From: Lysobacter enzymogenes
GTDB taxonomy: Bacteria; Pseudomonadota; Gammaproteobacteria; Xanthomonadales; Xanthomonadaceae
Reading direction: 5' to 3'
Assembly (NCBI RefSeq): GCF_023617245.1
Contig: NZ_CP067396.1
Coordinates: 6,043,271 to 6,075,270 of the forward strand
Length of the DNA stretch: 32,000 bases
Shown: positions 1 through 32,000 of the stretch, piece after piece
How positions within the stretch are numbered: position 1 is the first letter of the stretch
How the letters are laid out: the number at the start of each line of letters is the position of its first letter
Program-made: the position numbers and the translations under genes
Notes under the pieces: model-generated
Seen by the model: the letters and a program-made list of their open reading frames with translations, nothing else
Told to the model about the DNA's origin: nothing
The model's database searches: none

Positions 1-1
1 C

Positions 2-502
2 GAACTGCAGCGTCTCACCGAGCAAAAGGCGACGCTGCAAGCCGAACTGGCGAAAGCGCGTGCCCGTGCTGATCAAATGCAGCGCAGGGCCGACCGTCTC
101 AAGGCCGAAGTCGAAGCCGAACGCGCCGCCGCCACGCAAGCGCTGATCGAAAGCGAAGGCGACGACCACGTTATTAGCCTTCCGAGCCGGCAATCCGAGT
201 ACGAGGTCGTCGTCGCCGCACAGAACCAGGTGCATGAGCGAATCGCCGCGATCGAGGCCGAACTCAAGGACCTTCCGGGCTTGGTGCGCGAAGCGGAACA
301 CGGCATCTGTTGCAGCCAAGCGTTTGTCGCCGAAACGGAACTGGAAGCACAGCTTCCGGATTTCATCGACGTGATTGCACGCCACACCGTGGCGCAGCGG
401 CGCGCGGGCTACGGCCGCTATGAGGACACGCATCAGATCGACATCCCGCAGGCTGCTATCGAAGCCGCGCGAGCGCGACTCGACGCCGAGATGCGCGCGT
501 GA
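2..502 (+). CDS. hypothetical coiled-coil protein, 5' end outside window
   Basis: The frame is open from base 2 (ELQRLTEQKATLQAELAKARARADQMQ...) to the TGA at 500-502. The sequence is A/E/L/R-rich and heptad-like. No family recognised. Confidence 0.45.
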   Translation, partial: ELQRLTEQKATLQAELAKARARADQMQRRADRLKAEVEAERAAATQALIESEGDDHVISLPSRQSEYEVVVAAQNQVHERIAAIEAELKDLPGLVREAEHGICCSQAFVAETELEAQLPDFIDVIARHTVAQRRAGYGRYEDTHQIDIPQAAIEAARARLDAEMRA

Positions 503-626
503 TGCCAGCGCGCGGGTGGTCATCACCGCCGCCCGCGCGTCTTTCCGCCGATAACTGGACGCGGTTGGGTTGGCTTTCGGGCCGACCCGAGCGTACATGT
601 CAACCCGTCCACGCGAGTCCAACCGC

Positions 627-1106
627 ATGTCGAAGATCACGACCACGTTCCAACCGTCCGCCTCGCTGCTGGCGCAGTTAGCGCGCCTGCCCGAGATGTC
701 GTGGGCCGAGCTGAAAGCCGAGCATCAACGTCTCTACCACGCCGAGCCGGCGGTGAAGCATCGCCGCTTTGTCGAACGCCGCATCGCGACGCGACTGCAG
801 GAGATCGAGTACCGCCAACACGACCGCGCTCGCTTGGACCGGAACCAGCGGCGCATCCGCGCGCTGGTCGAGTCCGGCGAGATTCCACCGCGCGCACGCA
901 ACACCGCGCCGATGCCGGGCACCGTGCTGTCGCGCGAATTTAACGGCGCGCTTCACTGCGTCACGGTTGGACAAGCCGGCGTCGCCGAGTACCTGGGCCG
1001 GCAGTACACCAGCCTGTCGGCCGTCGCTCGCGCCATCACCGGTACCCGCTGGTCCGGTCCGGCGTTCTTCGGCCTGCGCACCACAAATAAGAAGGAGTCG
1101 AAGTGA
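627..1106 (+). CDS. DUF2924-like protein, first gene of the serine-recombinase module
   Basis: The C-terminal GTVLSREFNGALHCVTVGQAGVAEYLGRQYTSLSAVARAITGTRWSGPAFFGL fits the pattern I recall for DUF2924 proteins that precede large serine recombinases. The stop TGA at 1104-1106 overlaps the recombinase GTG at 1103. The start is uncertain: ATG 570, 597 or 627. Confidence 0.7.
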   Translation: MSKITTTFQPSASLLAQLARLPEMSWAELKAEHQRLYHAEPAVKHRRFVERRIATRLQEIEYRQHDRARLDRNQRRIRALVESGEIPPRARNTAPMPGTVLSREFNGALHCVTVGQAGVAEYLGRQYTSLSAVARAITGTRWSGPAFFGLRTTNKKESK

Positions 1107-2455
1107 GCAGCACGACCACGACCCCGCGCCGCCTGCGCTGCGCGGTCTACACCCGCAAATCCACCGAGGAAGGGTTGGAGCGCGAGTACAACAGCATCGA
1201 CGCCCAGCGCGACGCCGGCCAAGCCTTTATCGCCAGCCGACGAGGTGAAGGTTGGATTCCGGTCGCCGACGACTACGACGACCCCGGCTACTCGGCGGCA
1301 ACCTTGAACCGGCCCGCGCTCCAGCGCCTGATGGCCGACGTGCGCGCCGGCAAGATCGACATCATCGTGACCTACAAGATCGACCGGTTGTCGCGCAGCC
1401 TGCGCGATTTTCACAAGCTGTGGGACGTGTTGGCCGAGCACAACGTCGAGTTCGTCTCGGTAACCCAGCAGTTCAATACGACCGACTCCATCGGCCGGCT
1501 GATGCTGAACGTGCTGCTGTCGTTCGGCCAGTTCGACCGCGAACTCGATGCTGACCGCGCACGCGACAAGATGATCGCGAGCAAGAAGAAGGGCTTGTGG
1601 ATGCATGGCGTGCCGCCGCTGGGCTACGATCTGAAGAAGCGCCGGCTTGTGGTCAACGATACCGAGGCCGCGCTGGTCCGCGTCATCTTCGAACACTTCG
1701 CCGAGCATGGCTCCGCCATGGCCCTGCTGCGCGAACTGCGGGCACGTGGGGAAACCTCGAAGGTCTGGACCACCCGCTCCGGCCGCCGGATCACCGGCAA
1801 GCCCATCGACAAGTCGCTGCTCTACAAGATGCTGGCGAACCGGACCTACCTCGGCGAGCTGCGGCACCACGAGCAATGGTTTCCGAACGCCCACCCCGCC
1901 ATCGTGACCGGCGACCTGTGGGAACGGGCGCAAGCCCGATTGTCGGCGCCGGTGCCGGTGCCGGCGCGTGTGCGGGTCGAGGACGGCAAGGTGCCCTTCC
2001 CCCTGCGCGGCCTCTTGGTCGCCCAAGACGGCCGCGCGTTGACGCCGTGGCACACGACCAAGAAGAACGGTCGGACCTACCGCTACTACCTGAGTACCCG
2101 CGCGCTGCACGAAGGCGCCAAGGGCAAGGACGCGCTGCGCATCCCCGCCGCCGAGTTGGAGGCCGCCGTTGTCCAGCAACTGCGCTATGTCATGAAGATG
2201 CCGGCGTTGCTGGCGGACCTGATCAAAGCCGAGGTCGCGCGCAACCCGAGGCTGGACGAGGCCGAGGTGACGGTCGCGATGGCGCAGGTCGACAAGCTGT
2301 GGGATCTGCTGGGACCGGCCGAGCAAGCCCGGCTGCTACGCCAGTTGGTCAACAAGGTCACGGTCGGGAACGAGTCGCTGGAGGTGCATTTCCGGGTCGG
2401 CGGCCTTCGGGCGACCGCCGAAGAGATGCAGGCGCCGACTGAGGCGGCGGCATGA
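1103..2455 (+). CDS. large serine recombinase (resolvase/invertase catalytic domain plus recombinase domain)
   Basis: The N-terminus LRCAVYTRKSTEEGLEREYNSIDAQR carries the catalytic-Ser motif Y-x-R-x-S. It also has KIDIIVTYKIDRLSRS and GYD...LVVNDTEAALVRVIF recombinase-domain signatures. GAAGGAG lies 6 nt upstream of the GTG start. Length is 450 aa. Confidence 0.95.
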   Translation: MSSTTTTPRRLRCAVYTRKSTEEGLEREYNSIDAQRDAGQAFIASRRGEGWIPVADDYDDPGYSAATLNRPALQRLMADVRAGKIDIIVTYKIDRLSRSLRDFHKLWDVLAEHNVEFVSVTQQFNTTDSIGRLMLNVLLSFGQFDRELDADRARDKMIASKKKGLWMHGVPPLGYDLKKRRLVVNDTEAALVRVIFEHFAEHGSAMALLRELRARGETSKVWTTRSGRRITGKPIDKSLLYKMLANRTYLGELRHHEQWFPNAHPAIVTGDLWERAQARLSAPVPVPARVRVEDGKVPFPLRGLLVAQDGRALTPWHTTKKNGRTYRYYLSTRALHEGAKGKDALRIPAAELEAAVVQQLRYVMKMPALLADLIKAEVARNPRLDEAEVTVAMAQVDKLWDLLGPAEQARLLRQLVNKVTVGNESLEVHFRVGGLRATAEEMQAPTEAAA

Positions 2456-2910
2456 ACCGCCCGAGCTTGGAGATCACCGGCCAGGCCGAGCGTCTGGACA
2501 TCAGCGACGGCAGCGTGATCGTCGTCGCGCCCATCCGGCTGAAGCGCCGGAGTGGCCGGCGCCTGGTGCAGATGCAGGCTGCGCCCGAGAACAGCCGGCC
2601 CTGGGACAAGCAGAAGACGCCGTTGCAGGTCGCGCTGATGCGGGCGCACCGCTGGCTGGCGATGCTGGAGGAAGGCGAGGCCGCGAGCTTGAGCGACATC
2701 GCCCGGCGCGAAGGCACGGACGTCAGCTACGTCGCGCGGGTGCTGAACTTGACGACGCTGGCGCCGGAGATTGTTGAGGTCATCTTGGATGATGCATTGC
2801 CGAACGGCATTTTCCTTAACGACCTCGCCATCAATCCACCGCTAGCGTGGCATAGCCACGTTAACGATCTGACACACCGAGCAAACGCTCGGCATGCCAG
2901 CATTTCTTAA
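2452..2910 (+). CDS. recombinase-associated small protein with putative HTH
   Basis: Its ATG at 2452 overlaps the recombinase TGA (ATGA). SLSDIARREGTDVSYVARVLNLTTLAPEIVEVILDD resembles the HTH plus LAPxIVExILDG tail seen in proteins encoded after such recombinases. Composition shifts towards AT over the last ~40 codons. Confidence 0.6.
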   Translation: MNRPSLEITGQAERLDISDGSVIVVAPIRLKRRSGRRLVQMQAAPENSRPWDKQKTPLQVALMRAHRWLAMLEEGEAASLSDIARREGTDVSYVARVLNLTTLAPEIVEVILDDALPNGIFLNDLAINPPLAWHSHVNDLTHRANARHASIS

Positions 2911-2934
2911 ACACACACCTGAAGGTCCGCTTTC

Positions 2935-3357
2935 ATGGATTTCATGAGTCCAGAAACCCGAAGCCGCGTCATGTCTCACATCCGAGGGCGCAACACAAAG
3001 CCCGAAATGGTCGTGCGAAAATACCTCCACGGCCGTGGCCTACGCTATAGCCTCCACGACTCGCGTCTTCCGGGAAAACCCGACATCGTATTCAGATCTC
3101 GCAAGATTGTGGTTTTCGTGCACGGATGCTTCTGGCATGGACACGAGGGCTGTCCTTCCTGGAAGATGCCGCAAAGCCGAACAGAATATTGGCAGGCAAA
3201 ACTACAGCGGAACCGCGACCGGGATGCCGAAACTGTTCGCAAGCTAAAAGAGAAGAACTGGCAGGTTGTTGTCCTGTGGGCGTGTCAATTGGGCGAGGAT
3301 GCGCTGGCCTCGCTCTATAAATTGATCGCCGGCCACCCAGCAAAGAAGAAGAACTAG
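2935..3357 (+). CDS. vsr: very short patch repair endonuclease (Vsr)
   Basis: SPETRSRVMSHIRGRNTKPEMVVRKYLHGRGLRYSLHDSRLPGKPDIVF and the FVHGCFWHGH motif are diagnostic of the Vsr family. It lies adjacent to a C5-MTase. GAAGG sits 9 nt upstream of ATG 2935. Confidence 0.95.
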   Translation: MDFMSPETRSRVMSHIRGRNTKPEMVVRKYLHGRGLRYSLHDSRLPGKPDIVFRSRKIVVFVHGCFWHGHEGCPSWKMPQSRTEYWQAKLQRNRDRDAETVRKLKEKNWQVVVLWACQLGEDALASLYKLIAGHPAKKKN

Positions 3358-4581
3358 TTACGCAGCAACCAACTGCATCATCTCAGAAGCGAGCCCATCG
3401 TAATCCTTCCCCTCGTCTAGAGCCTTTAGCACCTCTTGCGCCAGAAGGCCCAATGCATGCCCAAGCAAGGGCGGCACCGCATTGCCAATCTGCTTAAGCT
3501 GCTGCCACTCACTGCCACGAAAAACAAAACCGTCATGGAATGACTGCAGGCGAGCCGCCTCCCGCACCGTGATCCAGCGATTAAGGTAGGGATGCACCCA
3601 CTCGCTTAAGTCCCGATGCATATGGGCCAAAATCGTGTATGACGGCTCCTCTGGATGTAAGCGCCTCCATTTTTCAGGGCGCTTACCGTCCCATATCGCC
3701 TTAGGCAGGCTATCTGCTTTCTTGCCAGGTTCCAGCAGCGCGATTAGCTTGGCGCGGCGAGCTTGAATTTCTTTAGTGTGGTGGTTGTGAAGGATGGCTT
3801 CTTCTTGGCCGAGTCCTCGCTGGCGCTTGACCATTTTTGTGTACTGCGCCACCCCATGATCCAGCCTCATCATCTTCTGAAACCTGGACAAATTTGAAGC
3901 TTCTGGATACGTCATGGTCTCGCCGCTATGAACCACATCCTCCGGAAGGTCATCAATAGCTTCACGGACAGTGACGTGCTTCCGCACTTTAAGCTTGTCC
4001 AGAACAGCTTCGCAAAAACCCTGAAGATCGAATGCGAACTGATCCTCATCCCTCGTACCGACAAAAATTACCCGTTGCCGAAGCTGAGGAACACCGTAGT
4101 CAGCCGCAGACAAGCGCAAAACGACTGTGTTGCTGTACCCAATAGAGGCGAACTTGTTGAGAATAAGCTTGCGAAAATGCCCCTTATTCAGCAACACCAT
4201 GTTCGGGACGTTCTCCATGAGGAAAACGCGTGGGCGCTGCTTTTCTACGATCCGCGTGTACTGGAGATACAGTTCATTGCGTTCATCATCGAGCCGTCGA
4301 GTGCCGATCTGGCTGTACCCCTGACAGGGTGGACCTCCGAACACTAGGTCCAGATCGTTCAAGCGATACTTCTTAGCATCTGCCGAACGCGGCTTCAAAA
4401 AATCGTGCACATCCCCTTCGATCAGTGGGGTCGCCGGAAAATTGTGGCGATACGTCTCGCAGGCGAAGCGATCCATTTCGACAGCAGCACGGATGTCAAA
4501 TCCTGCCGTCTTAATACCTTCGCAGAACCCGCCGCAACCTGAGAACAAGGACAGGGCGGTCGGCATGGTCGTCTTCTTCAT
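3358..4581 (-). CDS. DNA (cytosine-5)-methyltransferase of the R-M system
   Basis: It has the C5-MTase motifs I (LSLFSGCGGF), IV (GGPPCQGYS), VI (FLMENVPNM) and X (QIGNAVPPLL). ATG 4581 was chosen because GGAG lies 7 nt upstream. GTG 4593 and ATG 4566 are alternatives. Confidence 0.95.
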   Translation of the reverse strand: MKKTTMPTALSLFSGCGGFCEGIKTAGFDIRAAVEMDRFACETYRHNFPATPLIEGDVHDFLKPRSADAKKYRLNDLDLVFGGPPCQGYSQIGTRRLDDERNELYLQYTRIVEKQRPRVFLMENVPNMVLLNKGHFRKLILNKFASIGYSNTVVLRLSAADYGVPQLRQRVIFVGTRDEDQFAFDLQGFCEAVLDKLKVRKHVTVREAIDDLPEDVVHSGETMTYPEASNLSRFQKMMRLDHGVAQYTKMVKRQRGLGQEEAILHNHHTKEIQARRAKLIALLEPGKKADSLPKAIWDGKRPEKWRRLHPEEPSYTILAHMHRDLSEWVHPYLNRWITVREAARLQSFHDGFVFRGSEWQQLKQIGNAVPPLLGHALGLLAQEVLKALDEGKDYDGLASEMMQLVAA

Positions 4582-4697
4582 GGGCGGCTCCACCGGCGTC
4601 TACATGTGACTTTCAAACTTCGCAGTAGCCTACCTGTGCTAGCTCGATTCTTCAACTTCTAGTTGCTCAAAGCCCATTTGAGCACAAGATGATCAGT

Positions 4698-4729
4698 TGT
4701 GACTCATAGTCCGTAGTCTCTTGATCTAC
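4698..4729 (+). promoter_or_regulatory. C-box operator for the controller protein
   Basis: tGT-GACTCATAGTC-CGT (4701-4711 is a perfect GACT-N3-AGTC palindrome followed by CGT). A degenerate second half-site AGTCTCTTGATCTAC follows. The site lies 20-50 nt upstream of the C-gene ATG, in the divergent M / C-R intergenic region. Confidence 0.6.
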
Positions 4730-4748
4730 AGATAAATACGCTGGCTTC

Positions 4749-4988
4749 ATGGATCTTGCTGCCAGCTTCGGCTCCGCCGTGCGACGACATCGGGAACTTC
4801 TCCGGCTCAGCCAAGAAGACTTGGCTGATCGCTCGGGGCTTGATCGCACTTACATCAGTGGCGTAGAGCGCGGCGTCAGAAATCCGACACTGCAAGTGAT
4901 GCAGAGGCTGGCGGACGCTCTTGGGGTGGATCTGGATGTGCTGTTTGCAACGGCCCGTGAGTGTGCGTCCGCCGGAGGAAAGAGCTGA
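4749..4988 (+). CDS. R-M controller (C) protein, XRE-family HTH
   Basis: 79 aa. RRHRELLRLSQEDLADRSGLDRTYISGVERGVRNPTLQVMQRLADALGV matches the C-protein consensus (SQE.LA...G..RTYIS..ERG.RNPTL). Its stop TGA at 4986-4988 overlaps the next ATG at 4988. Confidence 0.85.
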   Translation: MDLAASFGSAVRRHRELLRLSQEDLADRSGLDRTYISGVERGVRNPTLQVMQRLADALGVDLDVLFATARECASAGGKS

Positions 4989-5995
4989 TGCCATTTGTAG
5001 CTGATCCGGCAATCAACTGCGCCAACTGCCCATATGGAGAGTGCATCGAGGACCGCCGCGTTAACCGGGTGGCGAATAGAAATACTGAGTTCCGCCTGAA
5101 GCAGGCGACGATCCTGGGTTGTACCTTCGACTCCTTTGTACCCGGGTGCGACTCAGATCCAATGTCTGGTCGTGCGTTCGACGAATACATCGGACAGATG
5201 CGCGTCAATTCCAACGGCGCCGGCACCCAGAAATATGGCGCAGGATTCAAGCTAGCGATAAGCGCGGTCGCCAAGGTCGAGGGCGACGTGTTTGAACTGC
5301 TTGAAGCCGCCGCGCTTTGGAACGCAGCGGCCGCATGGAATCGCTTCATGGATAGCGGCCTCTGGGCCTCGCAATCATTCACGCAGCCTGTCGCATCCAT
5401 TGCGACTCCGGCGCGGAAGATCGCAATCGTTAAGCTTCCCAGGGGATACGACACAATTCGCCTGTTCAAACCGGAGGTTCAGGCGACTATTAGAGCGTTT
5501 GAGCATGCGATGCAATTGGCGGACATGACATTGGGGTTGTCTTCGCCCGACATAGTGGGCGTGCGGTTGCCGCATCCACTGCCTCCAGGGCTCGCCAAGT
5601 TCCTCGTTGATCTCCCCAATCTCAATGCTCAGAACGCCATCGGCCTGGAAGACGCCTATCGCTGCCTGGAAGGCCAGCTGGACAGCAGCGCCTTCCTGCT
5701 CGCGATCGCGGTCAAACGAACCACTCGGAGTGACCGGCTATACCAACCGCTATACGAAGCCACTGTTCTCAAGTTTCTTATTGAGTATGTGCTCCGGGGG
5801 GCAGCATTTCGCTTCTATGCCCACCTAGGTTCGTATGATGGAGCAAATGTCATTAAGGCTTATAAGTCTGGCTTGCTTACCTCACTTATTCGCGGTGGGA
5901 TGGGACAGAAAGCGGTCGACCAGCTTTACCATGCAGTTTCACCCAGGGCTACTGCACAGTCCATTCTTGATGACTTACCTAAGTTTCCAATTTAG
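4988..5995 (+). CDS. Type II restriction endonuclease, Cfr10I/NgoMIV/Bse634I-like (CCGG-core family)
   Basis: It is translationally coupled to the C gene (cTGATG). It has PD (5546-5551), then A-V-K with the K at D+55 (5708-5716), then E at K+14 (5756-5758). An R-S-D-R lies at K+4..K+7 (5726-5737). This spacing matches what I recall for NgoMIV K187 / R191-S-D193-R194 / E201. Confidence 0.65.
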   Translation: MPFVADPAINCANCPYGECIEDRRVNRVANRNTEFRLKQATILGCTFDSFVPGCDSDPMSGRAFDEYIGQMRVNSNGAGTQKYGAGFKLAISAVAKVEGDVFELLEAAALWNAAAAWNRFMDSGLWASQSFTQPVASIATPARKIAIVKLPRGYDTIRLFKPEVQATIRAFEHAMQLADMTLGLSSPDIVGVRLPHPLPPGLAKFLVDLPNLNAQNAIGLEDAYRCLEGQLDSSAFLLAIAVKRTTRSDRLYQPLYEATVLKFLIEYVLRGAAFRFYAHLGSYDGANVIKAYKSGLLTSLIRGGMGQKAVDQLYHAVSPRATAQSILDDLPKFPI

Positions 5996-6607
5996 TTACG
6001 CCTGATGAGAGAGGAGGTTCCGCCCCCTCTTGGCTGCGACCATGCTTGTTACGGGGACAGCTCATGCGCATGTCAAACCAAGTTGGACATAGCGCGAACT
6101 GGCGCGCCATATTCCCGGCGGGAAAGTTTCTCCGCCGTCCGCACGCCCCTCTGCAAGCCCCGTTACTGGCGGGTGTTTGCGAGGGGCGTTTGGTTTTGGG
6201 GGTTTCTGCTCCGCGCCGAAATGGCTGTTTCCTCTCTCCCTCCCACTTTTCTCCGGTCGGCTGGTGCTGAGGCCGAACGCTGGTGCGCGCAATGCGACAG
6301 AACCCAATGGATTGAGGGAGAGACGTCAACTCATATCTACTTCGCGCCATCCGCCTGGGGACGCATTGGAGCGTTGCCGTGGACGGCTCACGATCGCCGG
6401 TGCCGTTTGCCAGCCGCGACGACGCGGCAACTGCCGCTGGGGCGCAAGCGTGGCGGTTCTGTTGGTATCGAGGGCTGCCGACGTTGCTACGAGTCATGTG
6501 CCCGTACGGCACTTTCAAACGTACAGATCGCTACAAACAAAACATGCCGAATGAAATCGTGGTTGTGCCGTTAACAGACCGATCAACGGTCTCGCAGCGC
6601 GAGAGGC

Positions 6608-6636
6608 TTGCAAGCCACACTTCGCTGGAGAATGAT
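6608..6636 (+). promoter_or_regulatory. candidate sigma70-type promoter upstream of rhs
   Basis: TTGCAA (6608-6613), a 17-nt spacer, then AATGAT (6631-6636). Pattern match only. Confidence 0.2.
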
Positions 6637-6683
6637 GCGCGCAACCGCCACACGGAACCCGTGGTCCGGTTTCGCATCGACGC

Positions 6684-9600
6684 ATGGATCGTCCTCATAT
6701 CGACATGGAAACGTCCCGCCCTGCGCTCAGCCCACGCGGCTTCGAACGTCCTTCCAAGGTTGCTTCTCGCAGCCCGGCCTTCTCCCGCACCCTGGCTCGC
6801 ATTGGCGAGCTTCGCGCCTGCATTCTTCAAAAGGCATACACCGTGATAACACCCGCGAACGGAACGCAACCGGGCCCCGATGCGATAAGCAAGCGGCGCC
6901 CATCCCCACGCACCTCTTGGAGAACCGCCATCCTACGAGCGGCCTCGTTGGCACTGCTGGCTTGCGCTTCTTGGTCGGCTTCAGCCTGCGAAGAGACCTA
7001 TAGATACTCGGTCTACCCATCGCATCGCATTCTGGAAGGCACCTGCAAAACGCACGCAGAAGCGATGGCGGCTTGCAAAGCAACCGTTCAAGCCCTGGGG
7101 CATCCGGAGCATTGCACGTACACGCCATCCGCAGGCTGGCTGAACATAGGCGGGGGAAATTGGTACTTCGTCAAATACAGCGCCGACCCGCAAAACGCCC
7201 GGCCCGAAAAGAACATGGGCGCCCCAGATTGCCCGGGGCAATGCTTCGGCGACCCGATCAACGCCGGCAACGCCAACAAGTTCGAATCCAAGGTCGAGTA
7301 TCGCGGCGACGGCCCGTTCCCGCTGGAGTTTTCCTGGACCTACAACTATCTGCTGCTTTGGGACACCCTGCCCCCGAATGCGTACGTACTAGGGGGGAAT
7401 CGCACCTTCAACTATGGCAGCCGTGCCACACGCTGGGCCTTACCCACCGGAGCAGCCAGGGTTTTCATCTCCCGCCCGGACGGGAAGGTCGCCGCGTTCA
7501 AGAAACCCGCTTCCGGCAATGAATGGGTTCCCTATGCAAGCGTGACCACCCGCCTGCTCGAAACCCCTACCGGCTGGGAATACGAGGACGAAGACGGGCA
7601 CATCGAAGTCTTCGACAGCGCCGGCTTGTTGACGCAAATCCGTAGCCCGGATGGATATCGCCAACTGCTGACCTACGACTCTGCAGGCCGTCTGCAAACC
7701 GTGACCGACCCGCTAGGGCGTCAGCTCGGCTTCCAGTACAACGCGGCCAATCTGATTTCACAACTGGACCTGCCCGACGGACGAACGATCAAGCTTGCCT
7801 ACACACCGGAAAAGCGCCTCACTGTCGTCGAGTATCAGGACGGCACGAAGGTCAAGTACCTGTACGACGAAGTTGGATACATTGGCTCAAGCATGTACGT
7901 GACCGGCGCGCTCACCGGCGTGGAAGACGAATCGGGCGCTCGCTATTCCTCCACGCGCTACTCGGCAGATCGCGCGAAAGGCACCGAGCTGGCCGGCTCG
8001 TTGGACCAGTACACCTCGAGCTACACCAGCTCGGACAACGGCACCTTCATGACGTACGCCCAGATCGGGTTACCGTCGGGCGCATCCAGGAAGCTCAATC
8101 TCGCCAGCGTCAACGGACGAATAGTACCGACGAAGATCGTCACCGAGTGTTCCGGATGTACGCCGCGCACGGTCAGTTACACCTACGATCTCAACGGCCA
8201 CTACGATGTGATCAACGACAACGGCGTTGTAACCGACTACGACTACGACGCGCGCGGCCGCTTGCTGAAACAGGTGGAAGCCGCGAGCGACATCTCCGGG
8301 CTCCGTCGCACCACCCAAACCGACTGGCATGCGGATTTCCGCGTGCCGACAGCGCGCCGCGTCTACGATGCGAGCAATGCACTGGCGATCAACGAGACCT
8401 GGACCTACAACGCCCGCGGTCAGGCGTTGACACACAGTCAGCTAGACGTATCCGGAACCGCCCCGGCCAGAACGATTACGACCACCTACTGCGAACAGGC
8501 GGACGTCGATGCCGGTCGCTGCCCGGTTATCGGCCTGCCTACGCTGGTCGACGGACCACGAACGGATGTCGCCGATACGTTGAGCTACAGCTATTACGCG
8601 TCCGACGACAGCGGCTGCGCCACGGGGCCCAGCAGTTGCGACCACCGCAAGGGCGACGTGTGGAAGGCCACCAACGCACTAGGACACGTAGTTCTCGAAG
8701 CGCTGCGTTACAACGGCGCGGGCCAGTTGCTATCGTCCAAGAACTCCAACGACGTGGTCACGGATTACGAGTACCACGCGCGCGGATGGCCGACTGCGGT
8801 CAAGGTGCGTGGCTCCGACGACAGCGTCGAAACCGACGATCGGATCACCCGCATCGAATATCGCCCTACCGGTCTGGTCGAGCGGATCACCCTGCCCGAT
8901 GGCGACTACCTGCGTTATGCGTATGACGACGCGCATCGCCTGACCGACGTGTTCGACCAGGCGGGCAATACGGTGCATTACACCTTAGACGCGACCGGAA
9001 ACCGAAAGCAGGAGGACGTCAAAACCGTGTCCGGCACGCTGAAGCGCACCATGTCGCGCGTCTACAATCTCTACAACGAACTGAGCGCGATCAAGGACGC
9101 CTCGCAGAACGCGACCGGCTTCACGTACGACGCCCTGGGCAATCCAGACCGGACTACCGATGCGCTGGGCCGGATTACCGATCAGGATTACGATCCGCTC
9201 GGACGCTTGGTGCGCACCTTGCAGGACGTGGGCGGTTTGGAAGTCCAAACGGATGTTCGTTACAACGCGCGGGATCAGATCATCCAGGTGACCGACCCGA
9301 ACCGGTTGGCGACCCACTACCGCTACAACGGTTTCGGCGACCATATCCAGTTGGAAAGTCCCGACACCGGGATCACCGACTACACCTACGACGCCGCCGG
9401 CCAATTGGCGACCAAGAAAGACGCCAACGACGCGGCCGCGAACCGCTACACCTACGACGCGCTGGGTCGACCGAAGGCGATCTTCTACACCGCGACCGGC
9501 CCGGCCGATGTCGAGTACGACTACGACACGGTCAACACTGAATGCACCGCCGGGCAGACCTTTGCCCTGGGTCGCCTGACTGCGAGCCGGACCGAAGGCA

Positions 9601-11300
9601 ACGAGCTGAAATACTGCTACGACCGCTTCGGCCGGATCGTGCGCAAGGTCCAGATCGTCGCCGGCAGGAGCTTCACCCTGCAATACGCCTACACCCTGGG
9701 CGGCAGCCTGAGCGCCATCACTTATCCGGACGGCGTCGTCGTGGATTACGTTCGCGATGCCCAGTCCCGCATCAAGGAAATCGGGGTCCGGCCGAGTGGT
9801 GGCATCCGCACGACGCTCTTAAGCAATGCCACCTACGAACCGTTCGGGCCGGTGAGCGGCTGGACCTACGGCAACGGCCGTACTCTCAACCGCACTTACG
9901 ATCAAGATTACCGTCCGAAAACCATCCTGGACAGCGCCAGCGGCGGCTTGTCGCTGGGTTACGGCTACAACTCCGCCGGGGAATTGACCGAACTCAAGGA
10001 CGGTCTGCAAAGCACCCTTCAGGCAAAGTATGAATACGATACCTTGGGCCGATTGACGGTTACCCGAGACAGCGCGTCCAACGCACTGGACACCTACGGG
10101 TACGACAAAACCGGCAATCGCAAAAGCCTGCTGCATGGAGGCATTACCGACGCCTACGTCTATCCGGTCACCAGCCACCGACTGACCAGCGTGTCCGGCG
10201 TGCCGCGCGGTTACGATGCGGCAGGCAATACCGTCAGCATCGGCAGTACCGCCAAGGAGTTCGTCTACAACGCCAACGACCGTCTGAGCCAGTTCAAGCA
10301 AGGCGGCGCCATCAAGGCCAGCTACAGCTACAACGCGGCGGGCGAGCGGGTCGCGACCACGGGCGCGACGACGGCCGCGATCGATACGTACACCTTGTAC
10401 GACGAAGACGGTAGCTGGATCGGCGATTACAACAGTGCCGGTGCGGCCAAGCAGCAAGCCGTGTGGTTCGATAGCGTACCGGTCGGCCTGGTCATCGGCA
10501 GCGGCAGCACGCAGTCCCTACAGTATGTGCAGCCCGATCATTTGGGCACGCCACGCGCGGTGATTGATCCGGCCCGCAACGTTGCGATCTGGACGTGGGA
10601 TGCTAAGAGCGAGGCATTCGGTAACAGCCCGCCCAATCAAGATCCCGATCTAGACGGCACCGCATTTATGTTCAACATGCGGTTCCCGGGGCAGCGGTTC
10701 GACCCCGCTAGCGGACTCGTCTACAACTATTTCCGCGACTATGATCCAGGTACTGGCCGATATGTCCAAAGTGACCCGATTGGTTTGATTGGTGGGACAA
10801 GTACCTATATCTACGTTGGTGCCGCCCCATTGGCTTACGTCGATCCGCTCGGCCTTCAGGCAGGATGCCAGCCGACGGGACTGGCATGGTGTCAGCAAAA
10901 GTGCGCGGCGGCCGGACTGACCATGAAAGCGTGTGTTACTACGCCAGCACTTTTAGGTTTAGTCCGAGAAGAGCAATGCGATTGCGATGATAGCTGCCCG
11001 ATCGACAAATATGAAAATCCTGGGACCCATGACCCGTCAAATCGCGGAAGGAACCCCTACAATAGCACTAAGAGTAAACTCCCTACTGACCACGAGGATT
11101 TGTGGCGGCAGAGCAGAGCGGGACCAGATGGGAATCGATGGACCAAAGTCGGTAATGGAAAAAACGCCGAGTACCACCGCTTTCAGAATGACGGAAACGG
11201 TAACTGGCACTGGAACGGTTCGACATCGGGCAAGACTGCGAACGGCGCGCCACGTGCGATTAGAATCAATGACGTACCCAGTTCAGTTCAGAGGTGGTGA
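6684..11300 (+). CDS. full-length Rhs/YD-repeat polymorphic toxin with variable C-terminal toxin domain
   Basis: There are dozens of YD repeats (YDSAGRLQTV, YDALGNPDRT, YDPLGRLVRT, YDAAGQLATK and others). An N-terminal GDPINAGNANKFE plug-like segment is present. The Rhs core ends with DPIGL...VDPLGL at 10842-10856, followed by an AT-richer 147-codon tail. The start is ambiguous: ATG 6684, or GTG 6843 with AAGG 8 nt upstream. Confidence 0.93.
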   Translation: MDRPHIDMETSRPALSPRGFERPSKVASRSPAFSRTLARIGELRACILQKAYTVITPANGTQPGPDAISKRRPSPRTSWRTAILRAASLALLACASWSASACEETYRYSVYPSHRILEGTCKTHAEAMAACKATVQALGHPEHCTYTPSAGWLNIGGGNWYFVKYSADPQNARPEKNMGAPDCPGQCFGDPINAGNANKFESKVEYRGDGPFPLEFSWTYNYLLLWDTLPPNAYVLGGNRTFNYGSRATRWALPTGAARVFISRPDGKVAAFKKPASGNEWVPYASVTTRLLETPTGWEYEDEDGHIEVFDSAGLLTQIRSPDGYRQLLTYDSAGRLQTVTDPLGRQLGFQYNAANLISQLDLPDGRTIKLAYTPEKRLTVVEYQDGTKVKYLYDEVGYIGSSMYVTGALTGVEDESGARYSSTRYSADRAKGTELAGSLDQYTSSYTSSDNGTFMTYAQIGLPSGASRKLNLASVNGRIVPTKIVTECSGCTPRTVSYTYDLNGHYDVINDNGVVTDYDYDARGRLLKQVEAASDISGLRRTTQTDWHADFRVPTARRVYDASNALAINETWTYNARGQALTHSQLDVSGTAPARTITTTYCEQADVDAGRCPVIGLPTLVDGPRTDVADTLSYSYYASDDSGCATGPSSCDHRKGDVWKATNALGHVVLEALRYNGAGQLLSSKNSNDVVTDYEYHARGWPTAVKVRGSDDSVETDDRITRIEYRPTGLVERITLPDGDYLRYAYDDAHRLTDVFDQAGNTVHYTLDATGNRKQEDVKTVSGTLKRTMSRVYNLYNELSAIKDASQNATGFTYDALGNPDRTTDALGRITDQDYDPLGRLVRTLQDVGGLEVQTDVRYNARDQIIQVTDPNRLATHYRYNGFGDHIQLESPDTGITDYTYDAAGQLATKKDANDAAANRYTYDALGRPKAIFYTATGPADVEYDYDTVNTECTAGQTFALGRLTASRTEGNELKYCYDRFGRIVRKVQIVAGRSFTLQYAYTLGGSLSAITYPDGVVVDYVRDAQSRIKEIGVRPSGGIRTTLLSNATYEPFGPVSGWTYGNGRTLNRTYDQDYRPKTILDSASGGLSLGYGYNSAGELTELKDGLQSTLQAKYEYDTLGRLTVTRDSASNALDTYGYDKTGNRKSLLHGGITDAYVYPVTSHRLTSVSGVPRGYDAAGNTVSIGSTAKEFVYNANDRLSQFKQGGAIKASYSYNAAGERVATTGATTAAIDTYTLYDEDGSWIGDYNSAGAAKQQAVWFDSVPVGLVIGSGSTQSLQYVQPDHLGTPRAVIDPARNVAIWTWDAKSEAFGNSPPNQDPDLDGTAFMFNMRFPGQRFDPASGLVYNYFRDYDPGTGRYVQSDPIGLIGGTSTYIYVGAAPLAYVDPLGLQAGCQPTGLAWCQQKCAAAGLTMKACVTTPALLGLVREEQCDCDDSCPIDKYENPGTHDPSNRGRNPYNSTKSKLPTDHEDLWRQSRAGPDGNRWTKVGNGKNAEYHRFQNDGNGNWHWNGSTSGKTANGAPRAIRINDVPSSVQRW

Positions 11301-11770
11301 TGGCTATCTTCGCTGGAGATAAGTCGACGTTTGCCATCGAGGCGAGCATTGACAAGAGGGACGGACCGCCCTTCGGCAACGTACGAATATGGCTGAGCGG
11401 CAATTATGTTGGCGCCTATGAGGACCAAGTTCCGATTTTAACTTTTCTTTCAAGAATGAAACGGCTCCTTGATCTTAACATCGACACTGACGGCGCTTTC
11501 TTAAAGTCGAACGAAGCATTTTATAATGCTGTTATGGATGGAACGATGGAGGATGGCGATAGATATCGGCTCGGACTAGGCGAGTCTTTCGATGATTTCT
11601 CGCTCATCGGATTTCTAGATGACAAGCTCATTCGAATCATCTGGATTTTGCATGACGACCCTTTCTTTCAGTATCCGAACTATCCGACAGGACTTCAGAG
11701 CGCAACGATCTCAGTAGATCTCTTTCGATTTGTCGTCGACCAATTCGAGAGTTCTGTAAGAAGTAGCTGA
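11300..11770 (+). CDS. putative cytoplasmic immunity protein for the main Rhs C-terminal toxin
   Basis: Its ATG overlaps the rhs TGA by 1 nt (TGATG). It is AT-richer than the rhs core, has no signal peptide and is acidic. Its position is typical of an rhs immunity gene. No family recognised with confidence. Confidence 0.7.
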   Translation: MAIFAGDKSTFAIEASIDKRDGPPFGNVRIWLSGNYVGAYEDQVPILTFLSRMKRLLDLNIDTDGAFLKSNEAFYNAVMDGTMEDGDRYRLGLGESFDDFSLIGFLDDKLIRIIWILHDDPFFQYPNYPTGLQSATISVDLFRFVVDQFESSVRSS

Positions 11771-11794
11771 TGGATGATTATTTTTATATATTCG

Positions 11795-11822
11795 AGGCCC
11801 CGGCAACGGGGCCTTTCTTTTT
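11795..11822 (+). terminator. rho-independent terminator / cassette-boundary hairpin, copy 1
   Basis: AGGCCCCG-GCAA-CGGGGCCT followed by TTCTTTTT. Confidence 0.7.
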
Positions 11823-11864
11823 ACTCGCTCCTGCAGTATTGACCTGCGCTGTTCCCACAGTTGA

Positions 11865-13064
11865 CTGTTACACGGCGGCATCACCGATGCCTACGTTTAC
11901 CCTACCACCAGCCACCGGCTGAGCAGCGTGGCCGGCGTGGCGCGTGGTTACGACACGTCCGGCAACACCACCAGCATCGGCGCTGCCAAGGAGTTCGTCT
12001 ACAACGCTAACGATCGGTTGAGCCAGTTCAAACAGGCCGGCGTCACCAAGGCCAGCTACCGCTACAACGCGAATGGCGAACGGATCGCGACCACGGGTGC
12101 GACGACGACCATGATCGACACGTACACGTTGTACGACGAGGACGGCCACTGGATCGGCGATTACGACAGCACCGGCGCGGCCAAGCAGCAGGCCGTGTGG
12201 TTCGGCAACGCGCCGGTCGGTTTGGTGGTCGGCGGCGGTAGCACTCAGACCCTGCATTACGTGCAGCCGGACCATTTGGGCACGCCGCGCGCGGTCATCG
12301 ACCCGAGTCGCAATGTCGCCATCTAGACCTGGCACGCCAAGAGCGAGGCGTTCGGCAACAGCCCGCCGAATCAGGACCCGGATCTGGACGGCACCGCGTT
12401 CGTGTTCAACATGCGGTTCCCAGGGCAGCGTTATGAATCGAACACCGGACTGGTATATAACTATTTCCGCGACTATGACCCAGCCATAGGGCGCTACATT
12501 CAGAGTGACCCAATCGGATTGTCTGGAGGCATTAGCAGCTACACTTACGCATACTCCAGCCCTCTTGAGCTATCCGACCCATTTGGATTGAGGCCTGGCG
12601 ATTGCTATCGCAGCCCTGATATCGCAGCTGCAAACGCGATTGTCGAATCACTCCCATTGTCTCAAAAAAATAACTGGGAGTATGGCAGCTGGATATATAG
12701 AACAAAAAATGGCTACTATTCATACATGGAACCTCGAACTAGCTATGACGATGAGTATGTAAACTCGGGAGACCCGCCTCCGGGCGTCGTATCACTTGGA
12801 AAATGGCATACTCACGCTCGGGAGCCCTATCCTGCAAAGCCAGTTCGGGAAACTCTTTCTGGAGGCGACATACAGATACCTTATGGTCAACTCGCATGGA
12901 TAGGCACCCCTTCCGGGAAAATACTTAGATACAGCAGCATGGGTAGAGGAGATGCTGTGCCACTGCCCAGACCTTCGCCGAACAATCAAGATGCATGCGA
13001 TTGCAACGCGCCCAGAGAAAAGAGCATTACCGAAAAAATAATGGAATTCCTAGGCATTAACTGA
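11865..13064 (+). pseudogene. orphan rhs C-terminal cassette 1 (DUF4329-like toxin), interrupted by an in-frame TAG
   Basis: Homology to main rhs codons (LHGGITDAY...) starts directly after a TGA at 11862-11864, so there is no N-terminal part. An in-frame TAG at 12324-12326 sits where the paralogs have TGG (IWTW). The core ends with DPFGL at 12576-12590. The tail EYGSWIYRTKNGYYSYMEP...GVVSLGKWHTH resembles DUF4329. Confidence 0.8.
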
Positions 13065-13073
13065 GAGCTGACA

Positions 13074-13409
13074 ATGAAAATCGCCATGAATGCAGCGATC
13101 ACGGCACTGATTCTCGCGTCTTTCACCCCAATGCGAGTCGGAGCGAGCGAGCCGCCCGCCCGCTTGATAAAAGCCGCCGAGATCGCCATATCGTCATATT
13201 CCAAAAATATCTCTGAAAGGCACACAGCGCCTGGCAGAGATGGCGATTACATGCGAGACATAAATAGCTACGACGTAGGTATAAGTCAGAATTCAAAGCA
13301 TTTTGTATTCATTTTCTTAGTGCGCAACAAAAATTTCTCCGGCGGTGGCGGAGAAATTTGGGTATCAAAGGAAAGCTTGAAAGTGGAAAGAACTTCCAAC
13401 TATTTTTAG
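13074..13409 (+). CDS. putative exported immunity protein for orphan cassette 1
   Basis: It starts 9 nt after the toxin stop. The N-terminal signal peptide is MKIAMNAAITALILASFTPMRVGASE. It is AT-rich and 111 aa long. Confidence 0.6.
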   Translation: MKIAMNAAITALILASFTPMRVGASEPPARLIKAAEIAISSYSKNISERHTAPGRDGDYMRDINSYDVGISQNSKHFVFIFLVRNKNFSGGGGEIWVSKESLKVERTSNYF

Positions 13410-13451
13410 CGCATGCCTCTTGACTAAAATCAGGTAAGTGATGCGCATAAG

Positions 13452-13477
13452 AAAGGCCCCGGCAACGGGGCTTTTTT
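13452..13477 (+). terminator. rho-independent terminator / cassette-boundary hairpin, copy 2
   Basis: AAAGGCCCCG-GCAA-CGGGGCTTTTTT. Confidence 0.7.
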
Positions 13478-14099
13478 GGGCCAAGGCGACACCACCGATC
13501 GCAGCTGCTCCTGTCGTTGTCGGCCGAAGGAACGCGACCTCGCATCCCCGAGCGCTCCGACGACGGCGCTAGCGCTGAGTCCATGCGCCCAAGCCTCGCC
13601 AGTTCATCCTGCAGGTCATAGGTGATGTCGGCCAAGCCACGCACTTCGATTGCGGACTCCGACTGGATGTGGGCGGTGCGTACGCTCGACACGAGCGCCA
13701 CATCGACGGGACGGAAAGCCTCCGCCTCCCGAGTCTTGGCATCAGCCATCAACGCGTGGCCGAGCATGACGCGCTTACGCGACGACCGGCGTGCTGACGG
13801 CGCCGGCTCAAGTCGCTCCTCCCGCTAGCCGCAGATCCAGCCGATGTCGGCGCAGAGTTTCAGTAGCTTCGCCTCGAGGCTGTCGCGTAGGACGGTCACC
13901 TTGAGCGTCCAGACCGCTCGTCGCGGTTGATTGCGCTCCATGTTCTTCAATGTTGCTTCGTGCTCGTAGTTGACCAGCGAACACGATGGGGTCAGGTCGG
14001 CGGGAGCTCAAGCGCTTTCGCGATGCTGTGACGGTGGTGATGGTCGTGACGGTGCATCCCGACCTTTACCTACGCGCGAAAACGGAGGTATATCCGTAG

Positions 14100-16865
14100 G
14101 TGCGCCCCGCCCACCGCCGCGCAGTCGTCGATACGTTAAGCTACCGCTACTACGCGTCGGACGACAGCGGCCGTGCCTCCACGCCCAGCAACTGCGGCCA
14201 TCGCAAGGGCGACCTGTGGAAAACCACTAACGCGCTAGGTCAGGTAACCCTGGAAGCGCTGCGTTACAACGGCGCAGGCCAGTTGCTATCGTCCATGAAC
14301 TCTAACGGCGTGGTCACGGATTACGAGTACCAAGCGCGCGGATGGCCGATTGCGGTCAAGGTGCGTGGCTCCGACGACAGCGCCGAGACCGACGATCGGA
14401 TCACCCGCATCGACTACAGCCCTACCGGTCTGGTCGAGCGGATCACCCTGCCCGATGGCGACTACCTGCGTTATGCGTATGACGACGCGCATCGCCTGAC
14501 CGACGTGTTCGACCAGGCGGGCAACACGCTGCATTACACCCTCGACGCGACCGGAAACCGAAAGCAGGAAGACGTCAAAACCGCATCTGGCACGCTAAAG
14601 CACACCATGTCGCGCGTCTACAATCTCTACAACGAACTGAGCGCGATCAAGGACGCTTCGCAGAACGCGACCGGCTTCACGTACGACGCCCTGGGCAATC
14701 CGGACCGGACTACCGATGCGCTGGGCCGGGTCACCGACCAGGATTACGATCCGCTCGGGCGGCTGGTGCGCAGTCTTCAAGACACCGGAGGACTGGAAGC
14801 CCAGACGGATGTCCGCTACAACGCGCGGGATCAGATCATCCAGGTGACCGACCCGAACCGTTTGGCGACCCACTACCGCTACAACGGTTTCGGCGACCAT
14901 ATCCAGTTGGAAAGTCCCGACACCGGGATCACCGACTACACCTACGACGCCGCCGGCCAATTGGCGACCAAGAAAGACGCCAACGACGCGGCCGCGAACC
15001 GCTACACCTACGACGCGCTGGGTCGACCGAAGGCGATCTTCTACACCGCGACCGGCCCGGCCGATGTCGAGTACGACTATGACACCGTCAATAGCGAGTG
15101 CACCGCTGGGCAAACCTTCGCCCAGGGTCGCTTGACCGGGAGTCGGACCGAAGGCAACGAGCTGAAGTACTGCTACGACCGCTTCGGACAGGTCGTGCGC
15201 AAGGTGCAGATCGTCGCGGGCAAGAGCTTCACGCTGCAGTACGCTTACACGCCAGGCGGCAAACTGAGCGCGGTCACCTACCCCGATGGCGCCATGGTCG
15301 ATTACGTCCGGGACGCACAAGCCCGTATCAAGGAAATCGGGGTCCGGCCGAGTGGTGGCATCCGCACGACGCTCTTAAGCAATGCCACCTACGAACCGTT
15401 CGGGCCGGTGAGCGGCTGGACCTACGGTAACGGCCGCGTCCTGAGCCGTACCTACGATCAGGATTATCGTCCCAAGACCATCCTGGATAGCGCCAGCGGT
15501 GGCTTGTCGTTGGGCTACGGCTACAACACAGTCGGCGAACTGGCCGAACTCAAGGATGGCCTCCAAAGCGCGGTCCAAGCCAAGTACGACTACGACACGC
15601 TCGGCCGGCTGACGGTTACCCGTGACGGCACATCCAACGCGCTAGACACCTACGGGTACGACAAGACCGGCAATCGCACGAGTCTGACCCACGGCGGCAT
15701 TACCGATGCCTACGCCTATCCCCTGCCCAGCCACCGGCTGAGCAACGTGGCCGGCGTGGCACGCGGTTACGACGCGGCCGGCAACACCACCAGCATCGGC
15801 GGTACCGCCAGGGAATTCGTCTACAACGCCAACGACCGGCTGAGCCAGTTCAAGCAGGCCGGCGCCATCAAGGCCAGCTACCGCTACAACACAGCGGGCG
15901 AGCGGGTCGCGACCACGGGCGCCACGACGACGACGATCGATACATACACGCTGTACGACGAGGACGGCAACTGGATCGGCGATTACGACAGCACCGGTGC
16001 GGCCAAGCAGCAGGCCGTGTGGTTCGGCAGCGCGCCGGTCGGCCTGGTCATCGGCAGCGGCAGCACGCAGACCTTGCACTATGTGCAGCCGGATCATCTG
16101 GGCACACCGCGCGCGGTCATCGACCCGAGCCGCAACGTCGTCATCTGGAATTGGGACGCCAAGAGCGAGGCGTTCGGCAACAGCCCGCCGAACCAAGACC
16201 CGGATCAGGACGGCACCGCGTTCGTGTACAACATGCGGTTCCCGGGGCAGCGTTTTGATGCAGCAAGCGGATTGGTCTACAACTATTTCCGAGATTACGA
16301 TCCGAGCACCGGGCGGTATATACAAAGCGATCCGATAGGATTGCAGGGCGGAGCCAGCACATATGGGTATGCGGAAAGCAATCCGCTTTCTAGGATTGAT
16401 CCGTATGGCTTGCTTTCCTATCTCTGTCAGAAAGGCAAAAACATAGGAATTGCATTGCCCATCTACTTCACAGGGGGAAAAGCCGCTGACTACCAGCGTA
16501 TAGCTGGCGCGATCGAAAAGGCGTGGTCGAAGAGCTTTGGACCCTGGTATAACGTAAAGTTAAAGGTACTAATCCAGAGCAAGCCCACGACGTCAGCCAA
16601 CTTCGTCAAGATAATTCCAGGACAGCAAGACTCATGGGTGCTTGATGAAGGGGTCAAGACCTTTTTTGGAAAATGGTCACAAACCCCTTACCATTCAGAT
16701 GACCGAGACTACGCTCATGAAGCAGGCCATTTAATGGGAATTGATCATAACCCGACCCGAAGCCTGATGGATATTTATGCAACAGAGCCGGAGCCAACTA
16801 TCAATGACCTCGAGGAACTACTTGAGAGCGATGCAAACAGGCGCGTCTGTGGTTGCGAAAAATAG
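14100..16865 (+). CDS. 5'-truncated Rhs protein with metzincin-type zinc-metallopeptidase C-terminal toxin
   Basis: It is colinear with main rhs 8571-10856 at a constant offset of 5556 nt with no indels. GTG 14100 is preceded by GGAGG (14084-14088) and an in-frame TAG (14097-14099). The core ends with DPYGL at 16398-16412. The tail contains HEAGHLMGIDH (16716-16748), which is HExxHxxGxxH. Confidence 0.85.
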   Translation: MRPAHRRAVVDTLSYRYYASDDSGRASTPSNCGHRKGDLWKTTNALGQVTLEALRYNGAGQLLSSMNSNGVVTDYEYQARGWPIAVKVRGSDDSAETDDRITRIDYSPTGLVERITLPDGDYLRYAYDDAHRLTDVFDQAGNTLHYTLDATGNRKQEDVKTASGTLKHTMSRVYNLYNELSAIKDASQNATGFTYDALGNPDRTTDALGRVTDQDYDPLGRLVRSLQDTGGLEAQTDVRYNARDQIIQVTDPNRLATHYRYNGFGDHIQLESPDTGITDYTYDAAGQLATKKDANDAAANRYTYDALGRPKAIFYTATGPADVEYDYDTVNSECTAGQTFAQGRLTGSRTEGNELKYCYDRFGQVVRKVQIVAGKSFTLQYAYTPGGKLSAVTYPDGAMVDYVRDAQARIKEIGVRPSGGIRTTLLSNATYEPFGPVSGWTYGNGRVLSRTYDQDYRPKTILDSASGGLSLGYGYNTVGELAELKDGLQSAVQAKYDYDTLGRLTVTRDGTSNALDTYGYDKTGNRTSLTHGGITDAYAYPLPSHRLSNVAGVARGYDAAGNTTSIGGTAREFVYNANDRLSQFKQAGAIKASYRYNTAGERVATTGATTTTIDTYTLYDEDGNWIGDYDSTGAAKQQAVWFGSAPVGLVIGSGSTQTLHYVQPDHLGTPRAVIDPSRNVVIWNWDAKSEAFGNSPPNQDPDQDGTAFVYNMRFPGQRFDAASGLVYNYFRDYDPSTGRYIQSDPIGLQGGASTYGYAESNPLSRIDPYGLLSYLCQKGKNIGIALPIYFTGGKAADYQRIAGAIEKAWSKSFGPWYNVKLKVLIQSKPTTSANFVKIIPGQQDSWVLDEGVKTFFGKWSQTPYHSDDRDYAHEAGHLMGIDHNPTRSLMDIYATEPEPTINDLEELLESDANRRVCGCEK

Positions 16866-17304
16866 TCTAGCTATTGCGCTTATCCTCATCGCATCGGGAT
16901 GCAAGGATGAGAAACGCGACGAATTTGTTATCAGTGACCGATTTTCCCTCTGCGCACCAAACGAGGAAATTATTTCAACATCACTCAAAAATGGCATCGA
17001 CGCAACAAAAGGCGATATCTGGATCGGTCGCGACAAGGCCGAAATCGTCATTGATGCGCATCCATACTACCCACTGCGCGAAAAAGTTAAATCACACGAG
17101 AATGCCAAGCCTGGAATTACCCACATAGACTCGGGCAGATATACTTTCCCCTCGGGACCGGGAGAGAGGGAGTTCAACCTGTCCACTTATCGCCTTGAAG
17201 ATGGCAGGACTATTTTCATAGTCCTCTCCGGGGCATCAGATAATACAACCCGCGAATCGCTCATAAATATTCAAAATAAACTATGCCCCTGCGGGAGCTG
17301 TTAA
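16831..17304 (+). CDS. putative lipoprotein immunity protein for the metallopeptidase toxin
   Basis: MQTGASVVAKNSLAIALILIASGC has a lipobox-like ASG-C. It overlaps the rhs 3' end by 35 nt and is AT-rich. The start is uncertain: ATG 16804, ATG 16831 or GTG 16849. Confidence 0.6.
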   Translation: MQTGASVVAKNSLAIALILIASGCKDEKRDEFVISDRFSLCAPNEEIISTSLKNGIDATKGDIWIGRDKAEIVIDAHPYYPLREKVKSHENAKPGITHIDSGRYTFPSGPGEREFNLSTYRLEDGRTIFIVLSGASDNTTRESLINIQNKLCPCGSC

Positions 17305-17327
17305 CGATAGATCCATCTCTAAAAAAA

Positions 17328-17354
17328 GGCCTCGGCAACGGGACCTTTCTTTTT
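17328..17354 (+). terminator. cassette-boundary hairpin, copy 3 (degenerate)
   Basis: GGCCTCG-GCAA-CGGGACC followed by TTTCTTTTT. Relative to the other copies it has one mismatch and one G:U pair. Confidence 0.5.
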
Positions 17355-17371
17355 GTGCTGTAGCTACAGAA

Positions 17372-19477
17372 GTGATCGCCGCTGTTCGCAGGCTCTACAA
17401 CGAACTGAGCGCGATCAAGGACGCCTCGCAGAACGCCACTGGCTTCACATACGACGCCCTGGGCAATCCGGACCGGACTACCGATGCGCTGGGCCGGATC
17501 ACCGATCAGGATTACGATCCGCTCGGACGCTTGGTGCGCACCTTGCAGGATGTGGGCGGTTTGGAAGTCCAAACGGATGTTCGTTACAACGCGCGGGATC
17601 AGATCGTCCAGGTCACCGATCCCAACCGACTGGCGACCCACTATCGTTACAACGGTTTCGGCGACCAGATCCAGTTGGAGAGTCCCGACACCGGGACCAC
17701 CGACTACACCTACGATACCGCCGGCCAGTTGGCGACCAAGAAAGACGCCAACGACGCGGCCGCGAACCGCTACACCTACGACGCGCTGGGTCGACCGAAG
17801 GCGATCTTCTACACCGCGGCGGGTCCGGCCGATGTCGAGTACGACTACGACACTGTCAACACCGAATGCATCGCCGGGCAGACCTTCGCCCAGGGTCGCC
17901 TGACCGCGAGCCGGACCGAAGGCAACGAGTTGAAGTACTGCTACGACCGCTTCGGACACGTCGTGCGCAAGGTGCAGATCGTCGCGGGCAAGAGCTTCAC
18001 GCTGCAGTACGCCTACACGCCGGGCGGCAAACTGAGCGCGGTCACCTACCCCGATGGCGCCATGGTCGATTACGTCCGGGACGCACAAGCCCGTATCCAG
18101 GAGATCGGAGTCCAGCCGACTGGTGGCGCCCGCACGGTGCTGTTGAACAATACGACCTACGACCCGTTCGGTCCGGTGACCGGCTGGACCTATGGCAACG
18201 GTCGCGTCCTGAGCCGCACATACGATCTGGACTACCGGCCCAAGACCGTCTTCGATGCCGCCAGCGGCGGCTTGTCGCTGGGTTACGGCTACAATTCCGC
18301 CGGCGAATTGACCGAGCTTAAGGACGGTCTGCAGAGCAACCTCCAGGCCAAGTACGACTACGATACGCTCGGCCGGTTGACGGTTACCCGTGACGGCGCC
18401 TCTAACGCGCTGGACACCTATGGGTACGACAAGATCGGAAATCGCACGAGCCTGGCTCATGGCGACATTACCGATACCTACGCTTACCCCTTGACCAACC
18501 ACCGACTGAGCAGCGTGGCCGGTGTGGCGCGCGGTTACGACGCGGCCGGCAACACCACCAGCGTGGGAGGTAACGCCAAGGAATTCGTCTAGAACGCCAA
18601 CGACCGACTGAACCAGTTCAAGCATGCCGGCGTGATCAAGGCAAGTTATCGTTACAACGCCATCGGTGAGCGCGTTGCAACCACTGGCGGCACAATCGGC
18701 GTCGTCCATACCTACACGCTATATGACGAAGCCGGCCACTGGATCGGCGATTACGACAGCACCGGCGCGGCCAGGCAGCAGGCCGTGTGGTTCGACGATG
18801 CACCAGTCGGCGTGGTGGTTGGCAGTGGTGGCGCGCAGGCGCTGCACCATGTACAGCCGGACCATCTGGGTACGCCGCGCGCAGTCATCGATCCCAGCCG
18901 CAATGTTGCAGTCTGGACCTGGGATGCCAAGAGCGAGGCATTCGGCAATAGCCCGCCGAACCAAGACCCAGATCAGGACGGCACCGCATTCGTGTTCGAT
19001 ATGCGGTTCCCGGGGCAGCGACTCGATGTCGTAAGCGGATTATTTTACAACTACCATCGCGATTACGACTCATCTGTCGGCCGTTATGTTCAATCTGATC
19101 CGATCGGTCTCACGGGTGGAATTCTTCTGTATGGCTATAGCTGGAGCAGCCCACTTATCAATAGCGATCCCTTTGGTCTGCAGCCGGCCAACACCGTAGT
19201 TTGCGGAACAGATGGCAAACTAGTCGTAAAAGTCGATAGCGGCCAATCAGAGTACTGCGGGCTGAAGGAGTGTCTCATTAGACACGAAGAATGCCACGCG
19301 AAGGAAATGAGCGAAGATAAGAATATCGTGGAATTCTGCTCGACCCCTGGCAACGCGAACAAATCCATCTATATCGACTGGAAGCAGAAACAGGCCTTGG
19401 AACTTACAGGAACTCAGGCCGAGCTGGACTGCCTGAATAAAAAGCAAAAAAAGAAGATTACACTTGCAGAAAAGTAA
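17372..19477 (+). pseudogene. orphan rhs C-terminal cassette 3 (small Cys-rich HExxH tail), interrupted by an in-frame TAG
   Basis: It is colinear with main rhs 9069-10856 at a constant offset of 8324 nt. An in-frame TAG at 18590-18592 sits where the paralogs have TAC (EFVYNAND). The core ends with DPFGL at 19166-19180. The 98-codon tail has six Cys and HEECH (19283-19297). Confidence 0.8.
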
Positions 19478-19562
19478 TAAACGAACGCATTAAAAAGATC
19501 CAACAAAATCGCAATGCCTGTGAGTCAGATGAAAAAAATGCGTATTCAAATGAGGCGATCCT

Positions 19563-20042
19563 ATGAAGCCAATAGCGCTCCTTCTCCCGCTCTGTCTTTT
19601 GACATCTGAAGTCACGGCCAGCCCAAAATTCACGATGGCCGTGGATTCGAATATTGATCGAAAAGCAGGTGACGCGGAGTTGACGTTCAATCTCACTTTA
19701 TCCGGCCCCAACCCTGTCGCTGTGGCTAGGAGTTCGATTCCAGGCGTCCAAAAGAATGCCATATGGACAAGCGCGGAATATTTCCCAAATTATGGGGAAA
19801 AATATCGTCCTTGCCCAAAACCAAAGGAAAAAATTGAGATCAACGACGGACTCCTCGGCACCACCACAATTAAGCCGGGACAGTCGTTTCAGCAGAAAAT
19901 GAAACTTTCAGATTTGTATTTTAATGCCAATGAGATCGTAGGAAAATGCGATCTAGTCTTGTTCTGGACCTACAAGCCAGAACTCGAATCAGGCGAACAT
20001 ACCGAGCGACTTGCTGGAGCGGTCGTCATAACAGCCGAGTAG
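19563..20042 (+). CDS. putative exported immunity protein for orphan cassette 3
   Basis: The signal peptide is MKPIALLLPLCLLTSEVTASP. GAGG lies ~9 nt upstream. It is AT-rich and a paralog of 20368-20865. Confidence 0.6.
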   Translation: MKPIALLLPLCLLTSEVTASPKFTMAVDSNIDRKAGDAELTFNLTLSGPNPVAVARSSIPGVQKNAIWTSAEYFPNYGEKYRPCPKPKEKIEINDGLLGTTTIKPGQSFQQKMKLSDLYFNANEIVGKCDLVLFWTYKPELESGEHTERLAGAVVITAE

Positions 20043-20086
20043 CTTCGTTTCGGCCAGGCCTCATGGTACTTACGGTGATAGTCCAA

Positions 20087-20109
20087 GGCCCCGACAACGG
20101 GGCCTTTTT
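20087..20109 (+). terminator. rho-independent terminator / cassette-boundary hairpin, copy 4
   Basis: GGCCCCG-ACAA-CGGGGCC followed by TTTTT. Confidence 0.7.
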
Positions 20110-20121
20110 AGCCGCCATTGA

Positions 20122-20340
20122 CACCTAATCGCTGAAACCGGCAACTGGATCAGCGATTACGACAGTACCGGAGCAGCCAAGCAGCAAATCGCGTGGCTCG
20201 GCAATCCGCCGGTCAGCTTCGTGGTCGGCAGCGGCGGCACGCAGACGTCGTGGTATGTACAGCCGGATCATCTGGGTATGCGACGAGCGGTCGTCGATCC
20301 CAGCCGCAACATCGCCATCTGGACCTGGGATGCAATGTGA
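20122..20340 (+). pseudogene. rhs core remnant without a toxin domain
   Basis: It translates to ETGNWISDYDSTGAAKQQIAWLGNPPVSFVVGSGGTQTSWYVQPDHLGMRRAVVDPSRNIAIWTWDAM*. This is homologous to the other copies (DGNWIGDYDSTGAAKQQAVWF...IWTWDAKSEAFGN). Homology stops at WDA and a TGA follows. Confidence 0.75.
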
Positions 20341-20367
20341 GGAAGACCCAAAGGACTGTAACTTCAA

Positions 20368-20865
20368 ATGAGCCATCACATGAAATGGACAGCACTGTTG
20401 ACCGCCCTTGCCCTCTCGATGCCCGCGGGAGGAACCGAGAGGCCTGAATTCGAAATTACTGTTGCACAAGAAGTGGGCGCCAAGGCAGGCGATGCGACCC
20501 TACATTTCGATCTGTCGTATAACGGCCAGCAACCAGTAAGAATCAGAGCTAGCTCGGTACCGGGCACACAGGATACTGCAATATGGATACTGGCCGAGCG
20601 CTTCCTCGACATTGGATCGAGCACTCGGGGCGACTGCCCGAGGCTGAAAGAAATAATCTTCATTGATGATGGGAAGCTGGGCAGTACGACAATCCATCCC
20701 GGGCAGCACATCAAACAGTCGATCAAGCTCTCCGATCGATATTCAAACACGGCGCAAGTAGTTGGGAAATGCGACACTGTTGTGTTCTGGAGTTATAAGC
20801 CAGATAAAGAGACCGGCGACAGTCAGCGCGTGTCCGGAGCAATTCTGTTGCCCGGCGCACATTAA
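20368..20865 (+). CDS. orphan exported immunity-protein paralog with no adjacent toxin
   Basis: A signal peptide (MKWTALLTALALSMPAGG) is present. It aligns along its length with 19563-20042, for example KAGDATLHFDLSYNG vs KAGDAELTFNLTLSG and VVGKCDTVVFWSYKPD vs IVGKCDLVLFWTYKPE. The start is ATG 20368 or 20380. Confidence 0.6.
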   Translation: MSHHMKWTALLTALALSMPAGGTERPEFEITVAQEVGAKAGDATLHFDLSYNGQQPVRIRASSVPGTQDTAIWILAERFLDIGSSTRGDCPRLKEIIFIDDGKLGSTTIHPGQHIKQSIKLSDRYSNTAQVVGKCDTVVFWSYKPDKETGDSQRVSGAILLPGAH

Positions 20866-20907
20866 AATTGTGAATATCTGAACAATCGTTCAATCCAGAT
20901 ACAAGGC

Positions 20908-20941
20908 AAGGGAGGGGGTTTATCGCCCTCCCTTTTGCTTT
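20908..20941 (+). terminator. rho-independent terminator closing the rhs array
   Basis: AAGGGAGGG, a 9-nt loop, CCCTCCCTT, then TTGCTTT. It differs from the four internal hairpins. Confidence 0.7.
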
Positions 20942-21305
20942 ATGACTCTGTGCAATAGCTGATGTTGTCCAGCGTTAACCACGCGACCTGAACGCTGTGC
21001 GGAGACCGGGCAAAAACTTCTCCACTTGTCCGGACATCGATCCGGGTCGGCGCTCCCGCCGGCAGCAATAAATTGAATTTCCCTCCAAGCATCGCGATAT
21101 CTGCTGCGCCAAATAGATGGTTGAATTCCATATCGCAAGCGGCCAGAAAATGCTGAATCCATCACAATCCCAGTAGAAATGAATACACGGGTACGCATTC
21201 GTGATCACCGGGGCTGGCTAGACTCGCTATCGAGGCTGCCAACACCGGAGATCCTCTAACCGCGAGCCGATCGCGGCTCGCGTCACGCAGACCATTGGAG
21301 GGTGT

Positions 21306-21734
21306 ATGCGTACCAACAAGATGTGGGCGGTAGGCGCGTTGATTTCGGCTTTGACGGTAGGACACAGCGCTCCAGCCTATGCGGGCGACATGAGCAACGC
21401 GGTGGTGACCTGTTACGTCGACACCTTCGCCGTGGACGTGCCCGAGGCGTTCACCTGTTTCTCGACATGGAAGCCGGGCAAGGCGACGAATCCGACCAGC
21501 GCGTACTTCCAGGTCGCTGGCTTGGGCCAGGGAAACTATTCCTATGCCTGGCTCGATGTGGAAACCAACACCGTGCCCGCCAATTGCGGCAACCAAAGCT
21601 TGTGTCGTAAATCGATCGCCACTGAAACCCGTAACGACGGGGAGGCTACGCTTCGCGTAACCATCACCGATCTCGATACCGGCGAGAGCAAGAGCGCGCA
21701 GGCGACCGCGTTCTACAATGATGGATACAACTGA
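21306..21734 (+). CDS. small secreted hypothetical protein
   Basis: GGAGG lies 4-5 nt upstream of the ATG. The signal peptide is MRTNKMWAVGALISALTVGHSAPAYA. GC3 is host-like. The mature part has four Cys. No family recognised. Confidence 0.6.
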   Translation: MRTNKMWAVGALISALTVGHSAPAYAGDMSNAVVTCYVDTFAVDVPEAFTCFSTWKPGKATNPTSAYFQVAGLGQGNYSYAWLDVETNTVPANCGNQSLCRKSIATETRNDGEATLRVTITDLDTGESKSAQATAFYNDGYN

Positions 21735-21762
21735 TCGCCGGCCGACGCGTCCATGAGACAGA

Positions 21763-21794
21763 TCACGAAGGGCGTCGTGGGGCGCCCTTCGTGA
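21763..21794 (+). terminator. 12-bp stem hairpin downstream of 21306-21734
   Basis: TCACGAAGGGCG, an 8-nt loop, then CGCCCTTCGTGA. No clear T-run follows. Confidence 0.45.
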
Positions 21795-22066
21795 CCGTTG
21801 TATTGGCGTTGCCCACGCTTGTTACGCCGAGCTCGGCCGTGACCGCCAACCTAGCACCGACTCTATGAGCGGCATCGCCATCGCAGGCAGTGAGCGCTAC
21901 GTCGGCGACGACGCTTGTGATGGCGTATGCAGGACTTTCGCTGTCGCAAAGAAGAGAACGCCGCCAGGCGCGGACCTGCGCTCGCCTTACTGCGACGGTT
22001 GCGAGTGGCGGGCTTCTGCGTTCAACCCGGCCAGCCCTGCGCGCGCATCCAGCCGCTGCACTGCGT

Positions 22067-22468
22067 TCAATCCTTGAGCTCGATGTACTTCACGCCCTCG
22101 GTCCGGTTCGGCGCGCCGAAGGGGACGTTCGAGCTGCACGTGCCGTTGCCGTAAACGAGAATCTGCTTGCCCGTGTTCTTGGCCGCCAGCGCCAGGGAAA
22201 TCATGTCCTGCTCGGCGAACGTCGGGTTGTCGCCGCGGAACATGGCGTAGACCATCGCGTTGCCGTTGTAGGGGCAGGCGCTGGTTTGGCCGGGCGCGAA
22301 GGCTCCGCCTTCCAGGACGATGAAAACCACGGCTTTGTTCGTGGACACCCCTGCGATCAGGCTCTTTACATAGCCTTGATAGACGCCCGATACGCCCGCG
22401 TGGGCGGATACGGTTCCGAGCAGCGCAGCGGCGGCCAGAACCGAGGTCGCGATCGCTTTCATGTACAT
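22067..22468 (-). CDS. small secreted hypothetical protein
   Basis: AGGA lies 7 nt upstream of the ATG. The signal peptide is MYMKAIATSVLAAAALLGTVSAHA. GC3 is host-like. No family recognised. Confidence 0.6.
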   Translation of the reverse strand: MYMKAIATSVLAAAALLGTVSAHAGVSGVYQGYVKSLIAGVSTNKAVVFIVLEGGAFAPGQTSACPYNGNAMVYAMFRGDNPTFAEQDMISLALAAKNTGKQILVYGNGTCSSNVPFGAPNRTEGVKYIELKD

Positions 22469-22803
22469 ATGACAGTCCTTTGTGATGAGCGGATGTGGGC
22501 GGCTGTACCGCCGGGTTGTTTCATCGCACTACTACGCGAAAAGCCGGTTTCCGCGGCCGATTCATTCCGCTCGGATTCGATCCCAAGCCGTACCAGCGCG
22601 GCATCCCATATCGGCCCGCATTCCCGATTCGAACATCGCGTCGCCCACGCGATGCGAGCAACGGACCCGATCATCCACGCACTCCCGCTCTCTTCCGAAC
22701 GTTCGTCGCTTTCGCCGAAGATGCGACGCACGACACCTGCCGACCGTTCATCGCGTTGCATCTGTGAATACAATGCGAATCCGATTCATCGCGAGGACGC
22801 TCC

Positions 22804-24015
22804 GTGGCAGACATGCCCGTCGGCGCAGCACGCTTGCAAACCCCGACACCGGCCGCGCAGGCCCACCGATTGCCCGGACTCGATGTATTGCGGGCGATCG
22901 CCGTGGCGTGGGTGATGCTGTTCCACTCCTTCCTCAACGAAGGACCCGACGAAGGCCTGGTGTGGCTGTGCCATTACGGCTGGATGGGCGTCGATCTGTT
23001 CTTCGTGCTCAGCGGCTACCTGATCGGCTCGCAGGTGTTGACGCCGCTCGCGCGCGGCGAGCGTCTGTCGTTCGGCGGGTTCTATCTGCGCCGCGCGTTC
23101 CGCATCCTGCCGGCGTTCCTGGCGGTGCTGGCGGTGTATCTGCTGGTGCCGGGATTCCGCGAGTCGCCGGGGCTGGAGTCGGCGTGGAAGTTCCTGAGCT
23201 TCACCCTCAATCTGCTGATCGATTACCGCCAGAACCAGGCGTTCTCGCACGCGTGGTCGCTGTGCGTGGAGGAACATTTCTATCTGGTGTTCCCGCTGCT
23301 GGCATGGTGGCTGATGCGTCGCGCCTCGACCGCGGCGTTCGTCGCGATCTGCGCGAGCGTGGTGCTGGGCGGCATCGCCTTGCGCGCGGGCGTTTGGTTG
23401 CACGACTTCGAAACCGAGGGACCGGTCGGCGAATCGGCGCGCAGCTGGTTCGCCGAGGACATCTATTTCCCGACCTGGAACCGGCTCGACGGCTTGTTGG
23501 CCGGCGTGGTGTTGGCCAGCCTGAAGACCTTCCGCGCGCAGTGGTGGCGACGCGCCCAGGCCTACGCCAACGTCGCCCTGCTCGCGGGATTGGGCGTGGT
23601 GGCCGCGGCCATGTGGCTGTTCCGCGAGCGCACCGGCTTGCTCGCCAACGCGATCGGCTGGCCGGTGTTGTCGGTCGGCTTCGCCTTGCTGGTCTTCGCC
23701 GGCACTACGCGCGCCAGTTGGATCGGACGCTGGTCGATCCCGGGCGTGGGCTGGTTGGCGGCCACGTCCTACAGCCTGTACTTGGTGCACAAGGGCGTGT
23801 TCCACGTGGTGGACGAATCCGTCGGCAAGCTGCTGGCGGGCCACAGCCTCGTCGCCTTCGCCACCTACGGCACCGCCGCATTGGCCGCCGCCGCGGTGCT
23901 GCACTACGGGGTGGAACAGCCGTTTCTGCGGCTGCGCGACTGGGCGCTCAACGCTCGGGCCAGGACGCACACGCCGGGCGCGGGCGCGGTTCGAGGTCCC
24001 GCGTTGAGCGAGTGA
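22804..24015 (+). CDS. acyltransferase family 3 (OafA/YrhL-like) integral membrane protein
   Basis: LPGLDVLRAIAVAWVMLFHS...GWMGVDLFFVLSGYLIG...HAWSLCVEEHFYLVFPLL are hallmark acyltransferase-3 motifs. Roughly ten hydrophobic segments are present. GTG 22804 has GAGGA 6 nt upstream; ATG 22813 is an alternative start. Confidence 0.9.
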   Translation: MADMPVGAARLQTPTPAAQAHRLPGLDVLRAIAVAWVMLFHSFLNEGPDEGLVWLCHYGWMGVDLFFVLSGYLIGSQVLTPLARGERLSFGGFYLRRAFRILPAFLAVLAVYLLVPGFRESPGLESAWKFLSFTLNLLIDYRQNQAFSHAWSLCVEEHFYLVFPLLAWWLMRRASTAAFVAICASVVLGGIALRAGVWLHDFETEGPVGESARSWFAEDIYFPTWNRLDGLLAGVVLASLKTFRAQWWRRAQAYANVALLAGLGVVAAAMWLFRERTGLLANAIGWPVLSVGFALLVFAGTTRASWIGRWSIPGVGWLAATSYSLYLVHKGVFHVVDESVGKLLAGHSLVAFATYGTAALAAAAVLHYGVEQPFLRLRDWALNARARTHTPGAGAVRGPALSE

Positions 24016-24121
24016 GGCGAGTATCGCCGCCGCGGCGCGCACGGGCTGGCCGCGCTTCGATGCCGCTGCCGGCCATCGCCTGCGCCATGCGAACGATAGC
24101 AAGCGCGACACGCTAAACCGC

Positions 24122-24143
24122 CGGCCGGAACGGATTCCGGCCG
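24122..24143. terminator. bidirectional hairpin between convergent genes
   Basis: CGGCCGGAA-CGGA-TTCCGGCCG, a perfect 9-bp stem. It lies between the acyltransferase stop (24015) and the minus-strand stop at 24173. Confidence 0.45.
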
Positions 24144-24172
24144 ACGGCTCGTGCTTACCCGACGACCGAAGA

Positions 24173-24721
24173 TCAGTAGAGGACGTTTTCCTCTTCGATG
24201 ATCGCCGGGCTGGCTTCCTTCACCCCGGCCAGCGCCTGGATCTTGCGCATCGCGCTCATCGCGTCCTGCACCGAGCCGAATTCGATCCGGCCGTTGCCGC
24301 CGACCTTCGAGGAGTACGTCAGCTTGCCGCCGCTCGCGCGCACGGCGGCGTCGAGCGCCGAGGCGTCGGCGACGTAGACGTTCAAGGTGGAGGTCACCAC
24401 CACCGGCTTGCCGGTGTCGGCGATCGCCGCCGCCATCTTCTGCTTGGCGGGCGCGACGGTCTTGCTCGCGGACTTGGCGCCGCCCGGCTGCAGCTTGATC
24501 TGGTACTTGCCGACCTGCACCTGCTGGGCATCGGCGGCCTGCGCGGTCTTGAGCGCACTGACCTGGGCCTGCGGCGCGAGGGTGAAGCGGGTGTCGCCGA
24601 TGCTGAAGCTGTCGCCGGTCGCGGCCTGCTGCAGTTCGCGGCGGGCGTTGTCGCCGGTTTGCGCGCTGGCGATGCCCGCCGCCGCCAGCAGGATCGGAAC
24701 GAGGAGTGCTTGGGTTTTCAT
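24173..24721 (-). CDS. secreted protease partner, ASP-ORF2-like external chaperone / propeptide-like protein (copy 1)
   Basis: It starts 2 nt after the protease stop. The signal peptide is MKTQALLVPILLAAAGIASAQ. The C-terminal VRASGGKLTYSSKVGGNGRIEFGSVQDAMSAMRKIQALAGVKEASPAIIEE has the layout of a subtilase I9-type propeptide. It is a paralog of 30578-31138. Confidence 0.65.
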   Translation of the reverse strand: MKTQALLVPILLAAAGIASAQTGDNARRELQQAATGDSFSIGDTRFTLAPQAQVSALKTAQAADAQQVQVGKYQIKLQPGGAKSASKTVAPAKQKMAAAIADTGKPVVVTSTLNVYVADASALDAAVRASGGKLTYSSKVGGNGRIEFGSVQDAMSAMRKIQALAGVKEASPAIIEEENVLY

Positions 24722-24723
24722 GG

Positions 24724-26487
24724 TCAGTGCCCCAGGACGCGGATCTTGAAGGAGTTGAGCTTGCCCTTGGCGGCGGCGTTCGCGGCCAGCGGCACGTCGG
24801 CGATTTCCAGGGTCCAGGTGCCCTTGGCCGGCTCGTCGAGGAACGCGTTGGACGAGACGAAGTCGAGCTTGAACGCGGAGCTGCTCACGCTGGTCATCGC
24901 CGGCACGATGGTGCTGCGCGTGCCCTTGGGCGAGATCAGCACGACCTGCAGCGGGAACGGCGTGTTCGAGGCGCTCGAATAGTCGGTCGCCAGGCCCAAC
25001 TGCACGCCTTCGATCTTGGCGATGTCGCGGTCGATCGCGATCTGCAGCTTGGCCGGCGCGCCGGCGCCGCCGATGGCGACCGCCTGCGCCGGCGCGACGC
25101 GCTGCCAGCCGCTGTCGACCAGCGCCGGCAGCGGCTTGAAGCGGCCGGCGAGTTCGACCGCGGCGGTCGCGTCCACCAGGCCGAAGCCGTACCAGTTGCT
25201 GAAGAGGCGGCCCGCGGCGTTCTTGCGCCAGCCCGGAACCAGCAAGGTTCCGTTGGCGTGCTTGACGTCCGGCTGGTCCTTGTCCACCTGGCGCGCGGTC
25301 GTGGCCAGGATGTACTTGACCTCGCGCACGCCGAGCTTTGGATTGGCCTGCAACACCAGCGCAGCCACGCCGGACACCGTCGGCGCCGCCGCCGAGGTGC
25401 CGCTCATGGTGCCGTTGTAGTCGCAGCTCGCATCGATGGCCGAAGTCGCGTGGTCGAGCCGGTTGAACGCTTCGGCGTCTTCGCGGTTGTAGCCCATCGC
25501 GCAGCCGGAGGGGTCCGTCGTCACGATCGCGGGGCTGTAGATCGCGTCGCCGAAATACCCGCGATACAGCGTTTGCGTCGCGTCGCTCAGAACGTCGCGC
25601 TCGGCGCCGAACTCGCCGCCCAAGCCCGACACCCACAGTGCGGAACCGGCCGAGGAGTACACCGCGCGTCGGCCGCTCGCATCCACCGACGCGATGGTCA
25701 TGACGCCGAACAGGTTGTTGCGCGGGTCCAGACCCGTCTGCACGCACCCCACGTTGGCGTCGATGATGACCTGCGCGCACTTCGGCCGCGAGCCGCCGAC
25801 GTCGCGCTGCAGGTAGTTGTTGCCGGCTGCCTTGACGAAGACGCGTCCGCGCCCGTTGCGCGCGGCCGCCATCGGCTTCTCGTAAGCGTCGACCTGGTTC
25901 TCGGAGAACGTCTGCGGCGACCCGCTGCCCACGCCCCAGCTGTTGTTGGAGACATCGACGTCCTGCGCTTCGGCGCCGTTCCACCACGCGTAGAAGATCT
26001 TGTCCTCGCTCAGCGAAGTGGAGACGTCGCCGAAGCCGTTGAAGCTCTTGAGCCGCGCGCCCGGTGCGACGCCGCGCACGCCGATGCCGTTCCAGCCCAC
26101 CGCGCCGATGATGCCGGCGACCGAGGTGCCGTGGCCGTAGCTGGGCGTCGTCGGCGTCGGATCGTGTTCGGGGCGGCCCGGATCGAAGTTCTTGGAACCG
26201 TTGGGCACCACGTTGGCGACGAGGTCGGCATGGTGGATGTCCACGCCCTGGTCGAGCACGCCGACGACGACGCCCTTGCCGCGGATGTTGTAGTCGTGCA
26301 GGTCGTCGATGCCCAGGTCGACCGCGACCGTCGGCTTGGTGTCGCCGAGCACGGCCTGGCCGTAGTTCATCAGATGCCATTGATAGCGATACAGCGGATC
26401 GCCTTGCTGCGCCTGCGCGGCCCCGGCCGACAGGGCCGCCAGGGTCGCTACGCCGAGGATCGTTCTCTTGCCGAATAGCTGTCGCAT
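24724..26487 (-). CDS. kexin-like subtilase (peptidase S8) with C-terminal P-domain and no N-terminal propeptide (copy 1)
   Basis: AAGGAG lies 7 nt upstream of ATG 26487. The signal peptide ends AAQAQQ and is followed directly by DPLYRYQWHL. Triad contexts are VGVLDQGVD, GHGTSVAGIIGA and GTMSGTSAAAPTVSGVAAL. The C-terminal GTWTLEIAD...GKLNSFKIRVLGH is P-domain-like. Confidence 0.9.
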   Translation of the reverse strand: MRQLFGKRTILGVATLAALSAGAAQAQQGDPLYRYQWHLMNYGQAVLGDTKPTVAVDLGIDDLHDYNIRGKGVVVGVLDQGVDIHHADLVANVVPNGSKNFDPGRPEHDPTPTTPSYGHGTSVAGIIGAVGWNGIGVRGVAPGARLKSFNGFGDVSTSLSEDKIFYAWWNGAEAQDVDVSNNSWGVGSGSPQTFSENQVDAYEKPMAAARNGRGRVFVKAAGNNYLQRDVGGSRPKCAQVIIDANVGCVQTGLDPRNNLFGVMTIASVDASGRRAVYSSAGSALWVSGLGGEFGAERDVLSDATQTLYRGYFGDAIYSPAIVTTDPSGCAMGYNREDAEAFNRLDHATSAIDASCDYNGTMSGTSAAAPTVSGVAALVLQANPKLGVREVKYILATTARQVDKDQPDVKHANGTLLVPGWRKNAAGRLFSNWYGFGLVDATAAVELAGRFKPLPALVDSGWQRVAPAQAVAIGGAGAPAKLQIAIDRDIAKIEGVQLGLATDYSSASNTPFPLQVVLISPKGTRSTIVPAMTSVSSSAFKLDFVSSNAFLDEPAKGTWTLEIADVPLAANAAAKGKLNSFKIRVLGH

Positions 26488-27016
26488 GCCGCCGACTCCT
26501 TGGTTTTCGCCGGGCATGCCGCGCCCGTCGCAGCCGGAGCGCTCGCTCCGGCCGATGCGGGCCGCATGCACGGGGTGGGTGGACTGATCGGTCCTATCTA
26601 GAACGCGTGGCGATCGACGAACCCCTATCCGCGCGACGGGTTCGGCCGGTCAGCAAACCGAACGCTGCGGGCATGGGGGAGGCTGGCTGCGTTGCGTTGT
26701 CGTGGCTGATTTTTCGTCAGCGCGCGCGCAGTTCGTGTCGCTCGCGCCGGTTCGGCGCAGGCAATCGACGCGCGCTATGCCCGCATGAGCGCTGCGACGA
26801 TGGCGCACGAGGGTTCGGCGATCCCACTGACGGGGTGCGCGTGTTTTTATGACAATGCGCGATATTCGGCTCGCCGCGGCTCGATGCGCGGCGGATCGAC
26901 GAGCGCGCTGCGCGCATCGCGCGCGCGATGCGGCTGTCTCCAAGGCTCGTATACGCCGAGCCGCGGCGGCGGCGAGGCCGCTGCCGCCGCGGACGATGTC
27001 TGGTGCGGCGCCAGCG

Positions 27017-27235
27017 TCAGCAGCTGACGGTCTGTCCGCCGGTGTAGACGCTGGTCACGGTGCCGGTGACGGTGATTTGCCCGGTGCACTGGTTGTGCAC
27101 GGCGTGGCCGACGATTTGTCCGTCCTGATAGTAGGTGTAGGCCCAACCGGGAGGCGGCAGTTTCCCTCCCGCCGCCCATGCGATGCTGGTCACGCCCGCC
27201 AAGGTCAGTGCAAGCAACAGGGTCTTCGCGCGCAT
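27017..27235 (-). CDS. small secreted two-Cys peptide (DUF6289-like?)
   Basis: AAGGAG lies 8 nt upstream. The signal peptide is MRAKTLLLALTLAGVTSIAWA. The ~50-aa mature part, GKLPPPGWAYTYYQDGQIVGHAVHNQCTGQITVTGTVTSVYTGGQTVSC, ends in Cys. Confidence 0.6.
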   Translation of the reverse strand: MRAKTLLLALTLAGVTSIAWAAGGKLPPPGWAYTYYQDGQIVGHAVHNQCTGQITVTGTVTSVYTGGQTVSC

Positions 27236-27562
27236 CTCGGGTTTCTCCTTGTGTCCGGCCGGATGCCGGAACTACAACATGCGCACCCGGCAACGCGTGC
27301 GCACGCCGCATCGCATCATCGTGAAACGCGGGTTATCGCTGAATGCGGCGAAATTCATGATCGCGGACACGAAACCCGCTTCGGGTCGCGATGCCGGCGA
27401 AACGAGCTGCTCAAAACGAAGATCTATCGAAGCGGATAGCGCCATGGCTACGGCCGCAATCGCCGCATTACGCCGAGGCTTGGCTGGGTCGATGATCCGC
27501 CCGATGCCCGCCGCGCCGCGCAAGCCGAGACCCCGCGACACGTCGAACACAGCGACCGCAGT

Positions 27563-28036
27563 TCAACCCGGATCGCGGCCGTCGGATGGCGATGCCGCGG
27601 CAGCGGGCGCCTTGAGTTGCGCAGGCAAGACGACGCGTCCGCCGTCGTCGCGGCGCAGCGGAGCGATGCCTGTCACCAGCGCTTTGTCCAACGCGGCGTA
27701 CAGGTGGGGAAACAGCAGCCCGCTGCGCGGCGAGAGTTCCCATTTGAGCTGTTCGCCGGCGGCGCGCAGATCCACCGCCGCGACGAACAGGTCGTCGTTG
27801 CCGGCGAAATGCAGGTCGGCGGTGCGGGTCAGCTGGCTTTCGGTGGAGAGGTGGACGAAGCCGTCTTCCAGGTCCTTGGCCGAACCTTCGAATCGTCCGC
27901 TCGCGTCGAGCGTGTGCCGCTCCGACCGGGTCAGGATCTTGTAGGCGATCGGCGGACGCGCGGCGCCCGCGCCCGCCGGCGTGTCTTGGCCGTCGCCACC
28001 GGCCAGCATCGATGCGATGAGCGCGATTGCGATCAT
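27563..28036 (-). CDS. DUF952 domain protein
   Basis: IAYKILTRSE...DGFVHLSTESQL...LFVAAVDLRAAGEQLKWELSPRSGLLFPHLYAALDKALV matches the DUF952 pattern (DGFIHLS ... WE.SR.G..FPHLYG.L). GGGAG lies 7 nt upstream of the ATG. Confidence 0.8.
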   Translation of the reverse strand: MIAIALIASMLAGGDGQDTPAGAGAARPPIAYKILTRSERHTLDASGRFEGSAKDLEDGFVHLSTESQLTRTADLHFAGNDDLFVAAVDLRAAGEQLKWELSPRSGLLFPHLYAALDKALVTGIAPLRRDDGGRVVLPAQLKAPAAAASPSDGRDPG

Positions 28037-28433
28037 TCTGGATCTCCCGTCGTGTCCTGCGCAGCGAGCGCACGCTCATAGCGTAGCGAACGCCGCACGC
28101 CACTGCTACGCGACGACCGCCGCGCGGCGCGAGTCGGGCCGTTCGCAGCGGCGTCGCTTGCGCCGAGCGCGCTCACTCTTCCGAGATGCGGCTTTGCGCC
28201 GGCTTCACGTACCCGTAGCCGCCAGACCGCTTGGAAACGACGCTTGTTCGTTTCATGCTCCATGCGGCGGGTCGAACCCGCACCGTGGCGCGCGACGATC
28301 GAACCTGTGTCGATCCCATTTTCGAAATGCAAAACCGGCCGAGTGTTTCGTGCGCGCCAGCGACTTCGGCAACGCATCGGCACTGCGCCGCGATCGGCGA
28401 CGCGTGCAGCGACACCTATTCAGCCGCTGCGCT

Positions 28434-29102
28434 TCAGATGAAGCACGATTCGAAGTTCTCGCTCTCGACCGGCGCGCGGTTGTACTTCTTCACGAACGAC
28501 TCCGGCTTGCGCACGAACGCTTCGAACGCGCGCTGCCCGCTGGAGACGGCGTGCGCCAGGGCGTCGTAGAAACTGTCGTCGCCGCCGAGGAACAGCTGGT
28601 CGCCGGCCTGTTTTTCCAGGCGCTCCACCGCTTTTTGCAGTTCGCGCCGGTATCGGGCCGCGGCCTTTGCGATCCGCACCAGTTCCGCCGCGCGCAGCCG
28701 TTCGCGCAGGGCCGCGCGCGCGATCGCCGGGTACGCGGGGTCGAGGCTGGATTTGGGCCAGTCCAAAGCGGCGACGACGGACCAAAAATCCTTCGGCTCG
28801 GCGCGCGCCAGCCGCGCGGCCAGACGCTTGGCCTTCGGGTCCGGCCGCAGCGCTGCGTCGTCCAGGCGCTGGCTTTTCTTCAGCAACGCATCGACCTGGG
28901 CGCGCGGCAGGGAGAACACCGTTCTCGACCCCAGTTCCTTGAGGATCAGGCGGCACGCGCTCTTGTCCGAGGTCGCGGCGCGCACGCCGAAGGCGGCGCC
29001 CTTGACCAGCACGCCGGACTGGCCGCGCGCGTTGGCCAACGCGCAGGCCTGCCTGGCCTGGTACAGGTACCACTGGTAGGAATCGCCGCCGAGTATCGCC
29101 AT
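28434..29102 (-). CDS. hypothetical protein with DUF4240-like C-terminal half
   Basis: AAGGA lies upstream of ATG 29102. FWSVVAALDW...LFLGGDDSFYDALAHAVSSGQRAFEAFVRKPESF resembles DUF4240 (FW.LI ... GG.SDD.F.DF..W.I.QG). The upstream 178 codons of the 400-aa track ORF look like non-coding read-through. Confidence 0.5.
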   Translation of the reverse strand: MAILGGDSYQWYLYQARQACALANARGQSGVLVKGAAFGVRAATSDKSACRLILKELGSRTVFSLPRAQVDALLKKSQRLDDAALRPDPKAKRLAARLARAEPKDFWSVVAALDWPKSSLDPAYPAIARAALRERLRAAELVRIAKAAARYRRELQKAVERLEKQAGDQLFLGGDDSFYDALAHAVSSGQRAFEAFVRKPESFVKKYNRAPVESENFESCFI

Positions 29103-29317
29103 GGTCCGTCCTTGCCGCGCAGCGACGATGCGCGCCGGCGCGATCATCGTCCTGGGTCGGGCCGATACTATCCCATGGGTCCTGCCGCGGCGTTTCGCGC
29201 GCTGGCGGCGAACGGCCGCGCCGACCGGCGCGAAGCCGCGCCGTCGCGGGGCCGCCCGGTCCCACCGGCTGGGTCCTGGCGCGGCGCGAACGGCCGCGTC
29301 GTGCGGCCCGCCGGACG

Positions 29318-29725
29318 CTAATCGACGCGGCGCTGGCGCTTGGCGCGGAAACGCTTCTCGCGCACGCGCCGTTCGGCGTAGGCGACCACGCGCGCGGACC
29401 ACGCTTCGAGCATGACCCCGCTGTTGGCCAGCACCGTCCATACGCCGCGCTCGATCCAGCGTTCGTTGCGGTTGTAGCAGACCCGCCAATCGCCGAACTG
29501 GTCCTCGGGCAACTGGGTCCAGGCGCATTGGCCGACCATCACCGACAGCGCCGCATCGACGAAGCGGCGCGTATCGGGCCGGCGCGAATCCTCCAGGGCG
29601 ATGACCTGGCGCACCACCTGTTCCAGCAACGGCCATTCGCTGTCGCTGAGTTGCACGAAGCGGGCGCGTCCGCGCGCATCTTCGCGTCCATGGCCGATCC
29701 GGTCCCGCCTGATTTCGGTTTGCAT
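29318..29725 (-). CDS. stand-alone IS5-type transposase N-terminal HTH (DUF4096-like) protein without a DDE domain
   Basis: LSDSEWPLLEQVV...RRPDTRRFVDAALSVMVGQCAWTQLPEDQFGDWRVCYNRNERWIERGVWTVL fits the DUF4096 pattern (LSD.EW..I...GRP..D.R...A.L.V..TG..W..LP...G.W..VY.R..RW...GVW). A basic tail follows and then a stop. No DDE ORF lies downstream. Confidence 0.7.
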   Translation of the reverse strand: MQTEIRRDRIGHGREDARGRARFVQLSDSEWPLLEQVVRQVIALEDSRRPDTRRFVDAALSVMVGQCAWTQLPEDQFGDWRVCYNRNERWIERGVWTVLANSGVMLEAWSARVVAYAERRVREKRFRAKRQRRVD

Positions 29726-29794
29726 GCTTCCCTCCTGGCTGCGCGTCGCGCCGCGGCCTCGCGGTCGCCGGCGCGCGCGTTCACTCCTGTGCGT

Positions 29795-30211
29795 TCATTC
29801 CTGCCGGAGCAGGCGCTCGCGTTTGCGCGCGCCGCGACGCGCCCGCTCCTGGTCCTGGCGCTGCGCGTACTGGGCGATGCGTTGCGCCCAGGCCTGCGGC
29901 AGGGCGCCGCTGCGCAGCGCCCGCAGCCACACGCCGCGCGCCATCCAGCGGCGGTTGCGGCGGTAGTTGGACACCCAGTTGCCATAGTCCTGCGCCGGCA
30001 GGTCGGTCCAGTAGCAATGGCCGGTCATCACCGACAGCGCGGCGTCGACGAAGCGACGGTCGTCACGCTCGCTGCCGGCGCGCACCAGCGCCGGTTCGCC
30101 GAGCGCGCGCTTGAACGCCTCCCACTCGCCGTCGTCCAGCGCGATGGCACGGCGCTGCGCGTTCGCCGCCGCCGTGGCCGCGTCGTCGCGCGGCGTCGGG
30201 TCGTGCTCCAT
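29795..30211 (-). CDS. second stand-alone DUF4096-like HTH protein (paralog)
   Basis: AGGAG lies 8 nt upstream of ATG 30211. LDDGEWEAFKRAL...ERDDRRFVDAALSVMTGHCYWTDLPAQDYGNWVSNYRRNRRWMARGVWLRAL is parallel to 29318-29725. Confidence 0.7.
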   Translation of the reverse strand: MEHDPTPRDDAATAAANAQRRAIALDDGEWEAFKRALGEPALVRAGSERDDRRFVDAALSVMTGHCYWTDLPAQDYGNWVSNYRRNRRWMARGVWLRALRSGALPQAWAQRIAQYAQRQDQERARRGARKRERLLRQE

Positions 30212-30546
30212 GGTACTGCTCCTGCTCCGAATCCCCGGTTCTCGATCTCTTGCGCCTTTTCCGAATCCTTGTCGTTCTCGCGCCCGCGCCGCGCGCGTCG
30301 TCGCGCACGTCGCCGCGCCTACCGACATCGGGCCGCGAAGGCGACGCCGGGGCGCGCGCCGCCCTCGGCGCCGGCGCGTTGCCGGCGCACGCTGCGGGTC
30401 GTCCGCGATCGTGTCGATCCCTGCGAAGCCGGCGGGCGTCTTCGCGTCTGCGCCAGCCTGGCTGGCGTACTGCGGCCGCCGCGGGCGGCGAACCGCGGGG
30501 CCGGCAGCGGCCCCGCCTATGCACACGCGTCTACCTGCGAAACCGC

Positions 30547-30568
30547 GGCGCCGGGCGAGCCCGGCGCC
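30547..30568 (-). terminator. GC-rich hairpin just downstream of the ORF2-like gene, copy 2
   Basis: GGCGCCGGG-CGAG-CCCGGCGCC, a 9-bp stem. On the minus strand only a weak U-tract (GGTTTCG) follows. Confidence 0.35.
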
Positions 30569-30577
30569 GCGACGCGA

Positions 30578-31138
30578 TCACCACGGAACCCGACGCTGCT
30601 CGACCAGGCGCGGATTGACTTCCTTCACGCCGGCCTGGCCCTGGATCAGCTGGCGCGCCTGCATCGCCTGGCTCACCGAGGCGTAGCCGATGGTGGCGTT
30701 GCCGCCGACCGCCGAGGAGTACAGCAGGGTGCCGCCGGTCTGCTTGACCAACTGGTCGACCACGCCCGGGTGGCTGAAGTAGACGTTGAGCTCGGGCGCG
30801 ACGATCACCGTGTCGCCGGACCCGGACACCGCGGCGCCGAGGTTCTCGCCGCCGACGCTGAGCGAGCGGGCGCTGCGCGCGCTCGCCACGGCCGCCGCCG
30901 GTACCGCGACCACGTAGTCGCCGGGCACGAGTTCGCGACCGGCCTCGGTGCTGGCTTCGGCCGGCTTGGTGACCACCGCCGACGGCGCGATGCGGTACTC
31001 GGTGTGGCCGATGGTGAAGCTTTCGCCGACCGCGGCCTGGGCCAGTTCGGCCTTGGACGCGGAGACCTGGGCCAGTGCCGCCGGCGCCATCGCCATGGCC
31101 AGCACGCCCGCGCAGATCGAAAGGGAATGATTTTTCAT
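30578..31138 (-). CDS. secreted protease partner, ASP-ORF2-like external chaperone / propeptide-like protein (copy 2)
   Basis: It starts 2 nt after the protease stop. The signal peptide is MKNHSLSICAGVLAMAMAPAALAQ. It aligns with copy 1, for example ELAQAAVGESFTIGHTEYRIAP vs ELQQAATGDSFSIGDTRFTLAP and GGTLLYSSAVGGNATIGYASVSQAM vs GGKLTYSSKVGGNGRIEFGSVQDAM. Confidence 0.65.
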   Translation of the reverse strand: MKNHSLSICAGVLAMAMAPAALAQVSASKAELAQAAVGESFTIGHTEYRIAPSAVVTKPAEASTEAGRELVPGDYVVAVPAAAVASARSARSLSVGGENLGAAVSGSGDTVIVAPELNVYFSHPGVVDQLVKQTGGTLLYSSAVGGNATIGYASVSQAMQARQLIQGQAGVKEVNPRLVEQRRVPW

Positions 31139-31140
31139 GC

Positions 31141-32000
31141 TCAGTGCCCCAGGACGCGGATCTTGAACGAGGAGAGTTTGCCCTTGGCGTCGGTACCGGC
31201 CGCGAGGCTGGTGTCGGCCACTTCGACCGTCCAATTGCCGGTGCCGGACTCGTCGAGGAAGGCGTTGACCGCGGCCAGGTCGAAGGTCATCGTCGCGCCG
31301 ACCGGCACCGAGCCGGCGGGCACCACGATCGCGCGGGTGCCGCTCGGCGAGACCAGGGTGACGACCAGCGGGGTGGACTTCAGCGGCAGGGTGTTGCCGA
31401 CCGGGTAGTCCGAGGCCAGGCCGATCTGCACCGCTTCGATGCGGCCCGCGCCGGCGGCGAGGTTGACGCTGGCGCGCGCCGGCGCCGAAGCGTTGCCGAT
31501 CGCCTGCGGGGTTTCCAGGTCCACGCGCTGCCAGCCGCTGTCGACCAGGGCGCCGAGCGACTTGAAGCCGGTCGCGCGGGTCACCGCGGCGGTCGCGTCG
31601 ACCAGGCCGTAGCCGTACCAGTTGCTGTAAGGACGGCCGGCGGCGTTGGTGGTCCAGCCCGCCGACAGCACGGTGCCGTTGGCGTCGGTCACCGCGGCCT
31701 GGGTCGGATCGACCTTGCGCGCGGTGGTGGCGAGGATGTACTTGACGTCGCGGAAGCTCAGCTTCGGGTTGGCCTGCAGCAGCAGCGCGACCACGCCGGT
31801 CACCGTCGGCGAGGCCGCCGAAGTGCCGTTCATGGTCGCGGCGTAGTTGCAGGTGTTGTCGATGGCGGACTGGTTCGACTCCAGGCGGTTGAGGTCGAAG
31901 TCGGACCAGAACTGCACCGGGGCCACCCGGTTGGTGTTGTAGCCGCGCGCGCAGCCCGACAGGTCGGTGGTCATGATCGCCGGATCGAAGCGCACCGCCG
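31141..32000 (-). CDS. kexin-like S8 subtilase with P-domain (copy 2), N-terminal part outside window
   Basis: NGTSAASPTVTGVVALLLQANPKLSFRDVKYILATTARKVD provides the catalytic Ser context. The P-domain tail GNWTVEVAD...GKLSSFKIRVLGH is present. The frame stays open and homologous to copy 1 up to the window edge. Confidence 0.88.
   Translation of the reverse strand, partial: AVRFDPAIMTTDLSGCARGYNTNRVAPVQFWSDFDLNRLESNQSAIDNTCNYAATMNGTSAASPTVTGVVALLLQANPKLSFRDVKYILATTARKVDPTQAAVTDANGTVLSAGWTTNAAGRPYSNWYGYGLVDATAAVTRATGFKSLGALVDSGWQRVDLETPQAIGNASAPARASVNLAAGAGRIEAVQIGLASDYPVGNTLPLKSTPLVVTLVSPSGTRAIVVPAGSVPVGATMTFDLAAVNAFLDESGTGNWTVEVADTSLAAGTDAKGKLSSFKIRVLGH

Follow-up and report, generated by a model that had tools for sequence, protein, structure and literature searches.

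The rhs loci of enterobacteria, described in Salmonella Typhimurium, E. coli and Dickeya (PMC3967940, PMC3150448), consist of a full-length rhs gene followed by 5'-truncated cores with different tails and immunity genes. GC-rich cores give way to AT-richer tails at a boundary that bears a PxxxxDPxGL motif, and tails are swapped by homologous recombination, which has been documented for orphan rhs modules (PMC3967940, PMC3150448). Enterobacterial Rhs proteins are PAAR/VgrG-T6SS effectors and their tails are mostly cytoplasmic nucleases. An Rhs-family toxin from the same bacterial order as Lysobacter, Bcn-A of Xanthomonas perforans, is active in the culture supernatant in a manner that depends on the T2SS gene xpsD; the product of the immunity gene behind it is predicted to reside in the membrane, it needs the accessory ORFs 2-4, and no orphan array has been described for it (PMC7259588). 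Toxicity confined to the periplasm is known from the zinc-metallopeptidase PAAR-Rhs-M91 of Salmonella Dublin (SED_RS06335/SED_RS06340; PMC13556075) and from the metallopeptidase toxin VgrG2b of P. aeruginosa (PMC6899460), both of which have periplasm-facing immunity encoded immediately downstream. The polymorphic-toxin catalogue of Zhang et al. 2012 (PMC3482391) lists RHS-linked zincin toxins, RHS toxins with signal peptides and an RHS architecture with Sec/T2SS signals; it describes Imm65, the immunity protein for Tox-JAB-1, as carrying a signal peptide and lipobox, and gives no immunity partner for MPTase toxins.

The stretch of DNA analysed here, called the window, comprises 32,000 nt of Lysobacter enzymogenes (GCF_023617245.1, NZ_CP067396.1, 6,043,271-6,075,270, forward strand) and contains, at 6.7-20.9 kb, an Rhs polymorphic-toxin array. 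The array holds one full-length rhs gene, three 5'-truncated copies, one toxin-less stub and five ORFs in the immunity position (Table 1). It shares with the enterobacterial loci the gene order, the base composition, the boundary motif and the exchange of tails, but differs from them in the Sec signal peptide on the full-length protein and in the exported immunity partners of three of its four tail types. The best explanation overall, to which we assign a probability of about three in four, is that the locus encodes one deployable, Sec-exported Rhs weapon and a downstream archive of tails and immunity genes. An array of this kind agrees with what is known of orphan rhs modules, of Rhs bacteriocins of the Sec/T2SS type and of Rhs metallopeptidases active in the periplasm, and it overturns nothing in current understanding.

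Table 1. Features of the Rhs array, with positions counted from the first nucleotide of the window
Feature	Position	Strand	Description
Rhs1, only full-length rhs	6843-11300	+	1485 codons from likely GTG 6843; RHS repeats, core, tail T1
Rhs1 predicted Sec signal peptide	6843-6986	+	MITPANGTQPGPDAISKRRPSPRTSWRTAILRAASLALLACASWSASA followed by CEE; from sequence reading and a PROSITE-style lipobox pattern search
Rhs1 upstream DPIGL	10773-10787	+	marks the end of nucleotide homology; core comparison
Rhs1 core-end (autocleavage-type) motif PxxxxDPLGL	10842-10856	+	motif search
Tail T1	10857-11297	+	Cys-rich linker (7 Cys) and ~95-aa toxin domain
I1, immunity protein for T1	11300-11770	+	cytoplasmic (no signal peptide), distant Imm42 relative
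Orphan A	11865-13064	+	665-bp core fragment and tail T2
Tail T2, Tox-JAB-2/DUF4329	12591-13061	+	Pfam PF14220
I2, exported immunity candidate for T2	13074-13409	+	signal peptide MKIAMNAAITALILASFTPMRVGA
Rhs2, 921-codon 5'-truncated rhs	14100-16865	+	no N-terminus, no signal peptide; ends in T3
Tail T3, mini-metzincin Zn peptidase (predicted)	16413-16862	+	HEAGHLMGIDH (H102, E103, H106, G109, H112), Met-turn M119
I3, lipoprotein immunity candidate for T3	16831-17304	+	MQTGASVVAKNSLAIALILIASG followed by C; overlaps the 3' end of T3
Rhs3 pseudogene	17372-19566	+	5'-truncated core 17393-19119, in-frame stop 18590-18592, tail T4
Tail T4	19181-19474	+	Cys-rich, invariant HExCH; truncated in the window copy
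I4, exported immunity candidate for T4	19563-20042	+	signal peptide MKPIALLLPLCLLTSEVTA
Toxin-less rhs core remnant	20134-20333	+	~78% identical to the other cores
I5, orphan exported immunity protein	20380-20865	+	47% identical paralogue of I4

Matches to RHS repeats and to the core domain were obtained for the ORFs 6684-11300, 11928-12326, 14100-16865, 17372-18592 and 18632-19477, with Pfam PF05593 (RHS_repeat) E-values of 5e-53 for Rhs1, 8e-40 for Rhs2 and 1e-31 for Rhs3. The core copies are 78-88% identical and are not duplicates of one another, while the four tails proved mutually unrelated when compared with each other. The first-pass annotation, which had read the region as an Rhs array with four unrelated tails, is thus upheld by domain matches, motif and tail comparison. 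Its inventory of a full-length rhs, a 921-codon truncated copy, a remnant and five small ORFs stands, but its second 'orphan cassette' is in fact a 5'-truncated rhs with a core of 1.7 kb (17393-19119). It had likewise placed the switch from core to tail exactly at DPxGL. The motif coordinates are exact (DP[LFY]GL at 10842-56, 12576-90, 16398-412 and 19166-80, all four in PxxxxDPxGL form) and the GC content does shift, from 0.61-0.63 in the cores to 0.45-0.54 in the tails and 0.46-0.54 in the immunity ORFs; nucleotide homology among the cores, however, ends at the upstream DPIGL (e.g. 10773-10795), ~50-60 nt 5' of the downstream motif. No tRNA was found at the island border.

The mechanically called ORF of Rhs1 begins at ATG 6684, a start that we reject: strains L001 and L002 carry frame-changing indels upstream of ~6840, and that stretch is therefore not coding. 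Translation probably begins at GTG 6843. The N-terminus that follows, shared by three strains, has a positive n-region, a hydrophobic core and an ASA/C site by heuristic call; the signal peptide is kept in L001 and L002, and an Rhs protein of Lysobacter sp. CA196 has one too. Lipobox-like cysteines at residues 41 and 49 suggest that Rhs1 possibly carries a lipobox. Signal peptides throughout were called by hydrophobicity and pattern heuristics and are to be read as predictions. Domain searches of Rhs1 gave no match to PAAR or DUF6531, and neither Rhs1 nor the flanking ORFs within the 32-kb window contain PAAR, VgrG, Eag or hcp.

The toxin domain of T1 displays the motifs YENPGxHD...KS...YHRFQNDGNGNWHWNG, and its 24 relatives are carried by Rhs, PT-HINT, PT-VENN and CdiA-orphan proteins, with H58, S73/S86 and H118 invariant. 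These H, S and H residues and the HINT/RHS/FilH-type hosts agree with the published description of Ntox18, and T1 is probably an Ntox18-like two-histidine RNase, a likeness by description; the libraries searched gave no T1 match to Ntox18 among their models. The AF2 model (pLDDT 87) has weak, non-significant fold matches (best E 0.17) to RelE, HigB, BrnT and CdiA-CT RNases, and the T1 profile found nothing in the PDB. An HNH 'GHH' nuclease was considered and discarded: several members have T or Q in place of the initial histidine of GHHD, searches gave no match to an HNH family, and the modelled structure lacks the beta-beta-alpha-metal fold. I1 matches Pfam Imm42 (PF15593) with E 0.008 and 17.1 bits, below the curated cutoff of 27.2, and all four I1-family members match Imm42 weakly and nothing else. 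As I1 homologues lie directly downstream of T1 homologues at three other loci (L013, L014, L015), T1-I1 is a conserved pair, and one that appears to fit the Ntox18/Imm42 pairing of the catalogue (PMC3482391).

The core fragment of orphan A is 80% identical to 10128-10795 and is interrupted by an in-frame TAG at 12324-12326. Its tail scores 39.0 bits against PF14220 (cutoff 28.6; E 8.6e-10), and the motif residues named in the catalogue (PMC3482391) are intact on sequence reading (E30, H73-T74-H75, S90, D93); by profile and motif T2 is a predicted JAB-type metallohydrolase of the catalogued Tox-JAB-2/DUF4329 family. The 111-aa I2 is identical across three L. enzymogenes genomes, and in Lysobacter sp. 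1R34A a DUF4329 orphan is followed by a homologue that is 56% identical and also has a signal peptide. I2 had no Pfam match at E<=5 and belongs to no recognised family; in the same Pfam search it was not a member of Imm-NTF2 family 2, the partner reported for Tox-JAB-2.

The core of Rhs2 (14124-16343) is 88% identical to 8568-10787, and an annotated protein of L. enzymogenes (P0001) has the identical sequence. Forty representatives of T3 relatives are all C-terminal domains; in an alignment of 31 sequences H102, E103 and H106 are invariant and G109 and M119 nearly so, and T3 has conserved cysteines at Cys5 and in a C-terminal CGC. Among the curated families M7, M10, M12 and Tox-MPTase none reaches its gathering score: the window copy attains 15 bits at best, and the best match among the 31 members, to Peptidase_M7 (E 3e-5), also lies below the cutoff. 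The T3 profile matches snapalysin with E 6.5e-5, and the AF2 model (pLDDT 93.4, pTM 0.89) retrieves snapalysin 4hx3 in Foldseek with E 1e-5 and probability 1.0, together with MMPs and karilysin. The zinc motif, the Met-turn and the predicted fold all fit a snapalysin-like mini-metzincin, and that is how we classify T3 on the model. At three loci (L010, L011 and L012) the T3 homologue has behind it a homologue of I3 that is a lipoprotein or otherwise exported (29% identity at L011), and at L006 the T3 homologue is followed by an unrelated lipoprotein.

In Rhs3 a frameshift at ~19437-19454, within A5/A7 homopolymer runs, truncates T4; the repaired frame would end at TGA 19564-19566, overlapping the ATG of I4. 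The T4 family is known from five loci (the window, L004, L005, L007 and L016), always after an Rhs core. Four family members share H43, E44 and H47 without variation, and E86 is a possible third ligand. T4 is a possible mini-zincin, a peptidase reading that stands on a five-residue motif; sequence and profile searches of Pfam and the PDB gave no match for it. Kinship between T3 and T4 was rejected, as hhalign aligns the motif alone with a probability of 0.4%. At L004, L005 and L007 the T4-family tails are followed by I4 homologues that carry signal peptides. At the junction where the window has its stub, L016 has a core end and a complete T4-family tail upstream of I5; by this comparison the stub is the leftover of a ~600-bp deletion of a T4-family toxin, to which I5 would be cognate. 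I5 is intact after the deletion, and so is I4 beside its decaying toxin.

Profile HMM searches of the tails and immunity ORFs, proposed by the first-pass annotation, thus gave PF14220 above the cutoff for T2 and Imm42 below it for I1. The annotation had left two tails without a family; this count did not hold, since three are without a match in the curated library and after the present analysis T4 alone remains unassigned. No Pfam Tox-MPTase model matches T3 or T4, and I2, I3 and I4/I5 match no catalogued immunity family. Single-sequence PDB searches with T1, T2, T3 and T4 gave no match. Word-indexed protein searches with all tails, or all immunity proteins, concatenated recovered the T1 relatives, one T2 relative and, for T3, its own protein alone. 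They missed sequences that are present, the tail and T4-only queries failing to find T4's own ORF (P0033) and the immunity query I2, I4 and I5, and the T4-only and immunity queries came back empty; blanks from these searches, whether concatenated or with T4 alone, are no evidence of rarity.

Comparison between strains captures the movement of a tail directly. In CP040656.1 a single 1648-aa Rhs protein ends in T2 and is followed by I2; in CP110813.1 and in the window the full-length gene carries T1+I1, and T2+I2 is an orphan. The identity between L001 and the window is 98-100% and falls to 74-86% at ~9500, which marks the incoming segment. Blastn of L001 and L002 against the window showed that a ~7.06-kb block (14002-21060, + strand) with Rhs2/I3, Rhs3/I4, the remnant and I5 is absent from CP110813.1 and CP040656.1. 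Both marks of an orphan archive are found: the orphans are homologous to the full-length core (78-88% identity) and tails are exchanged by recombination, T2 having been relocated between strains. Likewise, each tail is directly followed by a small gene that changes along with the tail family (T1-I1, T2-I2, T3-I3, T4-I4/I5), as judged by synteny elsewhere. The T2-I2, T3-I3 and T4-I4/I5 pairings were found again in other genomes, and there too the immunity partners are exported.

What the analysis shows is how the array is built, what its parts are homologous to, the fold of T3, that the toxin-immunity pairs are conserved and that a tail was swapped between strains. On this we base the following model, in which secretion route, toxicity, site of action and substrates are what we infer. 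Rhs1 would be made with a Sec signal peptide and so would not take the PAAR/T6SS route; its YD-repeat shell would enclose the C-terminal tail, to be released at the PxxxxDPxGL site. The present tail, T1, would act as an RNase and be neutralised in sibling cells by the cytoplasmic I1. Of the cassettes Rhs1 alone is deployable. Stop codons interrupt the reading frames of orphan A and Rhs3, with a frameshift in T4 as well; all cassettes other than Rhs1 are silent or decaying. The downstream 3' rhs fragments would have been displaced or separately acquired, each with its own tail and immunity gene. Lacking an N-terminus they could not be exported, but could be re-armed through homologous recombination with the Rhs1 core, and orphan immunity genes would remain useful by themselves. 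T2, T3 and T4 would act in the periplasm or envelope of the target cell, because their cognate immunity proteins are predicted to be exported or lipid-anchored.

The first-pass annotation had noted a signal peptide or lipobox on four of the five immunity candidates, and this was confirmed: four have signal-type N-terminal hydrophobic cores, I3 also has a lipobox, and I1 has neither. Its suggestion of extracytoplasmic targets gains support from the recurrence of exported immunity beside homologous tails (I2, I3, I4/I5), from the conserved cysteines of T3 and T4 and from the metallo-hydrolase motifs of T2, T3 and T4. Three of the four toxin types look built for attack on the cell envelope and not the cell interior, although exported immunity could instead mean self-protection in the producer's own periplasm. 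To call such targets unusual for Rhs toxins is fair, but precedents exist: RHS-linked JAB toxins with exported immunity, RHS toxins bearing a Sec signal and an Rhs metallopeptidase that acts in the periplasm have already been described (PMC3482391, PMC7259588, PMC13556075). An Rhs protein released by Sec/T2SS would, moreover, still have to cross the outer membrane of its target.

Three other explanations have to be weighed. The locus is repeat-rich, the whole 14002-21060 block was found in one genome only and the A5/A7 runs at the T4 frameshift are a typical site of sequencing error, so that mis-joined or duplicated rhs repeats come to mind, an assembly artefact that the first-pass annotation had also raised. 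We reject this highly improbable explanation, as the copies diverge by 12-22% and are truncated at different points, so that they are not collapsed or duplicated reads, and both ends of the array are reproduced in other assemblies: 6101-14002 recurs at 97.6% in CP110813.1 and 20334-21363 (I5 and the right flank) at 96% in an independent Logan contig. NCBI moreover annotates the cassette proteins consecutively (QQQ01285-QQQ01291). Rhs1 as a T6SS effector, loaded on a VgrG/PAAR encoded elsewhere, with periplasmic immunity reflecting T6SS delivery into the periplasm, would be in keeping with the T6SS and the PAAR-Rhs-AHH effector Le1893 of L. enzymogenes (PMC11762177) and with how common T6SS effectors with periplasmic immunity proteins are (PMC6899460, PMC13556075). 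We regard it as unlikely: Rhs1 is without PAAR or a DUF6531-type N-terminus, the 32-kb window has no gene for vgrG, eag or hcp, and the predicted Sec-type signal peptide, conserved in three strains, is incompatible with loading onto a spike in the cytoplasm.

The small exported ORFs might, on the other hand, not be immunity genes at all but encode unrelated lipoproteins or secreted proteins, or else factors with an accessory or delivery role, with T2-T4 targeting eukaryotes (fungi, amoebae, nematodes) and needing no immunity. Lysobacter preys on fungi and other eukaryotes and the L. enzymogenes Rhs protein Le1893 harms yeast, the catalogue of Zhang et al. names no immunity family for Tox-MPTase1-5, and Bcn-A needs accessory ORFs. 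Yet in distant taxa, too, each ORF family is found right behind the tail family that it accompanies here, often overlapping with it, and the retention of I5 after the deletion of its toxin and of an intact I4 by a decaying one is expected of immunity genes but not of delivery factors, which makes this alternative quite unlikely.

Rhs1 is likened to Bcn-A by description, and no counterparts of the Bcn-A accessory ORFs were recognised in the array. Rhs-M91 and VgrG2b are T6SS-delivered and belong to the families M91 and VgrG2b-type zincin, whereas T3 is a predicted snapalysin/MMP-like metzincin with a lipoprotein immunity partner and T4 is unclassified. It is possible, if doubtful, that the Sec-signal, possibly lipid-anchored Rhs proteins of Lysobacter (and Dokdonella) constitute a T6SS-independent delivery route for envelope-acting toxins, and that T3 with its family of lipoprotein inhibitors and the disulfide-rich HExxH domain T4 with the periplasmic inhibitors I4/I5 are two undescribed toxin-immunity families with new periplasmic substrates. 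The array suggests that a biocontrol genus delivers Rhs proteins by a Sec-dependent route other than the T6SS, and adds two uncatalogued, putatively envelope-targeting toxin-immunity pairs, a snapalysin-like metzincin with a lipoprotein and a Cys-rich HExxH domain with an exported partner; their substrates, if identified, could reveal new vulnerable periplasmic targets. The locus is a clear illustration from nature of the 'orphan archive' model of rhs loci, and it captures tail displacement in three strains of one species and, in a fourth sample, the deletion of a toxin that spared its immunity gene.

The rhs array comprises a full-length gene (Rhs1, 6843-11300, with variable C-terminal toxin tail T1), a truncated cassette (orphan A, 11865-13064, T2), a gene lacking its 5' end (Rhs2, 14100-16865, T3), a pseudogene (Rhs3, 17372-19566, T4) and a toxin-less remnant, each followed by a small ORF in the immunity position (I1-I5 in the same order). 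RHS repeats and RHS core are detected by Pfam in 6684-11300, 11928-12326, 14100-16865, 17372-18592 and 18632-19477, and self-comparison reveals that the 3' part of the Rhs1 core recurs in four more copies within the window (see table). The 921-aa ORF of Rhs2 shows 100% identity to an RHS protein annotated on an L. enzymogenes contig of 6.2 Mb, and the small ORFs of the array are deposited as QQQ01285-QQQ01291; I4 and I5 are paralogues (47% identity). Every DP[LFY]GL motif is embedded in PxxxxDPxGL. The first-pass annotation had placed the switch from core to tail exactly at DPxGL; the motif coordinates are exact, but nucleotide homology ends 23 codons upstream, at a second DPIGL. Its contrast between GC-rich cores and AT-richer tails is borne out (GC 0.61-0.63 in cores, 0.45-0.54 in tails and 0.46-0.54 in immunity ORFs), as is the mutual unrelatedness of the four tails, with no pairwise similarity among T1-T4.

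Coordinates of core copies and left-flank genes in the window
Feature	Position	Strand	Identity	Basis
Core copy	11865-12529		80% to Rhs1 core	self-comparison
Core copy	14124-16343		88% to 8568-10787	self-comparison
Core copy	17393-19119		84% to Rhs1 core	self-comparison
Core copy	20134-20333		~78% to Rhs1 core	self-comparison
DUF2924	left flank, within 1-6100
Large serine recombinase	1103-2455
Vsr	2935-3357
C5 cytosine methylase	3358-4593	minus
Cfr10I/Bse634I-type restriction endonuclease	4961-5995

An array of this kind could be an assembly artefact of collapsed or duplicated repeats, as had been considered from the outset; this is ruled out by the 12-22% divergence of the repeats, their truncation at different points and independent matches in two other sources. 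The comparison strain CP110813.1 matches 6101-14002 at 97.6% and resumes at 21060, and a Logan contig of another sample matches 20334-21363 at 96%; on these grounds 14002-21060 (7.06 kb) is a strain-specific extension of a shared locus. The GC-rich stretch 13410-14002 shares homology with the 3' portion of a minus-strand gene (238-279 aa in other strains, without a Pfam match) that is interrupted at 14002 by the 7-kb cassette block. Within it, 13614-13775 resembles (75%) the segment immediately past the breakpoint in other strains, a resemblance that suggests the junction contains an internal repeat.

The window, CP110813.1 and a second strain, CP040656.1, differ from one another by single-base indels near 6668 and 6833, which shift the stretch upstream of ~6840 into different frames, thereby ruling out a coding N-terminus there and marking the stretch as non-coding. 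GTG 6843, preceded by AAAGG, is the first start codon in frame in all three strains, and the resulting product of 1485 codons begins MITPANGTQPGPDAISKRRPSPRTSWRTAILRAASLALLACASWSASA/CEE, a predicted Sec signal peptide with two lipobox-like cysteines. Neither PAAR nor any other domain for docking to a T6SS was found in Rhs1, nor did any of the window's flanking ORFs match a T6SS component (VgrG, Eag, Hcp or the like). Loading by a T6SS is argued against by this signal peptide and by that on the Rhs of Lysobacter sp. CA196. The evidence points to the Sec/T2SS-type RHS toxins in the list of Zhang et al. (PMC3482391), a class exemplified within the same order by Bcn-A of Xanthomonas perforans, an xpsD-dependent Rhs bacteriocin found in supernatant; the secretion route is inferred. 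Past the signal peptide, ~130 codons (6899-7298) encode a small Cys-containing N-terminal domain only ~81-92% identical to the two other strains, versus 98-100% in the flanking core. It is a second, N-terminal polymorphic patch, possibly a receptor-binding module.

Rhs1 is the only array member able to be exported, since Rhs2 is intact but without an N-terminus, and orphan A (TGG>TAG at 12324) and Rhs3 (Tyr>stop at 18590) are degenerating. T4 is frameshifted within A-runs (~19437-19454); its shifted frame carries on with sequence matching the longer tail of CA196 and stops at a TGA overlapping the I4 ATG. The remnant before I5 is a deletion derivative, because the Logan contig above (L016) retains, before the same I5 gene, the end of a core and a T4-family tail in full, ~600 bp of which are absent from the window. 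The five immunity genes are all intact. CP040656.1 carries a single Rhs, of 1648 aa, which ends in T2 and is followed by I2; in the window and CP110813.1 the full-length gene bears T1 and I1, and T2 with I2 is the orphan. CP040656.1 and the window share 98-100% identity up to ~9500 but only 74-86% from there to the core end, a drop indicating that the T1 module came in with ~1.3 kb of foreign core, displacing the old end. The pattern follows the orphan model known from Salmonella and E. coli (PMC3967940, PMC3150448).

Profile searches on tails and immunity ORFs, the check proposed in the first-pass annotation, resolved T2, which matches DUF4329 above the gathering score, but gave no family for I2, only sub-cutoff hits for T3 and no Pfam match for T1 or T4. 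DUF4329 is the Tox-JAB-2 of Zhang et al. (PMC3482391), and T2 retains all of its E, H-T-H, S and D residues. I2 carries a signal peptide and matches no catalogued immunity family; in Lysobacter sp. 1R34A a homologue (56% identity, with signal peptide) comes after an orphan DUF4329 tail. The latter locus (L017, 1-7384) is another Lysobacter Rhs array. It opens with a full-length Rhs whose N-terminus is DUF6531; then come a small ORF, an ankyrin-repeat protein that is likely an immunity protein, the orphan tail and the exported I2 homologue.

An exhaustive HMMER search returned 40 representative relatives of T3, all C-terminal domains (40/40), several behind DPxGL on Rhs proteins of >1000 aa. 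In the consensus (AYxCxxGxNIGIxxPIxF...WTGxFGxYNV...HEAGHLMGLxD...IM...CGC) H102, E103 and H106 are invariant, and G109 and M119 nearly so. The family profile matches snapalysin (E 6.5e-5), then MMPs and karilysin; the T3 model (pLDDT 93.4, pTM 0.89) has matches of probability 1.0 to snapalysin, MMP-1 and karilysin; and individual members score below cutoffs against the M7, M10 and M12 models. T3 is therefore a minimal metzincin that falls outside curated families. I3 carries a lipobox (LIASG/C), and related lipoproteins or exported proteins come after T3 homologues in three metagenomic loci; at a fourth, an unrelated lipoprotein lies downstream.

T4-family tails sit behind an Rhs core in all five loci that hold them (the window, CA196, a Dokdonella MAG, one metagenome contig and L016). 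An I4/I5 homologue lies 3' of every such tail whose downstream sequence was inspected, and all homologues checked carry a signal peptide. The family's invariants are H-E-x-C-H, a downstream E and six cysteines; T4 has no PDB match either, and the motif makes zincin activity plausible. Direct comparison revealed no real similarity to T3, excluding kinship.

For the final ~95 residues of T1, 24 relatives were detected, located C-terminally in Rhs, PT-HINT, PT-VENN, Moraxella and Acinetobacter proteins, with Y52, E53, N54, G56, H58, K72, S73, S86, W95, R108, F109, N114, H118 and W119 invariant. NCBIfam and PDB likewise gave no sequence match, and the AlphaFold model (pLDDT 87) no significant fold match; small RNase toxins (HigB2, Cupriavidus CdiA-CT, BrnT, RelE) are over-represented among the weak fold hits. 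I1 has no signal peptide, and its homologues lie directly 3' of T1 homologues in Chitiniphilus, an A. baumannii CdiA orphan and a metagenome. Its family matches Imm42 and nothing else, weakly (4/4). In the catalogue of Zhang et al. (PMC3482391) the partner of Imm42 is Ntox18, which is predicted to be a two-histidine RNase, has conserved H, S and H and occurs on HINT, RHS and FilH proteins. T1 fits the published description of Ntox18, by which it was judged rather than by alignment. Its first 50 residues (10857-11006) hold seven cysteines (C..C...C....C....CDC...C), are common only to three Rhs-linked relatives (P0003, P0004, P0013) and are modelled as a helix and hairpin (pLDDT ~66-80); they may form a separate pre-toxin or translocation module. 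In A. baumannii (L014, 1-3387) a T1-type toxin and I1-type immunity protein follow, as an orphan module, a CdiA-like protein of 4940 aa tipped by a WHH nuclease, from which it follows that such pairs circulate between Rhs and CDI systems.

The proposed extracytoplasmic targets gain support, as exported or lipid-anchored partners accompany three toxin types both here and in other loci; T2, T3 and T4 bear metallo-hydrolase signatures, and the conserved cysteines of T3 and T4 would suit an oxidising compartment. T1, the only tail with a cytoplasmic partner, is also the predicted RNase. Toxicity and substrates of the tails are putative, as is crossing of the target's outer membrane. Precedents exist for all architectural elements. 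Orphan rhs arrays are described in PMC3967940 and PMC3150448; PMC3482391 lists RHS toxins bearing signal peptides, JAB and zincin toxins linked to RHS, and an immunity protein that combines a signal peptide with a lipobox; and PMC13556075 reports an Rhs metallopeptidase acting in the periplasm with a periplasm-facing immunity protein. The novelty lies at the level of members, and the T3/I3 and T4/I4-I5 pairs are absent from curated libraries. The strain series is unusually explicit on displacement, decay and immunity retention.

The left flank (1-6100) is a mobile or defence island, and homology to other strains begins only at 6101. At this site BrxC/PglY-, DUF4007- and NYN-type genes occur in CP040656.1, and UbiA and adhesin genes in CP110813.1, so that the rhs locus adjoins a variable defence hotspot. 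On the far side, 24559-25443 and 30970-31869 (minus strand, ~70% identity) belong to paralogous subtilase (Peptidase_S8) plus P-domain genes, whose products are typical Lysobacter secreted proteases.

Follow-up and report, generated by a model that had tools for sequence, protein, structure and literature searches.

Two modules of one family at the end of an rhs array

The stretch of Lysobacter enzymogenes DNA analyzed here (hereafter the window; 32,000 nt, NZ_CP067396.1:6043271-6075270) carries an array in which a main rhs gene (6684-11300) is followed by 5′-truncated core fragments that are each equipped with a tail of their own and a small gene downstream. Both the main rhs and orphan 2 are matched by the Pfam families PF05593 and PF03527. 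Orphan 3 is matched by PF03527 alone, slightly under its curated cut-off, and its YD-repeat sequence is recognizable only by eye in the translation. The array ends with two modules, 3 and 4, of one toxin/immunity family, whose toxins are ~45% identical and whose immunity proteins are 47% identical. Each module would originally have consisted of an rhs-core fragment, a C-terminal toxin and an exported immunity gene. The features of the two modules are as follows:

17372-19180, plus strand: orphan-3 rhs core fragment, without N-terminus or signal peptide (translation; Pfam PF03527)
18590-18592, plus strand: in-frame TAG in the orphan-3 core (TAC to TAG, C to G; comparison with orphan 2)
19166-19180, plus strand: DPFGL cleavage-type motif ending the orphan-3 core (translation)
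19181-19477, plus strand: HExCH toxin tail, in its current reading 98 codons (19181-19474) and a stop (19475-19477) (translation, homologs)
19439-19443, plus strand: lesion 1, an A5 run one base short compared with L010, L001 and L011 (alignment)
19532-19538, plus strand: lesion 2, an A7 run compared with A8 in relatives (alignment)
19563-20042, plus strand: immunity paralog 1, 159 aa, with a signal peptide, a predicted beta-sandwich and 2 invariant Cys (AlphaFold2, pLDDT 83)
20085-20110, plus strand: terminator-like hairpin and T-run closing module 3 (fold -17.6 kcal/mol, z = -3.5)
20128-20334, plus strand: decaying rhs-core remnant, IAETGNW...WTWDA (76.5% identical to L006)
20333-20334, plus strand: deletion junction, with 596 bp missing compared with L006 (L006 4292-4887)
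20336-20371, plus strand: surviving toxin 3′ end, CEEDPKDCNFK and stop (11 codons plus stop; tblastn 83% over 12 aa; translation)
20368-20865, plus strand: immunity paralog 2, 165 aa (161 aa from the ATG at 20380), an orphan and ortholog of P0004, P0005 and P0006
20903-20941, plus strand: terminator-like hairpin closing module 4 and the array (fold -23.5 kcal/mol, z = -4.3; found by the scan too)

As a first-pass annotation of this DNA had proposed, the genes at 19563-20042 and 20368-20865 are paralogs: their products are identical at 74 of 158 positions (47%; E=4e-50) and share two conserved Cys as well as the sequence blocks on which that annotation had relied. Both have signal-peptide-like N-termini. 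The hairpin at 20085-20110 separates the two genes, and a promoter scan of both found sites no more numerous than in shuffled sequence and identified no promoter. Searched by tblastn, the window holds two immunity copies only. A 164-aa exported protein encoded 3′ of P0009 in L002 was considered as a third paralog and rejected (hhalign probability 0.8%).

In module 4, the 70-codon core remnant (20128-20337) reads SRNIAIWTWDAM up to a stop. Alignment and translation bear out the earlier observation that its rhs homology breaks off at WDA (about 20334) with a TGA right after, since homology to other cores ends at 20333/20334 and an out-of-frame TGA (20338-20340) directly follows the remnant. With L006, a metagenomic contig, as reference, the missing 596 bp correspond to the last ~75 core codons and ~115 toxin codons, and microhomology at the junction amounts to at most 2 nt (AA). 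The window re-joins the match with L006, L013 and L012 from AATGTGAGGAAGACCC onwards. The 11-codon toxin end that survives, which the first-pass annotation had not reported, terminates in a TGA that overlaps the immunity ATG (ATGA, 20368-20371), as in the intact L006. That contig encodes an intact 1451-aa signal-peptide Rhs ending in NTVVCG...CLVKHEECHAKDM...CEADPKDCNFK, the stop of which overlaps the start of P0006, a paralog-2 ortholog, and the same arrangement is found in L013 and L014. Paralog-2 orthologs thus lie directly 3′ of intact HExCH tails in three loci, in agreement with the earlier proposal that the toxin of the second paralog was deleted and its immunity gene kept. The only other copy of the toxin that tblastn detected in the 32-kb window is the damaged orphan 3. 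An illegitimate deletion of 596 bp would have joined the core, at WTWDA, directly to the final 11 codons of the toxin, sparing the coupled immunity gene.

In module 3, the toxin has had a different fate. The core/tail boundary in the window (SDPIGLTGG...SDPFGL/QPANTVVCG, with the slash at the boundary) is of the DPxGL type found in all homologs and is predicted to be cleaved. Translation confirmed that the ORF after DPFGL comprises 98 codons, with six Cys and HEECH exactly at 19283-19297. This tail had been described as minimal. It is really a frameshift-truncated copy of a ~124-aa tail: homologous tails (at least 10) measure 120-134 aa, contain 9-11 Cys and end in C-x-F followed by K, D, N or R and the stop, those of L010, L001 and L011 being 124 aa long, and two A-runs of the window have each lost 1 nt. 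At lesion 1, A6 or A5G in relatives has become A5. Past lesion 2, the homologous frame reads KCVFK and stop, which places the ancestral stop at 19551-19553. The 34 missing residues, with 3 more Cys, are still legible in the other two frames of the window (as KKEDYTCRKVINERIKKIQQNRNACESDEK and KCVFK-stop). Because orphan 3 is frameshifted and bears a premature stop, the contrast formerly drawn between an intact pair and a stripped paralog was overstated; as sequenced, both immunity genes are without a functional cognate toxin. Programmed frameshifting was also considered, an A AAA AAG at 19447-19453 having the right phase for a -1 slip to reach the homologous frame, and was rejected as the main reading because all relatives use one frame for the tail and a second shift would also be required.

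Relatives, carriers and predicted structures

A word-indexed search with the 98-aa tail returned no match, and relatives were reached through the neighbors of immunity genes and later by exhaustive phmmer. The latter retrieved 6 relatives of the tail among 1.84 billion representative proteins, five of which are C-termini of Rhs/YD proteins, the sixth (P0011) being the L012 tail fragment. In total, the family numbers ~13 distinct loci and occurs in 2 of 185,579 species genomes. Linkage was read in L001-L015, in Lysobacter sp. CA196 and in one Dokdonella MAG. All readable DNA upstream of immunity homologs belonged to a homologous tail, to an Rhs core or to the remnant of a toxin, and in every locus read the immunity gene starts 10 nt past the toxin stop or overlaps it (ATGA). 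Rather than a widespread periplasmic family unlinked to rhs loci, the paralogs therefore belong to a rare one that adjoins Rhs/YD sequence wherever its flank can be read. The suggestion that related toxins circulate also finds support: sister toxins from other samples, 44-59% identical to the orphan-3 tail, and a 28%-identical Dokdonella outlier are each paired with their own immunity variant, and the division of the immunity proteins into two clades mirrors that of the toxins.

Sec-type signal peptides start the main Rhs of the window, L006, L008, P0014 and P0015. Pfam detected no PAAR domain on these full-length carriers and found DUF6531 or Peptidase_C39 instead, the RHS-type domains PF05593 and PF03527 matching P0014, P0015 and L008 as well. 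No T6SS genes were found in the 32-kb window. The full-length carriers would accordingly be described as Rhs proteins with Sec signal peptides and without a PAAR domain.

Neither the tail and its intact homologs (Pfam, NCBIfam and PDB profile searches) nor the immunity proteins (Pfam, NCBIfam and PDB-sequence searches) gave a meaningful match, and no zincin family was recovered; RGS-like and MOFRL matches (E 0.03-0.1) were dismissed as noise. Both the toxin and the immunity families are rare and undescribed. A model of the intact P0013 tail, computed on an 8-row alignment including the fragments of the window (pLDDT 89.7), predicts a beta-hairpin and then three long helices. H35, E36 and H39, which fall in a predicted helix spanning residues 24-44, do not vary among 10 aligned tails or in five further ones (P0012-P0016). 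The invariant set comprises H, E, C, H, Q, E and 7 Cys, and its last Glu lies 35 residues past the second His, in a Q-x-x-E that predicted secondary structure places on the next long helix. Foldseek found no significant neighbor of the model in the PDB (best E 0.3, TM 0.25) or in a viral library; ferritin-like folds, the top matches at TM ~0.25, were rejected. No zincin fold and no match to a peptidase family emerged from these searches, which a very small divergent zincin could escape. Dokdonella lacks both C8 and C26, a joint loss that suggests a C8-C26 disulfide. The immunity model (pLDDT 83) is a generic beta-sandwich, whose best fold matches, all weak (TM 0.4-0.5), are the AsaP1 metalloprotease precursor, ApaG and a B. 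subtilis proteinase inhibitor.

The succession of an HExCH helix and a Q-x-x-E helix would fit a gluzincin-like zinc site in a ~124-aa tail released after the DPxGL motif and plausibly stapled by disulfides. On the basis of this short motif and of a helix geometry taken from secondary structure, the tail may be a metal-dependent hydrolase, a tentative reading toward which we lean slightly less than away from it. Such a hydrolase would act in the cell envelope, as the export of the immunity protein implies, and the latter, a Sec-exported beta-sandwich, would bind and block its cognate toxin in the periplasm. A more ambitious reading, and a more doubtful one, holds that the HExCH tail represents a new non-zincin fold, namely a disulfide-stapled, metal-dependent envelope toxin of ~125 aa. 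Its carriers would be Sec-exported, T6SS-independent Rhs proteins of Lysobacterales, and a beta-sandwich immunity protein similar to a protease propeptide would block it. If this were true, the paralogs of the window would be traces of an arms race between two or more specificity types of an undescribed toxin class.

Retention of the immunity genes

Judged from their sequences, both immunity genes appear to be in effect orphan, full-length and constrained. Their dN/dS ranges from 0.07 to 0.21 for paralog 1 and from 0.07 to 0.31 for paralog 2, and equals 0.15 between the window and L007, i.e., between two orphan copies. Over 63 codons, the neighboring core remnant shows 8 private replacements where the six other copies do not vary (these copies have 0-3 themselves), with an omega of 0.23-0.32 vs. 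~0.10, whereas paralog 2 shows 1 private replacement family-wide in 165 codons, a comparison made on small numbers and with different comparator sets. Immunity genes kept behind damaged toxins also occur elsewhere: P0007 of L007 lies behind merely an eroded toxin 3′ end and P0004 of L012 behind a toxin whose frame a 2-nt insertion has shifted. We consider it likely that module 4 lost its toxin by deletion, that module 3 carries a broken toxin and that both immunity genes are constrained orphans. In module 3, provided that the lesions are real, most of the toxin would have been kept and disabled by the core TAG and two frameshifts; otherwise it would be mis-sequenced. Differential decay and dN/dS suggest that both genes were retained, most plausibly, to neutralize the same two toxin variants delivered by neighbors.

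Three other explanations deserve to be weighed against this account. The A-run frameshifts could be homopolymer errors, in which case the real tail would be an intact 124-aa protein and paralog 1 the ordinary cognate partner of a stored toxin. Both lesions are indeed single-base A-run contractions, a typical error class, and with the two bases restored the tail is 94% identical to that of L010 with a dN/dS of 0.10, so that the lesions are either recent or errors. However, the TAG at 18590 arose by a C to G change, which falls outside this error class, and no other obviously broken long ORF was seen in the window, although A-runs are scarce in GC-rich genes. For this ORF, the public gene call (P0010, 281 aa) agrees with the window at both ends but probably goes back to the same assembly. 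On balance, we regard a sequencing artefact as unlikely, albeit the most serious of the three. The same low dN/dS of the repaired tail bears on a second explanation, which sees the immunity genes as neutral leftovers, intact merely because the toxin losses are recent and not through selection for protection: a tail still constrained implies young lesions, and paralog 1 may not have had time to decay. The lack of an evident promoter, the terminator-like hairpin upstream of paralog 2 and a D to G change in paralog 2 where the remaining ten aligned family members are all identical point in the same direction. Set against this are the decay of the core remnant next to a nearly unchanged immunity gene, the repeated occurrence, in the independent samples L007 and L012, of immunity genes that are intact although their toxin is lost or eroded, and the constraint between the orphan copies of the window and L007, which together make neutral persistence improbable in our view.

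Least probable is that the ~160-aa exported products assist the Rhs toxins as accessory factors (periplasmic chaperones, adaptors or co-secreted partners) instead of being immunity proteins. No library assigns them a family or a function, and a periplasmic helper is conceivable for a carrier Rhs that is itself Sec-exported. Yet a start that overlaps the toxin stop or follows it by ~10 nt is the canonical position of an immunity gene, and the proteins covary with the toxins, the paralog-1 type accompanying QPANTVVCG tails and the paralog-2 type ASNNTVVCG tails. Persistence after toxin loss in the window, L007 and L012 would furthermore not be expected of a lost toxin's helper.

Orphan immunity in rhs arrays is a well-known phenomenon, and the value of the present locus, which adds no principle, is that of an example and of a family. 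As an example, it displays the formation of an orphan immunity gene with deletion end-points, toxin stub, ATGA coupling and decay rates all readable. As a family, it offers a toxin/immunity pair without annotation anywhere and with a confident predicted fold that has no structural neighbor, on Rhs carriers with signal peptides. The route by which Sec-dependent Rhs toxins reach and kill neighbors is, to our knowledge, poorly understood. If the toxin acts in the envelope, the pair (~125 aa and ~140 aa) would provide a compact handle on this mode of delivery.

Comparison with known toxin and immunity systems

HExxH C-terminal domains have been described on RHS proteins as Tox-MPTase1-5, Tox-HopH1 and Tox-ALF, some of which are listed with “T2SS” (signal peptide) export, e.g., Tox-MPTase5 with its HEELH (PMC3482391). 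The Pfam models of these families match none of 10 members of the present one even at E<=10, and the predicted fold is a beta-hairpin with a three-helix Cys-rich bundle, for which no zincin neighbor was detected. A functional parallel may be the C-terminal metallopeptidase of P. aeruginosa VgrG2b, an HExxH toxin that is toxic in the periplasm only and is countered by PA0261, a Cys-containing immunity protein with a signal peptide and a dependence on disulfide formation (PMC6899460). The pair of the window would resemble this one (Tpe/Tpi) in outline, as a periplasmic HExxH toxin with an exported, Cys-containing immunity protein; no PDB sequence or fold match ties either the toxin family or the immunity protein to VgrG2b or PA0261, and delivery there is by a T6SS spike, whereas here the carrier is an Rhs with a Sec signal.

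In its layout, the array recalls the orphan rhs-CT/rhsI and cdiA-CT/cdiI modules that lie downstream of a main rhs gene (PMC3150448; PMC3967940). As with the orphan rhs-CT/rhsI modules, a main rhs is followed by 5′-truncated cores, each with a tail and a small gene, and core homology could let a stored tail recombine into the main gene. In contrast to these modules, the stored toxins of the window are degraded, one by deletion and one by a stop and two frameshifts, and the carriers have Sec signal peptides and not PAAR/T6SS features. Immunity genes without a cognate effector have also been reported for a Serratia Rhs NADase (PMC10539506) and in Bacteroidales (PMC12247911). Both cases share with the window an intact immunity gene devoid of a functional cognate toxin, variants of which exist in other strains, and a presumed role in protection against non-self toxins. 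The families involved are different, and in the window the scar of the deletion is still legible, so that one can trace the orphan back to a complete module.

The last two modules of the rhs array

The array comprises a main rhs gene followed by 5′-truncated "orphan" core fragments, each with a tail and a small downstream gene of its own, and the finding described here concerns its last two modules (modules 3 and 4).

Features of the array and its surroundings
1103-2455: large serine recombinase, 5′ of the array
3358-4593, minus strand: C-5 cytosine DNA methylase, 5′ of the array
4961-5995: Cfr10I/Bse634I-type restriction endonuclease, 5′ of the array
6684-11300: main rhs, 1538 aa, with RHS repeats; DUF6531 matches weakly, below threshold
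14100-17304: orphan 2, tail different from that of orphan 3, with a metzincin-like HEAGHLMGIDH motif
17372-19477: orphan 3, core ending ...SDPFGL, tail of 98 codons starting at 19181
19563-20042: paralog 1, putative exported immunity protein, 159 aa
20085-20110: strong terminator-like hairpin, between the paralogs
Between the paralogs: rhs-core remnant of 70 codons, ending ...SRNIAIWTWDAM and a stop
20368-20865: paralog 2, putative exported immunity protein, 165 aa
21306-21734: 142-aa ORF just beyond the array, signal-peptide-like N-terminus

As the first-pass annotation had proposed, the two immunity proteins are clear paralogs (74/158 identities, E=4e-50), and both contain the shared blocks that it had quoted and two invariant Cys; the paralog ORFs, the HEECH motif of the orphan-3 tail (19283-19297) and the core remnant all lie where it had placed them.

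The array appears to lie in or adjoin a mobile island, and GC at 1103-5995 falls to 52-57% from about 68%. The ORF that follows orphan 2 carries a lipoprotein-type signal (…LILIASGC); together the two would add to the array another metallopeptidase-type module directed at the envelope. The orphan-2 tail gave only weak Reprolysin/Matrixin matches (E about 0.02). The main Rhs tail (region 10800-11770) is also Cys-rich (…CQPTGLAWCQQKCAAAGLTMKACVTT…CDCDDSC…); the ORF after it (11294-11770) matched Imm42 weakly (E 0.008). The ORF at 21306-21734 matched no family in Pfam or NCBIfam.

Toxin deletion in module 4 and retention of the immunity gene

A word-indexed search with the 98-aa tail as query gave no match; relatives were reached through the immunity gene, and the DNA 5′ of each was then read. 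On the metagenomic contig L006, a complete 1451-aa Rhs ends in a tail (ASNNTVVCG...CLVKHEECHAKDM...CEADPKDCNFK, stop) about 45% identical to that of orphan 3, which supports the earlier suggestion that related toxins circulate. The toxin stop overlaps the start (ATGA) of the gene for P0006, the ortholog of paralog 2, and the same arrangement recurs in two further loci (L013 and L014), with P0005 as the immunity gene.

Gapped alignment of module 4 with L006
Window 20134-20333, L006 4092-4291: 76.5% identity
Absent from the window, L006 4292-4887: gap of 596 bp
Window 20334-20896, L006 4888-5450: 82.9% identity

This intact sister locus and the mapped gap support the first claim, that paralog 2 was stripped of its toxin. 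At most two bases (AA) are common to both parental sites of the junction (TGGGATGC/AATGTGAGGAAGACCC). On its 3′ side the toxin's final 11 codons and stop persist (CEEDPKDCNFK, 20336-20371); they still overlap the immunity ATG and do not share the reading frame of the core. This surviving toxin end is direct evidence of an internal deletion that took about 75 core and about 115 toxin codons but left the immunity gene in place. The original size of the deletion is approximate, since L006 is not the ancestor but a relative.

In the 63 alignable codons of the core remnant, eight replacements fall at sites that do not vary among six other copies (each of these has 0-3 such replacements), and the remnant's pairwise omega is 0.23-0.32, vs. 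about 0.10 among intact copies. Across the 165 codons of paralog 2 there is a single such replacement (D to G; 0-4 in other family members), and the gene's dN/dS against its orthologs is 0.07-0.31. Toxin loss recurs elsewhere: at locus L007 only an eroded toxin 3′ end lies 5′ of the P0007 immunity gene, at the far end of an rhs array, and at locus L012 the toxin preceding the P0004 gene has a frameshift caused by a 2-nt insertion. The faster decay of the remnant, the constraint on paralog 2 and this recurrence, small as the numbers are, favour selective retention of the immunity gene. No promoter stood out in a promoter scan.

Truncation of the orphan-3 tail

The orphan-3 tail had been described as minimal, with 98 aa and six Cys, a reading that did not hold. 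Intact tails (L010, L001, L011, L006, L013, L014, L002-L005, L008 of Lysobacter sp. CA196, L009 of a Dokdonella MAG, and P0012-P0016) are all 120-134 aa long, end in C-x-F-[KDNR], and stop about 10 nt before the immunity start or overlap it; the L015 contig begins within its tail, of which the last 100 aa are readable. The C-terminal 34 residues absent from the window tail persist in the two remaining frames (...KKEDYTCRKVINERIKKIQQNRNACESDEK, then KCVFK and a stop), and DNA alignment traces the truncation to two single-base losses in A-runs (19439-19443 and 19532-19538), the unbroken tail having nine Cys vs. six in the truncated reading. Restoring both bases yields a tail with 94% identity to that of L010 (dN/dS 0.10), so that the lesions would be either recent or homopolymer sequencing errors. 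A TAG where TAC is expected in the orphan-3 core (18590-18592) is not a homopolymer-type error. Since orphan 3 is itself disabled as sequenced, both immunity genes would effectively be orphans, given the sequence as it stands.

Just 3′ of the first lesion lies a canonical -1 slippery heptamer (CA-A AAA AAG, 19447-19453), in exactly the phase that would return ribosomes to the homologous frame (…KKEDYTC…). As a programmed -1 shift it is probably a coincidence, because the relatives' tails are single-frame and ribosomes would have to shift again at 19532-19538.

Rarity, predicted folds and site of action

The toxin/immunity family is very rare. The immunity protein occurs in nine clusters among 5.8 billion and in 2/185,579 species-representative genomes (Lysobacter sp. 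CA196 and the Dokdonella MAG), and exhaustive phmmer over 1.84 billion representative proteins found six true relatives of the toxin, five being Rhs/YD C-termini and the sixth (P0011) the L012 tail fragment. Wherever upstream sequence is readable, the immunity gene adjoins a homologous tail, an Rhs core or a toxin remnant, a distribution at odds with a widespread periplasmic family unlinked to rhs. At the P0009 loci, an unrelated 164-aa signal-peptide protein (L002 1886-2380) lies 3′ of the immunity gene; beyond it, on the opposite strand, is a phage-tail-like or GTA-like cluster (L002 2441-11544; Phage-tail_3, Gp84-N and BR0599 domains).

Neither the toxin nor the immunity protein matched any Pfam, NCBIfam or PDB sequence. 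The toxin model, built on the intact P0013 tail with an 8-row alignment including the window fragments, is confident (pLDDT 89.7, pTM 0.82) and runs from a beta-hairpin through a long HExCH-bearing helix and a short helix to two more long helices, with no significant neighbour in PDB (best E 0.3, TM 0.25) or the viral library. Invariant in the tails are H35, E36, C38 and H39, Q71 and E74 on the next long helix, P56, N58 and seven Cys. Counting from the helix ends, antiparallel packing would set E74 opposite H35/H39, which would make a gluzincin-like site. The Dokdonella tail has lost both C8 and C26, as expected of a putative disulfide pair. The immunity model is a beta-sandwich (pLDDT 83) with weak fold matches (E 5e-5 to 3e-3, TM 0.4-0.5), the best being the zinc metalloprotease AsaP1 precursor, whose beta-rich part is its inhibitory propeptide, ApaG proteins and the B. 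subtilis intracellular proteinase inhibitor.

Each full-length carrier, namely the main Rhs (N-terminal region at 6684-7000), L006 (N-terminal region at 570-670), L008 (N-terminal region at 5262-5400), P0014 and P0015, opens with a Sec-type signal peptide and lacks PAAR, and the window contains no T6SS genes; P0015 additionally carries a Peptidase_C39 domain close to the N-terminus. The Cys-rich toxin and the export of both immunity protein and carrier suggest that the toxin acts in the periplasm or envelope. Signal-peptide RHS toxins of this kind were classed as "T2SS" exported (Zhang et al., 2012; PMC3482391). Both orphan rhs modules and orphan immunity genes are well established (PMC3150448, PMC3967940, PMC10539506, PMC12247911); this case adds a predicted toxin fold and an immunity family, both undescribed, and Rhs carriers with Sec signals. 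The closest working analogue, with which neither protein described here shares homology, pairs the VgrG2b C-terminal metallopeptidase with the immunity protein PA0261 (PMC6899460).

What the first reader, a model, noticed from the sequence alone, without database searches (positions are those of the whole stretch)
24173..32000. Two paralogous operons of a propeptide-less kexin-like protease plus a trans-encoded propeptide-like partner
In both copies the subtilase begins its catalytic domain right after the signal peptide (AQAQQ/GDPLYRYQWHL), so it has no intramolecular chaperone. Both copies end in the identical KIRVLGH. Each is followed after exactly 2 nt by a secreted ~185-aa protein whose C-terminal half has the layout of an I9 subtilase propeptide (GG.L.YSS.VGGN..I...SV..AM......Q..AGVKE..P). 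This matches the Aeromonas sobria ASP/ORF2 external-chaperone arrangement, the only characterised example I know. Two diverged copies sit 4 kb apart here. Their partner tails differ (EEENVLY vs QRRVPW), which raises the question of chaperone-protease specificity.
Basis: partly seen in the sequence, partly recalled or inferred. Interest (0 to 1): 0.65.

Follow-up and report, generated by a model that had tools for sequence, protein, structure and literature searches.

The report
Propeptide-less Lysobacter proteases with separate chaperones
The window holds two of several duplicated Lysobacter gene pairs in which a secreted kexin-like protease has no built-in folding propeptide and is followed by a small secreted protein that supplies a propeptide-like domain separately, a divergent, unannotated version of the known Aeromonas ASP/ORF2 system.

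Summary

- **Genes.** On the minus strand there is a complete S8 + P-domain protease (24724-26487) and its 182-aa partner (24173-24721). There is also a 186-aa partner (30578-31138) behind a second protease, which the window end cuts off (31141-32000). In both pairs the stop codon is followed by 2 nt and then the partner's ATG.
- **Protease.** The closest solved structure is Aeromonas sobria ASP (E=3e-81, 40% identity). The mature domain starts right after the signal peptide, and no upstream reading frame could hold a propeptide.
- **Partner.** It has no direct Pfam or PDB sequence hit. A confident AlphaFold model shows a beta-alpha-beta-beta-alpha-beta domain plus a floppy 7-residue tail. Its best structural match among 350,542 PDB chains is ORF2, the ASP chaperone, followed by subtilase and convertase prodomains. 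Bridging sequences link the family to Pfam ORF_2_N and to the fervidolysin prodomain.
- **Distribution.** A 97.7%-identical genome has four pairs in this cluster, and L. enzymogenes Lj46 has eight. Stenotrophomonas StmPr3 and Xanthomonas homologues belong to the same clade.
- **Tails.** Partner tails are conserved within orthologues (81%) but unrelated between paralogues (17%).
- **Verdict.** These are new, divergent members of a known kind of system. Interest is moderate.

The parts
24724..26487 (-). Protease 1 (D-type): a 587-aa secreted kexin-like S8 subtilase with a P-domain and no propeptide. A signal peptide of about 26 aa (..GAAQA/QQGD) is followed at once by the mature-domain motif DPLYRYQWHL. 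The catalytic residues are D79, H119, N223 and S365. It ends FKIRVLGH, with the stop at 24724-24726.
   Evidence: ORF and start codon: (AAGGAG before the ATG). Pfam S8 7.5e-44 and P_proprotein 1.7e-11. ASP 3hjr E=3e-81. Conserved triad.
24173..24721 (-). Partner 1: a 182-aa secreted protein and candidate external chaperone / temporary inhibitor. It has a signal peptide, an N-terminal beta region (about residues 34-77), a disordered linker (78-95), a propeptide-like beta-alpha-beta-beta-alpha-beta domain (106-175) and the tail EEENVLY.
   Evidence: AlphaFold model. Foldseek rank 1 is ORF2 3wqb_B. No direct Pfam or PDB sequence hit.
24722..24723 (-). The 2-nt spacer between the protease 1 stop (TGA) and the partner 1 ATG. 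A GGGG run inside the last protease codons (CTG GGG CAC TGA) could serve as the ribosome-binding site, which implies translational coupling.
30578..31138 (-). Partner 2 (C-type): a 186-aa secreted protein, 36% identical to partner 1, with the same architecture and the tail EQRRVPW.
   Evidence: The identical protein is encoded in L. yananisis L001 10001-10561.
31139..31140 (-). The 2-nt spacer between the protease 2 stop and the partner 2 ATG.
31141..32000 (-). Protease 2 (C-type): the C-terminal 285 codons, covering the catalytic Ser region (GTSAASPTV) and the P-domain, ending FKIRVLGH. The window end cuts off the 5' part. The orthologue in the 97.7%-identical L001 is 589 aa and begins with a signal peptide followed by DPLYRYQWHL.

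Best explanation
These are two of a multi-copy set of ASP/ORF2-type modules. Each pairs a secreted, propeptide-less kexin-like subtilase with a trans-encoded 'external propeptide' translated from the same mRNA.

Proposed mechanism:

1. Both proteins are exported by Sec into the periplasm. This is read from the sequence, since both carry signal peptides.
2. The partner's C-terminal beta-alpha-beta-beta-alpha-beta domain docks on the catalytic domain as a subtilase prodomain does and helps it fold. This is inferred from the fold and from the ASP-ORF2 complex, 3WQB.
3. The partner's 7-residue C-terminal tail lies in the substrate cleft in a product-like way, with the last residue in S1. This keeps the protease silent until export. 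It is inferred from ORF2, whose C-terminal Lys sits next to the catalytic Ser336 (PMC5638518).
4. The complex leaves through the type II secretion system, then dissociates, and the partner is degraded. This is inferred from ASP and from StmPr3, the Stenotrophomonas member of this clade, which is Xps-dependent (PMC11089167).

The paralogues differ most in the partner tail and in the protease's substrate-binding loops. Each chaperone is therefore probably matched to its own protease, and the tail probably reports that protease's subsite preference (Tyr, Trp, Leu, Thr/Asn, Arg or Met at the last position, instead of the Lys of ORF2).
For: - **Protease is ASP family.**
- **No propeptide possible.**
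- **Tight coupling.** A 2-nt spacing in both copies, and -4 to +3 nt in the other Lysobacter loci.
- **Conserved synteny.** A small ORF (signal peptides where read) lies directly downstream of the protease in 73 of 76 fetched loci, from Lysobacter, Stenotrophomonas, Xanthomonas, Luteibacter, Janthinobacterium, Herbaspirillum, Aeromonas, Photobacterium and Salinivibrio. In the other three the contig ends first. In L041 the downstream ORF is a second protease.
- **Partner fold.** The model is confident, and its best PDB structural match is ORF2 itself, followed by subtilase and convertase prodomains.
- **Sequence bridges.** X-profile against the strict ORF2 profile gives P=4.2e-5, aligned in register to within one residue of the C-terminus, while reversed and shuffled controls give P>=0.2. 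The L072 partner passes the PF18492 ORF_2_N gathering score and scores 60.8 bits with the Lysobacter-type profile. Fifteen of 60 members hit the PF22148 fervidolysin prodomain.
- **Real, constrained family.** There are 60 clusters at 50% identity among 1.84 billion proteins, and the 16-sequence alignment has 31 invariant columns.
- **Co-divergence.** Mantel r=0.89 between protease and partner identity, with 0 of 5000 permutations reaching it.
- **Tails.** 81% identical within orthologue groups and 17% between paralogue groups, against 53% for the adjacent domain.
- **Variable loops.** The loops after SWG and after AAGN, which by general knowledge of subtilisin line the S1 pocket, are hypervariable between paralogues.
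Against: - No experiment on any member of this clade shows dependence on the partner.
- The window partners have no direct sequence match to ORF2, to Pfam ORF_2_N or to I9.
- The Foldseek E-values are weak (0.02), and the fold is a common ferredoxin-like one.
- My first strong hhalign score (1.3e-8) came largely from having placed the bridging sequence L072 in the ORF2 set. Against the strict set the Lysobacter-only profile gives P=0.13.
- Co-divergence is expected from tandem duplication alone.
- The ASP insertion that carries Arg-566, which contacts the ORF2 tail, is absent here, so tail binding may differ in detail.
- I found no simple rule linking the tail's last residue to the pocket residues.
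Confidence: 0.8

Rival explanations
1. The partner is only a periplasmic inhibitor or immunity protein, comparable to a free-standing I9-type inhibitor. It protects the cell envelope from a protease that folds on its own, and has no chaperone role.
For: The prodomain-like fold plus a C-terminal tail is also the architecture of stand-alone subtilase inhibitors. ORF2 itself inhibits ASP (IC50 84 nM, PMC5638518). The tail specificity fits an inhibitor equally well.
Against: These proteases have no propeptide at all. By established knowledge, subtilases of this class need a prodomain to fold, and ASP specifically requires ORF2 to become active (PMC5638518). The strict one-to-one linkage with translational coupling across every genus sampled suggests an obligatory stoichiometric partner.
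Confidence: 0.12
2. The small protein has nothing to do with protease maturation. It could be a secretion pilot, a substrate, or a component linked to the neighbouring fimbrial genes, and the fold resemblance to prodomains would then be a coincidence of a common ferredoxin-like topology.
For: Foldseek E-values are only 0.02-0.2, and ACT, RRM and BMC domains appear in the same list. FimA-like genes sit next to most Lysobacter modules. The N-terminal half of the partner has no assigned function.
Against: The top structural hit out of 350,542 chains is precisely the chaperone of the homologous protease. Bridging sequences reach Pfam ORF_2_N and a subtilase prodomain family. The partner stays next to the protease in genera that have no fimA-like gene there.
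Confidence: 0.05
3. One or both copies in the window are decaying duplicates (pseudogenes), so that only some pairs in the cluster still function.
For: About 4 kb containing two DUF4096 ORFs (putative IS4/5-family transposase domain) separates the two pairs in the window, so the region has been rearranged.
Against: Both partners and protease 1 are intact ORFs. The catalytic residues are kept. Orthologues of each type are conserved in other Lysobacter genomes with type-specific tails.
Confidence: 0.03

Closest known systems
Aeromonas sobria serine protease ASP and its external chaperone ORF2 (PDB 3HJR, 3WQB; Pfam PF18492 ORF_2_N)
   Same: - The protease is a kexin-like S8 subtilase with a P-domain and no propeptide, 40% identical to ASP.
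- A small secreted protein is encoded immediately downstream on the same strand.
- The partner has a prodomain-like body plus a short C-terminal tail, and ORF2 is its best PDB structural match.
- The C-terminal P-domain strand ..R[VI]LGH is shared.
   Different: - The partner is 30-35 aa longer than ORF2 (152 aa).
- It has no direct HMM match to ORF2 or PF18492.
- Its N-terminal region is predicted to be a folded beta structure.
- Tails end in Tyr, Trp, Leu, Thr/Asn, Arg or Met rather than Gln-Pro-Lys.
- The protease lacks both ASP-specific insertions, including the roughly 19-residue 'occluding' segment with Arg-566 that touches the ORF2 tail (PMC5638518).
- The gene spacing is 2 nt, against 18 nt in Aeromonas.
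- Lysobacter carries up to 8 paralogous pairs per genome, whereas each Aeromonas genome in the scan returned a single locus.
Stenotrophomonas maltophilia StmPr3 (Smlt4395), an Xps type II-secreted serine protease
   Same: It belongs to the same Lysobacterales clade and is 49-50% identical to protease 1. The 588-aa length matches, and the published StmPR3 primers lie inside the homologous gene (PMC6789491). A Lysobacter-type partner follows it (A1 profile E about 1e-31 to 1e-34 at Z=1e6).
   Different: Each Stenotrophomonas genome in the scan returned a single locus, the partner tail ends WEETK, and there is no fimA-like gene upstream. I found no paper that connects StmPr3 to an external chaperone.
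Intramolecular propeptides of subtilases and proprotein convertases (Pfam I9 PF05922, fervidolysin prodomain PF22148; furin and PC1/3 prodomains)
   Same: They share the beta-alpha-beta-beta-alpha-beta fold and a C-terminal extension that ends at the active site. Fifteen of 60 partner-family members hit PF22148.
   Different: Here the domain is a separate polypeptide with its own signal peptide and an extra N-terminal region of about 80 residues. It is not covalently attached, so no autocleavage step is needed. The window proteins themselves give no Pfam prodomain hit.

Membership tests
ASP-type propeptide-deficient kexin-like subtilases | S8 catalytic domain with an Asp/His/Ser triad and an oxyanion Asn | tested here: met
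   PF00082 at 7.5e-44. D79, H119, N223 and S365 are invariant in the alignment with ASP.
ASP-type propeptide-deficient kexin-like subtilases | C-terminal P-domain (proprotein-convertase type) | tested here: met
   PF01483 at 1.7e-11 for protease 1 and 4.5e-07 for the protease 2 fragment. The match to ASP runs to chain residue 555, and furin P-domain matches are also present.
ASP-type propeptide-deficient kexin-like subtilases | No N-terminal propeptide: the mature domain follows the signal peptide | tested here: met
   DPLYRYQWHL begins 4 residues after the predicted AQA cleavage site. Only 54 non-coding-looking codons are open upstream. The same holds for all four paralogues in L001.
ASP-type propeptide-deficient kexin-like subtilases | ASP 'extra occluding region' with Arg-566 next to the active site | tested here: not met
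   The segment VSLLNR(566)ETRERTTLTERNN of Aeromonas sobria ASP falls in a 19-column gap in all Lysobacter, Stenotrophomonas and Xanthomonas sequences. This is an ASP-lineage feature rather than a family-defining one.
ORF2-type external chaperone (Pfam PF18492 ORF_2_N) | Encoded immediately downstream of the protease, on the same strand, with its own signal peptide | tested here: met
   2-nt spacing in both window copies. A downstream ORF was found in 73 of 76 fetched loci, and in the other three the contig ends first.
ORF2-type external chaperone (Pfam PF18492 ORF_2_N) | Sequence match to the family model | tested here: inconclusive
   - The window partners give no hit at E<=1, and their profiles do not find 3wqb_B.
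- hhalign against the strict ORF2 set gives P=4.2e-5 for the 53-sequence profile but 0.13 for the Lysobacter-only profile.
- The bridging members L072 (31.4 bits, gathering cut-off 29.2) and P0067 (21.8 bits) do hit PF18492.
ORF2-type external chaperone (Pfam PF18492 ORF_2_N) | Prodomain-like central body plus a C-terminal tail | tested here: met
   In the AlphaFold model, residues 106-175 form beta-alpha-beta-beta-alpha-beta and the tail 176-182 has low confidence. Foldseek rank 1 is 3wqb_B, followed by prodomains. This rests on a prediction, not a solved structure.
ORF2-type external chaperone (Pfam PF18492 ORF_2_N) | Required for folding of the protease, and inhibits it through the tail | not testable with these tools
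   This needs co-expression and inhibition assays.
Inhibitor I9 / subtilase propeptide (PF05922, PF22148) | Sequence match to a prodomain model | tested here: inconclusive
   The window partners give no hit. Fifteen of 60 family members hit PF22148, best E=3.2e-05 (P0067, 24.7 bits, above the cut-off of 21).

The most novel reading that the evidence does not exclude
Lysobacter keeps up to eight co-resident protease/chaperone pairs insulated from one another by a tail 'code'. Each partner's last ~7 residues would fit only its own protease's S1-S4 subsites. Cross-maturation and cross-inhibition would then be prevented, and the substrate specificity of each uncharacterised protease (P1 = Tyr, Trp, Leu, Thr/Asn, Arg, Met...) could be read directly from its partner's C-terminus. 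This would make a natural, evolvable toolkit of kexin-fold proteases with non-basic specificities. The highly conserved fimA-like gene in front of most modules may be part of the same unit.
Probability: 0.35. Interest if true: 0.6.

Novelty: new member of a known kind. Interest (0 to 1): 0.4.

Why it matters
- **Reach of the principle.** The external-chaperone principle has been shown experimentally only for Aeromonas ASP/ORF2. An earlier PSI-BLAST search traced it to four other genera (PMC5638518). This work extends it to a whole Lysobacterales/Burkholderiales clade whose partner proteins are annotated only as hypothetical and escape the Pfam ORF_2_N model.
- **Practical consequence.** Lysobacter is a commercial source of proteases, and StmPr3 is a secreted protease of the opportunistic pathogen S. 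maltophilia. These enzymes will probably be inactive or insoluble in heterologous hosts unless the downstream gene is co-expressed.
- **A natural experiment.** The paralogue series has conserved scaffolds and divergent tails. It can test how an intermolecular chaperone/inhibitor co-evolves with protease specificity.

Tried and rejected
- **Direct sequence searches of the partner.** phmmer and two profile searches against PDB sequences, Pfam and NCBIfam gave only chance-level hits. They did not find ORF2.
- **A correction to my own result.** My first profile-profile result (P=1.3e-8; 1.6e-10 for A3) was inflated, because the 'ORF2' set contained L072, which turned out to be a Lysobacter-type member. 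After removing L072 and L058 the signal dropped to 4.2e-5, 1.5e-3 and 0.13. I therefore rest the homology claim on the combination of fold, bridging sequences and synteny.
- **S1 pocket rule.** I looked for a link between the tail's last residue and the S1-lining segments after SWG and AAGN. The segments are hypervariable, but no clear rule emerged.
- **Promoter and terminator scan of 23900-32000.** It found nothing above shuffled expectation.
- **Alternative start codon hiding a propeptide.** Rejected.
- **Primary literature.** The two JBC structure papers on ASP and ORF2 (PMC2785694, PMC4409271) are not held. What I say about the three-part architecture of ORF2 and its secretion as a complex comes from PMC5638518, PMC13492141 and my own recollection.
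- **Prior descriptions.** Literature searches for earlier accounts in Lysobacter, Stenotrophomonas or Xanthomonas found none.
- **Complex prediction.** It was not possible with the single-chain tool.

Full report
**1. What is in the sequence**

All the relevant genes lie on the minus strand.

- **Protease 1.** The ORF 24724-26571 contains a 587-aa protease whose real start is the ATG at 26487, preceded by AAGGAG. The product starts MRQLFGKRTILGVATLAALSAGAAQA/QQGDPLYRYQWHL and ends FKIRVLGH.
- **Partner 1.** Two nucleotides after the protease's TGA comes the ATG of a 182-aa protein (24173-24721). It has its own signal peptide and ends EEENVLY.
- **Second pair.** The same arrangement recurs about 4 kb away. 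A 186-aa protein (30578-31138, ending QRRVPW) starts 2 nt after the stop of a second protease. Only the last 285 codons of that protease (31141-32000) are inside the window.
- **Junctions.** The 30 nt before the two partner start codons differ at just two positions.
- **Paralogy.** The two partners are 36% identical (E=4e-29). The two loci are about 70% identical in DNA over 920 bp.

**2. Source organism and true copy number**

- **Organism.** The partner is 98% identical to a hypothetical protein of Lysobacter yananisis. Window 22609-32000 is colinear with a 6.17-Mb L. yananisis contig at 97.7% identity.
- **Four pairs in the cluster.** In that contig the two window pairs are the last two of four tandem protease/partner pairs, which I call A, B, C and D. 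Each protease starts with a signal peptide followed by DPLYRYQWHL and ends FKIRVLGH. Each partner starts 1-2 nt after the protease stop. This supplies the missing 5' end of protease 2 by proxy: 589 aa and no propeptide.
- **More copies elsewhere.** A scan of one genome per species found 76 loci. L. enzymogenes Lj46 alone carries eight pairs, four in this cluster and four dispersed.
- **Between the pairs.** The 4 kb between the two window pairs holds a DUF952 gene, a DUF4240-like ORF and two DUF4096 ORFs (putative IS4/5-family transposase domain).

**3. The protease**

- **Domains.** Pfam finds Peptidase_S8 (7.5e-44) and the proprotein-convertase P-domain (1.7e-11).
- **Closest structure.** The best solved relative is Aeromonas sobria ASP (3hjr and 3wqb_A, E=3e-81, aligned over residues 29-566). 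Furin and kexin follow far behind.
- **Identity.** It is 40% identical to ASP and 59-67% to its Lysobacter paralogues. D79, H119, N223 and S365 are invariant.
- **No propeptide.** The motif DPLYRYQWHL begins four residues after the signal-peptide cleavage site. From general knowledge, furin has the related D-P-x-F-x-x-Q-W motif about 8 residues after its propeptide cleavage site. The upstream frame is open for only 54 Arg-rich codons with no credible start.
- **Differences from ASP.** Both ASP-specific insertions are missing. One of them is the roughly 19-residue segment carrying Arg-566. That segment is part of the 'extra occluding region', helps select the P3 residue and touches the ORF2 tail (PMC5638518).

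**4. The partner**

*Direct sequence searches fail.* Pfam, NCBIfam and PDB sequence searches with the single protein, a 16-sequence profile and a 60-sequence profile all give chance-level hits only.

*The family is small but real.*
- It has 15 clusters in the 5.8-billion-protein index.
- It has 60 clusters at 50% identity among 1.84 billion proteins.
- The 16-sequence alignment has 31 invariant columns.

*The predicted structure.* An AlphaFold model built on that alignment is confident (pLDDT 82.9, pTM 0.75). It shows:
- a helix and five short strands in residues 18-77;
- a disordered linker (78-95);
- a beta-alpha-beta-beta-alpha-beta domain (106-175);
- a low-confidence 7-residue tail.

*Structural matches.* Foldseek against 350,542 PDB chains ranks 3wqb_B, the ASP chaperone ORF2, first (E=0.02, prob 1.00, rmsd 2.4 A over 72 columns, 24% identity). 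Next come the PC1/3 prodomain, the fervidolysin propeptide, furin-bound prodomains, PAM protease, and prosubtilisin at rank 36. The E-values are weak because the fold is short and common. Even so, the top hit is exactly the partner of the homologous protease.

**5. Is the partner homologous to ORF2?**

- **Synteny.** In 73 of 76 fetched loci a small ORF follows the protease closely, and it opens with a signal peptide in the examples I read. In the other three the contig ends first, and in L041 the downstream ORF is a second protease. This holds in Lysobacter, Stenotrophomonas, Xanthomonas, Luteibacter, Janthinobacterium, Herbaspirillum, Aeromonas, Photobacterium, Salinivibrio and several MAGs.
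- **Reach of the Lysobacter profile.** It recognises the partners of the first six genera (E<=1e-18 at Z=1e6) but not Aeromonas ORF2.
- **A correction to my own result.** A first profile-profile comparison gave P=1.3e-8, with clean reversed and shuffled controls. I then found that my ORF2 set included L072, which is really a Lysobacter-type member.
- **Strict comparison.** Against an Aeromonas/Photobacterium/Salinivibrio set the values are P=4.2e-5 (53-sequence profile, 70% probability, aligned in register to within one residue of the C-terminus), 1.5e-3 (60-sequence profile) and 0.13 (Lysobacter only).
- **Bridging sequences.** L072 scores 60.8 bits with the Lysobacter-type profile. It also scores 31.4 bits with Pfam PF18492 ORF_2_N, above the gathering cut-off of 29.2. 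A. sobria ORF2 scores 2.8e-33 on that model. P0067 hits both PF22148 (fervidolysin prodomain, 24.7 bits) and PF18492 (21.8 bits). Fifteen of 60 family members hit PF22148.

Taken together, fold, bridges, synteny and architecture make remote homology to ORF2 and to subtilase prodomains the best reading. The window proteins themselves stay below direct detection.

**6. Mechanism**

By analogy with ASP/ORF2, both proteins are exported to the periplasm. The prodomain-like body templates folding of the catalytic domain. The C-terminal tail occupies the substrate cleft as a temporary inhibitor. The complex is then secreted, and the partner is shed and degraded.

The published basis is as follows:
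- ASP needs ORF2 to become active.
- The C-terminal Lys-Pro-Gln of ORF2 sits at the active site next to Ser336.
- ORF2 inhibits ASP with an IC50 of 84 nM (PMC5638518; see also PMC13492141).

Type II secretion is inferred from StmPr3. The Stenotrophomonas homologues (49-50% identical, 588 aa) contain the published StmPR3 primer sites (PMC6789491). StmPr3 is secreted by the Xps system (PMC11089167).

None of these steps has been shown for Lysobacter.

**7. Paralogue specificity**

- **Co-divergence.** Across 19 Lysobacter pairs, protease and partner identities co-vary (Mantel r=0.89, 0 of 5000 permutations). Tandem duplication alone would produce this.
- **Rates.** Partners evolve faster than proteases (48% against 66% mean identity).
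- **Tail pattern.** This is the more telling result. Within orthologous groups the last seven residues are 81% identical, as conserved as the adjacent domain (80%). Between paralogous groups they are 17% identical, while the domain stays at 53%.
- **Type-specific tails.** They are EEENVLY (D), EQRRV[PA]W (C), EQLENM[VL]L (A) and EGEDAP[NT] or QGEDxMN (B). The dispersed copies carry IMTR, RVHPM, RNMKH and EELVLY. Stenotrophomonas has WEETK, Xanthomonas has AARPL or VMQPM, and Aeromonas has QQPK.
- **Protease loops.** The loops after SWG and after AAGN, which line S1 in subtilisins, are hypervariable between paralogues. I could not extract a residue-level rule.

This supports matched chaperone-protease pairs and diversified, non-basic specificities. 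It does not prove them.

**8. Comparison with what is known, and novelty**

The kind of system is known. ASP/ORF2 was described as a propeptide-deficient subtilase with an external chaperone. PSI-BLAST had traced asp/orf2-like operons to Vibrio, Shewanella, Chromobacterium and Pseudoalteromonas (PMC5638518).

The following appear not to have been described in the literature I could search:
- the Lysobacterales/Burkholderiales clade;
- its divergent and unannotated partner family;
- the link to StmPr3;
- the expansion to eight pairs per genome;
- the paralogue-specific non-basic tails.

I classify the finding as new, divergent members of a known kind. It is of moderate interest, with practical value for expressing these proteases.

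**9. Other observations**

- **FimA-like gene.** In Lysobacter only, a 178-aa FimA-like gene lies about 100 nt upstream of most protease modules. Its copies are 80-98% identical, even where the adjacent proteases are only 55-65% identical to protease 1. Only the A-type module sits behind a complete chaperone-usher operon.
- **Left part of the window.** Window 1-20000 has lower GC and carries a serine recombinase, a C5 methylase with a Cfr10I/Bse634I-type endonuclease, and Rhs toxin genes. The alignment with the L. yananisis locus begins only at window 22609.

Noticed in passing
L001 1807-2343 and 7590-8126; also L003, L005, L006, L007, L009, L010, L011, L013, L014, L054 at about 3370-3900 (in the window this would lie just beyond position 32000): A 178-aa FimA-like fimbrial subunit gene sits about 100 nt upstream of the protease in most Lysobacter modules. 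Its copies are 80-98% identical, although the neighbouring proteases are only 55-65% identical to protease 1 and the partners 37-56% identical to partner 1. It is absent from the Stenotrophomonas, Xanthomonas and Aeromonas loci. Only the A-type module follows a full chaperone-usher operon. This could reflect gene conversion, a shared promoter module or a functional link; which one is unknown.
   Followed up: partly
L015-L040 and L053 (Stenotrophomonas loci), protease at 4001-5722: The S. maltophilia Xps-secreted protease StmPr3 (Smlt4395, 588 aa) belongs to this propeptide-less clade. The published StmPR3 primers match inside the gene with 0 and 1 mismatches. It is followed by a Lysobacter-type partner ending WEETK. 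I found no paper that notes an external chaperone for StmPr3.
   Followed up: partly
window 1-20000: This stretch looks like a mobile or defence island with lower GC (0.47-0.62 from about 3 kb on). It carries:
- a serine recombinase (1103-2455);
- a C5 DNA methylase (3358-4593, minus strand) beside a Cfr10I/Bse634I-type restriction endonuclease (4961-5995);
- a 1538-aa Rhs protein (6684-11300);
- a DUF4329 protein (12402-13064);
- a second Rhs protein (14100-16865);
- an Rhs fragment (18632-19477).

The alignment with the L. yananisis locus L001 begins only at window 22609.
   Followed up: partly
window 19563-20042 and 20368-20865 (+): Two tandem paralogous small secreted proteins (159 and 165 aa, 47% identical, E=4e-50) with no Pfam match lie just after the Rhs fragment. 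They could be immunity-like or orphan cassette proteins.
   Followed up: partly
window 29318-29725 and 29795-30526 (-): Two tandem ORFs carry only the DUF4096 domain (putative IS4/5-family transposase), next to DUF4240-like and DUF952 genes. This roughly 4-kb block separates pair D from the rest of the protease cluster.
   Followed up: no
L041 (Xanthomonas campestris pv. asclepiadis), ORF starting 1 nt after the protease stop: The downstream ORF is a second 603-aa protease. Its first 35 residues match the N-terminus of the Xanthomonas partner (63% identity). The body of the partner gene has apparently been deleted, fusing its signal peptide to the next protease of a tandem array.
   Followed up: partly
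L019 ('Nocardiopsis yanglingensis' scaffold) and L055 ('Streptosporangium sp.' 1-kb contig): Two assemblies labelled as actinomycetes carry related copies. In L019 the displayed partner ends are identical to those of a Stenotrophomonas locus (L018). L055 is a 1-kb contig whose best segment is 62% identical to protease 1. Contamination of these assemblies is the most likely explanation.
   Followed up: no
window 24724-24753 and 31141-31170 (-), 3' ends of the two protease genes: The final 27 nt of both protease genes (TTCAAGATCCGCGTCCTGGGGCACTGA) are identical between paralogues that are otherwise about 70% identical. The encoded strand ..R[VI]LGH is also conserved in Aeromonas ASP. The GGGG run may double as the partner's ribosome-binding site.
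   Followed up: partly
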